DNA of 51,385 nucleotides from Candidatus Eiseniibacteriota bacterium (lineage in GTDB: Bacteria; Orphanbacterota; Orphanbacteria; Orphanbacterales; Orphanbacteraceae): NCBI GenBank assembly GCA_043809585.1, contig JBDROZ010000012.1:1-51385 (forward strand). The letters run 5' to 3'. The first letter of the stretch is position 1; the number at the start of each line of letters is the position of its first letter. Shown here piece by piece: positions 1 through 51,385 of this stretch. The position numbers and the translations under genes were made by a program. Below the pieces are notes generated by a model, which did no database searches, was not told where the DNA came from, and saw only the letters and a program-made list of their open reading frames with translations.

Positions 1-2
1 GG

Positions 3-167
3 GTGGACGCCTTCCTGGTCCGGTTCGGGCAGCGGGATTTCCCGGTCACACCCGACCAGGTGACGGCCCCCCGGGACGCGCGGATTCTCCGGATCCGCCC
101 CGATCATGTGCGGTTCGAGGTGTCGGTGCCTGGGGATGAATCGTCCGGCGCGGGGGATATCCGATGA
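3..167 (+). CDS. 3' end of a CDS truncated by the window edge (weakly YbbR/CdaR-like)
   Basis: Open frame from nt 3 (VDAFLVRF...ILRIRPDHVRFEV...GDIR*) ending at TGA 165-167, which overlaps the next ATG (ATGA coupling). The family guess rests on pattern resemblance only. Confidence 0.5.
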   Translation: MDAFLVRFGQRDFPVTPDQVTAPRDARILRIRPDHVRFEVSVPGDESSGAGDIR

Positions 168-2440
168 CCCGAAAGCTCGGCGCCTTTCTCGGTGTGTACA
201 CGCCGACGGTCCTGACGATCCTCGGTGTGATCATGTACCTCCGCTTCGGGTGGCTCGCGGGGCATCTCGGCCTCGCGCGGATCCTCGTGGTCGTCGCCCT
301 CGCGAACAGCATCACCCTGATCACCACCCTCGCCTTCTCCGCGGTGGCGACGAACGTCCGGGTCGGCGTCGGCGGCGCGTACTACATCGTCTCCCGGAGC
401 CTCGGCATCGAGATCGGGGGCGCCGTCGGCCTTCCCCTCTTTCTCTCCCAGGCCCTGTCGGTGACGCTCTACTCCTTCGGTTTCGCCGAATCCCTTCGCA
501 TCGTCTGGCCCGGTGTTCCGATCCCCGTGGTCGCCGCCGCGGTCATCGTCTTCGTGGCGCTCCTCGCGGCGCCGGGGGCGCGGATCGCCCTCCGTGCCCA
601 GGTCCCCCTGCTCGGGCTGGTCGCCCTCTCGATCGCCGCCCTCGCCGCGGGGGCCCTGATGCGCGGCGGCGGAACGCTCACCCTCAAGGCGCCCCCCCTC
701 GGGGAGATCGGATTCTGGGCCGCCTTCGCGATCTTCTTCCCCGCCGTCACCGGCGTGATGGCCGGGCTCGGCCTCTCGGGCGACCTCGCGGATCCGGGCC
801 GGGCGATTCCGCGGGGATCGCTCTTCGCGGTGGGGACCGGCTTCCTCGTCTACCTGGCCATTCCGCTCATCCTTCTCGCCGGCGCCACGGCCGAGGAGCT
901 CCGGTCGGACTCGATGATCTGGACCCGGATCGCCGTTCTCGGCCCCTGGTTCGTGCTGCCCGGGCTATGGTCGGCGATCTTCTCGTCCGCCGTCGGGTCG
1001 GTCCTCTCCGCTCCGCGGACCCTCCAGGCCCTCGCCCGGGATGGGCTCGCCCCCCGCTTTCTCGGGAAGGTGACGGGGGACTGGCGGGAGATCGTGCCGG
1101 GGATGGCGGTGACCGTGGCGATCGCCCTCGGGGCGGTCTTTCTCGGCGACCTGAATGCGGTGGCGGCCCTGGTCACCATGTTCTTCCTCACCGTCTACGG
1201 CACCATCAATCTGGTGGCCGCCTTCGAAGCCCTGTCGGGGGACCCGTCATGGCGCCCGCGCCTCCGCGTCCCGTGGCCCGTCCCCCTCGCCGGGGCGATC
1301 CTCTGCGCCGCGGCCATGTTGCTCATCAGCCCCGCGGCGGGGGCCGTCGCCGTTGTCGCGGAACTTCTCCTCTGGCTCGTCCTCTCCCGGAAGGAACGGA
1401 CCGCGAGATGGGGGGACGCCCGCCGGGGCCTCTACGAGAACCTGATCCGCTGGGCCCTCGTCAATCTCGCGGATCGCCCCGTGAGCGCGAGGAACTGGCG
1501 GCCCCACGTGCTCATCTTCGCCCAGGATCCCCGGAAGGAGCTCGACCTCGTCCGCTTCGGCGATTGGTTCAGCCAGGGGCGGGGGGTCGTCACGGTTTGC
1601 CGCCTCGTCGTGGGGGAACTACTCCTTCACGTGCCCGATCGGCGGGGGATGCGCCTCGAAATGCAGGAGTTCTTCGATGCCGAGAACCTGACCGTTTTCG
1701 CCGAGGTCGACGTGGTGCCGGACGTGGTGGACGGCATGGTGAGCGTGGCCCAGGCGAACGGGATGGCGGGGATCGCGAGCAACACGGTGCTCCTCGGGTG
1801 GCCGAGCGAGACGTCCCTCCAGGTCCAGTTTCTCCAAGTCATGAGCCGGCTCGAGGCGCTGAACAAGTCGCTCGTTCTCGCCCGGATCCAACCGCACCAC
1901 CTCTACCGTCCCCGGGCATACGAGAGGACGATCCACGTCTGGTGGGGCGGCCTCCAGCGGAACGGCGACCTCATGCTTCTCCTCGCCCACCTCCTCACGC
2001 GGAATCCGGAGTGGCGGAACGCCAAAGTCCTGGTGATGAGCGTCGCCACGAGTGAAGTGATGAAGAGCCAGACCGAGATGCTCCTCGCCCGGTTGATTCC
2101 GGAGATCCGCATCCAGGCGGAGCCGCGCGTGATCCTGAAGCCGAAGGACGTGAGCGTCACCGACCTGATCCACGAGGAGAGCCGGGAGGCGGAGGTGGTG
2201 ATCCTCGGCCTCGCCACTCCCGAAGAGGGGAAGGAGGAGGAGTACGCGGTACGGCTCGAGAGGCTCGCCGGCGACCTTCCGACGGTCTTCTTCGTCCGGA
2301 ACGCGAGCCTCTTCATGGGCGGGCTGGTGGGGGAGACCGAGCAGCGTCTGCCATTCACCGACTCCCGAAACGGGAAGAACGGTGACGAGGAGGCGGAGGA
2401 GAAGGAGAAGGAGAAGGAGAAGGAGAAGGCTAGGGAATAA
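164..2440 (+). CDS. APC-superfamily transporter, SLC12 cation-chloride cotransporter-like
   Basis: About 12 TM segments; motifs ILGVIMYLRFGW, GGAYYIVSRSLG.EIGGAVG, FAIFFPAVTG.MAG; cytosolic C-domain with RNWRP and IHVWWGG typical of SLC12/CCC. Confidence 0.85.
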   Translation: MTRKLGAFLGVYTPTVLTILGVIMYLRFGWLAGHLGLARILVVVALANSITLITTLAFSAVATNVRVGVGGAYYIVSRSLGIEIGGAVGLPLFLSQALSVTLYSFGFAESLRIVWPGVPIPVVAAAVIVFVALLAAPGARIALRAQVPLLGLVALSIAALAAGALMRGGGTLTLKAPPLGEIGFWAAFAIFFPAVTGVMAGLGLSGDLADPGRAIPRGSLFAVGTGFLVYLAIPLILLAGATAEELRSDSMIWTRIAVLGPWFVLPGLWSAIFSSAVGSVLSAPRTLQALARDGLAPRFLGKVTGDWREIVPGMAVTVAIALGAVFLGDLNAVAALVTMFFLTVYGTINLVAAFEALSGDPSWRPRLRVPWPVPLAGAILCAAAMLLISPAAGAVAVVAELLLWLVLSRKERTARWGDARRGLYENLIRWALVNLADRPVSARNWRPHVLIFAQDPRKELDLVRFGDWFSQGRGVVTVCRLVVGELLLHVPDRRGMRLEMQEFFDAENLTVFAEVDVVPDVVDGMVSVAQANGMAGIASNTVLLGWPSETSLQVQFLQVMSRLEALNKSLVLARIQPHHLYRPRAYERTIHVWWGGLQRNGDLMLLLAHLLTRNPEWRNAKVLVMSVATSEVMKSQTEMLLARLIPEIRIQAEPRVILKPKDVSVTDLIHEESREAEVVILGLATPEEGKEEEYAVRLERLAGDLPTVFFVRNASLFMGGLVGETEQRLPFTDSRNGKNGDEEAEEKEKEKEKEKARE
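2399..2428 (+). repeat. (GAGAAG)5 hexamer microsatellite encoding the EKEKEKEKEK tail
   Basis: Five perfect copies read directly from the sequence. Confidence 0.9.
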
Positions 2441-4595
2441 GAGGGATCGCCATTCCCTCCGAGCCTTTCCAGACCGCGGTCTTTTCCCCCTTGTCGAGAA
2501 GGACCCGGACCGTGATCGTCCGCCGGGGCGCCTTCCATGTTCCTTCCATGATCGCCCGTCCGACGTGCACGTAATCTCCCCGCCGCTCCGCCGAGAATTT
2601 CGTGAGCCGGTACGCCCCGTACCGGTAGGCGAAGCTCTCGCCGTCGTCCTCGTACAGGAACCCCTCCGCCCGGCCGGTCCGGTCCAACCGGACGAGAAGC
2701 GTCAGCTCCTCTTCCGTCGCTTCGCCGAGATGCTCGATCACCGGGCCCGCGGGAACGATCGCGCCCCCTCGGAGGAAGAGGTCGGGGAGGTCCCGGTCCC
2801 CCGCGGCGCCGACGCCGAGATCCAGGGGGCGCCAGTCCCCTTTCGGCAGTGCCGGCGGGGCGCCGAGGCGGGAGGAGGTGCGGCACGCGACGAGAAGGTC
2901 CCGGCCGAGCAGGAACGAGTCGTCCTCCTCCCGGAGGTCCGGGTCGGCGGGATCGGCGAAGAAGAGGGGGCGCGCCACGGGAAGGCCCGTGACCGAAGCC
3001 TCCCGGAAGAGGGTGTAGAGGTAGGGCATCAAGACGTACCGCCGTTCGAGGGCCTTCCGGCAAGTCTCTTCCACTTCGGGACCGAAGGACCACGGTTCTT
3101 TGTCGATCGGGCCCTTTTCCGAGTGCCCCCGGGCGAAGGGGAGGAGGGCGCCGATGCCCATCCACCGGGCGAAGAGGCGGCCGTCGCCGCCCCCTCCGAA
3201 GCCGCCGATGTCGGGACCGCTGAAGGGTTGGCCCGAGAGGCCGAGGTTCAGCGTCATCGGGATCGACGCGTCCAGGTGATACCAGTTCGCCCAGTTGTCG
3301 CCGCTCCAGGTCGCGGCGTAGCGGTGCCCGCCGAGGTGGTTCGCCCGGGAGAGAACGAAGGGGCGTCTCTCCGGATAGGCCCGGAGGATGCCTTCCCGGG
3401 TGGCACGCACCATCTGCATGCCGTAGACGTTGTGATACCGCTCGTGCCGGTCCGGGCCGCCCAGGCCGTCGTCCGCGTCATGCACGTTGTCCGGGGGCAT
3501 GGTCTTCCCGGGCACGTCGAAGACCGCCGGCTCGTTCATGTCGTTCCAGACGCCGTCGACGCCGGCGGCGAGGAAGCCGGCGTGGAGGCCGCCCCACCAC
3601 TCCCGGACCTTCCGGTTCAGGAAGTCGGGGAAGACGCACTCGCCGGGCCACACCTTGCCGGTGTAGGTCCGGCCGTCCGCCCTCTTCACCCACACGTCCT
3701 CCGCCGTGCCCGAGTCGTAGACGAAATAGCCGCTTTCCCGTTTGATGCCGGGGTCGATCATCCAGACCGTGCGGAACCCGAGATCGTGGAGGTCTTCGTT
3801 CAGGCCGACCGGATCGGGGAAGCGGTCCGGGTGAAAGGTGAAGCAGCGGAAGCCGTCCATGTAGTCGATGTCGAGCCAGATCACGTCGCACGGGATGTGC
3901 CGCTCCCGAAAGCCCCGGGCGATCTCCCGCACCCGGGAGTCGGGGTAGTAGGAGTAGCGGCACTGGTGGTAGCCGATCGCCCACTTCGGCGGGAGGGGCA
4001 TGGTGCCGGTCAGATCGGCGAGGGCCATGACCACCTCCTGAGGGGTCGGGCGGTCGACGGCGATGACGGCGAAGGGGGGGCCTTCGGAAACGAAGAGGAT
4101 GTCGCCGGTCAGGTCGATGTGGCTCCGCCAGGTCGTATCGAAGAGGAGGCCGAAGGCGCTCCCGTCGGGGCGAACCCCGAGTACCCACGGGTGGGACTGG
4201 TAGAGGTGGGGGGTCTCGTCGCCGTATCCGTAGGCGTCGAAGTTCCAGAGCGTGGTCTTCCGTCCGTTCCGGAGGAGCGGGCCGGGGACTTCGCCGGTGC
4301 CGTAGTAGCTCGTTCCCTGCGGGAGGCGGACGCGGACGCCGTTCCGGTTCTGGATGTTCTGGAAGAGCGGCGCGATGGGGAAGTCCGCGGGCGAAGCCCC
4401 CAGGGAGGGGCGGGGGCGGACGAGGGCGATGGAGGGGACGGCGTTCGCCCGGGCCTCTTCGTCGCGATAGAACCGCACCATCCGGTCGCCGATCGACTCG
4501 GCGACGATCTGGGCAGGCGCATCCGGAGCAAAGAGCGCCAGAGCGCCGATCGCCAGAAAGGCGGGAAGAAGGGGGAACGCGAGATACCGCGGCAT
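2430..4595 (-). CDS. Secreted glycoside hydrolase family 31 (alpha-glucosidase-like)
   Basis: WLDIDYM, MIDPG, catalytic WNDMNE nucleophile, WSGDN acid/base, GPDIGGF, EPWSFG, C-terminal LYEDDGES. Start moved to MPRYLAF at 4595 (GAGGAG upstream, signal peptide follows). Its 3' end overlaps the transporter by 11 nt. Confidence 0.92.
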   Translation of the reverse strand: MPRYLAFPLLPAFLAIGALALFAPDAPAQIVAESIGDRMVRFYRDEEARANAVPSIALVRPRPSLGASPADFPIAPLFQNIQNRNGVRVRLPQGTSYYGTGEVPGPLLRNGRKTTLWNFDAYGYGDETPHLYQSHPWVLGVRPDGSAFGLLFDTTWRSHIDLTGDILFVSEGPPFAVIAVDRPTPQEVVMALADLTGTMPLPPKWAIGYHQCRYSYYPDSRVREIARGFRERHIPCDVIWLDIDYMDGFRCFTFHPDRFPDPVGLNEDLHDLGFRTVWMIDPGIKRESGYFVYDSGTAEDVWVKRADGRTYTGKVWPGECVFPDFLNRKVREWWGGLHAGFLAAGVDGVWNDMNEPAVFDVPGKTMPPDNVHDADDGLGGPDRHERYHNVYGMQMVRATREGILRAYPERRPFVLSRANHLGGHRYAATWSGDNWANWYHLDASIPMTLNLGLSGQPFSGPDIGGFGGGGDGRLFARWMGIGALLPFARGHSEKGPIDKEPWSFGPEVEETCRKALERRYVLMPYLYTLFREASVTGLPVARPLFFADPADPDLREEDDSFLLGRDLLVACRTSSRLGAPPALPKGDWRPLDLGVGAAGDRDLPDLFLRGGAIVPAGPVIEHLGEATEEELTLLVRLDRTGRAEGFLYEDDGESFAYRYGAYRLTKFSAERRGDYVHVGRAIMEGTWKAPRRTITVRVLLDKGEKTAVWKGSEGMAIPLIP

Positions 4596-4734
4596 GATCG
4601 ACTCCTCGGCCGGGCGTGAATGACCTTTCCGAGAGACTAACCTGAGCGACAAGAGAGAGTCATCTGTTTTGGGATCCTCCTCCACATCTTTCATGATCTT
4701 CCCTCTCTCGGCATGCCCATTGCACCCAACTTCC

Positions 4735-4764
4735 TTGACTCCAATGATTTATCCGTGATATAGT
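4735..4764 (+). promoter_or_regulatory. Putative sigma70 promoter for the beta-helix gene
   Basis: TTGACT-N18-TATAGT with TG upstream of the -10, in an AT-rich divergent intergenic region. Confidence 0.55.
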
Positions 4765-4846
4765 AAGTACGGTTCGTTTCGCCGGTCTCTCGATGCCCCA
4801 GCTCGGTTTTTCCTCACCTTCAGCCCGCCCGGGAAGGGGGTTCGCC

Positions 4847-6643
4847 TTGCGCTTCGCCATGCTCCTTTTCCTCAGCTTCCTGTCCGCTTCGTTTGCCCAC
4901 GGCACCACGTGGTTCGTCGCCCCCGACGGCATGGGGGATTACCCGACGATCCAATCCGCTATAGACGCCGCGTCGGCCGGCGATATCATCGAGCTCGGCA
5001 ACGGGGTCTTCCTCGGAGACGGCAACCGGGACGTCGACTTCCTCGGCAAGGCGGTCACCGTGCGGTCTCAAGGCGGAGACCCGGGGCTCTGCGCGATCGA
5101 TTGCCAGGGGAGCGCGGCGGAACCCCACCGGGGTTTCGTGTTCGAGTCGGGGGAGGGTGCCGCCTCGGTCCTCGAAGGGGTTACGATCCGGAACGGATAC
5201 GCCGACTTCCCGGCCGGCCTCTTTCAGGTGACCGACAGCGGCGGTGGAATCCAGTGCTATCAGTCGTCGCCCACGATTCGCGGTTGCGTCTTCGAAGAGA
5301 ATGAAGCCGCCAACGACGGTGGCGGTCTCGAGTGTCGCCAGGCTTCGCCCACGATCGAGGGCTGCATGTTTCGAGACAACAGCGCCGGTGATGAGGGGGG
5401 CGCCGTCGCGCTGGTCGACCACTCGACCGCGACCATGAGTGGCTGCTTGTTTTCCGGTAACACGGCCTACTCGTCCGGCGGCGGGATCGTCTTCTGGAAT
5501 TCGAACTCCCATGTTTCGGATTGTACGATTCTGGGGAATCACTCGACGGCCGGAGGGGGAGGAATCTACGTCTGGAACTCGAACTCCCATGTTTCGGATT
5601 GCATGATTCTGGGGAATCGCTCGACGGCCGGAGGGGGAGGAATCTACGTCTGGGACGGGGCGCCCGAGTTCCTCGATTGCGTGATCGACAGCAACGAAGC
5701 CGACGGGATCGGGGGCGGAATCGCCTGTGTGCAACAGTCGACCCCTCTAATCGAGGGCTGTTCCCTCGCGAACAACGTCGCCCACGGTCGTGGAGGCGGC
5801 ATCGGGTGCGACGGTTCGAGCGCGATCGTGGCCGGCTGCACGTTCCGGGGAAACCACACGGACGAGGACGGCGGAGCGTTCTCCGCGGAGGCCTGCACTC
5901 CGACGATCTCCGATTGCCTCATGGAAGGAAACGATTGCGTGGACGAAGGCGGAGCGATCGTTCTCGTGAGTAATGCGAACGCATCGATCTCCGGTTGCGA
6001 GATTCTGGAGAACGTCGCCTCGTCGAGCGGCGGCGGGATCGTCTGCTGGAATTCGGACCCGGCGATCTCGGACTGCGACATCCGGGCCAACGAATCCGTC
6101 GAAGCGGGTGGCGGGATCTACGGCTGGGAGGCGGACCCCACCCTCCAGGGATGCCTGATCCGGGACAACCGAACCGGCGGGAGCGGTGGCGGCGTCTGCA
6201 TGGACGAGAATTCCGCGTCGACCATCATCGGATGCACGTTGGCCCGGAACGGCGCCGCCGACGGGGGAGGAGTCGCCGGTATCAATTCGAACCCGGTCTT
6301 GGAAAGCACGATCATCGCCCTCGGAGTCGAGGGAGGGGCCGTCTTCGAGGGGGGGGCGGGCGTTGTCGTGCTGTCATGCTCCGACCTCTTCGGGAATGGG
6401 GGAGGGGACTGGACCGGTGGCATCGCGGACCAACTCGGCGTAAATGGAAACTTCTCGGAGAACCCGCTCTTCTGCGACATAGCCGGCGGCGACTTCACGG
6501 TCGCAACCTCCTCGCCCTGTCTTGCCGGCAACCACCCGGACGGGGCCGATTGCGGCCTGATCGGCGCCTTCGGCGAAGGCTGCGGGGACCCGACCTCCAC
6601 CCAAGAGACGAGCTGGGGGGGCGTGAAGCGCCTGTTCCGATAG
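4847..6643 (+). CDS. Secreted right-handed parallel beta-helix repeat protein with C-terminal WGxxK motif
   Basis: Signal peptide; DYPTIQSAIDAA..GD.I start; many GGGI.C...SP.I.GC.F..N repeats; ENPLFCD...SSPCL; ends TSWGGVKRLFR. TTG start at 4847 chosen for its SD (ORF track gives 4793). Confidence 0.85.
   Translation: MRFAMLLFLSFLSASFAHGTTWFVAPDGMGDYPTIQSAIDAASAGDIIELGNGVFLGDGNRDVDFLGKAVTVRSQGGDPGLCAIDCQGSAAEPHRGFVFESGEGAASVLEGVTIRNGYADFPAGLFQVTDSGGGIQCYQSSPTIRGCVFEENEAANDGGGLECRQASPTIEGCMFRDNSAGDEGGAVALVDHSTATMSGCLFSGNTAYSSGGGIVFWNSNSHVSDCTILGNHSTAGGGGIYVWNSNSHVSDCMILGNRSTAGGGGIYVWDGAPEFLDCVIDSNEADGIGGGIACVQQSTPLIEGCSLANNVAHGRGGGIGCDGSSAIVAGCTFRGNHTDEDGGAFSAEACTPTISDCLMEGNDCVDEGGAIVLVSNANASISGCEILENVASSSGGGIVCWNSDPAISDCDIRANESVEAGGGIYGWEADPTLQGCLIRDNRTGGSGGGVCMDENSASTIIGCTLARNGAADGGGVAGINSNPVLESTIIALGVEGGAVFEGGAGVVVLSCSDLFGNGGGDWTGGIADQLGVNGNFSENPLFCDIAGGDFTVATSSPCLAGNHPDGADCGLIGAFGEGCGDPTSTQETSWGGVKRLFR
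5501..5653 (+). repeat. Near-identical 78 bp tandem duplication (one 26 aa beta-helix repeat)
   Basis: tcgaactcccatgtttcggattg...ggaatctacgtctgg starts at 5501 and again at 5579 with only a few substitutions. Confidence 0.9.
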
Positions 6644-6693
6644 GGGCGATCGGGCCCGAAGACCATCGCGGGGCGACGAAGAGGAATAATCCC

Positions 6694-6720
6694 GCGGGGC
6701 GTTCATGACGAACGCCCCGT
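6694..6720 (+). terminator. GC hairpin downstream of the beta-helix gene
   Basis: gcggggcgttc-atgac-gaacgccccgt; weak U-tract. Confidence 0.4.
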
Positions 6721-6805
6721 GTTCGTAACTCCTTTGAGCCGCTGCGGTTTCCCCTGCGTCTTCGCGTACGGCCCTCTCCGGCTCCCGCCCTCCCCTCTTC
6801 GTTTA

Positions 6806-6982
6806 GAATCGGTTTCACAACCTCCTTCGTCGCGAGATCGAGCGAGAGGTTCGGCGGCAAGGATCAAGGGGGAAAACGCCCGGAGGTGGCCTAAGAAGGC
6901 CATTGAGGACGTTTTTACCCGAGTACGCAGCCGCCGGGCCTTGCAGCCGATCGCAGTAGAATGGAGGTTGTGAAACCGGTTC
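6806..6982 (+). mobile_element. 177 bp TA-flanked structured MITE-like element, copy E1
   Basis: TA|GAATCGGTTTCACAACCTCC...GGAGGTTGTGAAACCGGTTC|TA: 20 bp TIR with 1 mismatch, nested internal stems, alignable end to end with 46647-46823 (minus strand). Confidence 0.85.
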
Positions 6983-7073
6983 TAAGCAAACGGCCCCTTC
7001 CGGTATACTCGAAGGCCGGATGGGGTGAGGACCGGCGGGAGTCCGCCGGCTTTCTGCTGCGAAGGAGAAACGC

Positions 7074-9444
7074 ATGGCTTTTCGAACTCGGACCGAGGCG
7101 CGGCCGATACATCGATATCGCCCGAGAGATGAAGACCGGCGGAGAGCCCCTCTCCGCGGAGGACGTGGGGCATTTCGAGACGTTCGACCAGATCTACCGG
7201 TCCCTTTGCGCCCTGCTCTTCAACTACGTGCCCATGTCGGGCCACCCGGGCGGATCGATCTCTTCGGGCCGCTTCGTCCAATCCCTCCTCTTCCAGACCA
7301 TGGAGTACGACCTCTCCGATCCCGACCGGGCGGAAGCGGACCTCATCTCTTACGCCGCGGGCCACAAAGCCCTCGGCCTCTACGCCCTGTGGGCGCTCCG
7401 GAACGAAGTGGCCCGGATCGGCGCGCCGGAACTCCTGCCGAAAGACGAGCGGCAGCAGCTCCGGCTCGAAGACCTTCTCGGCTTTCGGCGGAACCCGGTG
7501 AGCGACACGCCCCTCTTCAAGAGGTATTCCGCCAAGCCCCTCGACGGGCACCCGACGCCGGGGACCCCCTTCGTGAAGCTCTCCACCGGCGCCTCCGGCG
7601 TCGGCGTGGCGAGCTCCCTCGGACTCGCCTGGGGGGCCCGGGACTACTGGGGGCCGAAATCGCCCCGGGTTCACGTCGTCGAAGGGGAGGGGGGCATGAC
7701 GCCGGGCCGGGTGGCGGAAGCGGTCGCCGCGGCGGGGACGGCGTGCCTGGACAACGCCGTCATCCACGTCGACTGGAACCAGGCGTCGATCGACTCGAAC
7801 CACGTCTGCCGCGACGGCGACGTCCCGGGCGATTACGTGCAGTGGGACCCGATGGAGTTCTTCATGCTCCATGACTGGAACGTGATCCGCGTGCGTGACG
7901 GCACCGATTACCGGCAGATCGCCGCCGCCCAGGCGAAGGCGGTCGACATGGACAACGGCCAGCCCACGGCGGTCATCTACCGTACGACGAAGGGTTGGAA
8001 GTACGGCATCGAAGGCCGCGCCTCCCACGGCGCCGGCCACAAGCTCTGCTCCGACGGTTTCTACAATGCCCTCGCCAAGATCGAGACCATGGTGGAGGGG
8101 TTCACCCTTCCGAAGTGCTGCGACGGCGAGCAGCGCTGCCAGGGTCCGGGTGGCGGGGTGGTCATCGAGGAGTGCTTCTGGGAGGCCCTCGTGCAGATGC
8201 GCCGCTCCCTCGAGCAGCACCGGCCCATGGTGGACGCGCTCGCCGGGCGCCTCGTCGAGTCGTGCGAGCGCCTCGGGAAGCGAAACCTGCAGCCACGAAC
8301 GGGCGCGCCGAACGTGGAAAAGGTCTACAAGCTCGCCGCCGATTCGATCGATGCGCCGCCTGCGGACCTCGCCCTGAAACCGGGGACGTCGACCACCCTC
8401 CGGGCGGCGCTCGGCGACGCCCTCGGCCACTTCAACGAGAAGAGCGGCGGCGCCATCTTCGCGGCGTCGGCGGACCTTCTCGGCTCGACGAGCATCAACG
8501 CCGCGAACGACGGCTTCCCCGAAGGGTTCTACAACGCTAAGGGGAACCCGGAGGCGCGACTCCTCTCGATCGCCGGCATCTGCGAGGACGCCATGGCGGG
8601 CATCATGAGCGGCCTCGCCTCCTACGGGCGGCACATCGGCGCCGGTTCGTCGTACGGGGCCTTCATCGCGCCCCTCGCCCATATCCCGGCCCGGCTTCAC
8701 GCCATCGGCAACATGGCGCGCCGGGAACTCTCGAAAGAGCCGTTCAAGACGATGATCGTGGTCTGCGCCCACGCGGGATTGAAGACGGGCGAGGACGGAC
8801 CTACCCACGCCGACCCGCAGCCGCTCCAGCTCCTTCAAGAGAACTTCCCGAAGGGGACGATGATCACCCTGACGCCGTGGGACCCGGCGGAGGTGTGGCC
8901 CCTCACGGCGGCGGCCCTCGCGAAGCGCCCCGCCGTGCTCGCCCCCTTCGTGACGCGGCCGAACGAGACGGTGCCGGACCGGAAGGCCCTCGGCCTCGCG
9001 CCGGCGTCGGACGCGGTGAAGGGGGTCTACCTCCTTCGCGAGGCGAAGGGGAAGGGGGACGGCACGGTGGTGCTCCAGGGGAGCGGCGTGACGAACGCCT
9101 TCGTCTCGGACACGCTTCCCCTCCTCCGCAAAGAGGGCATCGACCTGAACATCTACTACGTGGCGAGCGCCGAGCTCTTCGACCTCCTGCCGGACGAGGA
9201 GCGGGCCGAGATCTTCCCCGAGGAGCGGGCCCGGGAGGCGATGGGCATCACCGGCTTCACCCTCGCCACGCTCTACCGATGGATCACCTCCGAGCGGGGT
9301 CGGAGACACAGCCTCCACCCATTCATGAAGGGGCGCTTCCTCGGGTCCGGCCAGGCCGACATGGTCCTGAAAGAGGCGGGCCTCGACGGCGCCGCCCAGT
9401 TCGAGGCGATCAAGAAGTACGTCGGCCAGACCGTCGGCGCGTAA
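7074..9444 (+). CDS. Divergent single-chain transketolase (start uncertain, apparent +1 frameshift after codon 3)
   Basis: GHPGGS, AGHK, DGHP, STGASGVG, ThDP motif EGEGG...DWN, SADL, GICE, GEDGPTH. The best SD+ATG (AAGGAG, 7074) is out of frame with the body; in-frame alternatives are 6961 (inside E1) and 7129. Confidence 0.8.
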
Positions 9445-9469
9445 GCGCCGAATCGACCGTCGGATAGAT

Positions 9470-9499
9470 AACGCCCGGGCCCCGTGGGGTCCGGGCGTT
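9470..9499 (+). terminator. Hairpin after transketolase
   Basis: aacgcccgggccc-cgtg-gggtccgggcgtt; short U run. Confidence 0.5.
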
Positions 9500-9575
9500 T
9501 CGACGTTCCGCCCCCACTCGTTCAGGGACACAGATGAATTCCCCGGGCCCGGACGGTGGGTCGACTGATTGGATT

Positions 9576-9604
9576 TTGACTAAACCATTGAATCGTGGTA
9601 AGAT
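9576..9604 (+). promoter_or_regulatory. Putative sigma70 promoter of the giant surface protein operon
   Basis: TTGACT-N17-TAAGAT with extended -10 TG. Confidence 0.65.
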
Positions 9605-9694
9605 GTGGTTTACTCAAGCCACGAATACCTTGGAAATGCGAACAACTTTCAGTCGGCGCCGAACCGACCGTCGGTGCTTCCGAGGAGCCCCCCC

Positions 9695-12600
9695 ATGAAA
9701 CGCTTCCTCATCCTCTCCGTCGTGGTTTCCGTCCTGGGCCCTCTTTCGCCGGTTCCGGCGCTCGCCGTGGAAACCGGACAGATCGCCTTCACCGATTCCT
9801 CGTGGGTTCCGATCGAAATCAGCTATCCCCCCGGGAGTGATTCGGCATTCCTAGAGGTTTGGGACCCGGATCTGAATTTCGATTCGTTTTCCATCGACAG
9901 CGTCTGGATCTGGGTGGGTGCGGAGATCGACTCGGTGGTGGTCGACACGGAGCTCGTGTGGCTGAGGGAGACCGATCTCGCTACGGGGCTTTTCCACGGC
10001 TCCGTCGACTTCGATCCCCAGGCGAGCCGAATCTTGACGGAATTGGAGACCTCCCTGCCTGCCGGCTCGGACAGCGCGAGCGCGGCCATCCGGGAGAAGA
10101 TGATCCGGGATCGACTGCGGGAATTCCGGCGGGAGCGGTCGAAATCCGATCGGGCGCAGGCCTCGTGGGACGGACTCCTGCAGGTGATTCCGGGAGGGTG
10201 GCTCGGAGCCGTCTACTACGACAGCGCCAACGCCACGGGCCTCCTCGACACGATCTTCACGACCGTCACTTACGGCGGATATGCCGGACCCGTTTCCGGG
10301 ACATGGACGGCCGCGGGGAATCCACACATCGTCGTCGGGGATGCATGGGTGATCGAGCCGGACTCGCTCATTATCGAGGAGGGTGTAGAGGTTCGTTTCT
10401 TCGAGGATGTGGTGCTCTTCGACTATGGGGTCATTCGGGCGAGCGGTACGTCTTCGGACAGCGTTCACTTTGGTTTGGACCCGCAGTTCCAGCAAGACCC
10501 ATGGAGGACCTGGGGCGGTCTCTTCGTCGACGGCGGCGTTCTCTCCCTCACTCACGGTTCCTTCTCCCGCGCCTACGAGGGGATCGGCGGCTACCTCGAT
10601 TCGGGATCGGTACGGGTGGACCACTCCCTGATCCTGGAATGTCGATCCCACGGGATCGATTTTGCCGGCTCCGGGTACGTGGAGATCTCGAATTCCGTCA
10701 TCCGGGAAAACGGAACAGGTCCGTACGACGGGGGGGGCGTGGATCTCGACTTGTACGGCGGAGGGTCCTTCCTGGTCTCCGGTTGCCTCATCACCGGGAA
10801 CAGTCGGGGAGTGGGGATCGGCGGCGCCGGCGGGCTCGTCCGCTCCTCCGATATCTCCTCCAATCTGGGGCGGGGCCTCACGATTGAAGACATGAGCCGG
10901 TCCTCACGGGTGGAGAGCACCTCGGTCGTCGGCAACACCGGCTACGGAGTCACCGTCGGATACGCCTACGAGGACAGTGTGACGCCCGTGTTCCGAGGCT
11001 GTGAGTTTCATGGGAACGGCTCGGACACGACGGGCGGCTTCTACGACTTCTCGAACGAGAGCGACTGGGAGGTGGACGCCCGGGAGAACGACTGGGGTCC
11101 CGTCACGACGGCGGAGATGGACTCCGGAGGGAACCCGAAGAACATCACCGCCATCTACGACCAGTACGATGACGGGTGGCGCGGTTTCGTCAACTACGCC
11201 CGCTGGACGGGGGTGGCCGATCCGAGTTACACGGGCGAGATCGCCTTCACCGACGCCGCCGGAGATCCCATCGGCGTCCATTACCCCGTAGGGAGCGACT
11301 CGGCCTTCATCGAGGTGTGGGACCCGGATCTCGACCTCGATTCGCTCGCCCTCGACAGCGTGCTCGTGATCGTCGGCGCGCAACTCGAATCGGTCACGGT
11401 GGACACGGAGCAGGTCTGGCTTCACGAGACGGGCGCCACTTCGGCGGTCTTCCGCGGATCGATCCCGTTCGATCCCCAGGTCTTCAAGTTCCTCGACGAT
11501 CTCCGCCGCGAGCTGCCCGAGGGGGAGGACAGCGCGAGCGTCGCCCTCCGCAGGGAGATGATCCGGGAGCGGGTGGCATCGCTTCGCGAAGGGGACGAAC
11601 GAAAGGGGCTCCGCCTCGATTCCGGGGACGGCCTGCTGCAGGTGATCCCCGGAAACGCGATTGGAACTCTCTACTTCGACGAGTCGGGAGATTGGGGGGA
11701 CAACGTCGACGTCGGGGCCAACGCGTTCTACGGAGGGTACGCCGGGCCGGTTTCCGGCACGTGGACCGCGGCCGGGAACCCGTACGTCGTCGTGGGCGAC
11801 ATCCGGGTGGATTGGGGGGACACCCTCCGGATGGAGAGCGGCGTGGAGGTCCGCCTCGTGGAAGGCGCGTCGGTCCGCGTCTACGGGTTCCTCGACGTGG
11901 CCGGTGCGCCCGGCGACAGCGTCTCCTTCGATTATCACGAAACCTGGGGAGGCTACGACGAGAACTGGGGCGGGATCTACGTGAACAACGGCGGCCTCCG
12001 GATGAGCTACGCCTCGGTGGCCGGCGGATACGTCGGAGCGGACATCTACACCCCCTGGATGGACACGGTGGTGGTGGACCACTCCTTCGTGCGGGACTGT
12101 GCCATCGGAGGGATCTCCCTCTCCGGAAGCGGACTCCTCGCGATCTCGGACTGCCTCTTCGAGGGGAACGGTACCTCCGGGTTCGACAAAGGCCTCTCCC
12201 TGGAGCCGTACGAGGACGGGCGGTTCACCGTGGTCCGGTGCGAGATGATCGGCAATCGCGGGGGGATCGGCGTCAGCGGAGGGGGCGGCGTCATCGACGG
12301 GTGCCTGTCGGCGGGAAACGCCCAGCACGGTCTGACCGTCCAGTACCTGGCGGACTCCCTCCGGGTCACCGCTTCGGAGTTCACGGGGAACGCCGGGCGG
12401 GGCGTGCGTGTGGGCTACGTGGGGTCCGACAGCCTGGCGCCGGTCTTCCGCCTCTGCCGGTTCGCCGACAATGCCGCCATGGACTTCCACAACGCGAGCC
12501 CCCTGGATGTCGACGCCCGGGAGAACGACTGGGGTGACACGACGACGGCCCGGATGAACCTCGGGGGGAATCCGAAGAACATCCCGGCGATTCATGACGA

Positions 12601-15600
12601 ATACGATGACCCCGATCTCGGGTTCGTCAATTACGCCCGTTGGATTGGCGGCCCCGGCGGCGGCCACACCGGCGAGATCGCCTTTACCGACTCCCTCTGG
12701 ATGCCGATCGGGGTCCACTACCCGGCCGGGAGCGAGTCCGCTTTCGTGGAGGTCCGGGATCCCGACCTCGACCTCGACCCGTTCTCCGTCGACAGCGGCT
12801 GGGTCTGGGTCGGCGCCGATCTCGGCGAGGGGGTGGTGGACACGGAGCTCGTCTGGCTCCGGGAGACGAACCTCTCGACCGGCGTCTTCCGCGGCTCGAT
12901 CCCCTTCCAGGTCGTGGCCGCCAAGTTCCTGGAGGATCTGAAGGACTCGTTGCCGCCCGAGACGGACAGCGCGAGCGCCCGGCTCCGGCGTGCCATGGTC
13001 GAAACGCGGATCGAGGCGATCCGGACGAAGTCGTCCGACCTCGCTTTTCGCGTATCGTCGTGGGACGGCTCTCTCGAGGTGATTCCGGGAAACGCGATCG
13101 GGACCGTCTACTTCGACGCGCTCAATGATTGGGGGGTCCCGGACTCGATCGACGCGAACACCTACTACGGCGGCCTAGCCGGTCCCGTCTCCGGCGTCTG
13201 GACGGTGGTAGGGAATCCGCACGTCGCGGTCGGCGACATCTGGGTTCCCGACGGCGCCACCCTCCGCATGGAGCCGGGGGTCGAGGCCTTCTTCGTGGAC
13301 GACGCCTCCCTGATCGCGTACGGCACGCTCGCCGTGGCCGGCGCGGAGGGGGACAGCGTCCGCTTTCGCGGGCACGAGGGCTGGGGATCGGGAGGCAACG
13401 ACTGGTGGGGAGGGGTTTACGTTCCCTACGGGGCGGCGTCGCTCTCCTACGCGTCCCTGGTTGGTGCCGTCGACGGAATCTCGGGATGGGCGGACTCGTC
13501 CGCCCTCTCGCTCGACCACACGTTGATCCGTGGCTGCGGATCGGACGGACTGGACTACTGGGGACACGGTGGCGTGACCATAGACCGGTGCGTCTTCCGT
13601 GAGAACGGATTCGGTTGGTATTCCGGGACCGGCATCAATGTCGGGTCTTACTACTCGGAATCCCTGCGGATTTCGAACACGGAGATCTCCGGAAACCAGG
13701 AGGGAGTTGGGCTATACGGTGCGGGCGGCCAAGTCGAGGCTTGCTCCATCACGGGGAATGCGAGGACGGGACTCCGCATCCAGGACATGAGCCGGTCGAT
13801 CGACGTTACGGGCACGGCGATCACCGGGAACGGGGACGCCGGTGTCTACATGTCCAATGCCTATGTCGACTCGGCGACGGCGGTCTTCCGGAATTGCCAG
13901 ATCCACGACAACGGGGCGGACAGCTCCGCCTGGTACCCGTACGACTTCGTGAACGAATCGTACAAACACATCGACGCGAAAGAGAACTGGTGGGGGGACT
14001 CGACGACGGCGGAGATGAACGCCCTCGGGTACCCGGCGAACATCTCCGTGATCTACGACTCCCTCGATGAATCGTGGCTCGGGTTCGTCGATTACGCCGA
14101 CTGGGTCGGCGCCGTGCCGGATCTGGAGCCTCCAGTGGTCAGCATCGACATCGGTCCCTCGGAGGGGGTCGACACGACGGAGGCGGATCTTTACTTCCAG
14201 TGGTCCGGTCTCGACGACCATACGCCGCCGGAGAGTCTCCTCTACGCCTTCGCCCTCGACTCCTTCCCGCCGGATACGGCCTGGGTCCCGACGACGATCC
14301 ACACATTCATCGGTGTCCCAGAAGGCCGTCACGTCTTCTACCTCCTCGGAAGGGATCTCGCGGGCCGAATCGGGGAGGCGAGTCGGAGCTTCGGCGTGGA
14401 TCTCACGCCGCCGGAGACGGAGGTCTACGCCGGGCCGGGGGAGGGGACCCATCAGGATTCGGCTTCCGCGTCCTTCGCCTGGTACGGATGGGACAACGTC
14501 TCGGAGGGGTGGGAGATCACCTACTCCTTCCGCATGGATGAAGAACCTTGGTCCGTTTTCCTCGATTCGACGGCCGCCTCTTACGGGGGGCTCGCGGAGA
14601 CGACCCACGTGTTCGCGGTCCGGGCGAGAGACAAGGCGGGCCTCTTGGAGGATCCGCCGTCCTCGATGACCTTCACCGTCGACATGACACCACCCGAGAC
14701 CTGGTTCATTTCGGGACCGGAGGACAGTGCCGTTGTGAACGACTCGGTCTTCGCATACGGCTACTCGGGCGCGGACACGTTGACTCTCGTCTCCCACCTG
14801 GAGTATGCGGTCGCCCTGGACACGTTCCCGTTCGGGGAGTTCTCGGGCGACACATCGTTCGTCCTCTGGTATCCCGTCGGCGGTTGGCATACGATCCGCG
14901 TTAAGGCCCGGGACCTCGCGGGGAACGAGGATCCGGCGCCGGCGGTGCGTCACGTCTACGTCGATTATCTTTCGCCCGTCGTAGCTCTTCTCTCCGGTCC
15001 GGATGAAGGCGCCCACATCGCCGAGGACAGCGTCTTCTTCGAATGGAGCGCCACGGATAATTACACGATCGCGGATCTCATCGAATACGCCTATTCAATC
15101 GACCAACTGGATACGACCGCCTTCGGGACCGTTTTGTCCGTTTTCTTGGGCGGCCTCGCGGAGGGGACTCATCGATTCGAGATCTTCGCGAGGGACATGG
15201 CGGGCAATGTGGGGACCCTGCAGCGAAACTTTGTCGTCGATCTCACTCCCCCGGAAACCTGGTTCACGTCGGGGCCGGCGGACAGCGCTGCCATTCATGA
15301 AGCGGATGTCGCGTTCTGCTGGTTCGGGGGCGACAATTCGACGATCTCGGGAGATCTCGAGTTCGCCAGGAGCATCGACGAAGGTCCTTACTCCCCCTTC
15401 TCCGGCGCCACGTGCGATACCCTCGTCGGGCTTTCCCAAGGATGGCATTCGGTCTCCGTGAAATCTCGGGATCTCTCGGGCAGGGAAGACGAATCGCCCG
15501 CGCGGCGGGATTTCTTGGTCGCTCTATTCGACCTGGAAGCGATCGCGCTCGATTTCGCGGACACGGTGTTCACCGGGGAGAACGTCTCTGTCCGCTGGTC

Positions 15601-18600
15601 GGCTCGGAATGGCGGCGGTGCAACGATCGACTGGCCCTGGATCGACGAGGTTTGTCTCTCTCCGGATCCGGCGTACGGAGGTGACACTCTTCTCCATCAG
15701 TCATTTCATTGGGATGCGCTCGAACCGGATTCCGTGTACACCACCGAGGATTCTGTGTCGATCCCCCTCCACCTGACCGAGGGCGACTATTGGGTAATCC
15801 TCGCCGTGGACGCGGGGGACGTGATTCCGGAGTGGGGAGCGGAAGACGACAACGTCATCGTGAGCCCCGGTCCCGTGTCAGTTCGGATCCCCCCTCACGC
15901 GAATTTGGTCGTGGAGAACATCACTCCGCCGGCAGAAGCCTCCTCGGGGCAAGGAGCTTACGTCGAATGGACGGTTCGAAACCTCGGAGACGTGACCGCC
16001 TCCGCCCCGTGGGTCGACCGGGTCTACCTTTCCGACGACGATGCGATCGGCGGCGACATCGCGCTGGCCCCGGACTTCACGTATCCCTACGATCTCGTTC
16101 CATCCGACGCATATACCCATGCCCATCCGGTGGTTTTTCCGGAGGACATCGAAGGGGACTTCTGGATCATCGTGAAGACGGACCTGGGAGACGCCGTCGA
16201 CGAGAACGTGGACGAGGGGGACAACGCGGCTATCTCTTCGGTGTCTTTCCCTATCCACCTGTCGCCGTTTCCCGACCTTCGCGTCGATTCGGTTCTCGTT
16301 CAATCGACCGCTCAATCCGGCTCGCCCCTCGCCGTTCGCTGGGTAGTCTCGAACCACGGAGAGGCTCCTACGAACGCCTCGATCTGGTACGACCGTGCGT
16401 ATCTATCCGCGGACACAACGCTCGGATACGGCGAAGTCTCTCTCGGACAGTTCTCCAATCTCAGCTACTTGAATCCCGGGGAGGGCTACGCCCGGGAGGT
16501 CGAGGTCACGCTTCCGGCAAACATCCAGGGGACCTATTACGTCATCGTCGTGGCGGACTGCCAGAATCACGTCGCGGAGCACCACGGGGAGGGAAACAAC
16601 CAAAGAACGAGCGACCCGTTCGCGGTCGAGTACGTTCCGAGTCCCGCTCCCGATCTCTGGGTACACGACGTTCTGTCTCCCTCCTCGGGTTGGGCGGGAG
16701 AGCCGATACCGGTGAGCTGGACCGTCACGAACATCGGTGACGCCCCCGCGGCAGGAGAGTGGCTCCTCGACTGGGTAATGATCTCCACTGATAGCATTGC
16801 CGAAAGCGGGGACATAGCCCTGGCTTTGTACCCGGAGGGCTATTATGCCGGCGATGATCTCGATCCCGATTCGAGCTACTCCCGCACGAAATCGCCCCGC
16901 CTTCCCAACGACGTTTCCGGTGATTACTACGTTTTCGTCTGGACCGATGTCCGGATGGAGTACGACGACAAGGACTGGGGAAACAACTTCAGCACTCCCC
17001 GGCCGATCACCATCCACGCGCCCTCCCCCCCGGATCTCGTGGCGGATGCGGTAACCGTGAGGGCCGATTCGGCGTACCCGGGAACCGCCGTTCGGGTCGT
17101 CTGGACCGTGACAAACAATGGAGCGGGTCCGAGCGGTGGTTCCGCCTGGCAGGATTGGATCTACATCTCACCGGACGACTCCCTCGACGATTCCGTGGAT
17201 ACACGGATCGCTTGGAGGAGCCACTCCGGCTACCTGAGCGTGGACGGGTCGTACACGGATAGCGCGGTTGTGACTCTTCCCTACGACCAGCCGGGTTCAT
17301 TCTACATCTTCGTTTGCGCCGACGGGGCGGGGCAAGTCGACGAGGGGGACTACGAAGACAACAACTGCGGACGTCCGGTTTTGCCTCTCGTGGTCGACTA
17401 CCCGACTCCCGCGGATCTTCATGTGACCGCCATCTTCTGCCCGGCGGGACTCCATTCCGGAGACACGACCCAAGTCTCTTGGACCGTGGAGAACTCGGGA
17501 CCCGCAGGTACGGTCGTGGCTTCCTGGAGGGACGAGGTATACCTGTCGACGGACACCCTCTTCGAACCGACCGGCGATCTTCTCCTCGCCTCCTACGACC
17601 GGAGCGGGACTCTCGACTCGGGTGCGACCTATGTCGGCGACGCCACTGTCGTTCTCCCGAACGGAGCCGACGGGCCCCGGTATCTCGTCGCAGTTACGGA
17701 TGCGGACGATTATGTCTACGAGGGAGAATGGGAGGAGAACAACGCCTCGACGGAGTCGATCTACGTGACTCTCACGATCCCCCCCGATCTTCGGGTCACG
17801 AGCCTGATCGTCCCCGCCGAGGGGACGTCCGGAGGGTCCATCGGCATTCAGTGGACCGTGACGAACGCGGGTCCAGGCCCCACGCGTTGCGCCTCGTGGA
17901 AGGACCAGGTCTACCTCTCTTCCGACTCGGTTCTCACCGTTCCGGGCGATACTCATTTGGGAACCTTCACCCGCACCGGGACGCTCGGCGCCGGCGCCAC
18001 CTACTACCGGAACCAGAACGTGACCCTCCCCTCCGGCATTTCGGGCACGCGCTACGTCATCGTGCGGGTGGACGCCGCCGACGAGGTCTACGAGCACTCG
18101 AACGAGGGGAACAACGATCGGCCCGCGGCCACTCAGGTGGTGCCGCCACCCCTTCCCGATCTCGAACCGATCGCGTTCCAGGTCGTGTCGAAGAACGCCA
18201 AGCGGGGTACCGCAGGGCTCACCTGGACCGTCCGGAATTCCGGGGCGGGGTACGCCGGCGGCAACTGGCTGGACCGGGTCTACCTTTCTGCGGATGGTAT
18301 CTACGATCCCGGGGCGGACCCGGTGGTCTTGTCGAAGAACCGGATCGGGGGCCTCGGGTCCGGAGGCACGTATGCGGCAAGTGGAACGGCCACGTTCCCG
18401 AACGGGGTCGATGGTACATATCATCTCTTCTTGCGGACCGACGCCCTCGGCGCCGTGTCCGAAACAGACGAGGGAAACAACCGGGACTCGACGCAGATCC
18501 TCATCGAGCTGACGCCTGCGGATCTAGTCGTGATCGACGTGACGGGGCCCGATTCCGTCAACACGGGCCAGCCGGTCACGGTGCAATGGACAGTCCAGAA

Positions 18601-21600
18601 CCAGGGGATCGGCGGCACGGAGGCCTCCGCCTGGTACGACGCCGCTTATCTCTCGAGGGACCAGATCTTGGACGCCACCGACTTCGTTCTCGGCTCCAAG
18701 CAACACAGTGGAATCCTGCCCGCCGAGAGCACCTACACGACGTCTTTGCAGGGAACGATCCCCTCCGGGTACACGGGGACCTACTACCTGTTCGTGAAGA
18801 CCGATAAGAACAACCAAGTCTACGAGCATGGGGGGGAGGGGAATAACTTCTCGTACGATTCGGACGGGCTGGAGGTCGTGATCCCGGCGCCGGCGGATTT
18901 GGTGGTTACATCTGTTGTCGTACCGGATAGTGCCTTTTCAGGAGACTCGATGACGATTTCCTGGACCGTATCCAACACAGGATTGAACAATGCCGTTGGG
19001 CTCTGGTCCGATGGAGTCTATTTGTGTTCAGGTGCAACCTGGAATCCCGGCGATCCCCTGATCGGAATACTAGACTTCAGCGGTACTTTGCCGCCGGGCA
19101 CATCCTACACCAGGAAGATGCTCGTATCACGGGAAAGCTATACCCACGTCCTGGAGGCAAACATGCCGGGAGCCGTTCCCGGAGACTACAAGATTGCTGT
19201 TCGGGCTGATCTTCGAAACGGCATATTCGAATCCGACGAGGAAAACAACGTTGCGGTATCTTCTACTCCCATTTCAGCACTGATATTTGCACTGAGCCCC
19301 GGTGTCCCTCACTTGGCGAGTCTGCGGGAATCAGAAGACGATTACTACCTCATAGATCTCGACGAAGGAGAGGATCTTCGAATCACAGCAGAGGCGGACA
19401 CGCCGAATGGTGTGATCGAGTTTTTCGCTCGGTACTCCGATGTACCTAGCGCCTTCAATTACGACATTCGTTCTGATTCACTGTTCTTCCCGGGCGGTCC
19501 TTTACTTGTGCCAGGCAGAGGTGAAGGTCAGTACTTCTTGATGATTAGGGGTCGGTCTCTCCCCGATGGGGAGACCAATTACGAGGTTCTTGTAGAACGG
19601 CTCGGGTTTTCCCTCGAGTCAGCGAGACCGGAAATCATCGGCAACTCCGGCAGGGCGACATTGAATATCTTCGGCGCCCAATTATACCCCACAACTAACT
19701 TCTTTCTGCAGAATGTTGACGAGGATACCATCTTCGCGGACACGACGTTCTACGTCAATTCGACCCATATGAGAGCCACGTTTAACCTCGGGGGAAAGCA
19801 AATCGGATGGTATGACTTGACGGCCCGTAAGGACACTCAAGAAGTAAGCCTCCTGGGTGCAATTCGAGTAGAAGATGGAGGAGGGCCGGCCCTCAGTCTC
19901 GCGATTAGCGGGCTAACAGCTATGCGGAGGCTTAGTCCCACCGTCTACATAATTACCTATGCGAATGAGGGAAACTCGGATGCCGAGTTTCTCCTCATGG
20001 CCCTCAGAACCCAGACACCTGGGATGCACATCGATTACGTTTGGGATGAAAACGCCAATCAGCTATTCCCGATACCAGATGCGGAAATCGATTCGACTCC
20101 ACAAAACGCCGCCTTCTTTTACGTCGACGTAGTACCGCCCCACACGCAGGGAACAATGTATGCCCAGATTACTGCCGAGGGAGAGAGAGTCCATCCGGCC
20201 TTGGTCGTAGGGGCCTGGGTGTTGAGCGGGATCGCCACAGAGTACCTTTCGGACGTTTTCTGGAAGTCATTCAAGTATTCGTGGTTACCAGCTTGTCCTG
20301 ATGAGACGATTGGATCTGCGTTAATGGACGCGGTTCGCAGGGGATTCTGGGAAGCCAATCAGGAATGGGGTGGGCACTTTGTAAAGAAACCGGCGGGTGC
20401 GCTCATCAAGAAGGTCGTCAAAGCGTCAATAGCAGGGCCGTTCAACATATTTGTGAGCATGGGGCAGAATCTCTATAGCTACTTTGGCGGGCTTCTGGAG
20501 GGAGGTCAGCTGTACCTAGCTGGGGACGATTGCCTTGGGCTGAATCCGAGGCCTCCTGACGCGTCCGGAGATCAAGTGATAATCGTAGTTTCCTCCCGCG
20601 ATCCCAACGAAAAACTCGGGCCCACGCCTCCGGACGAGGATCCGCTGATCTCCGCGTATCAGACAATCCCCTATACGATCTACTTCGAGAACATGGCCGA
20701 TGCGACCGCGCCGGCCCAGCAGGTGGTGATCCGGGACACGATCGACACGGATCTCGACTGGCGCCGGTTCCGCCTGAGTGAGATCGCGTTCGGGGACACG
20801 ACGATCATGGTTCCCCCGAACCGGAGCTACTGGTACACGTCGATGGAGATCGACTCGGGGTATCTGCTGGAGATCGACGCCGGGATCAACGGTTCAACGG
20901 GCGAAGCTCATTGGTTCTTCAATACGATCGATCCGGAAACCGGCCTGCCTCCTCTCGATCCTCTGGCCGGGTTTCTCCCGCCGAACGACAGCACCGGTCG
21001 CGGGGAGGGACATGTCACATTTACCATCCGGCCTGATCCGGAGGCTCCGGCCGGCACCGAGATCAGGAACAAGGCCACGATCGTCTTCGACACGAACGAC
21101 CTGATCGAAACGAACGAAGTCCTGAACGTCCTGCGCGATGCGTTCGCCGACTTGACGGTCGTCTCGGTGAATGTCGAGGTGGGAGACGAGGGTCTCCTCG
21201 AGGGCGAAAATGTCGGGCTCCTCGCCTCCGTCCAAAACACGGGCGAGAACGATGCGCCGAACCCGATCTTCCACTTCTATCACGGGGATCCTTCCTTCGG
21301 GGGTGACCTTGTCGGTGTCGTACAGATCGCTACCGGTCTAGCCGCCGGTCAGCAGAAGCAGATCTCTGTCACCTGGACCCCTCGTCGGGTTCTCGGCGAT
21401 CAGGTTATCCACATCATTGCCGATCCGGACAGCCTGATCGAAGAGGAGGACGAGGCGAACAACAGCCGTGTCCTGACCCTGCCGATCGATCCCCGCACCT
21501 ACACCGCCCACTACTCGGACGGCGTCAACTTGGTGTCGCTCCCCTTGGAGCCGGCAGACTCGCTCTTCGCGGCCGACCTCACCCAGATACTCGGGGCCTC

Positions 21601-22693
21601 GATGGTGGTGCGCCTCGATTCGACGGGGAACTTCGAGCCCTTCATCCCGGCGATCCTGGAAGGGGAGGGGTTCGTGGTCGAGCCTCCCAACGGCTACATC
21701 GCCGAGGTGAGCGGAAGCCCGTCGGTCACCTTCGAGGGGATGACGAACCTCGCCGACGTGACGATCCGCGGGGAGTTGAACTTCCTCGGCCTCCCGCTCG
21801 ATCCGGAAACAACCTACACAGCCCGCGCCTGGTGCGAGGCGACGGGGGCGGGGCGGCTCGTGCGGTATGATCCGGCCGAGGCTCGATTCGAAGCATTCAT
21901 CCCGGGCTTCCACGAGACCGATGGTTACGAGCTCCATGGCGCCGAGGGGTACCTCGCCGTCGCCGACGCGGAGACGACCGTGACCTTCCCTGGGGTCGGA
22001 TGGCTCGGGGAGGGCCCGGCTCCTCCTCTAGCACCGCCGGCCGCGAAGACCGTCGGCGGGTCCACCGCCGCAGCGGCGCCGGAAGCGCTCGTATTCGGAG
22101 TCGCGGGCGATCTCTTCCTCCGGGAGGGCTGGTCCGGGTCGGTGCGGGCCGCCTCGACCTACGAGGTCACCGTGACGAATGCGAGGACCGGCGCCACGGC
22201 CCGCGCTTCGTCAAACGGGGCGACCGGGCAGTACGCCACGGTCTTCGTCGACTTCTCCAACAGCCAGGGAGTGTGGGCCGGAGACGTTCTCGAAATCGAG
22301 ATCCTGGACTCGAAGGGCGGACGACTGGGCGATCCGGTGAGCCGCACCGTGTCGAAGGAAGACATCGCGATCGGCTACGGCCGGGCCGACGTCACCATCG
22401 ACGGGCCGCCGCCAGCGGTCACGAAGCTCCACCCGAACCTCCCGAATCCGTTTAACCCGGTGACGCGGATCCGGTATCAACTCGCGAACCCCGGAAAGGT
22501 GGAGCTGAAGATCTACAACATCTCGGGCCGTCTGGTGAAAACCCTCGTCGACGAACACCAGAAACCGGGATACTTCGAGAAGATCTGGCGGGGGGACAAC
22601 AACGGCGACCGGGACGCGGCCTCCGGAGTCTACTTCGTGAGGCTCGCGGCGCCCGGTTACTCGAGGTCCCAGAAGATGGTCCTGATTCGATGA
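9695..22693 (+). CDS. Giant (~4330 aa) secreted modular protein: 3 beta-helix-containing modules, 5 Ig-like repeats, ~11 CARDB-like repeats, DPNEK domain, C-terminal FlgD-Ig/T9SS-like tail
   Basis: Start MKRFLIL at 9695 after GAGGAG, signal peptide; TG(Q/E)IAFTD repeats near 9773/11231/12668; DxTPPET repeats ~14120-15520; (P/A)DLxV...WTV.N.G...W.D.VYLS.D...E..E.NN repeats ~15530-19270; SRDPNEKLGP; NLPNPFNP.T.I.Y.L...IYNISGRLVKTL...W.G...SGVYF tail. Confidence 0.88.
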   Translation: MKRFLILSVVVSVLGPLSPVPALAVETGQIAFTDSSWVPIEISYPPGSDSAFLEVWDPDLNFDSFSIDSVWIWVGAEIDSVVVDTELVWLRETDLATGLFHGSVDFDPQASRILTELETSLPAGSDSASAAIREKMIRDRLREFRRERSKSDRAQASWDGLLQVIPGGWLGAVYYDSANATGLLDTIFTTVTYGGYAGPVSGTWTAAGNPHIVVGDAWVIEPDSLIIEEGVEVRFFEDVVLFDYGVIRASGTSSDSVHFGLDPQFQQDPWRTWGGLFVDGGVLSLTHGSFSRAYEGIGGYLDSGSVRVDHSLILECRSHGIDFAGSGYVEISNSVIRENGTGPYDGGGVDLDLYGGGSFLVSGCLITGNSRGVGIGGAGGLVRSSDISSNLGRGLTIEDMSRSSRVESTSVVGNTGYGVTVGYAYEDSVTPVFRGCEFHGNGSDTTGGFYDFSNESDWEVDARENDWGPVTTAEMDSGGNPKNITAIYDQYDDGWRGFVNYARWTGVADPSYTGEIAFTDAAGDPIGVHYPVGSDSAFIEVWDPDLDLDSLALDSVLVIVGAQLESVTVDTEQVWLHETGATSAVFRGSIPFDPQVFKFLDDLRRELPEGEDSASVALRREMIRERVASLREGDERKGLRLDSGDGLLQVIPGNAIGTLYFDESGDWGDNVDVGANAFYGGYAGPVSGTWTAAGNPYVVVGDIRVDWGDTLRMESGVEVRLVEGASVRVYGFLDVAGAPGDSVSFDYHETWGGYDENWGGIYVNNGGLRMSYASVAGGYVGADIYTPWMDTVVVDHSFVRDCAIGGISLSGSGLLAISDCLFEGNGTSGFDKGLSLEPYEDGRFTVVRCEMIGNRGGIGVSGGGGVIDGCLSAGNAQHGLTVQYLADSLRVTASEFTGNAGRGVRVGYVGSDSLAPVFRLCRFADNAAMDFHNASPLDVDARENDWGDTTTARMNLGGNPKNIPAIHDEYDDPDLGFVNYARWIGGPGGGHTGEIAFTDSLWMPIGVHYPAGSESAFVEVRDPDLDLDPFSVDSGWVWVGADLGEGVVDTELVWLRETNLSTGVFRGSIPFQVVAAKFLEDLKDSLPPETDSASARLRRAMVETRIEAIRTKSSDLAFRVSSWDGSLEVIPGNAIGTVYFDALNDWGVPDSIDANTYYGGLAGPVSGVWTVVGNPHVAVGDIWVPDGATLRMEPGVEAFFVDDASLIAYGTLAVAGAEGDSVRFRGHEGWGSGGNDWWGGVYVPYGAASLSYASLVGAVDGISGWADSSALSLDHTLIRGCGSDGLDYWGHGGVTIDRCVFRENGFGWYSGTGINVGSYYSESLRISNTEISGNQEGVGLYGAGGQVEACSITGNARTGLRIQDMSRSIDVTGTAITGNGDAGVYMSNAYVDSATAVFRNCQIHDNGADSSAWYPYDFVNESYKHIDAKENWWGDSTTAEMNALGYPANISVIYDSLDESWLGFVDYADWVGAVPDLEPPVVSIDIGPSEGVDTTEADLYFQWSGLDDHTPPESLLYAFALDSFPPDTAWVPTTIHTFIGVPEGRHVFYLLGRDLAGRIGEASRSFGVDLTPPETEVYAGPGEGTHQDSASASFAWYGWDNVSEGWEITYSFRMDEEPWSVFLDSTAASYGGLAETTHVFAVRARDKAGLLEDPPSSMTFTVDMTPPETWFISGPEDSAVVNDSVFAYGYSGADTLTLVSHLEYAVALDTFPFGEFSGDTSFVLWYPVGGWHTIRVKARDLAGNEDPAPAVRHVYVDYLSPVVALLSGPDEGAHIAEDSVFFEWSATDNYTIADLIEYAYSIDQLDTTAFGTVLSVFLGGLAEGTHRFEIFARDMAGNVGTLQRNFVVDLTPPETWFTSGPADSAAIHEADVAFCWFGGDNSTISGDLEFARSIDEGPYSPFSGATCDTLVGLSQGWHSVSVKSRDLSGREDESPARRDFLVALFDLEAIALDFADTVFTGENVSVRWSARNGGGATIDWPWIDEVCLSPDPAYGGDTLLHQSFHWDALEPDSVYTTEDSVSIPLHLTEGDYWVILAVDAGDVIPEWGAEDDNVIVSPGPVSVRIPPHANLVVENITPPAEASSGQGAYVEWTVRNLGDVTASAPWVDRVYLSDDDAIGGDIALAPDFTYPYDLVPSDAYTHAHPVVFPEDIEGDFWIIVKTDLGDAVDENVDEGDNAAISSVSFPIHLSPFPDLRVDSVLVQSTAQSGSPLAVRWVVSNHGEAPTNASIWYDRAYLSADTTLGYGEVSLGQFSNLSYLNPGEGYAREVEVTLPANIQGTYYVIVVADCQNHVAEHHGEGNNQRTSDPFAVEYVPSPAPDLWVHDVLSPSSGWAGEPIPVSWTVTNIGDAPAAGEWLLDWVMISTDSIAESGDIALALYPEGYYAGDDLDPDSSYSRTKSPRLPNDVSGDYYVFVWTDVRMEYDDKDWGNNFSTPRPITIHAPSPPDLVADAVTVRADSAYPGTAVRVVWTVTNNGAGPSGGSAWQDWIYISPDDSLDDSVDTRIAWRSHSGYLSVDGSYTDSAVVTLPYDQPGSFYIFVCADGAGQVDEGDYEDNNCGRPVLPLVVDYPTPADLHVTAIFCPAGLHSGDTTQVSWTVENSGPAGTVVASWRDEVYLSTDTLFEPTGDLLLASYDRSGTLDSGATYVGDATVVLPNGADGPRYLVAVTDADDYVYEGEWEENNASTESIYVTLTIPPDLRVTSLIVPAEGTSGGSIGIQWTVTNAGPGPTRCASWKDQVYLSSDSVLTVPGDTHLGTFTRTGTLGAGATYYRNQNVTLPSGISGTRYVIVRVDAADEVYEHSNEGNNDRPAATQVVPPPLPDLEPIAFQVVSKNAKRGTAGLTWTVRNSGAGYAGGNWLDRVYLSADGIYDPGADPVVLSKNRIGGLGSGGTYAASGTATFPNGVDGTYHLFLRTDALGAVSETDEGNNRDSTQILIELTPADLVVIDVTGPDSVNTGQPVTVQWTVQNQGIGGTEASAWYDAAYLSRDQILDATDFVLGSKQHSGILPAESTYTTSLQGTIPSGYTGTYYLFVKTDKNNQVYEHGGEGNNFSYDSDGLEVVIPAPADLVVTSVVVPDSAFSGDSMTISWTVSNTGLNNAVGLWSDGVYLCSGATWNPGDPLIGILDFSGTLPPGTSYTRKMLVSRESYTHVLEANMPGAVPGDYKIAVRADLRNGIFESDEENNVAVSSTPISALIFALSPGVPHLASLRESEDDYYLIDLDEGEDLRITAEADTPNGVIEFFARYSDVPSAFNYDIRSDSLFFPGGPLLVPGRGEGQYFLMIRGRSLPDGETNYEVLVERLGFSLESARPEIIGNSGRATLNIFGAQLYPTTNFFLQNVDEDTIFADTTFYVNSTHMRATFNLGGKQIGWYDLTARKDTQEVSLLGAIRVEDGGGPALSLAISGLTAMRRLSPTVYIITYANEGNSDAEFLLMALRTQTPGMHIDYVWDENANQLFPIPDAEIDSTPQNAAFFYVDVVPPHTQGTMYAQITAEGERVHPALVVGAWVLSGIATEYLSDVFWKSFKYSWLPACPDETIGSALMDAVRRGFWEANQEWGGHFVKKPAGALIKKVVKASIAGPFNIFVSMGQNLYSYFGGLLEGGQLYLAGDDCLGLNPRPPDASGDQVIIVVSSRDPNEKLGPTPPDEDPLISAYQTIPYTIYFENMADATAPAQQVVIRDTIDTDLDWRRFRLSEIAFGDTTIMVPPNRSYWYTSMEIDSGYLLEIDAGINGSTGEAHWFFNTIDPETGLPPLDPLAGFLPPNDSTGRGEGHVTFTIRPDPEAPAGTEIRNKATIVFDTNDLIETNEVLNVLRDAFADLTVVSVNVEVGDEGLLEGENVGLLASVQNTGENDAPNPIFHFYHGDPSFGGDLVGVVQIATGLAAGQQKQISVTWTPRRVLGDQVIHIIADPDSLIEEEDEANNSRVLTLPIDPRTYTAHYSDGVNLVSLPLEPADSLFAADLTQILGASMVVRLDSTGNFEPFIPAILEGEGFVVEPPNGYIAEVSGSPSVTFEGMTNLADVTIRGELNFLGLPLDPETTYTARAWCEATGAGRLVRYDPAEARFEAFIPGFHETDGYELHGAEGYLAVADAETTVTFPGVGWLGEGPAPPLAPPAAKTVGGSTAAAAPEALVFGVAGDLFLREGWSGSVRAASTYEVTVTNARTGATARASSNGATGQYATVFVDFSNSQGVWAGDVLEIEILDSKGGRLGDPVSRTVSKEDIAIGYGRADVTIDGPPPAVTKLHPNLPNPFNPVTRIRYQLANPGKVELKIYNISGRLVKTLVDEHQKPGYFEKIWRGDNNGDRDAASGVYFVRLAAPGYSRSQKMVLIR

Positions 22694-22704
22694 GGAGAAT
22701 GGTC

Positions 22705-24192
22705 ATGTTCAAGGCGCATACGATCCCGATGTTCGTCGCCGGCCTCCTCGCCGCCTTCGGGGCCGCGCATGCCCAAACGACGAGCTTGATCACCGTCTAC
22801 GGCACCGCCTACCTCCAGGACGGAATCAGTCCGGTTCCTGCCGGATTCACAGTGGACGTCCGGAACCTGGACGAGGGGACCTCCCAAAACCGGATGCCTT
22901 CCGCCCAGGAGCCCGGCAGGTACGAGGTCACTTTCGTCGACTACTCGGACAACGTGGCCGCCTCGGCGGGCGACCGGATCGAGGTCGTTCTCCGCACGGC
23001 GGCGGGGGAGGCGGCGAGCGAGTATCAGGTCTTCCTGCTCGGTCCCCAGGAGATCGAGAACCGGGAAGTCCGGATCGATGTAACGCTCAGAAATGCAAGA
23101 ACTTGGACGATTCGTGCCGACGGAACCGGGGAAGCGGCAACCCTTCCCGCGGCCGTCGATACCGCCCTCGGGATGGTAGGGGACACGATTCTAGTCGAGC
23201 CGGGCGAGTACACCTGGACGAATCAGGGCGCGTCGGGCGCGGCTCTCATGATACTCGAGAGCGGGCTGAACCTATTCGCTTTGACCGCCGACGGGTCGAG
23301 CGTCCTGGACGCTGAGGGTCATGGCTCCGTCATTCTCTGCGACGGACTCCCGGACTCCACTCGGATCGCGGGATTCACGATCCGGGGGGGTGATGCGGCC
23401 GGGGGCGGGGGTATCCTCTGCAAGAGTTCCGCCGTGCGCCTCTCATCCTGCGTATTCTACGGGAACACCGCCTCCTACGGAGGCGCGATCGCCTGTCTCG
23501 CCTGCTCTCCGCGAATCGAGAATTGCACCGTCGTCGAGAACCTCGTGAGCGACGCCGGGGCCGGCATCTACTGCAGCAACGCCTCTCCCCTGATCGAGAA
23601 TTGCGTTATCGCGTTCAACTACGAGACCCCCGGCGTGGAGTGCGGGGATACGCTCTCTTCCCCCTCCTTCGGCTGCAACGATCTTTGGGGGAACGAAGGG
23701 GGGGACGGGCTCCCGCCCCGGGCGGTCGACCTCGGCGGAAACATCTCCCTTGATCCGATCTTCTGCGCCGCCCCTTCCCGGGACTACAGAGTCCGGAACG
23801 ATTCTCCCTGTCTTCCTGAAAACCAACCGGGGCCGGACCCGTGCGGACTCATCGGTGCGCTCGGCGCGGCATGCTGGGCCACGGGCGTGGACGGAGAGGA
23901 GGGAAGAAGCGTCTCGGCCCTGCTGGCCGCGCCCCGCCCCAATCCGTTCCGAGAGAACACCACGATCTGGTTCAGCGTCCCATCCGGGAGGGCGGCACGG
24001 ATCTCGGTCTACGACTCGAGCGGGAGACTGGTGAAGACGATCGTCGATGCCCCATCCCCCGGCGTGAACGGCGTCGTCCGCTGGGACGGGAGGAACATCG
24101 CCGGTGCGCGGGTTTCGCCGGGCGTCTACTTCGTCCGCCTCACGACGGGCGCCGGCGTGGATTCGACCCGAAAAGTCGTATTCCTGCGCTGA
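22705..24192 (+). CDS. Secreted beta-helix protein with C-terminal FlgD-Ig-like domain
   Basis: Signal peptide; GGGILC/GGAIAC repeats, DPIFC...SPCL, PRPNPF...VYDSSGRLVKT...WDGRN...PGVYF. Adjacent to the giant gene stop (ATGA at 22690; SD GAGGAG favours 22705). Confidence 0.85.
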   Translation: MFKAHTIPMFVAGLLAAFGAAHAQTTSLITVYGTAYLQDGISPVPAGFTVDVRNLDEGTSQNRMPSAQEPGRYEVTFVDYSDNVAASAGDRIEVVLRTAAGEAASEYQVFLLGPQEIENREVRIDVTLRNARTWTIRADGTGEAATLPAAVDTALGMVGDTILVEPGEYTWTNQGASGAALMILESGLNLFALTADGSSVLDAEGHGSVILCDGLPDSTRIAGFTIRGGDAAGGGGILCKSSAVRLSSCVFYGNTASYGGAIACLACSPRIENCTVVENLVSDAGAGIYCSNASPLIENCVIAFNYETPGVECGDTLSSPSFGCNDLWGNEGGDGLPPRAVDLGGNISLDPIFCAAPSRDYRVRNDSPCLPENQPGPDPCGLIGALGAACWATGVDGEEGRSVSALLAAPRPNPFRENTTIWFSVPSGRAARISVYDSSGRLVKTIVDAPSPGVNGVVRWDGRNIAGARVSPGVYFVRLTTGAGVDSTRKVVFLR

Positions 24193-24342
24193 GAGGGCCG
24201 AGAATCGGTTTCAACATCCCGAGTTCCCGAAACGGGCCCCCTCCGTTCCGATCTCCCTGCCGACTCCTCCTTTCTCGCCGCCCGCCCCTCCGCGGGTGCT
24301 ATTCTCTCTCGGGAGGAGCGAGGCGAATCCGGGAGGACCCCG

Positions 24343-27300
24343 ATGGGCGTCGACACCCGAGATCACGCGGCCGCCCTCGCGGCGGTGAGCGCGGCGATCG
24401 GCACGAACTCGGTCGCCGCGGGCGACGCGCTCCGCCTCCTCGAGGCCGCCGAACGACTGATTGCCTCGGGCGCCGCCGAAGGGGAGCCCGGATTCTGGCA
24501 CGACTATCTCGACCGCACCCGCCGCTCCGCCTTTCTTCGCGCCCTCCCGGACGACGAGGGCCGCGGGCGCTGGGCCGAAACCGCCGTCGCCGCCATCGAA
24601 GCCTCCGACTACCGCCTCGAGACCCTCATGGAGCAACGCCTCCGGGCCCACCCGGACCGGGTCCTCTTCCAGGAGGGTATCGGCGGCGGAGCGCGGCGGT
24701 GGACGTACGCCCAGGCGGCCCGGCGCATCCGCTCCTACGCCGCCGTGTTTCTGAAGGAGACGGAGGGGGCGCCCCGGGTGGCGATCCTCTCCGAGAACGG
24801 CGTCGAAGGGGCCTTCGTCGATCTCGCCTGCCTGATGCACGACATCCTGGTCGCGCCTCTCGATCCGCAGATGAACGCCGAGAACTTGAAGTGGATCTTC
24901 GACAGCCTGGACATCAACCTGGTGGTCACCGACACGGAGGAGCGCCGCCGCCGCCTCGAAACCGTTCGGGCCGGAGCGAAGCGCCCCTTCCTCGTCTTCC
25001 TCCTCGATCCGGAGGGGAGGGTCCGGGAAGAGCACGAGAAGGTGCTCGCCCGCCGGGCGGCGGACCTCGGCCGGGGCGAGATCGCCGACCTTCTCGGGGC
25101 GCGCCCGCGGCTCGGACTCCGGGACCCGATCACGGTCATGTTCACGTCGGGGAGCACGGGGATGCCGAAGGGCGTCGTCTTCCCCTCCCTCGCGATCCTC
25201 TCGAAGAGGTTCGCCCGCGCCGCCGCGCTGCCGGCGGTCGGGGAGGAGGAGGTGCTCTGCTGCTCCCTGCCCCTCTTCCACACCTTCGGCCGCTTTCTCG
25301 AGATGACGGGCATGCTCTTCTGGGGGGGGACCTACGTGTTCGCCGGGAACCCGTCGGTGGAGACCCTGCTCGCCGGCCTCCGCGAGGTCCGGCCGACGGG
25401 CCTCATCGGGATCCCGCGCCGGTGGATGCAGATCCGGGACCACGTGCTCGCGTCGGTCGGCGGCGCCGCGGTGACGGACGAGGAGTTCCGGGCCCTTTCC
25501 GGCGGCCGGCTCCGGTGGGGACTCTCGGCGGCCGGCTACCTCGACCCGCGGGTCTTCCGCTTCTTCCAACGCCACGGCGTCGACCTCTGCAGCGGCTTCG
25601 GGATGACCGAGGCGACCGGCGGCATCACCATGACCCCGCCGGGCGAATACGAGGACAACACGGTCGGCATCCCCCTTCCCCTCGTCCGGACCCGGATCAC
25701 CGGGGAGGGGGAGTTGCAGATCTCGGGACCTTACGTGGTTCGCTATCTCGACGACGACACGCCCGCCGCCGGAGGGGAGTACTGGCTCTCCACGGGCGAC
25801 ATCTTCCAGACGCGGCCGAGCGGTTATCTCGAGATCGTCGACCGGATCAAGGACATCTACAAAAACAGCCGGGGCCAGACCGTGGCCCCCCGGCGGGTGG
25901 AGCAGAAGTTCGCCGAGGTGCCGGGCATCAAGAGCGTCTTCCTCGTCGGCGACGGGCGGGACTACAACGCGCTCCTCATCGTGCCGGACCCCGATGACCC
26001 GGTGATGGTCGCCCTTTCGGACCGGCAGCGGTCGGAGGAGTATTTTCATAGGATCATCACCGCCGCGAACGAGGACCTCGATCCGTTCGAGCGGGTCGTG
26101 GGCTTCACGCTCTTGGATCGGGACTTCTCGGCCGAGAAGGGGGAGCTGACGGCGAAGGGGTCGTTCCGGCGGAAGGCGATCGAGAAGAACTTCGAAGAGG
26201 AGATCGGGCGCCTCTACCGGCGGGACTTCGTCGAACTCGAGACGGCGGGCCGCTGGGTGCGGATCCCCCGCTGGTTCTACCGGGACCTCGGGATCCTGGA
26301 GAGCGATCTCGTCGCCACCGGGAGCGGACTCGTCAACCGGGTGAGCCGGACCTCCCTCGATCTCGGGCCCGGCGAAGGGCCGACCGCCGTGCGGATCGGC
26401 GATCTGGAATACCGCATCGACGGGGAGGTGGTCGACCTCGGCCTCTTCGCGCGGCAGCCGGCCCTCTGGATCGGCAACCCGTCGCTCCTCGCCTTCTTCC
26501 CGTGCAAGGAGGGATGGGACACGCCGATGAAGAACGTCTCCCCCGAGGTGCGCCTCCCGTGGCGGAAGGCGGGCGAGCACCGGGAGGATCCGGCGCGGAT
26601 CATCCCCCCCCTCGGCGGGCGGCGGCTGGAGGACCTGAACCGGCTTTGCGCCGTCGCCCTCTGGGGCCCTCCGGCGGACGCGCTCGATGCGGTGAAGCGG
26701 CTCGGCGAGATACTGGAAGACGCGGACCTCCGCATGGGCATGGTGATCCGGCGGCGTCTCGAGGCCCTCGCCCGCCACCCGGAAATGGAGATCCGCGCCC
26801 TCGCCTACCGTGTTCTCCTGCTCGACCAACCGGCGCCCGACTACGGGGAGCTTCTCCCTGCCTTCGTCGCCTCCGGGCTCCCCTTCCTGAACAAGGAGAG
26901 CATCGCCGCCATCGCCCGGGCCAATCTCGACCGGCGGCGGCTCGAAGCGCTTCGCCTCCGGTTCCATTCGTACCGGAACCGGCTCGAGTGGCCCACATCC
27001 CCCGTGGCGCGCCAGCAGTTCGAGAACTCCTTCGCCCTTCTCGCCGAATTCGCCCGCTTCCATCCCGAGTACTACTCGACGATCCGGGCCGAGCTGGTGA
27101 GCTGGATCCTCCACCGGGCCGACCCGGAACTCTCCCAGGCGGCGGAACTCGAGCTCGAGAGGCTCGCCCACTGGTTCGAGCTCCGCCTCGCCGAAGAGGC
27201 GGCGGGCGAGTCGGCCGAGGATTGGAAGGGGAAGACGGTGCTCGAGGACGGCCTCTCCGATTCGGAGATCCGGCACCTCGAAAACGTGCTCGTGGGCACC

Positions 27301-28929
27301 ACGTTCCTCCGGGAATCGGTGATGCTCGCCTTCGACGGCGAATGCTTCGACGTCCGGCGGGTGCCCGAAGCGGGCATCTGGATCTCCCGGATCCTCTCCC
27401 TCTACGAGCACCAGCTCTACCGGGTCAGCGTCAACACGGCGGAGGAGAAGCACTACGATCTTCTTCTCATGCTCCGTCCGGACCTGAAGGAGGCGCCGGT
27501 CCACGAGACGAACTTCTGGATGATCGCGATCCACGGCCATCCGATCGACACCCCGGTGGTCCCCCGCTTCGGCTGCTGCCGGCCCGAGCTCGGCGCCATC
27601 TCCTTCGCCTTCGTCGGCGACCTCACCGTCTGGGAGCGGGTGCGCGGCGAAGAGGAGTCGGGCGACGCGGGGGGGCGCCGCGACCGCCGGCAGAATCTCT
27701 TCGTCCGGGGGATGGCGGTCTTCTTCCGGGGATGGAAGAACAGCGGGGGCCGCATCGTGCCCGGCGCCGTCACCCCCCGGAACGTGGCCACGCCCGAACC
27801 CGACTTCCGGGACGGCGCGAAGCTCCTTTCTCTCGCGGGGTGGCGCCGCTACCGGAATCCGATCGACCTCGTGGCGCCCATGATCCGGAACTTCTTCCTG
27901 CAGATCGAGCACCACTATCCCAGGTGCCGGAAAGACATGCAGTGGAGCTGGATCTTCGAGGCGTGCGTGGAGGGGCTCGGCGAGGAGGAAGCGAGGGAGT
28001 TCCTGAGCGATCTCCGGGATCGGATCGGCGAGGGGGGGATCCCGGGGGACGCGGAGCGCTTCGCCCGGTCTCTCGACGACTATCTCGGCCGTCTCGGAGT
28101 CGAGTATCACGTGCCCGTCCCGGTCCGGTGCGCCGTCGACCGATACCGCGAATGGGAGGAGATGAGCCGGGACGCCACGGTGACGGCGAAGGAGCAGATG
28201 GTGCGCGAGCTCTTCCGTCTTTACCGGATCGAGCGGTTCGGCGCGGTCGGCCGGTACTGGCTTTACCGCCGTACCGTATTCGCCCGGTCGGGCGAGGGGG
28301 TGCGGAGCGCCCTCGACCGCCTCCTCGATCGGATGCAGCGGAATCCGGAGGAGCGGCCGACGGGATTGGTCGAGCTTTCGGACCTGCAGGCCGCCCTCGA
28401 GGGGGAGGAGGAGCGGATGGTCTTCACCGGTCTCGTCTTCCCGAGCGCACCCTCCCGGGTGCCGGTGGACGTGATGACCGTGGGGGAGAGCCGCGAGAAG
28501 CACGTGGTCGTTCACACCTACTTCGATGACGAACGGGGCGAGCGCTACACCGTCCGGGAGCCGGTGGAGGCGGCGGAGGTGGGCGAGTTGATCCGGCTGA
28601 TCATCCGCGGGGGATTCCCGAACATCGTCTCCGAGCGGGACCGCTACTTCGTCGCCATCGACGCCCAGGAGCGGATCGTGGGGGGCATCTTCTACAAGAT
28701 CATGGAAACCGGGGCGGCCCACCTCGACGGCATCGTGATCGCCTCCCCCCTGAAACGGCGGGGCATCAGCGGCGCCCTGCTCGAGGACTTCTGTTCACGC
28801 ATGGAGGGGCAGGGGGTGAGCGTCGTGACGACCCACTTCTTCGCCCGCCCCTTCTACCTCGCCCACGGGTTCCATGTCGACAAGGCGTGGGGGGGACTGG
28901 TGCGGTTCCTGAAGGCGACGGAAGGCTAA
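24343..28929 (+). CDS. Fusion protein: long-chain acyl-CoA synthetase (AMP-binding) + unknown central region + C-terminal GNAT acyltransferase
   Basis: FTSGSTGMPKG, LPLFH, GFGMTE, TGD, IVDRIKDI adenylation motifs; C-terminal HLDGIVIASPLKRRGISGALL...PFYLAHGF GNAT motifs; SD GGAGG before the ATG. Confidence 0.85.
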   Translation: MGVDTRDHAAALAAVSAAIGTNSVAAGDALRLLEAAERLIASGAAEGEPGFWHDYLDRTRRSAFLRALPDDEGRGRWAETAVAAIEASDYRLETLMEQRLRAHPDRVLFQEGIGGGARRWTYAQAARRIRSYAAVFLKETEGAPRVAILSENGVEGAFVDLACLMHDILVAPLDPQMNAENLKWIFDSLDINLVVTDTEERRRRLETVRAGAKRPFLVFLLDPEGRVREEHEKVLARRAADLGRGEIADLLGARPRLGLRDPITVMFTSGSTGMPKGVVFPSLAILSKRFARAAALPAVGEEEVLCCSLPLFHTFGRFLEMTGMLFWGGTYVFAGNPSVETLLAGLREVRPTGLIGIPRRWMQIRDHVLASVGGAAVTDEEFRALSGGRLRWGLSAAGYLDPRVFRFFQRHGVDLCSGFGMTEATGGITMTPPGEYEDNTVGIPLPLVRTRITGEGELQISGPYVVRYLDDDTPAAGGEYWLSTGDIFQTRPSGYLEIVDRIKDIYKNSRGQTVAPRRVEQKFAEVPGIKSVFLVGDGRDYNALLIVPDPDDPVMVALSDRQRSEEYFHRIITAANEDLDPFERVVGFTLLDRDFSAEKGELTAKGSFRRKAIEKNFEEEIGRLYRRDFVELETAGRWVRIPRWFYRDLGILESDLVATGSGLVNRVSRTSLDLGPGEGPTAVRIGDLEYRIDGEVVDLGLFARQPALWIGNPSLLAFFPCKEGWDTPMKNVSPEVRLPWRKAGEHREDPARIIPPLGGRRLEDLNRLCAVALWGPPADALDAVKRLGEILEDADLRMGMVIRRRLEALARHPEMEIRALAYRVLLLDQPAPDYGELLPAFVASGLPFLNKESIAAIARANLDRRRLEALRLRFHSYRNRLEWPTSPVARQQFENSFALLAEFARFHPEYYSTIRAELVSWILHRADPELSQAAELELERLAHWFELRLAEEAAGESAEDWKGKTVLEDGLSDSEIRHLENVLVGTTFLRESVMLAFDGECFDVRRVPEAGIWISRILSLYEHQLYRVSVNTAEEKHYDLLLMLRPDLKEAPVHETNFWMIAIHGHPIDTPVVPRFGCCRPELGAISFAFVGDLTVWERVRGEEESGDAGGRRDRRQNLFVRGMAVFFRGWKNSGGRIVPGAVTPRNVATPEPDFRDGAKLLSLAGWRRYRNPIDLVAPMIRNFFLQIEHHYPRCRKDMQWSWIFEACVEGLGEEEAREFLSDLRDRIGEGGIPGDAERFARSLDDYLGRLGVEYHVPVPVRCAVDRYREWEEMSRDATVTAKEQMVRELFRLYRIERFGAVGRYWLYRRTVFARSGEGVRSALDRLLDRMQRNPEERPTGLVELSDLQAALEGEEERMVFTGLVFPSAPSRVPVDVMTVGESREKHVVVHTYFDDERGERYTVREPVEAAEVGELIRLIIRGGFPNIVSERDRYFVAIDAQERIVGGIFYKIMETGAAHLDGIVIASPLKRRGISGALLEDFCSRMEGQGVSVVTTHFFARPFYLAHGFHVDKAWGGLVRFLKATEG

Positions 28930-28968
28930 CAGATTCTGCGGCCCTGAATCCGGTGGGCGGGAGCCGGA

Positions 28969-29008
28969 GGGGCGGGTCCGCCGGCGCGAAAGGCCGGCGG
29001 ACCGCCCC
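28969..29008. terminator. Strong hairpin between convergent genes
   Basis: ggggcgggtccgccggc-gcgaaag-gccggcggaccgcccc. Confidence 0.55.
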
Positions 29009-29026
29009 GATCGGCGAAAAGAGAAC

Positions 29027-29404
29027 CTAGCGCGACTTCGCGTAGTCGGTCATCCCCTGGAAATCGATGACGACCACCGGCTCGTCTCCCACGACCCACG
29101 CGTCATGACCGGGGGGAAGGGAGGAGACGTCGCCCGCCACGCACTTGAACTCGGTGCCGTCGTCCATACGGGTCTGGAGAACACCGGAGACGTGATACAG
29201 GAGGTGCGGGGTTTCACAGCTCTTCGTCTTGGCGATGGGCTTGACCGACGTCGACCACTTCCATCCGGGCTGGAGAATGGTCCGGGCGACCGAAGCGCCG
29301 TTCACCTCGACGATTTCCAATCGACCATTCGGAAACTCCCGAGCTTCGTCGGGCTTGCTCAGGCTTTTCCATTCCGCCTTCTTCGTCGCTTTCACCGGGT
29401 TCAT
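29027..29404 (-). CDS. Cupin domain protein
   Basis: PGWKWS, SCETPH, GDV..LPPGHDAWVVGDEP cupin motifs; ATG 29404 after GAGGT. Confidence 0.85.
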   Translation of the reverse strand: MNPVKATKKAEWKSLSKPDEAREFPNGRLEIVEVNGASVARTILQPGWKWSTSVKPIAKTKSCETPHLLYHVSGVLQTRMDDGTEFKCVAGDVSSLPPGHDAWVVGDEPVVVIDFQGMTDYAKSR

Positions 29405-30217
29405 TTCATACCTCACTTCCGACGGTTGATTTCAATCGGCCTCGGGGGCCGCCTCACGACTTCGAGCCGGGTGTCCCGGCATGGGAACTATCGGCCGGAT
29501 GGTCTCGCGACGGCCGGGTCGGGCCCGGCGGGTCGTCGGAGCCACTTGATCTTCCGGAAAGGGGGTGCCGGAGAGAAGGGCGCGGCGCGGGCTCCAAGAA
29601 GACACCCACGGCACGACGGGTCTCGATGCGACCCTCTTCATCGTGCCGGCTTCGCGGCGCCGGCCCGGCTTCGGTCCCGGTGGGTGGGGGGAAGGAAGGG
29701 AAGCTCCCTTGCGATGGAACCCGCGGTTATTGCGGACCTATTACGCTTGCCGAAAAATCGAGTTCCGATAGTCCATGTCGATCCCGCTCGACATGCCGAA
29801 ACATAGTCGATCCGGACTTTCCGCGCCCCTCGATCTACGAGCGGGCGGATTCTCCGCATCCGGTCGATCCCGGATCTTCGACGGAGGGCCGGACCCCGAG
29901 TCCGGCGCGGGCGGGCGCTCGGGGAAATCGTTCCGGCGCCGTCAGTCGTCCGAACAGGCCCCGTGAGTGCTCCGGGATCCGAACCTATACGGGTGTAGAG
30001 CCTAACCAAGCGACGGCGCACGACTTGTCGGTCTACTTCGATGATTCCAGAGGTTTTAGCCGGGGGGCTCAGTTCTCTTTTGATCGCCACGGTCCCCAGG
30101 AATCGACCTCGGTCCTGGAGACATTTTGGGAGGCGATACTCTTGGAGAAGATGCTCAGGGCAACGGTCCCTGAACCGGAGCTTCTCCCCGGGGGAGTTGG
30201 TCGCGTAGCGTTCAATG

Positions 30218-30251
30218 ACCGATTGTAGGGTCAAGTCCTGCGTGGGGGCCA
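30218..30251 (+). pseudogene. Degenerate tRNA 3'-end fragment (possible att-site remnant)
   Basis: gtagg-gtcaagt-cctgc T-arm-like hairpin followed by gtgggggCCA; resembles a tRNA-Asn 3' half; no intact 5' half seen. Confidence 0.35.
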
Positions 30252-30267
30252 GTTTTAATTTTCACAA

Positions 30268-30280
30268 TATCAATGACTTA
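30268..30280 (+). promoter_or_regulatory. IHF consensus site
   Basis: TATCAATGACTTA matches WATCAANNNNTTR exactly, with an A/T tract 5' of it. Confidence 0.6.
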
Positions 30281-30555
30281 GAGAGACGCGGTTCGTGGGA
30301 AGGCGAACCTGCGGGCGTCGGGTTTACAAAGCGGGGAGGCGGGAGTTCCGGAGTGACGTGTGCGTTCGGCTGCAGTGCATCATGGTGTCGGCGACGGTGC
30401 GGAGTCCTGAAGGCTCGGCTGGCGGTGGCGGCCATGTGGGCGTCTCTGAACCTCGTAGAGACTCGGAGATCGTAAGGTCAGGCCAGTCAATGCTGACGGG
30501 ATTCACGGGAGGGACAGCCAGGTATTCAATGAACATAAATCGCTTTCAGGATATC

Positions 30556-31737
30556 TTAAAACGGCAGGTAGTCAGCCACGAGTCCCAGCAAGACCTTGCT
30601 GTCCTCCGTCGACGAGAACTCATTCCGGCCGATCTCCCATTTCGCCAGCAACTTGAGGTCTTTCGGGGGGAGGTCGTATGCCAGCGAAGCCGAGGTTCGG
30701 TGAAACCAGTTGTCTCCCTCGGCCTTGTCGTTGAAGATCGCCCGACTGCTTACGCCGAGCAAGTAGGCTTCAAGCACAGGGATCCCGTAATCGAGTTCCA
30801 CCCTGATTTCAATACAGTCTCTGTTCTTCCCGAAGAGGTCCAGGTCCCTTGAGAGCCGCTTGTAGCCGATGCTGGCTCCGGCCACCGGCTTCAAGCCCAG
30901 GCGGTTCGCTCCTCCCGTGAGATCCAGGAAGTTGGGGAACAGGACGTCGATTCCCGCATCGACGGCTGCCGAGGCGACGTCGAATGTCTGTGTACCGACC
31001 ACTCCGGCTTCTAAGTGGAAGGAGCAGAAGATGGGAGCGCCCATTCTCTTCTCTATAACGCCGGTGCGCCCGACCAGGAAGAGCGCAACCTGATTCAGCG
31101 GGTTCTCTTGGTTCGTGCTCACTCGTCCTCGCGACTCGAAGCTCAGTCGCGTGTCGGCGACAGGTTGGTGGAGCCGGAAGTTCAGCGCGTAGTCCACGCG
31201 TGAAGAGTCCTCCGCGTCGACCTCGCGCGCGACGTCGATCTTGTCCTCGTAGATGCGCTGCTGCCCTGCCGCGACGGCCTCCAACGCGGCCAAGTCCGCG
31301 GCCTCCAGATTTACACGAGACGACAATTCCTTCATGCGATCCGGCGTGATCGCTCCCGTGGTGCCGTCGTCGAACACAAGCTCGAGGTCTCCTGACAGCC
31401 TGACGAACACCGCGAGTGATTTCTCCCCGATCTGGCGGCCCAGTTCCGCGTTCGGGTCGTCGACCTTGAGCGCGATTCGATCGCTGTTCGCCGTTGGTGT
31501 CATCACTTTGATCGGTCTCGAGGTTTTGGCGTTCACGAGTTCGGCGATAATGTCCTTCCAGAGGCTCGTCGTGGCGTCTGCATCGATGGACTTACCGATC
31601 CAGATCTCAATCCAGATTTCTGGGTCGTTGTTCTCTGTGTTGATGTCCGTGGAAACGTCGGTGATGGGTACGTCGTTCGCGACCGCTGTCGTGAACGCCA
31701 GCAGCCCGAGCGCGAGAATGACTAGCCTGGTGTCCAT
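30556..31737 (-). CDS. Hypothetical secreted protein, probable outer-membrane beta-barrel C-terminal half
   Basis: Signal peptide, SD GGAGGG, alternating amphipathic strands, terminal Phe. Confidence 0.65.
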   Translation of the reverse strand: MDTRLVILALGLLAFTTAVANDVPITDVSTDINTENNDPEIWIEIWIGKSIDADATTSLWKDIIAELVNAKTSRPIKVMTPTANSDRIALKVDDPNAELGRQIGEKSLAVFVRLSGDLELVFDDGTTGAITPDRMKELSSRVNLEAADLAALEAVAAGQQRIYEDKIDVAREVDAEDSSRVDYALNFRLHQPVADTRLSFESRGRVSTNQENPLNQVALFLVGRTGVIEKRMGAPIFCSFHLEAGVVGTQTFDVASAAVDAGIDVLFPNFLDLTGGANRLGLKPVAGASIGYKRLSRDLDLFGKNRDCIEIRVELDYGIPVLEAYLLGVSSRAIFNDKAEGDNWFHRTSASLAYDLPPKDLKLLAKWEIGRNEFSSTEDSKVLLGLVADYLPF

Positions 31738-31738
31738 T

Positions 31739-32059
31739 CTAGCCCTCCAGATCTGGTCTTGCGAGAATCGTCCTGGTCGGGGAGACCGCTATCACTGTAT
31801 TGCTCCGGACCCAGTCTATGCAGTCTCCGATGGTCGTCCAGCTGGCCATGTCAGTCTGGCGCAGGCGAATGTCAAGATACCGATGTTCGTCGAGCCGAGT
31901 CGTGTTGAGTAGGCTCTTGATGGAACCCAGGAACACGCGCTTGTGGTAGGACCTGAAATGGCGGAAGACGAACCCCTCAAACTCACCCGAAAACGAGGCG
32001 ACGAGTTGCAGGGAGTTTCTCACAATCTCCTTCGTGTCCGGTCGACTGATCACAGGCAT
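31739..32059 (-). CDS. Small hypothetical protein (acyl-carrier-protein-like C-terminus)
   Basis: SD AGGAGG before ATG 32059; abuts the next gene; LDIRL...WTTIGDCIDWV pattern. Confidence 0.6.
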   Translation of the reverse strand: MPVISRPDTKEIVRNSLQLVASFSGEFEGFVFRHFRSYHKRVFLGSIKSLLNTTRLDEHRYLDIRLRQTDMASWTTIGDCIDWVRSNTVIAVSPTRTILARPDLEG

Positions 32060-32201
32060 TAAACTACATCCTCCTGGGGGTTGCGTTCTGGAGCGACGAT
32101 CTTCGGCGGCAGACGAACTCATAGACCGGCATCGTGCCCCTCCGGTCGGGAGCCTCGGGCGCGGCTGGTCAGATTCGCCCTTTCCGTGGTTGCCCTACGG
32201 C

Positions 32202-32851
32202 TCACTCCCCCTCCTCTGTAAACGCTATCCGCCACCTCTTCTTCGGATTGTCGAACTTGACTTTCGTGGGATCAAAGTCTTCCGGATCGAAGGAGCCTCC
32301 AACCCACGTGAGGTATGATCCGTGTTCGGGGTGCGAGGGGTCGGCGATGGGTTCGAGAAACAGCTCGTACCCGTAATGGCCGCCACAGTCCTCGGGTGGG
32401 CAGCGGCGAGCACCAGCCAGGCACCTCGGGTACTTGACGCCGTTCTCGGCCGGGACGGCATCCTCGAACCGCACCTCGTGGACCCAAGAGTCGCCGAAGT
32501 CATACTCGTAAGAGGCCAGGGGGCGCAGCTCGGAGAAAACCGGTGCGATAGGCATCTTCCATCCCGGCTTGGTCGGGAAGGTATCCATGCCGTCCTCATC
32601 CGGGATCCCGATGTCGTCAGCATAGCCCACCACCCGGAAAACATGGAGGTGCGAGTCGAACCACCCCATCGCGTCTTGGATCGCGACGTGGAGGTCCCAG
32701 AAGGAGTAGGACTCGGGTACCTGGATTCGACGCCAGATGGGGGGATCGATCCACAGGAGTTCGATACGGAACTGGAAAACGAATTTCGGGCGTTTGGGGT
32801 GATCTGGGGCTTCTTCCTCGTGCCCTGTGGGGCTCGGCGACTGCTAGCCAA
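32202..32851 (-). pseudogene. Plasmid pRiA4b ORF-3 (MM3350-like) family gene with a 5' frameshift
   Basis: FQFRIEL..IDPPIWRRIQVP..SFWDLHVAIQDAMGW.DSHLH.F, YEYDFGDSW.H, YPRC..G.R.CPPEDCGG. This frame has no start upstream of FQF; the SD+TTG at 32851 is in another frame. Confidence 0.8.
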
Positions 32852-33233
32852 AGGTGATCCCTCCGCGTCTGCGCCCGTGTGTGAAGAATCAGGAACAAGC
32901 GTAGCACGGACGAACCGGTCCTTCCAGGGCGAGAATGTGCATCGCCTCGGACCAAACATGACTTCTCAAAATCACAAGGATGGGGGCGGAAGTTTCGACT
33001 CGAGGCCCCCTCTCTCAGGCCTGTTCCGGTTAACGCAGAGGCAGCGAGATCGCCCCCTTGGTCAAGAACGGCCCCCGAGAACCCCATTCAGTTTGGTTTC
33101 CCACCGGATTCCGTGAAGCCAAGGGGTCGTGATATGATGGACGCAAACCGGATGCTTGGCAGCGGTAAGGTCGAGCAGGCAAACACGGACGGAGTCATTC
33201 GGATGGACAGGTAGTCCGCTTGCGGAGGGCATT

Positions 33234-35336
33234 TTGTCTAAGAGACGCCGAAGACGATCGGGACCGCGCACGGCAACGACAAGGGACGGAGGGGAAGACG
33301 GCGGGCTCCTCCTTCGCCTCTCCGTCCTCTCCCTCGCCTTGGTCGCAGTCTGCGCCACGGCGGCATTTCACATCTCCCCGCGCCTTTGGGGGGTACATCA
33401 CCTCGCCTTCCTTCCATTACCAACCCGAATCGCACTTCTGCTGGGTGCAGTGGCCCTCTCCTTGCCTCCGGTAGCCAGGGCAATCACCCGCGGCGCTCAT
33501 CGGGTGGCCGAGAGCGTCCCGACAGGAAACAGGTGGCTTGTACGTGGTGGTTTCCTCGTGGGGGCTGCGTTTCTTTTCGGGGTGTTTCGAATGAGAGCCC
33601 ACCTGCTCGGCGACGGTCAACTGCTTCCGAATGCCATCGACGAAGGCCGTTGGTGGATGGGCTACGAGAGTCTCGACTTCATGATCCACGTCGCATTCGC
33701 GCGGTTCCTCGGTCTGTTTGGTGTTGCGAAGGCAGTGTGGAGTTATGTGACGCTCAGTATTGTGGCCGGCGTTCTTTTCGTTCCGGCGGCGTACGTCTAC
33801 TCCCGGGCCGTGTCGCAGAGCCCTCAGGAAAGAACCCTGACGCTCGTTGTCCTCTTAACGCTGGGAACGAGTCAGGCTTTCTTCGGGCACGTGGAAAGTT
33901 ACGGCCTGTGCTTTCCCATGATCCTCCTCTACTTCTGGAGCTGCCACCGGGCGCTTCTCGGCCAGGGGAAGTGGACTCTTCCCGTCGTCTTCTATGTCGT
34001 CCTTCTCCTCCTCCACATTACCTTCGCCGCATTCGGACTCTCTCTCGTCTTCTTGCTCTTTCAGGTCGCCCGACGGAGACGACTCGGCACTCGGGCCGCC
34101 GTGCTCGGATCGGCGGGAGTCGTCGGCGGGATGACTGCCGCGGTTCTCCTGGCCGTTCTATGGATCACCAATCGAAACGCACCCGCCGACGTCCAGAACC
34201 GTGCCGCCATGGCGATTCTGCAGCCCTGGCCGCAAGCCGGAATGAACAGGGATCTATTGCCTTACGCGGTCTTGTCCCGGACTCACCTGACGAACCTCGC
34301 GAACCAGGTGCTCTTGGTCGCATCGGGGGTCTTCGCACTTCTTGTCGCCTTGGTGGCGGGCAAGCGTTGGGTCCCGCGGAAGGACCCGGGCCGGGAGAAG
34401 GAGAGGACGTTCCTGTTCTGTCTGTTAGCCACCTGGCCGTTCCAGGCATTCGGGTTTCTCATTTTCAAACCCCAGTATGCGGGTTTCGGAGATTGGGATC
34501 TCTTGTCACTACCGGCGATTCCTTTCGCCCTGTTCGTGATCCGTCTGGCCGCATCGTCTGCGCCTCCGAGTACCCTCCCGGCCGTGGCCGTCGTCGTGTC
34601 GGGTGTGCAGCTTCTTGTTCTGATCCCGAGAGTGGCCGTCAATTCTGTGCCGGAGCTTGCCGCAGAGAGGTACATGTACATGGTGCGGGAATACCGGGAG
34701 TCGTGGGATGTCGTGTCGCTCAGAATGGCGTACCGCCGTCTGAGCGAGTATTACGAGGAACACGGAAATCCCTATGAGGCCACGGAAACTGCATTTGAGG
34801 GGCTTCGTGCTTCTCTATGGAATCCGCGTCTCTATTGTGAGGAACTCCGCCGAGCGGAAGAGCGAGGAGAGAGACTTATAGATGAGAAACACGCAATTGA
34901 ATCTTATCAATCGGCTGTCCGTCGGGCCCTTCCTTCTGTCGGCGATGATGAGGGCCGGGCGTTCTTGCTGAAGGAGGCGGGGCAGTTTCTTTTTCAAAAG
35001 GGATATCTGAGCGACGCGGTGTGGTACCTGGATTCTCTCTCTCGCTTGGATGTGATCGAGTACGACGCGCCCATTCTGTCGGGAATGGCCCATGCAAGGA
35101 TGGGACGGCTCGAGGAAGCGCGGGCTCGTGTCGAGGAGGGTCTCTCGAGAATTCCGCCGGGAGAGGAGAGGAAGAGAGCCGCCGCTCACGTGATGCTCTC
35201 ATGGATTCAAGAACAGATGGGGCAGCCGGAAGCCGCAGAGCGGTCTCTCGAGCACGCTCTCGATCTCGATCCCCACAGCCGAGAAGCCCTGGCGGGACTT
35301 AGAGCTTCGGAAAGTAGGCCGCAGGCCCAGGACTAG
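33234..35336 (+). CDS. Polytopic membrane protein with C-terminal TPR repeats (possibly GT-C glycosyltransferase-like)
   Basis: More than 10 hydrophobic segments, LLGDG, FFGHVESY, DWDL motifs, TPR pattern (A...G..EEA...LEHALDLDP). TTG start after GGAGG. Confidence 0.7.
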   Translation: MSKRRRRRSGPRTATTRDGGEDGGLLLRLSVLSLALVAVCATAAFHISPRLWGVHHLAFLPLPTRIALLLGAVALSLPPVARAITRGAHRVAESVPTGNRWLVRGGFLVGAAFLFGVFRMRAHLLGDGQLLPNAIDEGRWWMGYESLDFMIHVAFARFLGLFGVAKAVWSYVTLSIVAGVLFVPAAYVYSRAVSQSPQERTLTLVVLLTLGTSQAFFGHVESYGLCFPMILLYFWSCHRALLGQGKWTLPVVFYVVLLLLHITFAAFGLSLVFLLFQVARRRRLGTRAAVLGSAGVVGGMTAAVLLAVLWITNRNAPADVQNRAAMAILQPWPQAGMNRDLLPYAVLSRTHLTNLANQVLLVASGVFALLVALVAGKRWVPRKDPGREKERTFLFCLLATWPFQAFGFLIFKPQYAGFGDWDLLSLPAIPFALFVIRLAASSAPPSTLPAVAVVVSGVQLLVLIPRVAVNSVPELAAERYMYMVREYRESWDVVSLRMAYRRLSEYYEEHGNPYEATETAFEGLRASLWNPRLYCEELRRAEERGERLIDEKHAIESYQSAVRRALPSVGDDEGRAFLLKEAGQFLFQKGYLSDAVWYLDSLSRLDVIEYDAPILSGMAHARMGRLEEARARVEEGLSRIPPGEERKRAAAHVMLSWIQEQMGQPEAAERSLEHALDLDPHSREALAGLRASESRPQAQD

Positions 35337-35693
35337 AGTGTCCGTCGCCAGGACTTTCAGCCTCATGAATTGGTGTGCACCTTTTCGGATCGTGACGGGT
35401 AGGAGGAGGTCATCCGTTCCCGTCTCGAGCCCACGATTGTGATGCTCTCGGTTCCGGAGCGTCTGCCTCTTGATCCGCTCTCTGGCCGCCAGGTTCTCTC
35501 TCGCCCGGCCATGGCAGACGCCGGCGGGGGCCAGGTTCCCTGGCCTGGACTACGCACCGATCTCCGTCACGAGGGCTCGGATCGCCCTTTGACTCCGCCG
35601 CGGCCTCTTTCGTGCCTCTTCCCCGCTCCCCGCGGGCGGGCGGCCGCCGGGAAACGCCGGCGGAGGGGGGGCGCCCGTCTGCTCCCATTCCCT

Positions 35694-35722
35694 TTGACCT
35701 TTCGGCCCCCGTTCCCGACAAT
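35694..35722 (+). promoter_or_regulatory. Putative sigma70 promoter of the DUF3857 pair
   Basis: TTGACC-N17-GACAAT. Confidence 0.4.
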
Positions 35723-35796
35723 GGAAGGAGGCGGCAGCCGCCCCGGCTCCGCCCATCGCAGGTCGGCCCGACTCCACGCTTCCCAAGGAGGTTCTC

Positions 35797-37773
35797 ATGC
35801 GACGGCTCGGTATGGCGTTGCTCCTACTGCTCACGGCATCGGCGGCGCACTCTTCGGTGGCGCCCCCCGAACTCGTCGACCCGGAGGAGGCGATCGCCGC
35901 CCTCGCGGGGGCGGAGAAGGACGATTACGAAGGGGCGGACCGGGTGGTCCTCTTCGACCGCACGGTGGTCGAGATGGAGGAGACCGGGCTCTCCCACCGG
36001 TACGAGCACAAGTTCGTCAAGGTGATGGACGGCGACGGGGCGAAGGAGCTCCGGGCGATCCGCTTCGACTACGATCCGGCGTCGAACATCATCGAGATCC
36101 TCGCCGCCCGGGTGCACCGGGCCGACTCGACCTATGTCGACGTCGATCCCGGCGCCCTCGTGGACGCCACCGCGCCGGCCCATATGATCTACTGGGGGGG
36201 GCGGATGGTGGTTCTCCCCCTTCCGCCCCTGGCGCCGGGGGACGGCCTCGAGACGATCACCTACAAGAAGGGCTTTCAGATCGCCTATCTCGCCGGCGGG
36301 GAAGACGACGACGAGCGGTACATTCCGCCGATGCGGGGCCACTTCTACGACGTCGTTCACTTCCAGGACGCCCTGCCGATGGTCGATAAAACCTACACGG
36401 TCCACGTGCCGAAGGACAAGCCGCTCCAGTACTCGATCTACAACGAAGAGGTGATGAGCAGCCTCACCTTCGGCGCCGAGCACTTCGTCTACAAGTTCTG
36501 GAAGAAGGAGGTGCCGGCCTTCATCGAAGAACCCCGCATGTGGGACGCGCCCGACTTCGTTCCCAAAGTCGTGATGGCCACCGTCGCGGACTGGCCGGAG
36601 AAGAGCCGCTGGTTCTATGGCGTGAACGAGGACCGGGACATCTTCGGGGCGGACCCGGCGATCGAGGCGAAGGTGCGGGAGATCACGGCGGGCCTCCCGT
36701 CGGACGACGAGAAGATCGCCGCCCTCCTCCACTGGGTCGCCCAGAACATCCGGTACAGCGGGCTGAACATGGGCGAGGGGGAGGGGTACACGCTCCACCC
36801 GAGCATTATGACCTTCCGGGACCGGTGCGGCGTCTGCAAGGACATCGCCGGCATGCTCGTCACCATGCTCCGCGTCGCCGGCTACCCGACCTTCGCCGCC
36901 ATGACCATGGCCGGCTCCCGGGTCGAGGCGATTCCGGCGGACCAGTTCAACCACTGCGTGGTGGCGTTGGAGAAGGAGGACGGTTCGTACCTGATGCTCG
37001 ATCCGACGTGGGCGCCCTGGTACAACACCCTCTGGAGCCGCTGGGAGGGGGAGCAGCACTACGTGATCGGCACGCCCGAGGGGGAGGATCTGATGATGAT
37101 CCCCTCCTTCACGGCCGAGGACAACCTGGTCACGGTGAAGAGCGACGGGGTGATCGACGAGGCGGGGGACCTGACGGGGACCATCGTCGTCACCGGCAAG
37201 GGGGTCGGCGACGGGCGGCTCCGGCAGGCGAAGGCGGACCACCCGAAGCGGGGCGTCCGGCCCTTCGTGGAGGAGTGGATCGGCGCCGTCTCGGAGCGGG
37301 CGGAAATCGTCGATTACTCCTTCACCGATCACCGGGACTTCTCCATCGACACGAGTCTCCGCATCCGGTACCGCGTTGCGGGCTACGCCGACATGATCGG
37401 CGACGAGATCGCCTTCCGCTCCCCCGGCGTCCGGTTCGTGGCGGAGAACGAGCGGCTCTCCCGCCTCGCGGGCGTCCCGGACAGCGACGACCGGGTGAAC
37501 GGCGTCTTCATCTACGGTCCCCAGCGGATCCGGGTGGACGAGACGGTCAAGCTCCCCGGAGGCTACGAGGCGGAGGCCCCCGAGGACATCGAGATGAAGG
37601 AGGACTGCGCCGACGCCGACATTTCCTGGACGGCGACGGGGAACAAGCTGGTTCTCAGCGGGACCTGGGCCCTTCTCGACCGGCAGTTCGACATCGACGG
37701 CTACGAAGGCGTGATGAAGGTCCAGCACGAAATCGAAAAGGCGGCCGACACCGACTGCCGCGCGGCGAAGTAG
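35797..37773 (+). CDS. Secreted DUF3857 + transglutaminase-like protein (intact Cys-His-Asp triad)
   Basis: Signal peptide; WVAQNIRY, GVCKDIA, FNHC, LDPTW. Confidence 0.88.
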   Translation: MRRLGMALLLLLTASAAHSSVAPPELVDPEEAIAALAGAEKDDYEGADRVVLFDRTVVEMEETGLSHRYEHKFVKVMDGDGAKELRAIRFDYDPASNIIEILAARVHRADSTYVDVDPGALVDATAPAHMIYWGGRMVVLPLPPLAPGDGLETITYKKGFQIAYLAGGEDDDERYIPPMRGHFYDVVHFQDALPMVDKTYTVHVPKDKPLQYSIYNEEVMSSLTFGAEHFVYKFWKKEVPAFIEEPRMWDAPDFVPKVVMATVADWPEKSRWFYGVNEDRDIFGADPAIEAKVREITAGLPSDDEKIAALLHWVAQNIRYSGLNMGEGEGYTLHPSIMTFRDRCGVCKDIAGMLVTMLRVAGYPTFAAMTMAGSRVEAIPADQFNHCVVALEKEDGSYLMLDPTWAPWYNTLWSRWEGEQHYVIGTPEGEDLMMIPSFTAEDNLVTVKSDGVIDEAGDLTGTIVVTGKGVGDGRLRQAKADHPKRGVRPFVEEWIGAVSERAEIVDYSFTDHRDFSIDTSLRIRYRVAGYADMIGDEIAFRSPGVRFVAENERLSRLAGVPDSDDRVNGVFIYGPQRIRVDETVKLPGGYEAEAPEDIEMKEDCADADISWTATGNKLVLSGTWALLDRQFDIDGYEGVMKVQHEIEKAADTDCRAAK

Positions 37774-37777
37774 GGAG

Positions 37778-39667
37778 GTGATGACCGTGAAGAAGATCAT
37801 GCCCGTGCTCGGAATCGCGCTGGTCCTCGCGTCCGTCGCCCACGGCGCCGACCGGCCCCTGACGGACGAGGAGGTCCGGAACCTGGTCGTGAACGCCCCC
37901 TCCGAGAAGGAACGGCCGGGGGAGGACGGCCTCGTTCTCTTCGATGGAATCTTCTCCGACTTCGCGAACGGGAAGGCGAATGTGCGCCGCCAGCGGCTGA
38001 TCAAGATCTACACGGAGTGGGCGGACGAGCACCTCGGCGACCCGAGGATCTCCTGGGACCGGAGCCGGCAGGAACCGATCATCCACGCCAGCCGGACCTA
38101 CTTCACCGACGGGACCTTCGTCGACTCTCCCGAGAACGCCTTCAACGACGTGACGCCGGACGGCCTCGATTTGGCGGTGGACCACATCGACATCCGGGAG
38201 ATGGTGGTGACCCGCATCGGCCTGGAGCCGGGGGTCGCCGTCTTTCTCGATTACACGATCCGCGACACGGAAGAGAGCCCCGTGCCGTTTCAGGCGCTCC
38301 ACTTCCTGCACGGAGAGTTCCCCGCCCTCCGGAAGGTGATCGTCGCCGAGGGGCTTCACGGGGAGACCATGAACGTGCCCTCGTCGCTCTGGACGATTCC
38401 CCGGCCCGAGATGCGGGGGGACCGGCTGGTCTGGGAGGCGGAGAACCTCCCCGCCGCGCCGGAGACGATGTTCGGCCACGAGGGGGACATGCTCTCTTGG
38501 ATCGCGCTCTCGGAGACGGAGGATTGGAGCGGGGCGGTGCGGGGGCTCGCGGCGGATCTCGCCCTCTCGGCTTCGAAGCGGGAGTCCCTCGGTCCCCTTC
38601 TTCGAGAGGCGATGAAGAAGGAGCCGTTCCTCGGGACCAGAGACGCATTGAAGAGGATGGGCGCCCTCGTGAAGGATCGGATCGCCGAGGTGAGCTATGA
38701 ACCGTGGCGGTACATGGCGAAGCCCCGAACGGTGGACGAGGTGATCGCCCGCTCCTACGCGACGCCGGTGGAGGGGTGCGCCCTCCTCCTCGCCTGCTGC
38801 GAGGAGATGGGATTCCGGTCCCAGGTGATCGTCCCTTCCCGGTGGCGGTTCGTCAGTCCCTTCGTCCCCTCCTTCGAACTCCTCGGCGATCCGGTCCTCA
38901 TCGTGCAGGGGGAGGGAGGGGAGAAATGGTGGTGGACCCCGTCGTGCGGGTGCGTCGGCGCCGCTCCTCCTTTCGGCGAGGGGCACGAACTCTTCATCAT
39001 CGACGGCGACCGGGTGGCCCGGGACAAGATCCTCCACGAATCGGGCGAGGCCGGCCTCGCGGTCTACTGGGACCTCGAGGCGGGAGAGGGGCGCGTCTCC
39101 GGGACGTTCGCCGGCGCCGCCGCCGGGAAGATTGACGGGGAGGGGCCGGAGACGGCGGTTCGCGAGTGGCTCGAGGGATGGTGCGCCGGGGCGGAAGCGG
39201 GGAAGATCCGGATCCTCGAGGCGACGCCGAAGGGGTTCCGGTTCGAGGCGACGGTGACGGCGCCGCTCCCGGAGAAGGACGACCGGGGGTTCGTGGTCGT
39301 CGATCTGCCCGGCCTTCCCTTCGACGCCGCGAAGCTCCTTCCGGAGGGACCCGGTCTCGCGCGGAGCGGGTACGACGGCGTCCTCTTCGGGGAGGGGCCC
39401 GCGAAAGTGCACGTGAGCTGGAAAATCCGGCTCCCCGAGGATCACGAACTGGTCCGTGCGGGAAAGGCGGAAGTGCGGGGAGGGCGGGGCATCTTCTCGG
39501 TGAAGAGCGTGCTCGAGGACGACCTCCTCGGCGTGGATTACCGGCTGATTCACGAGGGGATGGAAGTCCCGCCGTCGGAGTACGCCGCCTACCGGGGCCT
39601 TCTCCTCGCCCTCGCCGACGCCCGCAACACCCGGATCGTCCTCCGGCCGCCCGCGGAGGATTCCTAG
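37778..39667 (+). CDS. Secreted DUF3857 protein with degenerate transglutaminase-like domain
   Basis: Signal peptide, same N-terminal architecture as the upstream gene; YATPVEGCALL replaces GxCxD and no NH motif is seen. The true start may be GTG 37787. Confidence 0.75.
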   Translation: MMTVKKIMPVLGIALVLASVAHGADRPLTDEEVRNLVVNAPSEKERPGEDGLVLFDGIFSDFANGKANVRRQRLIKIYTEWADEHLGDPRISWDRSRQEPIIHASRTYFTDGTFVDSPENAFNDVTPDGLDLAVDHIDIREMVVTRIGLEPGVAVFLDYTIRDTEESPVPFQALHFLHGEFPALRKVIVAEGLHGETMNVPSSLWTIPRPEMRGDRLVWEAENLPAAPETMFGHEGDMLSWIALSETEDWSGAVRGLAADLALSASKRESLGPLLREAMKKEPFLGTRDALKRMGALVKDRIAEVSYEPWRYMAKPRTVDEVIARSYATPVEGCALLLACCEEMGFRSQVIVPSRWRFVSPFVPSFELLGDPVLIVQGEGGEKWWWTPSCGCVGAAPPFGEGHELFIIDGDRVARDKILHESGEAGLAVYWDLEAGEGRVSGTFAGAAAGKIDGEGPETAVREWLEGWCAGAEAGKIRILEATPKGFRFEATVTAPLPEKDDRGFVVVDLPGLPFDAAKLLPEGPGLARSGYDGVLFGEGPAKVHVSWKIRLPEDHELVRAGKAEVRGGRGIFSVKSVLEDDLLGVDYRLIHEGMEVPPSEYAAYRGLLLALADARNTRIVLRPPAEDS

Positions 39668-39763
39668 GGGGAGGAGGCGGGCCGCCGAGGGGGCGGAGTG
39701 CGTTTCGATCGAAAGAGGGCGGGCCCCTTGGCCCGCCTTCGTTTTCCCTTCCCTCCCGGGTTC

Positions 39764-40537
39764 CTAACTCCCGCCCCCCGAATCCTTCCGGTTCATCGAA
39801 TCGAAGATCCCCTTGAACAGTTCGATCGGGATGGGGAAGAGGATGGTCGAGTTCTTCTCCGCCGAGACTTCCGTCAGCGTCTGGAGGTAGCGGAGCTGGA
39901 TCGCCACCGGCTCCACCGCCATGGTCCTCGCCGCGTCGGTCAGCCGGCCGGCCGCCTGGAACTCGCCGTCCGCGTGAATCACCTTCGCCCGCCGCTCCCG
40001 CTCCGCCTCCGCCTGCCGCGCGATGGCGCGCTGCATCTCGTGGGGCAGGTCGACGTCCTTCACCTCGACGGCCACCACCTTGATGCCCCACGGTTCGGTG
40101 CGCTCGTCGATGATCGTCTGGAGCTGCCTGTTGATCGCCTCCCGGTTCGCGAGGAGGTCGTCGAGTTCGTGCTCGCCGAGCACGCTCCGAAGCGTCGTCT
40201 GGGCGATCTGCGATGTCGCGAAGAGAAACTTCTCCACCGCGACGATCGCCCTTTGCGCGTCGATCACCTGAAAGTAGAGCACCGCGTTCACCTTGACGCT
40301 CACGTTGTCCCGGGTGATCACGTCCTGGGGGGGCACGTCCATGGCGAGTACCCGGAGCGAGACCTTCACCATCCGGTCGATGATCGGGATGAGAAGGATG
40401 AGGCCGGGGCCCTTCTGGCCCACCAGGCGCCCGAGCCGAAAGATCACGGCCCGCTCATACTCCCGGAGAACCCGGACGGCGCTCGCGAAGAGCATGAACA
40501 GGAGAAGGAGAATCACGAAGAGGGATGGTCCGAACAT
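39764..40537 (-). CDS. Slipin / SPFH (stomatin-like) protein
   Basis: [56 protein letters not shown]. Confidence 0.95.
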
Positions 40538-40538
40538 T

Positions 40539-41927
40539 TCATCCGTCCTTTCTCTGGGCGTCCGCCGGGCGAACGGTCAATACCAGGCCTTCCGCTCTTT
40601 CGACGATCACTCTCTCGCCCTCCTCGACGGGCGTCTTCGATTCGGCGGTCCAATGAGCGCCGCTCACGAAGACCTTCCCCCGCGGGTCGAGACGGGTCCG
40701 GGCCGTCCCGACCGCCCCCACCATCCCGCGCCTCCCCGTGGTCGGGGGCCTCCGCCGGACCCGAACCGCCATGAAGGTGGCGAACACGAAGAACGCCACC
40801 GTCACGAGCAGGGCCGGCACCACGACGGAGAGGGAGACCCGATAGAAGGGCTCGGGCGAGCGGAAGAGGAGGATCGAGCCGAGAGTGAGGGCCGCCACGC
40901 CCCCCGCGGAGAGCACTCCGTAGGTCGGCGTCAGCAGTTCGGCGACGAAGAAAACCACACCGAGTATCATCAGCATGAGCCCCGCGTAGTTGATGGAGAA
41001 GCTCTGGAGCGCGAAGAGCCCGAGGACGAGGCAGATCGCGCCGACGACGCCGGGGAGAACCGTCCCCGGCGAGGAGATCTCGAAGAAGAGTCCGTAGAAG
41101 CCGAGGAGCAGCAGGATGTACGCCACGTTCGGGTCGTTCAGGAAGGCGAGGAACCGGTAGCGCCTCCCCATGGGGAAGTCGTCGACCGAGGCGCCGGCGA
41201 GGCGGAGTTCCGTCTCCCCCTCCGTCGTCTTCACCCGGAGGCCGTCGAGCTTCTCGAAGAGTTCCGCCCGGTCCTTCGCGATGCAATCCGCGATGCCGAG
41301 CTCGAACGCCTCCCGGGCCGACGCGGACACGCTCTTCCGGACCGCGTCCTCCGCCCACTCGGGATCGCGCCCCCGTTCGGCGGCGATGCTCCGCACGTAG
41401 GCCACGGCGTCGTTCGTCGCCTTCTGAGTGATGGTCGAGTCCGCCTGCCCGCCGCCGCCGAGGTTGACCGGATGGGCGGCGCCCACGTTCGTCCCCGGCG
41501 CCATCGCCACGGCGTGGGAGGCGAGGGCGATGACGGCGCCGGCCGACGCCGCCCGGGACCCGCTGGGCGACACGTAGAGAATCACCGGCGCGGCGCTCCC
41601 CATGATCTCCTTGATGATGGCCCGCATCGCCGTGTCGAGGCCGCCCGGCGTGTCGATCTCGATCACCAGGGCGTCGTAGTCCCCCTCGTTCGCGGCGTCC
41701 ACGGCGTCGACGAAGTAGTTCGACGTCACCGTGCCGATGACGCCCTGGTACGCGACCCAGAGCACCCGGGGCGGAGAGCCGGGCGCCTCCTCATCCTCGG
41801 CGGCGCGCCGGTCGGGCGCGTCCTCTTCGGGGACCGCCGGCGGAGCGGGAAAGAGAAGGAGCCCGAAGAGACCGAGGACGGCCAGGGTTCGGCCGAGAGT
41901 TCGGAAGAGAAAGGGATGGCTCGCCAT
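40539..41927 (-). CDS. nfeD: NfeD membrane-bound serine protease (stomatin operon partner)
   Basis: [26 protein letters not shown] core, C-terminal OB fold; adjacent to slipin. Confidence 0.92.
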
Positions 41928-42003
41928 GGCGTCTCCTCGCGAGAGAGGGTGCCGGGTTCCCCTCAGCTTAACCCCGCCCCCTCGTCACCGCAATGGCGCT
42001 CTT

Positions 42004-43329
42004 CTACCGGGGCAGGGCGATGCCCATGAATCGCCGAAAGATCGAAACCGCGAAGGAATCGGTCATGCCCGATACGAAGTCCGTGACGGGCAGAGTCTTC
42101 TCGTAGTCGCTCCCTTCCTCCCGGAAGAGGGCGGGCATCAGGACGCGGATCTTCTCGTGTTCCGGGCGGCCGGGACGAAGCGCGGCGGGTACGAACCGGT
42201 CGAGAAGGGCGCCGATCACCTCGTACCCGGCGATCTCGATCTCGAGCACCTCGTCGGCCCTGTAGCACCGGCGAACGACCAGGTCCGTGACGGCGTCGAT
42301 CTTCTCCTTCGACGGCACGACGGTCACGAGGCTTCGGTCGAATCCTCCCGAGAGGATTTCCCGCTCGTTCTTCAAGAATTCTTCCGCCACCTCCCGGACC
42401 AGGATGTCGATGGTGCGCGCCCGGAGATAGCCGATCGTCGACTTCCGCTCCTCGCCGTCCGACGGTCGCGGGTCTTCGCCCGGGGGGGCGATCGCCGTCA
42501 GGAGATCGTAGGCGTCGTCGAAGGCGACCTTGCCGAGCCGGAAACCGTCCTCGAGGTCGAGGATCTGATAACAGATGTCGTCCGCCGCTTCGACGAGGAA
42601 GGCGAGGGGGTGCCGGCACCAGCGGGAGTCCTTGCCGGAGAGGCGGAGAAGCCCGAGGGAATCCGCCGCCTCGGCGAAGAGGCCTTTTTCGCTCTGAAAG
42701 AAGCCGTGCTTCTTGCCGCTCCGCCGCCCGCCGGGGTCCTCCCGGAGGAGCGCCTCCCGGGGGTACTTGCTGAAGGCGCCGAGGGTGGCGTGGGTGAGCC
42801 GCATGCCCCCCCGCCCCTTCGCCATCTGAAGGCGCGTCAGGATCCGGAGGCCTTGGGCGTTTCCCTCGAAGCGGACGAAGTCCTCCCGCTCCGCGTCGGA
42901 GTAATCGGCGGCGGGCCGCCGGTTTCCGTCCCGGAACCAGTTCCGGATGGCGTCTTCGCCGGAGTGCCCGAAGGGGGGGTTGCCGATGTCGTGGGCGAGA
43001 CAGGCGGCGGCGACGATGTCGCCGAAGTCCCGGGCCGAATACGATTCGCCGAGGCCGTGGCGATTCACGATCTCCGCCCCCACGAGCACGCCGAGGCTTC
43101 GGCCGACGCAGCTCACCTCGAGGCTGTGGGTGAGCCGGGAGTGGACGTGGTCGTTCTCCGGCATCGGGAAGACCTGGGTCTTGTCGTGAAGCCGGCGGAA
43201 GGCGGAGGAGAAGACGATCCGGTCGTAGTCGCGCTGGAACTCGTTCCGCGCCGGGGACGGCGCGCTGCCGCCGCCGCCGCCGAGGCGCTCGGCGGTGAGG
43301 AGCTTCTCCCAGGACATGGATCCGGTCAT
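42004..43329 (-). CDS. dgt: Deoxyguanosinetriphosphate triphosphohydrolase (HD domain)
   Basis: RDYDRIVFSSAFRRL, HSRLTHSLEV, AHDIGNPPFGHSGE, FEGNAQ, EAADDICY, DFVSGMTD; start after GGAGG. Confidence 0.93.
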   Translation of the reverse strand: MTGSMSWEKLLTAERLGGGGGSAPSPARNEFQRDYDRIVFSSAFRRLHDKTQVFPMPENDHVHSRLTHSLEVSCVGRSLGVLVGAEIVNRHGLGESYSARDFGDIVAAACLAHDIGNPPFGHSGEDAIRNWFRDGNRRPAADYSDAEREDFVRFEGNAQGLRILTRLQMAKGRGGMRLTHATLGAFSKYPREALLREDPGGRRSGKKHGFFQSEKGLFAEAADSLGLLRLSGKDSRWCRHPLAFLVEAADDICYQILDLEDGFRLGKVAFDDAYDLLTAIAPPGEDPRPSDGEERKSTIGYLRARTIDILVREVAEEFLKNEREILSGGFDRSLVTVVPSKEKIDAVTDLVVRRCYRADEVLEIEIAGYEVIGALLDRFVPAALRPGRPEHEKIRVLMPALFREEGSDYEKTLPVTDFVSGMTDSFAVSIFRRFMGIALPR

Positions 43330-43485
43330 GGCGACCTCCCGCGCCCCGATTGTATCGGATGGGGGGCCCCGCGCAAAGACGCAAAGAGGGCGGAGACCCC
43401 GGAGGAATTCGTCGAAGCCCCGGCCCCCCATCTGGCTCTTCGCGCGCGATCTTTTGCGCTATAATGGCCGGGCGGAGGGAATACC

Positions 43486-44289
43486 GTGAAAGTGGTCATG
43501 ACCATCGCCGGGTCCGATTCGGGCGGGTGCGCGGGCATCCAGGCGGATCTGAAGGCGTTCGCCGCCATGGGCGTCTTCGGGACGTCGGTCATCACGGCGG
43601 TCACCGCCCAGAACACGACGGGTGTGACGGACATCCACGAGGTGCCGGCCGGCGCCGTGCGCGCCCAGATCCGCGCCCTTTTCGACGACTTCGAGATCGC
43701 CGCCGTCAAGACCGGCATGCTTCCATCGGCGGAGATCGTCGAGTGCGTCGCCGGCGAACTCGCCCTCGCGAAAGACCGCCCCCTCGTGGTCGACCCGGTC
43801 ATGATCGCCACGAGCCGGGCGGCCCTCATGAAGGAGGGGGCCCTCCCGGCTCTCATCGAGCGGCTCCTCCCGATGGCGACGCTCGTCACGCCGAACCTCC
43901 ACGAGGCGTCGGTCCTCTCGGGCCGGGAGGTGGTGGGGGAGGAGTCGGCGGTCGAGGCGGCCCGGGCGATCCGCGATCTCGGCCCCGCGGCGGTCCTCGT
44001 GAAGGGGGGGGACGCCACGGGGGACGAGGCGGTGGACATTCTCTTCGACGGCCGCGAGATCTTCCGCTTCCCGGCGCCCCGGATACGGACGAAGAACACC
44101 CACGGAACCGGGTGCGCCTACGCCTCCGCCATCGCCGCCCGCCTCGCCCTCGGCGAGTCGGTCTCCCGGGCCGTCAGGAACGGCAAGGCGTTCATCACCG
44201 AGGCGATCCGCGGCGGCATCGACGTCGGCCGCGGCCACGGCCCGACGAACCCGCTCTACTTCCTCCCCCCTTGGCGGGCGTCGGGGTAG
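43486..44289 (+). CDS. thiD: Hydroxymethylpyrimidine/phosphomethylpyrimidine kinase
   Basis: TIAGSDSGG.AGIQADLK, TAQNT, KTGML, VDPVM, TPNL.EA, THGTGC; TATAAT at 43460-43465. Confidence 0.95.
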   Translation: MKVVMTIAGSDSGGCAGIQADLKAFAAMGVFGTSVITAVTAQNTTGVTDIHEVPAGAVRAQIRALFDDFEIAAVKTGMLPSAEIVECVAGELALAKDRPLVVDPVMIATSRAALMKEGALPALIERLLPMATLVTPNLHEASVLSGREVVGEESAVEAARAIRDLGPAAVLVKGGDATGDEAVDILFDGREIFRFPAPRIRTKNTHGTGCAYASAIAARLALGESVSRAVRNGKAFITEAIRGGIDVGRGHGPTNPLYFLPPWRASG

Positions 44290-44329
44290 CCGCCGGTCCC
44301 GATCAACCAGGGAAGAGAGAGGAGCGCTC

Positions 44330-45355
44330 ATGCCCGCCCACAATTTCGCTCCCCCGAAGGGCGAACTTCACTACCTTCGCGTCGACTCGAAGGCGCTCCG
44401 GGGGAACCTCCTCGGCGATCCCCATGAGAGGACCGTCGCCGTCTATCTCGCCGAAGGGGTCCGGGAGGGGGAGGAGGCGCCCCTTCTCGTCGACCTCACC
44501 GGCTTCACCGGCAGCGGTCTCAAGCATCTTTCGTGGACTCTCTTCGGCGAGAGCGTCCCCCAGCGGATCGACCGGCTGATCCACGAGGGAAAGATGGGCC
44601 CCGTGGCGGCGGTCTTCCCCGACTGCTTCACCTCCCTCGGCGGCAACCAGTACATCGACTCGGCGGCCATGGGGAACTGGGCGGAGTTCCTGATCGACGA
44701 GATGATCCCCGCCGTGGAGGCCCGCTTCCCCGTGCGGAAGGGGCGGGCCCACCGGGGGGTGTTCGGCAAGTCGAGCGGCGGTTACGGGGCGATCGCCCAC
44801 GGTCTCCGATACCCGGACGCCTGGAACGCCGTGGCGTGCCACTCGGGGGACATGAACTTCGATCTCTGTTACCGGGCCGATTTTCCCAAGGTCTTGGACA
44901 CCCTCGCGAAGCACGGCGGCCACGTCGCCCCTTTCCTCTCCGAATTGGAGGGAAAGAAGAAGATCTCCGGCGACGACCTCCAGGTCCTCATGGCCCTCGC
45001 CATGGCGGCGACCTACGATCCCGACCCGTCGGCGCCGAGGGGCGTCCGCCTCCCCGTGGATCCCGAGACCTGCGAACTCAGCGAGGAGCGCTGGGCCCGC
45101 TGGCTCGAGCACGATCCTCTGCGGATGGTGCGGAAGCCGGAGTATCGCGGGAATCTCGGGAAGCTCGCCGGCCTCTACATCGACTGCGGTTCGAAGGACC
45201 AGTACGGGCTTCACTACGGCGCCCGCGCCTTCGTCCGGGAGCTCCGGGCGGCAGGAATCGACCACCGTTACGAGGAGTTCGACGACAATCACTCGTCCGT
45301 CGATTACCGGATGGACCTGTCGCTCCCCTATCTCTACGAGGCGCTGACGAAATGA
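44330..45355 (+). CDS. Alpha/beta-hydrolase, enterochelin-esterase-like
   Basis: GKSSGG nucleophile elbow, IDCG..D, DDNHS His. Confidence 0.85.
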   Translation: MPAHNFAPPKGELHYLRVDSKALRGNLLGDPHERTVAVYLAEGVREGEEAPLLVDLTGFTGSGLKHLSWTLFGESVPQRIDRLIHEGKMGPVAAVFPDCFTSLGGNQYIDSAAMGNWAEFLIDEMIPAVEARFPVRKGRAHRGVFGKSSGGYGAIAHGLRYPDAWNAVACHSGDMNFDLCYRADFPKVLDTLAKHGGHVAPFLSELEGKKKISGDDLQVLMALAMAATYDPDPSAPRGVRLPVDPETCELSEERWARWLEHDPLRMVRKPEYRGNLGKLAGLYIDCGSKDQYGLHYGARAFVRELRAAGIDHRYEEFDDNHSSVDYRMDLSLPYLYEALTK

Positions 45356-45471
45356 GACCCCCAGGCGAGAGGGGTGCGAGGCCCGTTCCTGATTCTCTGG
45401 ACACCGGCCCCGGGGTCGACTAGGTTTGAAACAAGGTCGGACGAACCAGATCCGCCCAGGAGGGGATACCG

Positions 45472-45975
45472 ATGGAAGAGATGGAAAAGAAAGAGGGCAC
45501 CGAACCGACCGGCGCGACCCCGCCGGAGAAGACGGAGGGCGCGGCGCGCCCGAAGGCGGACTTGACGAAACGGGCGATCGCCCTCGTGATCGACGGCGTG
45601 ATCTCCGGGCTTCTCGTCGGCATCTTCCGATTTGTCCCGTTCCTGAATCTCCTTCTCGGGGCGGCCTACATTCTCCTCCGGGACGGTCTTCCCATCGATT
45701 TCATGGCCGGCCGGTCCCTCGGCAAGAAGATCATGAAGATCCGGCCCGTCACGCAGACCGGCTCGCCCATGGATCTCGCCACCTCGGCGAAGCGCAACTG
45801 GATGTTCGCTCTCCCGACGGCTCTCCTCTTCATCCCGATTCTCGGATGGATCCTCATCCCGATCGTTTCGGTGGTCATCACGGTGGTCGAGATCTATCTG
45901 GTCGTGACGACGCCCGACGGCCGCCGTTGGGGGGACAAGTTCGCCGGAACCCAGGTCATCGACAGCGTCGAGTAG
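45472..45975 (+). CDS. RDD family membrane protein
   Basis: KRAIALVID, G.SLGKK.MK.R, RRWGDKFAGT.V. Confidence 0.88.
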   Translation: MEEMEKKEGTEPTGATPPEKTEGAARPKADLTKRAIALVIDGVISGLLVGIFRFVPFLNLLLGAAYILLRDGLPIDFMAGRSLGKKIMKIRPVTQTGSPMDLATSAKRNWMFALPTALLFIPILGWILIPIVSVVITVVEIYLVVTTPDGRRWGDKFAGTQVIDSVE

Positions 45976-46072
45976 CCCGGAACACCGTTCGGAGATACAC
46001 GGGGAAGGACGAAGCCCCCTCCGGCAATCAAACTGCAGGAGGCTTCAGAATTGCGAGTCCGGTGGATTTCGG

Positions 46073-46654
46073 CTACTTCCCCAGCAGCTTCTCATAGACC
46101 TTCTTCGAGTCGGCCCTGACCTTTTCGTGGATGCTCGTGCCGTGGGAGTCGATGGTGACGATCACGGGAAAGTCCTCGACCCGGATCACCCAGAAGGCCT
46201 CGGGCGTGCCGAACTCCTCGAGCTTGTGGACGTCCGTGACCTCCTTGACCGACCGGGCGATGGCGGTGCCGCACCCGCCGACGGCGTGGAAGTAGACGGC
46301 GCCGAACTTCCGGCACGCCTCCTTCGTCATCTCGCCCATGCCCCCCTTGCCGATCACGCCCCTCACGCCGTAGCTCTCGATCACTCTCCCTTGATAGGGC
46401 TCTTCCCTGGCGCTCGTGGTGGGGCCGGCGGCCACGAAGCTCCATCGGTCCCCTTCCTTTTTCACGACCGGGCCGCAGTGGTAGATCACGCCATCCTTCA
46501 GGAGGTGGTTCAGGAAGTCGGGGCGCTCCTCGACCATCAGCTTGTGCCCCGCGTCCCGGGCGGTGACCACCGTGCCGGAGAGAAGGACCGTGTCCCCCGC
46601 CTTCAGCGCCCGAATGTCCTTCTCCGAAATCGGTGTGGTGAGTTTGGAACTCAT
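46073..46654 (-). CDS. Fe-S class I fumarate hydratase / tartrate dehydratase family, beta subunit
   Basis: TARDAGH, IYHCGPV, AGPTTS, GKGGM, FG.PEA; the current start ATG lies inside element E2. Confidence 0.9.
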   Translation of the reverse strand: MSSKLTTPISEKDIRALKAGDTVLLSGTVVTARDAGHKLMVEERPDFLNHLLKDGVIYHCGPVVKKEGDRWSFVAAGPTTSAREEPYQGRVIESYGVRGVIGKGGMGEMTKEACRKFGAVYFHAVGGCGTAIARSVKEVTDVHKLEEFGTPEAFWVIRVEDFPVIVTIDSHGTSIHEKVRADSKKVYEKLLGK

Positions 46655-46823
46655 TTCAAAACCCCTTTCTGCTGTGGCCGGCTGCAGGGACGCCCCGCTT
46701 CGTACTCGGGCGAGAATGTCCTCACCGGCCCATCCAGGGCCGCCTCCGGGCATTCCCGCCCTCGATCCTCGCCGTCCGTCCCTTCGCTCACCCTCGCGAC
46801 GAAAGGGCTATTGAAATGAGTTC
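46647..46823 (-). mobile_element. 177 bp structured MITE-like element, copy E2
   Basis: Minus strand TA|GAACTCATTTCAATAGCCCTTTC...GAAAGGGGTTTTGAAATGAGTTC|CA; colinear with E1. Confidence 0.85.
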
Positions 46824-46830
46824 TAATCAT
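46651..46830 (-). CDS. 59-codon bridging ORF running through E2 from the presumed ancestral beta-subunit start
   Basis: GGAGG-N7-ATG ATT AGA ACT ... TTG AAA TGA, translated by hand with no internal stop; the TGA overlaps the ATG at 46654. Confidence 0.5.
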   Translation of the reverse strand: MIRTHFNSPFVARVSEGTDGEDRGRECPEAALDGPVRTFSPEYEAGRPCSRPQQKGVLK

Positions 46831-47695
46831 GGCGGACCTCCCCGTTGCAGAGAGTCATCGCCTTCCGCCGGCACGCCCAGCACATGTACGAGACGGCGAC
46901 GTAGAAGGTGGCCGGGTGCCGGTGCTGCTTTCCGACGAAGGCGCCGAGAACCGTGGTCTTCCCGCCGAATCCCATGGGGCCGATGCCGAGCTCGTTCAGT
47001 TCCCGGTGGAGCCGCTTTTCGAGGGCGTCGAGTTCGGGGTCCGGGTTCCGCGATCCCAGCTCCCGGAAGAACTGCTCCTTGGAGAGGAGGAAGGAGGTCG
47101 CCCGGTCGCCGCCGATGCCAACGCCGGCGATGCCCGGGGCGCATCCCATCCCCTGGGCTTTGAAGATCGCGTCGAGCACGCACTTTCGGACTCCCTCGAG
47201 GTCCCGGCCCGCGCCGAGCCCGCCGTCGGGGAGCTTGTACTGCGTGCCGACGTTTTCGCTTCCGCCCCCCTTCAGCATCAGCCTGACCTCGATCTCATCC
47301 TTCCGCCACGGCTTGAACGAGACGTAGGGGGCGTTCACGCCGATGTTGGTGCCCGTGTTCTTTCCGGTCACCGGGTCGACCGCGTTCGGGCGGAGGAGGA
47401 TCTCCTTGGTCGCCCTCTCCGCGGCCTTCTCGATCGCCTCCCGGAAGCGGATCGTGTCCGTCCCCACCGGGTGGTGGACGTAGAAGACGAGGGAGCCCGT
47501 GTCCTGGCAGATCGGCGTTCCGTTCTCCCGGGCCATCCGGACGTTGTCGAGAATGGCCCCGAAGGTGTTCGCCGGCGTGCTCCCTTCGGGTTCCCGGTCT
47601 TTCGCCCTCCGAAGCGCCCCCTCCACGTCCGCGGGGAGGTCGGTGGATGCGCTCCGGATCAGTTCGAACAGCCGGTCCACGAGTTTTTCGTTCAT
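46823..47695 (-). CDS. Fe-S class I fumarate hydratase / tartrate dehydratase family, alpha subunit
   Basis: PICQDTG, LRPN, KGGGSEN, GCAP, GIGPMGFGG, HPA, CWACR; start MNEKL after GAGG. Confidence 0.9.
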   Translation of the reverse strand: MNEKLVDRLFELIRSASTDLPADVEGALRRAKDREPEGSTPANTFGAILDNVRMARENGTPICQDTGSLVFYVHHPVGTDTIRFREAIEKAAERATKEILLRPNAVDPVTGKNTGTNIGVNAPYVSFKPWRKDEIEVRLMLKGGGSENVGTQYKLPDGGLGAGRDLEGVRKCVLDAIFKAQGMGCAPGIAGVGIGGDRATSFLLSKEQFFRELGSRNPDPELDALEKRLHRELNELGIGPMGFGGKTTVLGAFVGKQHRHPATFYVAVSYMCWACRRKAMTLCNGEVRHD

Positions 47696-47751
47696 GGTCG
47701 CACCTCGGTGAAGGTGAATAGGATCCCCGTTTCTCGCGATGTCCCTCGACA

Positions 47752-49050
47752 TCATGGGATGAGCTTTCGCACCTTTGCCGCCTTCGATAGGCCTTCCCGG
47801 AACTGGGGCGCCGCGATCCCGATGAGCGCCTCCGCCCGCTCCCGGAGGTTCTTGCCGAAAAGCTGGGCCACGCCGAACTCGGTCACCACGTAGTGGACGT
47901 CGGCGCGGCTCGTCACGACGCCGGCCCCCTCCTTCAGGAAGGGCACGATGCGGGATAATTCCCCCCCCTTCGCGGTCGCCGGCACGGCGATGACCGGTTT
48001 CCCCTTCTTGGAGCGCGCCGCTCCCCGGATGAAGTCGACCTGGCCTCCGAATCCGGAGTAGATGTACGACCCGATCGAGTCGCTGCAAACCTGGCCAGTC
48101 AGATCGACCTCGATCGCCGAGTTGATGGCGACCAGGTTGTCGTTCTGGCTGATGATGAACGGATCGTTTACGTACTCCACCGGATGGGCCTCGATGAACG
48201 GGTTGTTGTCGAGGAACTCGTACAGCTCGTCGCTACCGAGGGCGAAGGTGATGATCACTTTGCCGGGGTGGAGGCTCTTCTTGGCGCCCGTGACGATCCC
48301 CTTCTGGATCGCCCGCATGGCGCCGTCGGAGATCATCTCCGTGTGCACGCCGAGATCGGCCAGGCCGTCCATGGATGCGTAGACCGCGTCCGGGATTCCG
48401 CCGATTCCCATCTGAATGGTGCAGCCGTTGTCGATGAGGCCGACGATGTTCCTGCCGATCGAGAGCTCAACCTCCGTGGACGGCTTCGATTCCAGGTTCG
48501 GCAGCGGGCGGCTCGTCTCGACGATCGCGTCCGCCTGGCGCACGTGGATGAACGAGTCGCCGAGAATCCGGGGCATCCGGTCGTTCACCTCGATGACCAC
48601 CTTCTTCGCGCAGAGGCATGCCGCCTTCGCCGCCAGTACCTCGACGCCGAGGCTCATGAAACCGTGCATGTCGGGAGGCGAGACCTGGACCATCGCCACG
48701 TCGAGGGAGATGATGCCTTCCCGGAAGAGCCGCGGGATCTGGTAGAGGAAGATCGGCAGGTAGTCGGCCCGCGCCTCGTTGACCGCCTTCCGGTCGGCGG
48801 GGCCGACGAAGAGGGAGTTGTGCCGGAATCGCCCTTCCATATCCGGCTTCGAAAGAGGATCGTCGCCGAGAAGAAGCACGTGATTCAGCTGGACGTTCTC
48901 CAGGTCTTCGTATCGGGCGGCGAGCGCCTCCACGAGCCCCACGGGAATCGCGGCGTTGCCGCCGTAGTAGACGCGATCGCCGCTCTTCACGAGTTGGACC
49001 GCATCGGGGGCGGAGCACAGTTTGGATTTGTAGTCGTCGAGCCAGCTCAT
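47752..49050 (-). CDS. Acetyl-CoA hydrolase/transferase family (4-hydroxybutyrate CoA-transferase-like)
   Basis: QMGIGGIP, LGVHTEM, INSAIEVDLTGQV, SGFGGQVDF, VVTEFG.A.L.GK.LRERA. Confidence 0.92.
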   Translation of the reverse strand: MSWLDDYKSKLCSAPDAVQLVKSGDRVYYGGNAAIPVGLVEALAARYEDLENVQLNHVLLLGDDPLSKPDMEGRFRHNSLFVGPADRKAVNEARADYLPIFLYQIPRLFREGIISLDVAMVQVSPPDMHGFMSLGVEVLAAKAACLCAKKVVIEVNDRMPRILGDSFIHVRQADAIVETSRPLPNLESKPSTEVELSIGRNIVGLIDNGCTIQMGIGGIPDAVYASMDGLADLGVHTEMISDGAMRAIQKGIVTGAKKSLHPGKVIITFALGSDELYEFLDNNPFIEAHPVEYVNDPFIISQNDNLVAINSAIEVDLTGQVCSDSIGSYIYSGFGGQVDFIRGAARSKKGKPVIAVPATAKGGELSRIVPFLKEGAGVVTSRADVHYVVTEFGVAQLFGKNLRERAEALIGIAAPQFREGLSKAAKVRKLIP

Positions 49051-49054
49051 CGCA

Positions 49055-50182
49055 TCAACATTCCTTCTCGAGCAATTCCGCCAGCGAGACCGCCGGGATT
49101 CCCAGAGTCTCACCCGCCCGTTGATTGACCATGCGTCCCTTGAAGAGGTACGTGCCGAGCGCCAGACCGGCATCCTCCTTGATGGCCCCGCACGCGCCCT
49201 GCTCGGCGATGCGCATGATGTACGGGAGCGCCGAGTCCGCCATCGCCCGGGTGGCCGTGCGGGGAATCGCCGCGGTCATATTGGGAACGCAGTGGTGAAC
49301 CACGTCGTGAACGATGAAATTCGGGTCGTCGATCGTCGTGGGACGGCTCGTTTCGATGCACCCCCCCTGATCGATGGACACGTCGATGATGACGCTTCCC
49401 GGCTTCATGCCGCGCACCATGTCCTCCGTCACGAGGAGGGGGGAGCGGCCGCCGGGGACGAGCACGGCGCCGATGAGCACGTCGGCGATGGCCGAATAGC
49501 GTTCGAGCCGGGCATGGCCGCCGACGGCGGTCAGCAGTTGAGGACCGATCTGGCGCGTCAAGGCGCGGAGCTTCCGGATGTCGCTGTCGATCACCATGAC
49601 GTGGGCGCCGCGGGCGATCGCGTGGCGCGCGGCGGCGGCGCCGACGGTGCCGGCGCCGAGCACGAGAACCGTCGCCGGAGGGAGGCCGGGGGCGTTGCCG
49701 AGAAGGATGCCCCGCCCGCCGTTCTCGTGGCGGAGAAGATGGGCCGCCGTGTCGACCGCCATCTGGCCGGCCAGCTCGCTGAGCGGATGAAGGGCGGCGA
49801 GGTCCCCCTCTTCGTCGACGATGATCTCGTAGCCGATGAGTGTGGTTTCCAGCTCCTGCAGCTTCTCGACCACTCCTTTCGGCATCACCGCCAGATGGTG
49901 AAACGCGAGGACCACGGTCCCCTCCTTCATGAAGGGGACATCCTCGGCGGTGAGAGCGCCGAACCGACAGATCATGTCGGAGCGGCTGTAGACCTCTTCG
50001 GGGTTATACACGATCTGGGCCCCCGCCTCCGTATAGTCCCCGTCACTGAAGTGGGCGTCCTTGCCGGCGCCTCTTTCGACATAAACGCTGTTCCCGCTTC
50101 GGATTAGACGGGCCACCCCGAAGGGGTTCAGCCCGACTCGGTGCTCGTGGCGGTGGGTTTCTTTCGGCACTCCAATGACCAT
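49055..50182 (-). CDS. ald: Alanine dehydrogenase family protein (atypical active site)
   Basis: IGVPKE..E.RV.L.P, GRGILLG, GAGTVG, GAVLVPG, DVSIDQGGCIETS.PTT, HHCVPNM. Confidence 0.8.
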   Translation of the reverse strand: MVIGVPKETHRHEHRVGLNPFGVARLIRSGNSVYVERGAGKDAHFSDGDYTEAGAQIVYNPEEVYSRSDMICRFGALTAEDVPFMKEGTVVLAFHHLAVMPKGVVEKLQELETTLIGYEIIVDEEGDLAALHPLSELAGQMAVDTAAHLLRHENGGRGILLGNAPGLPPATVLVLGAGTVGAAAARHAIARGAHVMVIDSDIRKLRALTRQIGPQLLTAVGGHARLERYSAIADVLIGAVLVPGGRSPLLVTEDMVRGMKPGSVIIDVSIDQGGCIETSRPTTIDDPNFIVHDVVHHCVPNMTAAIPRTATRAMADSALPYIMRIAEQGACGAIKEDAGLALGTYLFKGRMVNQRAGETLGIPAVSLAELLEKEC

Positions 50183-50565
50183 GGTCGTTCCCTCCTCAAA
50201 GCGACCCGGTCATTCTAACTCCAGCAGTCATGAGGGACAACCCGGATCGGGCTCCCATTGGAGTATTTTTTCTCATTCTAATTCTACGGTTTTTCGAACC
50301 TCGGAAACTCTAATTCCCGGCACGGACGTGGGATAAGCGCCGGGTTCCCGAAGTCTCTCGGACGATCGGGGGCGGCGTGGGTCTCGTCCTCCGGGAGGAG
50401 CGGCCGGGCCCCGGGAGCGCCGGATTCCGAGGGGGTTTTTCCCCGGGGCGGAAATAGGTTAGCATTGGTGTTCCAAAGAACTCACAAGTCTCGTGGAATC
50501 TAGGTTAGCATCGGGAGCGATAACCTGGTTACCGATCATCCCCGGCGTCAAACGGAGAGGAATCG

Positions 50566-50904
50566 ATGAAGAAGAAGTGGAAATGCGGCGTGTGCGGGTA
50601 CATCCACGATGGGGACGAGGCGCCGGCGAAGTGCGTCAAGTGCGGGGCGCCGAAGGAGAAGTTCGTTCTTCTCGACGAGAAGGCGGCGAACCTCGTGGAG
50701 AGATCGCGGCGAACCAATTCCCTCCATGGGCGGCTGCTCGACCTCGCGAGGCAGATCGAACTCGCCTGCAACCAGGGCATCGAGGACGACCTCGACCCGG
50801 GCTGTGTCGACGTGTTCAAGAAGTCCCGGGAGATGAGCTGGCAGATCATGAAGCTCGCCATGGCCGAGATGGCGGGACACGTCTCCAAGGGCAAATGGGG
50901 ATAG
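50566..50904 (+). CDS. Rubredoxin-like domain protein with helical C-terminal extension
   Basis: WKCGVCGYIH...CVKCGAPKEKF. Confidence 0.88.
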   Translation: MKKKWKCGVCGYIHDGDEAPAKCVKCGAPKEKFVLLDEKAANLVERSRRTNSLHGRLLDLARQIELACNQGIEDDLDPGCVDVFKKSREMSWQIMKLAMAEMAGHVSKGKWG

Positions 50905-51104
50905 CCTGGACCATCTAATCCCCATCCGGCGTGAAGAACGGATTCTACGGCGAGGCGGTCCGACCGCGCCGGGGTACCCGTCGGAGCGTAGCGACGGCGG
51001 GTCGGCGCCGGGAGTACCCGGAGCGCGGAAGCGCGGAGGGTGCAAGTCGGCCTCTCGCTGCCTCATCAAAGTTCTCGCGACGGAAGTTCCTTCGCGTCCC
51101 AGGC
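50904..51104 (-). mobile_element. 201 bp structured element, divergent copy E4
   Basis: Ends TA|GCCTGG...CCAGGC|TA; the minus strand shares ccgtcRcgag and cgagaRgccgacttgSac with E3; nested stems. Confidence 0.65.
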
Positions 51105-51128
51105 TATCGACGGAGGCGAATCGGTCTA

Positions 51129-51305
51129 GCCTGGATTATGCATGAATCTCCGTCACGAGGGCTCGGATCGCCTGACGAGAAGCCGACTTGGACGAGCCGC
51201 CACCGGAGGCGTAGTCATGCACTCCGTCGGGGAGGCGGCGACGTAAAGGAGGCTTCGCAGGCGGCGATCCGAGATCGCAGTAGGAGATTTGTGCATAATC
51301 CAGGC
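51129..51305 (+). mobile_element. 177 bp structured MITE-like element, copy E3
   Basis: TA|GCCTGGATTATGCATGAATCTCC...GGAGATTTGTGCATAATCCAGGC|TA: 23 bp TIR fully paired if G-U is allowed; shares GTCRCGAG, CCGGAGGYG and ATCGCAGTAG with E1. Confidence 0.85.
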
Positions 51306-51356
51306 TAGGACTACGGAGAAGATCATCGGGCGTCCGGCCCGGGAAAGGAGTGGGGG

Positions 51357-51385
51357 ATGGCGGACATGAAAGGGACCCGGACGGA
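51357..51385 (+). CDS. Probable start of a CDS truncated by the window end
   Basis: AAGGAG SD then ATG GCG GAC ATG AAA... Confidence 0.35.

Follow-up and report, generated by a model that had tools for sequence, protein, structure and literature searches.

Structured miniature elements flanked by TA in a Candidatus Eiseniibacteriota genome: a probable family of non-autonomous mobile DNA with a covarying rod-shaped fold

The elements E1, E2, and E3 of the 51,385-nt stretch of DNA analyzed here (“the window”, contig C12 of a 4.24-Mb Candidatus Eiseniibacteriota assembly, genome code G000, with 123 contigs and 66.4% GC) are probably members of an extensive family of structured MITEs, non-autonomous mobile DNA elements with a length of about 177 nt. 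Their rod fold would be part of what the transposition machinery needs. We suggest that the fold is read on a single strand, most likely of DNA exposed or excised during transposition and less likely of RNA, by an enzyme that would act in trans.

Each of the three elements measures 177 nt between its flanking dinucleotides (E1, 6806-6982, plus strand; E2, 46647-46823, functional strand minus; E3, 51129-51305, plus strand). The flanks are TA, except at 46645-46646, where E2 has TG on the plus strand, hence CA on the element strand, mutated from TA. These lengths and coordinates agree with the initial annotation of the window, as does the self-pairing of the terminal repeats that it had described: by RNAfold, all three elements pair from end to end as near-perfect rods, with minimum free energies (MFE) on the better strand of -104 (E1), -100 (E2), and -107 (E3) kcal/mol, strongly below those of dinucleotide shuffles (z -10.5, -8.1, and -9.4, respectively). 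E1 and E2, which lie on opposite strands, are colinear at 73% identity over 165 nt, and the compensatory inner stems and linker motifs that had been quoted for them are present. The parts of E1 are listed in Table 1; the family consensus of the 5' junction motif is YYCGTNRCGAG. E4 (50904-51104), proposed earlier as a sibling rod, did not hold up as one: its fold is at chance level (z -1.6 and -0.5), it is undetected by the covariance model R1 described below, and it has only an E3-type outer repeat and a 5' junction motif on the minus strand in common with the others. Its interior is a module of about 100 nt, for which the genome has at least 14 further occurrences. The first reading had overlooked a truncated E3-type 5' end elsewhere in the window.

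Table 1. Elements and element parts in the window.
Feature	Position	Strand	Remarks
E1, full element with two TA flanks	6804..6984	+	R1 score 111.7 bits
E1 terminal stem P1, 5' arm, 23 nt	6806..6828	+	Partner 6960-6982; helix 1 compensatory in 22 of 23 pairs
E1 terminal stem P1, 3' arm	6960..6982	+	Fold and covariation
E1 5' junction motif TTCGTCGCGAG	6826..6836	+	Conserved, at inner foot of P1; GTC unpaired
E1 3' junction motif CGCAGTAGAA	6952..6961	+	Conserved; opposite the 5' junction across the asymmetric internal loop
E1 apical hairpin (helix 9 of the model)	6886..6905	+	Fold and covariation
E2, full element	46645..46825	-	At overlapping stop/start junction of two fumarate hydratase subunit genes
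ATG within E2 terminal repeat	46652..46654	-	Present start of downstream fumarate hydratase subunit gene, 46073-46654 (-)
E3, full element, TA flanks within CTAG	51127..51307	+	R1 score 161.9 bits; subfamily the most abundant
E4, degenerate, rearranged relative	50902..51106	-	E3-type outer repeat and 5' junction motif on minus strand
E3-type 5' end, truncated	35543..35586	+	44 nt, 89% identical

A blastn search with the four window elements found 237 loci in the genome, including near-identical dispersed copies, and an iterative search yielded 104 full-length internal copies of 178-184 nt with their flanks. At 85% identity these copies form 63 clusters: the E1 (16 copies), E2 (14), and E3 (13) subfamilies, one pair, and 59 singletons, most of the single-copy types having TAGCCCG-like tips. 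The E1 subfamily is young, with at least 16 internal copies at 96-99% identity in addition to copies at contig ends. The covariance model R1, built from 43 representatives, returned 129 matches when the genome was searched for further copies, a step that the initial annotation had called for, and the genome copy number is about 130-200. Because many contig ends fall inside E1- or E3-type copies, the true copy number must be higher. Longer variants, of 247 and about 299 nt, are still rods but accommodate other small hairpins within the apical loop.

The consensus rod consists of (i) a terminal stem of about 23 bp, (ii) an asymmetric internal loop, with CGUC(R)CGAGG on the 5' side opposite CCGCAGYAG on the 3' side, (iii) several short helices separated by conserved purine-rich loops, and (iv) an apical hairpin. 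Among the 43 representatives, 53 of the 57 predicted pairs exhibit compensatory (double) changes, and all nine helices contribute to the covariation. Paired cells amounted to 90.7%, compared with 65.4% after shuffling (none of 500 shuffles was as high) and 35-43% when the partner column was slid, and the covariation score was 0.688 as opposed to 0.22 after shuffling; these controls somewhat overstate the contrast because the structure comes from these same, mutually related sequences, yet the margin is still very large. The covariation is real and far beyond chance. In the comparison with Rfam 15, the window had no match at the gathering score, the matches to the elements with E values up to 10 being at chance level; the sole ribozyme match was to Hammerhead_II (E 4.3). 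The elements have neither a conserved promoter nor a self-cleaving ribozyme match. Arm-to-arm correction could, in principle, give rise to covariation in a palindrome without selection.

The fold is also strand specific. The sense strand (CGTCGCGAG...CGCAGTAG) is more stable than its complement in 103 of the 104 copies, with mean MFE values of -110.7 and -98.0 kcal/mol, respectively, and it is the more stable one with DNA parameters as well in all three window copies. In paired columns we counted 184 G.T and 41 A.C combinations, the latter being what wobble pairs of the other strand look like, and the apical hairpin has one conserved G.U pair, present in 27 of 43 local copies and in 18 of 28 foreign ones. 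Neither a double-stranded nor a cruciform form would yield these asymmetries in wobble pairs and stability; a constraint on one strand only points to a single-stranded form. Of the earlier suggestion of a shape-recognized single-stranded substrate, the part concerning the strand is supported by a fold constraint confined to one strand, whereas the TA duplication and CTAG preference described below are also seen in ordinary DNA transposition of the IS630 type.

Within the E1, E2, and E3 subfamilies, we compared (i) changes shared by at least two copies with (ii) changes private to one. Pairing was preserved by 122 shared changes and broken by 45, whereas 52 private changes preserved it and 74 broke it (odds ratio 3.9, Fisher P = 5e-8). 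Private changes occurred at 126 of 6224 paired and 44 of 2270 unpaired site-copies, or about 2% each. As the shared changes arose in lineages that went on transposing, this contrast indicates that the fold is filtered at propagation and not kept at the resting site, an argument that it acts in transposition and that single copies do not serve the host.

Empty TA sites in relatives, which the initial annotation had named as a check, were found at two places. The E2 site is empty in all six relatives that carry the fumarate hydratase genes; there, the subunit genes overlap as ATGATTAG or ATGATTAA, and the relatives align from residue 4 of the downstream subunit. The filled site reads ATGATTA[E2]CAAACTC, with a TA bordering either end, of which the right-hand copy has later mutated. 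This sequence fits equally (i) a TA duplication, or (ii) an insertion of the IS200/IS605 style, in which an element with a terminal TA enters 3' of TA. The second empty site, GACATC-TA-GAAG, is in a sister species, an element being present at the same place in the other genome. Where elements are adjacent in tandem, a single common TA stands at their junction. TA is present on both sides of 44 of the 104 copies, including most copies of the three young subfamilies, in which C precedes the left TA in 34 of 50 cases and G follows the right TA in 32 of 50; among the 54,996 TA sites of the genome, 1.8% are CTAG and 5.3% fall under YTAR as a whole. The elements are mobile DNA that inserts at TA, preferably within YTAR/CTAG. 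Tenzen and Ohtsubo are said to have reported, in 1991, a CTAG preference of IS630. Excerpts of PMC2170065 describe TA duplication by ISY100 and the IS630 family. TA flanks and a CTAG preference are exactly the outcome of plain double-strand IS630 transposition, for which folding is unneeded. The excision footprints TA-GGC-TA and TA-GCC-TA were not enriched in G000 (16 sites), and the Logan contigs of three DNA runs, which are short pieces only, contained no joint skipping an element and had higher summed depth over the elements.

By a crude GC3-based ORF caller, 96 of the 104 copies are intergenic, and convergent gene gaps are enriched among their locations (26 of 86, background 350 of 2348, P = 4e-4). 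Insertions appear to be tolerated because of their intergenic positions, a frequent site being the TA of a stop codon. In 36 of 50 gaps between same-direction genes, the same caller places the well-folding strand antisense to transcription (P = 0.003). For 42 of 66 copies, the C-rich strand is the one that carries the sense strand (P = 0.036), a replication bias that is weaker than the bias against gene direction, although the two are inseparable.

The family extends well beyond this genome. When related genomes were searched, as had been proposed, six of ten genomes of the phylum contained R1 copies (129, 76, 57, 38, 31, and 2) and four had none; seven of 142 genomes from other families were positive, with up to at least 16 copies each and all matches full length. 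A degenerate pattern combining the apical hairpin and the 3' junction occurred in at least 119 stretches, and the titles among the records listed name Omnitrophota, Deltaproteobacteria, Nitrospirota/Nitrospira, Fibrobacterota, Acidobacteriota, several Gammaproteobacteria, Actinomycetota, Anaerolineales, and Pirellulales, among others. As the records are labeled, the same architecture of about 182 nt occurs in at least 10 phyla, and R1 confirmed full-length elements of this size in most of the 20 loci searched. In 28 copies from nine other genomes, 91.2% of cells pair, compared with 57.2% after shuffling, in an alignment fitted to the model, and all 28 are 179-186 nt long. The ends recur as well: the E1 type in G016, the E2 type in Omnitrophota, and the E3 type in G117, G152, and records labeled Lysobacterales, Fibrobacterota, and Nitrospira. 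Of the claim that structure, loop motifs, and length are conserved in place of terminal-repeat sequence, the first half therefore stands, with length, fold, and loops kept and stems covarying, but the ends are not arbitrary. At least three end types are conserved across phyla, which suggests sequence-specific recognition. Copies 94-96% identical in metagenome-assembled genomes (MAGs) labeled Deltaproteobacteria, Anaerolineales, and Desulfobacteraceae reflect either inter-phylum transfer or binning error, and errors in the binning of MAGs could mimic transfer between phyla. In a plasmid collection, the full E1 and one low-GC copy had no match, and 47-nt ends gave chance-level matches apart from one related element of 168 nt. 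This CTAG-flanked relative, on a Pseudomonas plasmid, has the same ends, both junction motifs, and a different interior, and is undetected by R1. Viral contigs contained one stretch only.

No copy encloses an ORF, and no pair of E1-, E2-, or E3-type ends surrounds a transposase in G000; as assemblies break at repeats, a cognate autonomous insertion sequence (IS) could be hidden. The search for long copies, which had also been recommended, considered pairs of motifs whose arms are complementary and lie within 6 kb of each other, and returned only variants of 192-372 nt and two spurious pairs. One of these (C35) encloses an adenosine deaminase, a B12-binding MerR-type regulator, and an NmrA/DUF2867 protein, and the other (C119) consists of two distinct E1 copies with ordinary genes and an unrelated IS between them. 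Searches of G000 by end type gave elements, variants, and contig ends only; comparison of these ends with the IS of the genome, as proposed at the outset, found no IS with matching ends, and the multi-copy proteins of G000 are housekeeping duplicates with no transposases among them. The three IS630-type genes of G000 have ends unrelated to the elements, and the ends of the IS630 copies in G008, G080, and G043 do not match the resident elements either. DDE_3 was found in five of 12 element-bearing genomes tested and not in the other seven (G003, G005, G007, G156, G117, G152, and G016). An IS5/IS427-type mobilizer was likewise not supported: PF13586 was found in none of nine genomes, PF13340 in none of five, and PF01609 in one of five, with unrelated ends. 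DDE_Tnp_1 copies, too, have ends unrelated to the elements.

The Y1_Tnp domain is present in all 13 element-bearing genomes and in 85 of 138 others (Fisher P = 0.004, in a 151-genome sample whose related members are not independent), and is common overall (98 of 151). Within the window's own taxonomic family, it occurs in six of six element-bearing and none of three element-free genomes. The Y1 genes are flanked by different repeats of their own, of the GGGGACAC type in G000 and another hairpin in G003, which by the description in part of PMC3733652 are of the GGGGWSAS “TIRYT” kind; around the Y1 genes there were neither element-like junction motifs nor R1 matches. In tblastn searches, seven IS630-type and seven Y1 proteins had no match in the window or in 120 loci (827 kb) around elements of other phyla, where the recurrent neighbors are housekeeping genes (two-component, ABC, GTPase, enolase, and dehydrogenase genes).

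The features of the elements pull in two directions. The target signature would point to an IS630/Tc1-like, TA-specific transposase, and strand asymmetry together with covarying ends would instead point to a hairpin-recognizing single-strand enzyme. Covarying ends, wobble asymmetry, and the conserved asymmetric loop favor a single-strand, shape-reading step; the target signature and conserved end types favor a conventional transposase; and an RNA stage ranks lowest in likelihood among the three options. In its boldest form, which we offer tentatively and hold to be rather unlikely as a whole, the shape-reading account would have pan-bacterial miniature elements recognized by a single-stranded rod shape of 180 nt, in which the fixed-length terminal stem would be the ruler between the CGUC/GUAG loop and the TA cleavage points; these would be moved, and spread between phyla, by an enzyme or mechanism not yet linked to such transposition. 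It is possible, if also rather improbable, that we are dealing with ordinary IS630/Tc1-mariner MITE subfamilies. Here a TA-specific DDE transposase would bind the terminal repeats and move double-stranded copies by cut and paste, the rod and its covariation being by-products both of a palindromic origin and of the existence of several cognate transposases. That account accommodates the TA on both sides with a single TA at empty sites, the strong CTAG/YTAR preference, which matches the one reported for IS630, the three IS630-type genes in G000, and the conservation of end types across phyla. End binding, however, does not predict compensation in 22 of 23 terminal pairs, a wobble ratio of 184:41, conserved asymmetric loops, or a length that is constant from phylum to phylum; moreover, IS630 ends in G000, G008, G080, and G043 are unlike those of resident elements, DDE_3 was not found in seven of 12 element-bearing genomes, and no IS630-type gene lies within the 827 kb around 120 elements.

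We consider it unlikely that the elements are REPIN-like, in the sense that the rod, as single-stranded DNA, would be the substrate of a Y1/HUH tyrosine transposase (RAYT, TIRYT, or IS200-like) and would insert 3' of TA, carrying a terminal TA with no true duplication. To our knowledge, CTAG/TA targeting is not a feature of RAYTs, and the element is not a symmetric REP doublet, given that CGTC is 5' and GTAG 3' on one strand. The constraint on the elements is nonetheless strand specific and wobble tolerant, and length and hairpin capacity are selected with compensatory changes, as described for REPINs in part of PMC3116915. The presence in the junction loop of CGTC and GTAG, tags of the REP superfamilies in the excerpts of PMC3733652, is a lead, not a finding. 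The distribution of Y1_Tnp noted above (all 13 element-bearing genomes and 85 of 138 others; six of six and none of three in the window's own family) fits as well, with the reservation that kin are not independent. Against this, Y1_Tnp is common anyway, Y1 genes are flanked by other repeats without element-like junction motifs, and none lies within the 827 kb around 120 elements. It seems quite improbable that the elements function as a structured RNA, be it a mobile one that returns to DNA by copying or a cis-regulatory or stabilizing one that the host uses and transposition spreads. Covariation and G.U pairs, one of them conserved, are classic marks of RNA, E2 would be co-transcribed in the sense orientation inside an operon, and bcr1-like MITEs are transcribed, with an RNA structure kept by compensatory change (excerpts of PMC3184786); but the well-folding strand is antisense in 36 of 50 same-direction gaps, private mutations break pairs at the neutral rate, so that resting copies are unmaintained, neither a conserved promoter nor a self-cleaving ribozyme match was found in the element, and TA-flanked insertion is typical of DNA transposition.

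Compared with known systems, the elements look like MITEs: they are 177 nt long (below 400 bp), contain no transposase gene, have 23-bp terminal inverted repeats and TA flanks, and are polymorphic for empty sites. A cognate autonomous IS with the same ends was not found in G000, where IS630 and DDE_Tnp_1 ends are unrelated. With IS630/Tc1-mariner MITEs they share small size, lack of genes, hairpin formation, TA flanks with CTAG preferred, and many intergenic copies; they differ from them in that no co-resident IS630 with matching ends was found (DDE_3 in five of 12 genomes, ends unrelated), the stems covary, asymmetric loops and a length of about 182 nt are conserved across phyla, and folding is strand specific. 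As regards IS200/IS605-derived PATEs, which have subterminal hairpins but lack terminal inverted repeats, make no duplication, and insert 3' of a fixed short word, the flanks fit insertion 3' of TA as well as duplication, but the element is paired over its full terminal length.

ERIC, Correia, and RUP elements are hairpin repeats in which length and pairing are kept by compensatory change, and RUP is paired with IS630-Spn1. ERIC/IRU, Correia (NEMIS), YPAL, and bcr1 resemble the present family as MITEs of 100-170 nt flanked by TA or short repeats and forming long stem-loops as RNA or DNA; bcr1 has compensatory changes in addition, MITEs such as bcr1 are transcribed with their RNA structure so maintained, and several such MITEs have no known transposase (excerpts of PMC3184786). 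By the same excerpts, each of these is confined to one genus or family and conserved in sequence, whereas the present family, compared with them by architecture and description only, spans many phyla and combines more than 60 sequence types in one genome with a common loop architecture. REPINs, according to passages of PMC3116915, are hairpin repeats in which compensatory changes preserve length and the capacity to pair, and the tags GTAG and CGTC define two REP superfamilies in the corresponding part of PMC3733652. REPINs with RAYTs, and GTAG/CGTC REPs with TIRYTs, thus resemble the elements in the conservation of length and pairing over spacer sequence, a presumed single-stranded substrate, the GTAG and CGTC motifs, and Y1 genes in every element-bearing genome tested. 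In contrast, a REPIN is a symmetric doublet of REPs of 20-40 nt and the elements are 177 nt long with TA flanks and CTAG targeting; unlike in RAYT systems, the Y1 genes here are flanked by other repeats and not by elements. Calling the elements an undescribed system, as the initial annotation did, is therefore too strong, since compensatory hairpin repeats are known (REPINs and bcr1; PMC3116915 and PMC3184786, both in part). Given these precedents and the IS630-like target, a “structured MITE superfamily” with a mobilizer acting in trans fits better. We found no description of the present family in the open-access literature. What is unusual is the one fixed architecture across phyla, the number of sequence types in a single genome, and the lack of a matching transposase. 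Integron attC sites are recognized by their fold on one strand, have conserved unpaired features, and lie in cassette arrays beside the integrase. The likeness to the present elements would be a one-strand recognition of fold over sequence with conserved unpaired features, as proposed here by analogy, while the elements differ in being dispersed, TA-flanked, and self-multiplying. If the fold is the substrate, the family constitutes a very large natural data set on shape reading by a transposition enzyme, and takes its place next to integron attC sites and REPINs among the examples of DNA recognized by its structure.

The elements also matter for the handling of genome data. They break short-read assemblies, many of the 123 contigs ending inside a copy, as is common for the E3 subfamily, and they could be mis-annotated as small RNAs; R1 allows them to be masked and tracked, including in apparent inter-phylum transfers. 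Finally, they rewrite gene boundaries, in that stop codons are formed with their TA and one gene takes its start codon from E2. The TAG of E4 is the stop codon of the ORF at 50566-50904, the upstream fumarate hydratase gene stops at a TAG made of TA and the first G of E2, and a purine-rich AAGGGG (46662-46667) lies 7 nt upstream of the E2-borne ATG.

In the window, E2, a copy of the structured element family, has separated the two genes for the fumarate hydratase subunits at the point where their stop and start codons overlapped. The stop codon of the upstream gene is now a TAG composed of the flanking TA and the first base of E2. The downstream gene now begins at an ATG within the terminal repeat of the element, preceded at a distance of 7 nt by a purine-rich stretch. 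The ORF at 50566-50904 likewise ends in a TAG (50902-50904) composed of the flanking TA and the first base of E4, the degenerate, rearranged relative. YTAR sites, the preferred insertion context, are scarce in the window's genome (G000, 66% GC), where the TAs of stop codons seem to be frequent targets.

A filled allele in genome G007 (locus L042:1380-1760), compared with the empty allele in G004 (L235), has five additional bases beside the inserted element; there, TA-GGC-TA stands in place of the single TA of the empty allele. This word resembles a Tc1-type excision footprint, but words of the TA-GGC-TA type (16 sites) were not enriched in G000.

The family also has longer variants and a plasmid-borne relative. 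In the long variants of G000, the apical loop houses one or two further small hairpin repeats, one of which carries its own CCGTCGCGA motif. The CTAG-flanked plasmid element shares with the family its type of terminal repeat, as well as TCGTAGCGAGG and CCGCAGTAGG, the motifs of the two junctions; however, its interior is unrelated, and it was not matched by R1, the covariance model of the family. Thus, the ends and junctions may constitute the transferable module.

Coordinates of elements and transposase genes
Feature	Location	Strand	Description
E2	window 46645-46825	minus	interrupts junction of two fumarate hydratase subunit genes (46073-48088, minus)
Long variants	G000 C58:39933-40230, C6:26851-27149, C22:13797-14043		247 and ~299 nt
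168-nt CTAG-flanked element	L241:2500-2670		Pseudomonas plasmid record
RAYT-like Y1 gene	within L227 (G000 C51:14169-17495)		flanked by GGGGACACAATACC-type repeats
IS630-type element	within L067 (G000 C38:1-2812)		two overlapping ORFs around A-run

The repeats around the Y1 gene agree with GGGGWSAS, which PMC3733652 gives as a motif of 'TIRYT' genes, and the same repeat also adjoins an IS630 copy on contig C122 (L063:1000-1060). In L067, the IS630-type element, whose A-run is likely a frameshift site, is followed by two tRNA genes and then by a single-copy family member (1751-1931).

Nineteen pairs or triples of proteins at least 80% identical occur in G000 (contigs C110/C23, C104/C77, and others); these are housekeeping proteins, including RecA, biotin carboxylase, and YebC, and the assembly may therefore contain duplicated contigs or a degree of strain heterogeneity. 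Within the window, a 4362-codon ORF (9605-22693) contains internal tandem repeats of ~1.45 kb with 63-75% identity (repeat families D1-D3), and appears to encode a giant repeat protein.

Follow-up and report, generated by a model that had tools for sequence, protein, structure and literature searches.

A TA-duplicating MITE at a fumarase gene junction whose ends rebuild a stop codon and provide a candidate start codon

The fumarase genes and the junction between them

The window described here is the whole stretch of DNA that was analysed, 51,385 nucleotides of one contig from the draft genome of a Candidatus Eiseniibacteriota bacterium. Two adjacent genes on its minus strand encode the subunits of a class I fumarate hydratase. 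The alpha subunit gene (46823..47695, 290 aa) matches PF05681 with an E value of 4.7e-76. The beta subunit gene (46073..46654, 193 aa, MSSKLTTP...) matches PF05683 with an E value of 4.6e-47, and is the only gene in the genome to do so. At the junction of the two genes lies a 177-bp repeat copy, E2, on the minus strand at 46647..46823.

The alpha protein ends ...EVRHD and is closed by a TAG stop at 46825-46823 that consists of the duplicated TA and the first base of E2, as the preliminary description of this DNA had proposed; its C-terminus, ...HD*, is equal in length to the ...YD* of relatives. The ATG of beta, at 46654, is located inside E2, 8 nt before the end of the element. E2 is not translated within a host protein, given that alpha is closed at the first element base and that beta starts so near the far end. 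An in-frame coding insertion of the Rickettsia palindromic element type was considered and set aside, because E2 lies outside the alpha protein and only its terminal 8 nt are read in beta. Public gene calls also take the MSSKL start for beta, which reflects the choice of a gene caller and is not biological evidence.

The target-site duplication is intact as TA on the alpha side (46824..46825). On the beta side (46645..46646) the second copy is mutated and reads CA on the minus strand; in beta, TCC thereby replaces TCT, a change that is synonymous for serine, as had been described earlier.

E2 as a member of a repeat family

The entry-side terminal inverted repeat of E2 (46801..46823, minus strand) reads GAACTCATTTCAATAGCCC... 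and carries two copy-specific changes relative to the family consensus, AAAACCCC. The exit-side repeat (46647..46669, minus strand) contains TGAAATGA, in which an in-frame ATG stands between two TGA codons, one for each of the other frames. The inverted ends form arms of 23-26 nt that are 88% complementary. The E2 sequence has 52 matches in the genome, and 14 of the copies in its family, here called family A, are full length, at 176-177 bp and 87-96% identity. The inverted-repeat ends are conserved in all 14; TA flanks nine of these copies on both sides and the other five on one side. E2 is thus small, dispersed and present in many copies, and the peptide of the long frame that crosses it has no Pfam family, which identifies it as a non-autonomous, TA-duplicating transposon, or MITE. 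The genome also holds a sister family, B. IS630/Tc1-mariner-mobilised MITEs duplicate TA, as family A does, and prefer a TA inside CTAG-like sites; by simple count, the base after the TA is G in 9 of the 13 full copies with an intact TA on that side, but the target of E2 was TTAA.

An Rfam search in evalue mode over 46400-47100 gave no family match, E2 included. A promoter and terminator scan of 46400-47000 was likewise empty of promoter-like or terminator-like sites, and so gives no support for E2 as the carrier of an outward promoter or intrinsic terminator. An IS630-family partner with the same inverted repeats was sought among the three DDE_3 (PF13358) genes of the genome and rejected, as the MITE end motifs are absent from the contigs of all three. 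The single complete insertion sequence (L059) has 31-nt ends that are unrelated to the MITE ends, and the ORF lists around 11 solitary ends, inspected by eye only, held no obvious transposase. The autonomous partner may be missing from the draft genome. E2 differs from its nearest copies by about 4%, and given this divergence and the mutated duplication it is not brand new.

The junction before insertion

Comparison with relatives provides the state of the junction without the element. The empty junction is found in 37 of the 37 metagenome loci that hold it, two of which (L126 and L105) read ATGATTAAACTCAC... E2 is also absent at the junction in the six related genomes that were read (G001, G003, G004, G005, G007 and G008), and in four of these (G003, G008, G007 and G005) the alpha stop overlaps the beta start. 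Contigs of relatives skip positions 46643-46823: in run X3 a contig of 42.6 kb, which shares about 91% identity with the two flanks, joins 46642 to 46824 with two letters between, as does a 267-nt contig of run X4. At this X3/X4 junction alpha reads ...CAT GAT TAA and beta reads ATG ATT AAG CTC ACC, and in element-free relatives generally the alpha stop overlaps ATG ATT AAR CTC.

These empty sites bear out the prediction that removal of E2 restores a beta subunit beginning MIKLTTP, for which orthologous operons lacking the element had been suggested as the place to look. The closest proteins, two in number, share the 90% protein cluster with beta as its only other members; they start MIKLTTPIS and are 192 aa long. 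The MSSKL start, whose presence in relatives had been named as evidence against the insertion, occurs in 0 of the relatives examined. The pre-insertion target was the TA in an 8-nt overlap of the alpha stop and the beta start, a TA that belonged both to the alpha stop TAA and to codons 2-3 of beta. This historical part of the earlier account, insertion at beta codons 2-3, is strongly supported by the empty sites, and the sequence comparison makes it nearly certain that E2 was inserted here and that the alpha stop and beta start were rebuilt.

Translation signals, the bridge frame and the predicted rod

The original Shine-Dalgarno sequence of beta, GGAGG (46837..46841, minus strand; extended match GGGGAGGT, 46843-46836), remains 5 nt upstream of the old ATG. 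A second Shine-Dalgarno-like sequence, AGAAAGGGG (46662..46670, minus strand), lies 7 nt upstream of the new ATG. The 16S 3' tail of the genome reads ...GGATCACCTCCTTTCT / CCTCCTTTCT, with which AGAAAGGGG forms nine consecutive pairs, one of them a G-U wobble. The A at the third position of AGAAAGGGG is unique to E2; the remaining 13 full copies have GGAAGG instead.

From the old beta ATG (46830-46828) a frame of 59 codons runs across the whole element without a stop (46651..46830, minus strand), as first reported. This bridge ORF ends in a TGA (46653-46651) that overlaps the new beta ATG as ATGA (46654-46651), and the ATG of the repeat offers beta an in-frame restart as MSSKL, also as described. 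The alpha TAG falls two codons after the old beta ATG. Overlap or adjacency of stop and start is a feature of termination-reinitiation coupling, and it is found both at the ATGA and at the alpha TAG. The bridge peptide was searched against Pfam and belongs to no family. Across family A, 23 of 28 copy-orientations keep this frame open, and it stays free of stops in 935 of 2000 shuffles of the interior (47%). The bridge ORF was therefore rejected as evidence of selection, since nearly half of the shuffles keep the frame open and the family inherits the frame.

The RNA of E2 is predicted to fold as a single long rod of -109.1 kcal/mol (z -4.72), a stability reached by 0 of 200 shuffles. The preliminary description held that this rod sequesters the new start, and in the predicted minimum-energy fold the 13 nt that contain the new ATG and the AAAGGGG stretch are indeed all paired in the terminal stem. 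The old ATG and GGAGG lie outside the predicted rod and do not pair with E2. Next to the new Shine-Dalgarno sequence, pairing is disrupted by the two entry-arm changes that are specific to E2. A rod of this predicted stability might just as readily stop ribosomes or serve as a substrate for RNase III.

Stop repair and start rescue at other copies

Other copies with the same kind of rescue were sought, as had been proposed, and they include many stop rescues and one further start rescue. In the genome, a TA followed by the G of an element closes 32 ORFs that are 80 codons or longer. Pfam domains were found in 16 of the 31 that were scanned, and the alpha subunit is the 32nd, making 17 Pfam-supported genes. 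Among the paired elements that were flagged, 12 of 12 have TAA or TAG as the codon inferred for the site before insertion. Placement at stop codons occurs in 13 of 35 cases against 19% under a crude null (p 0.011), about twice the expectation; the 13 include the fumarase copy, added by hand because its GC3 of 0.72 is below the script threshold of 0.75, and the count is 12 of 35 without it. Stop repair is family-wide, and it is already known from other MITEs.

The second start rescue is on contig C23, where a family-A copy (C23:70446-70622) in the same orientation has entered a BFN-domain nuclease gene (PF02577, E 1.2e-37), its target being the TA shared by codons 2 and 3 (GTG CCT|A..). The old BFN start opens a 59-codon frame that ends in ATGA, and the ATG of the repeat gives the gene MSSSLVEVRVSGL, a near-native N-terminus. 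The locus is free of the element in eight of eight relatives; in G005, for example, it reads GTG CCC GAA ATG ATC GAA.

The restart signal is not conserved across family A, because ATG is present in only 22 of 48 ends, with ACG in 22. The ATG of the repeat is in frame with an outward-facing gene in 4 of 11 cases, as often as chance would give, and two of the four genes do not need it. Several candidates for further start rescue were rejected. At C96:2264 the frame has no Pfam hit and an internal start is likelier, and at C108:1037 the STAS domain begins only at residue 48 of the frame. What looked like an ORF through the element at C115:14970 is an antisense shadow, cast by a gene that points away from the element. 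For sister family B, a start within the repeat is in frame with five outward genes. A downstream start is likelier, as judged by eye, for four of them, and at the fifth, C37, no other in-frame start lies within 150 nt, yet the frame looks spurious.

A proposed route for beta translation and its alternatives

In the scheme proposed here, the 177-bp MITE inserted into the TA of the fumarase stop/start overlap. The first G of the element, with the duplicated TA, gave TAG at the same codon and left alpha unchanged. The far repeat supplies a Shine-Dalgarno match, a spacing of 7 nt and an ATG in frame with beta, which consequently reads MSSKL... instead of MIKL... The ATG of the repeat falls in frame with the downstream gene whenever the target TA is split between two codons (xxT|Axx). 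The insertion survived because the ends of the element rebuild what the insertion broke. The rebuilt stop and the in-frame start signals follow from the sequence and its comparison with relatives, and beta is probably translated from the ATG of the repeat.

The terminal stem of the rod would hide the new start and Shine-Dalgarno sequence in the mRNA. Because the rod would leave the old GGAGG and ATG free, and these continue to overlap alpha at its end, ribosomes would load there as before. They would then read the 59-codon bridge frame, unwinding the rod, and would halt at the UGA inside AUGA to restart on beta, which would amount to a two-step relay of the original translational coupling. The relay fits the anatomy of the junction as a matter of structural plausibility. 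That it matters for beta translation is possible, at somewhat less than an even chance, and the account as a whole, with the relay as its leading but unproven route, appears reasonably probable. That the arrangement was selected to tune the ratio of alpha to beta, a further suggestion made at the outset, is unsupported and improbable.

The best-surviving alternative accepts the same insertion and the same new start and holds that the bridge ORF is irrelevant, so that ribosomes initiate directly at the Shine-Dalgarno sequence and ATG of the repeat. The rod might breathe or fold late, or an RNase III cut might free its 3' arm. The new Shine-Dalgarno sequence does pair over 9 nt with good spacing, the two entry-arm changes unpair bases beside it, and the rate at which shuffled interiors keep the bridge frame open means that selection need not be invoked. 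The rod is also a long, near-perfect duplex of the type cut by RNase III; processing of long stem-loops by this enzyme has been proposed for Correia and ERIC transcripts, and the passages drawn on describe RNase III processing of Neisseria MITE transcripts (PMC2229807). However, the ATG and Shine-Dalgarno sequence are fully paired in the minimum-energy fold, the 59-codon frame is intact in both start-rescue copies, and the old start is intact and strong, so the bridge frame would be translated whether needed or not. Direct initiation alone is on balance unlikely, although it carries appreciable weight.

A longer beta subunit is a second alternative. An in-frame ATG inside E2 (46751..46753, minus strand) opens an ORF at 46073-46753 that would encode beta with a 33-residue, element-encoded N-terminal extension (226 aa). 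The frame is open back to 46753, and GAGG lies 6 nt upstream of this ATG. Class I fumarases that consist of a single chain have a linker ahead of the beta domain, and by analogy an N-terminal extension might be tolerated. This reading is nonetheless very unlikely: the ATG at 46753 is paired in the rod, its Shine-Dalgarno sequence is weaker than that of the repeat, the extended sequence is absent from the protein collection, and in the BFN case it is again the ATG of the repeat that restores a near-native N-terminus.

The insertion might instead have silenced beta and left the class I fumarase to become a pseudogene, with a class II enzyme covering the step. The genome has one PF10415 (FumaraseC_C) hit, in a 490-aa open frame of the class II fumarase/aspartase type on contig C62, which might make the class I enzyme dispensable; the rod could also block translation. 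Beta is full length, however, and deviates at none of the 74 columns conserved at 94% or more across 32 relatives, all 74 being kept. Where it differs from the nearest relative, that of run X3, the change usually falls on the third position of a codon (18 of 25 listed in a table). It is intact even though E2 is not brand new, and an independent gene, that of the BFN nuclease, has the same intact arrangement. Silencing is accordingly judged very improbable indeed. Misplacement of a repeat copy between alpha and beta during assembly has almost negligible probability: the genome is a 123-contig draft with a multi-copy repeat and no listed X1 contig spans the alpha-side junction, but a 273-nt X1 contig matches 46462-46734 without a difference, covering the beta-side junction and the private variants of E2, and a misjoin would not create the expected TA boundaries or reading frames that fit to the base.

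Comparison with known systems

Leader-peptide relays of the tap-repA type, from plasmid R1, work by translation of a short ORF whose end meets or overlaps the start of the gene downstream; this translation opens a structure that hides the ribosome site of that gene. Such relays are evolved regulatory devices, whereas the bridge ORF of E2 would be an accidental read-through of a transposon.

The Correia/NEMIS elements of Neisseria and the ERIC elements of enterobacteria resemble E2 in their length of 100-200 bp, their terminal inverted repeats and their TA duplication, and also in transcripts that form long stem-loops and are co-transcribed with neighbouring genes (PMC2229807, in the passages drawn on). 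They have no sequence relation to E2, which has no match in Rfam. The same passages present them as modules for promoters, IHF sites or RNase III, or as ORFs fused in frame; a stop, Shine-Dalgarno sequence and ATG that reseal a gene junction, as supplied by E2, are not described there. Neisseria REP2 is an upstream promoter and 5'-UTR module, and unlike E2 it is not a transposon with inverted repeats and target duplication within an existing start, and has no bridge ORF.

The QMITE1 and QMITE2 elements of Coxiella burnetii share 1-50 bp with functional genes at their 3' ends, with little change in protein size (PMC5896051, in the sections used), which matches the stop repair of family A at 17 Pfam-supported genes. 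These sections deal with 3'-end overlaps only, whereas E2 rebuilds the 5' end of a gene as well; 'start codon' and 'N-termin' have 0 occurrences in the main text of PMC5896051. Rickettsia palindromic elements sit inside essential genes without destroying them (PMC10969869, in the part consulted). Like E2 they are palindromic and mobile and the host gene survives, but they are translated in the host protein, whereas E2 is kept out of both proteins by the TAG on entry and the ATG on exit. Chunjie, a MITE found in Geobacter uraniireducens, compared with E2 by description only, has 9-bp direct repeats rather than TA. In the relevant passages of one review a Chunjie copy 'disrupts' one operon copy, and stop or start rebuilding is not mentioned there. 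A literature search on MITEs and translational coupling returned only an unrelated review, and neither 'stop codon' nor 'start codon' occurs in the text of a 2024 review of MITEs.

Implications

Family A might be read more broadly as a self-insulating, translation-neutral cassette, a tentative and rather doubtful proposal. If it were true, an element in either orientation would close one incoming frame at its first base, by TA and G, and the other two by the TGAs that flank the outgoing Shine-Dalgarno sequence and ATG, while the interior stays open so that ribosomes cross and unwind the rod. The family could then settle in stop and start codons, where much of the TA that is scarce in this GC-rich genome is found. 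At gene starts, direct coupling would be turned into a relay via a transposon-encoded ORF, and fumarase beta and the BFN nuclease would be two independent genes with transposon-derived initiation signals.

Transposon insertions in operons are usually thought to be polar and destructive. The fumarase junction differs, in that close relatives reveal precisely how it read before insertion and the ends of the element demonstrably rebuild, at the level of sequence, a stop codon together with, in two unrelated genes, a ribosome site and a start codon. It offers a natural case for the persistence of small mobile elements in gene-dense, TA-poor genomes, and for the one-step origin of new translation initiation regions and short upstream ORFs. 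A simple construct could ask whether ribosome transit of a 59-codon frame opens a hairpin of -109 kcal/mol and relays coupling. If the relay is not needed, the junction would still be a tidy example of how survivorship shapes where MITEs are seen.

The fumarase junction with and without the element

On the minus strand, alpha of the class I fumarate hydratase is encoded at 47695-46823 (PF05681, E 4.7e-76); its gene closes with ...EVRHD and a TAG stop, and directly after it lies E2, a 177-bp MITE copy (46823-46647). Its inverted ends of 23-26 nt are 88% complementary, and it is flanked by TA at the alpha side and CA at the beta side. The beta gene (46654-46073, minus strand; PF05683, E 4.6e-47) now starts eight bases inside the far end of the element, at ATG AGT TCC AAA CTC (MSSKL). 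The old beta ATG is at 46830, 5 nt after GGGGAGGT, and opens a bridge frame of 59 codons that passes through all of E2 to a TGA inside the ATGA of the new start. Re-reading the window sequence and its ORFs bore out everything that the preliminary description states of this junction, including that the mutated TA duplication makes a synonymous TCT to TCC change.

The state before insertion can be read in relatives. In four genomes of the same family, the alpha stop overlaps the beta start with no element between them, at TATGATTAAGCTC (YD*, MIKL), TATGATTAGGCTC (MIRL), ATGCTGAGGCTTGA (MLRL) and TATGACTGAGCTT (MTEL). The junction was read in all six related genomes with at least 60% identity in a first search, and the element is absent from all six. 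In one of the related genomes (G001), ATG ACT TAA stands where beta would be expected to start, its third codon being a stop. A 42,614-nt contig from a run of another study (X3) is about 91% identical to both flanks and passes from 46642 to 46824 with two letters in between, and a 267-nt contig from a further run (X4) does likewise; on the minus strand the empty site gives alpha as ...CAT GAT TAA and beta as ATG ATT AAG CTC ACC.

Relatives are encoded at 49 metagenome loci, of which 37 were examined, namely those with the junction present and more than 50% identity (the short locus L126 being the exception); the other 12 are three loci without the junction and nine more distant ones. Neither the element at the junction nor a beta start of MSS was found in any of the 37. 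Two loci (L126 and L105) read ATGATTAAACTCAC..., which matches the predicted ancestor letter for letter over its first 14 bases. The 90% identity cluster of beta has two other members, both of 192 aa and both starting MIKLTTPIS, one of them encoded on a 42,614-nt contig. Element-free relatives starting MSSKL were not found among these sequences, and the proposal that E2 inserted into the start of beta stands.

Alpha keeps its length and sequence, with the same stop codon changed from TAA to TAG. In beta, M-S-S replaces M-I and the rest is native: none of 74 columns with 94% or higher conservation across 32 relatives deviates, identity to the nearest protein is about 93% (counted by hand), and of 25 nucleotide differences listed against the X3 relative, 18 are at third codon positions when read by hand. 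The E2 copy is not brand new, with one mutated duplication base and about 4% divergence from its nearest copies. A class II fumarase/aspartase-type gene is also present in the genome.

The MITE families

The genome (123 contigs, 4.24 Mb) was searched, and the stretch gave 52 matches. Family A, to which E2 belongs, has 14 full-length copies of 87-96% identity, with TA on both sides in nine and on one side in five. Solitary ends are also present, as are internally deleted derivatives with both ends kept, of 63, 112 and 121 bp (C108:975-1037, C5:18561-18672 and C114:3484-3604). A sister family, family B, has 18 paired copies with different ends, about 73% interior identity to family A and likewise TA flanks. 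One family B copy lies at 6806-6982 of the window (ends GAATCGGTTTCACAACCTCC, TA on both sides); the ORF downstream of it is in frame with starts in its repeat, and a later ATG is its probable start. Among ten genomes of the phylum, close copies are confined to this one and sister-like copies occur in two genomes (one related genus). The X3 contigs bear copies about 90% alike.

By every criterion tested, E2 is a bacterial MITE with a TA duplication. It probably belongs to the IS630-mobilised MITEs, although no partner with matching ends was found. The genome has three IS630-type transposase genes (PF13358), and neither MITE end was found on their contigs. One complete IS630-type insertion sequence of about 1.1 kb (DDE_3 transposase; C122, L059:1354-2463) has 31-nt inverted ends unlike those of the MITEs. 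A third, larger TA-flanked repeat family (end GCCTGGATTATGCATGAATCTCC) has 111 ends, 107 of them at TA, with examples adjoining C36:4163, C121:36105, C23:88707 and C105:158. Seven of its ends abut A or B element ends with the TA in common, which suggests nested or tandem insertions.

Possible translation across the element

The 16S rRNA 3' end is ...GGATCACCTCCTTTCT, with which the predicted Shine-Dalgarno AGAAAGGGG (46670-46662), 7 nt from the new ATG, could form nine consecutive pairs, one of them G-U. The MSSKL start is used in public gene calls, and no public protein record was found for a 226-aa alternative beta from the ATG at 46753. Folded as RNA, the E2 locus forms one rod (-109.1 kcal/mol, z -4.72; none of 200 shuffles equally stable), for which an Rfam search found no family. 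In the minimum-energy fold, the new ATG and its Shine-Dalgarno are fully paired, and the rod does not include the old GGAGG and ATG.

Private substitutions of E2 fall at 46662-46670 and 46801-46812. The third-position A of AGAAAGGGG is one, as the 13 other full copies have GGAAGG; since it strengthens stem and Shine-Dalgarno match alike, it cannot count as unmasking. Two private entry-arm changes, AAAACCCC to AATAGCCC, break pairs beside the Shine-Dalgarno and hint, in a single copy, at relevance to exposure of the start. These substitutions could be adaptation after insertion or chance.

The insertion at TA rebuilt the stop and supplied an in-frame start with a good Shine-Dalgarno; the old start site is intact, stop and start overlap, and the new start is buried in the rod. 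Ribosomes may enter at the old site, directly or once they have finished alpha two codons downstream; they would then cross the bridge frame, unwinding the rod, stop at the UGA of AUGA and begin again on beta. The openness of the frame was considered as a sign of selection and rejected, given that 935 of 2000 dinucleotide-preserving interior shuffles keep it and that 23 of 28 copy-orientations have it open through shared ancestry. The main rival to this relay is direct initiation at beta, whether or not RNase III cleaves the rod. The further suggestion that E2 tunes the alpha:beta ratio is not supported. A search of sequencing runs found none of RNA that contains the stretch. The case is well documented at the sequence level, and the relay is a candidate mechanism.

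Known MITEs give promoters, RNase III sites, in-frame peptide insertions (RPE) or 3'-end overlaps (QMITE) (PMC2229807, PMC3184786, PMC10969869, PMC5896051), and Coxiella MITEs that overlap gene 3' ends by a few bases have already been described (PMC5896051). The REP2 repeat of Neisseria brings both an ATG and a ribosome site but does not belong to the TIR transposons (PMC2229807, PMC3184786, PMC10969869, PMC5896051). In the portions of the literature searched, no account was found of a MITE that reseals an overlap of stop and start, or of an ORF across a transposon through which translational coupling is relayed.

Stop and start repair at other copies

Other copies often show the same rescue for stops, and only one further copy shows it for starts. 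ORFs of at least 80 codons end exactly at TA plus the element's G at 32 of 94 element ends. Pfam domains occur in 16 of 31 scanned stop-repaired ORFs (17 of 32 with alpha), among them NrfD, SAICAR synthetase, TrmD, ribosomal protein S6 and a Crp-type regulator, and in 12 of 12 script-flagged paired elements TAA or TAG is inferred as the codon before insertion. The excess of stop placement is modest (13/35, p 0.011; 12/35 without the hand-added fumarase copy) against a crude null in which 19.3% of non-coding plus stop-codon TAs fall in the stops of gene-like ORFs (100 codons or more, GC3 of 0.75 or above). In this crude genome-wide ORF set, which antisense frames inflate, TAG stops (2694) are as common as TGA (2549), with 564 TAA.

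The second start rescue, in the same orientation as E2, is at C23:70446-70622 (L005:1501-1677), where a copy occupies the TA of GTG CCT/A.., at codons 2-3 of a gene for a BFN-domain nuclease (PF02577, E 1.2e-37). A 59-codon frame runs from the old GTG, which follows GGAGA, to an ATGA, and from the ATG of the repeat the gene reads MSSSLVEVRVSGL. The element is absent from this gene start in all eight relatives, one of which reads GTG CCC GAA ATG ATC GAA GTA AAG. Two more copies in frame with the repeat's ATG were rejected as rescues, their genes having downstream starts of their own. Outward genes are in the repeat-ATG frame in 4 of 11 cases, the chance rate. Family ends carry ATG in only 22 of 48 cases, and ACG in another 22, so that the family does not have the restart signal as a constant trait. 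The fumarase and BFN rescues are best seen as survivors, in which a chance ATG variant on the exit side coincided with insertion in the xxT/Axx phase.
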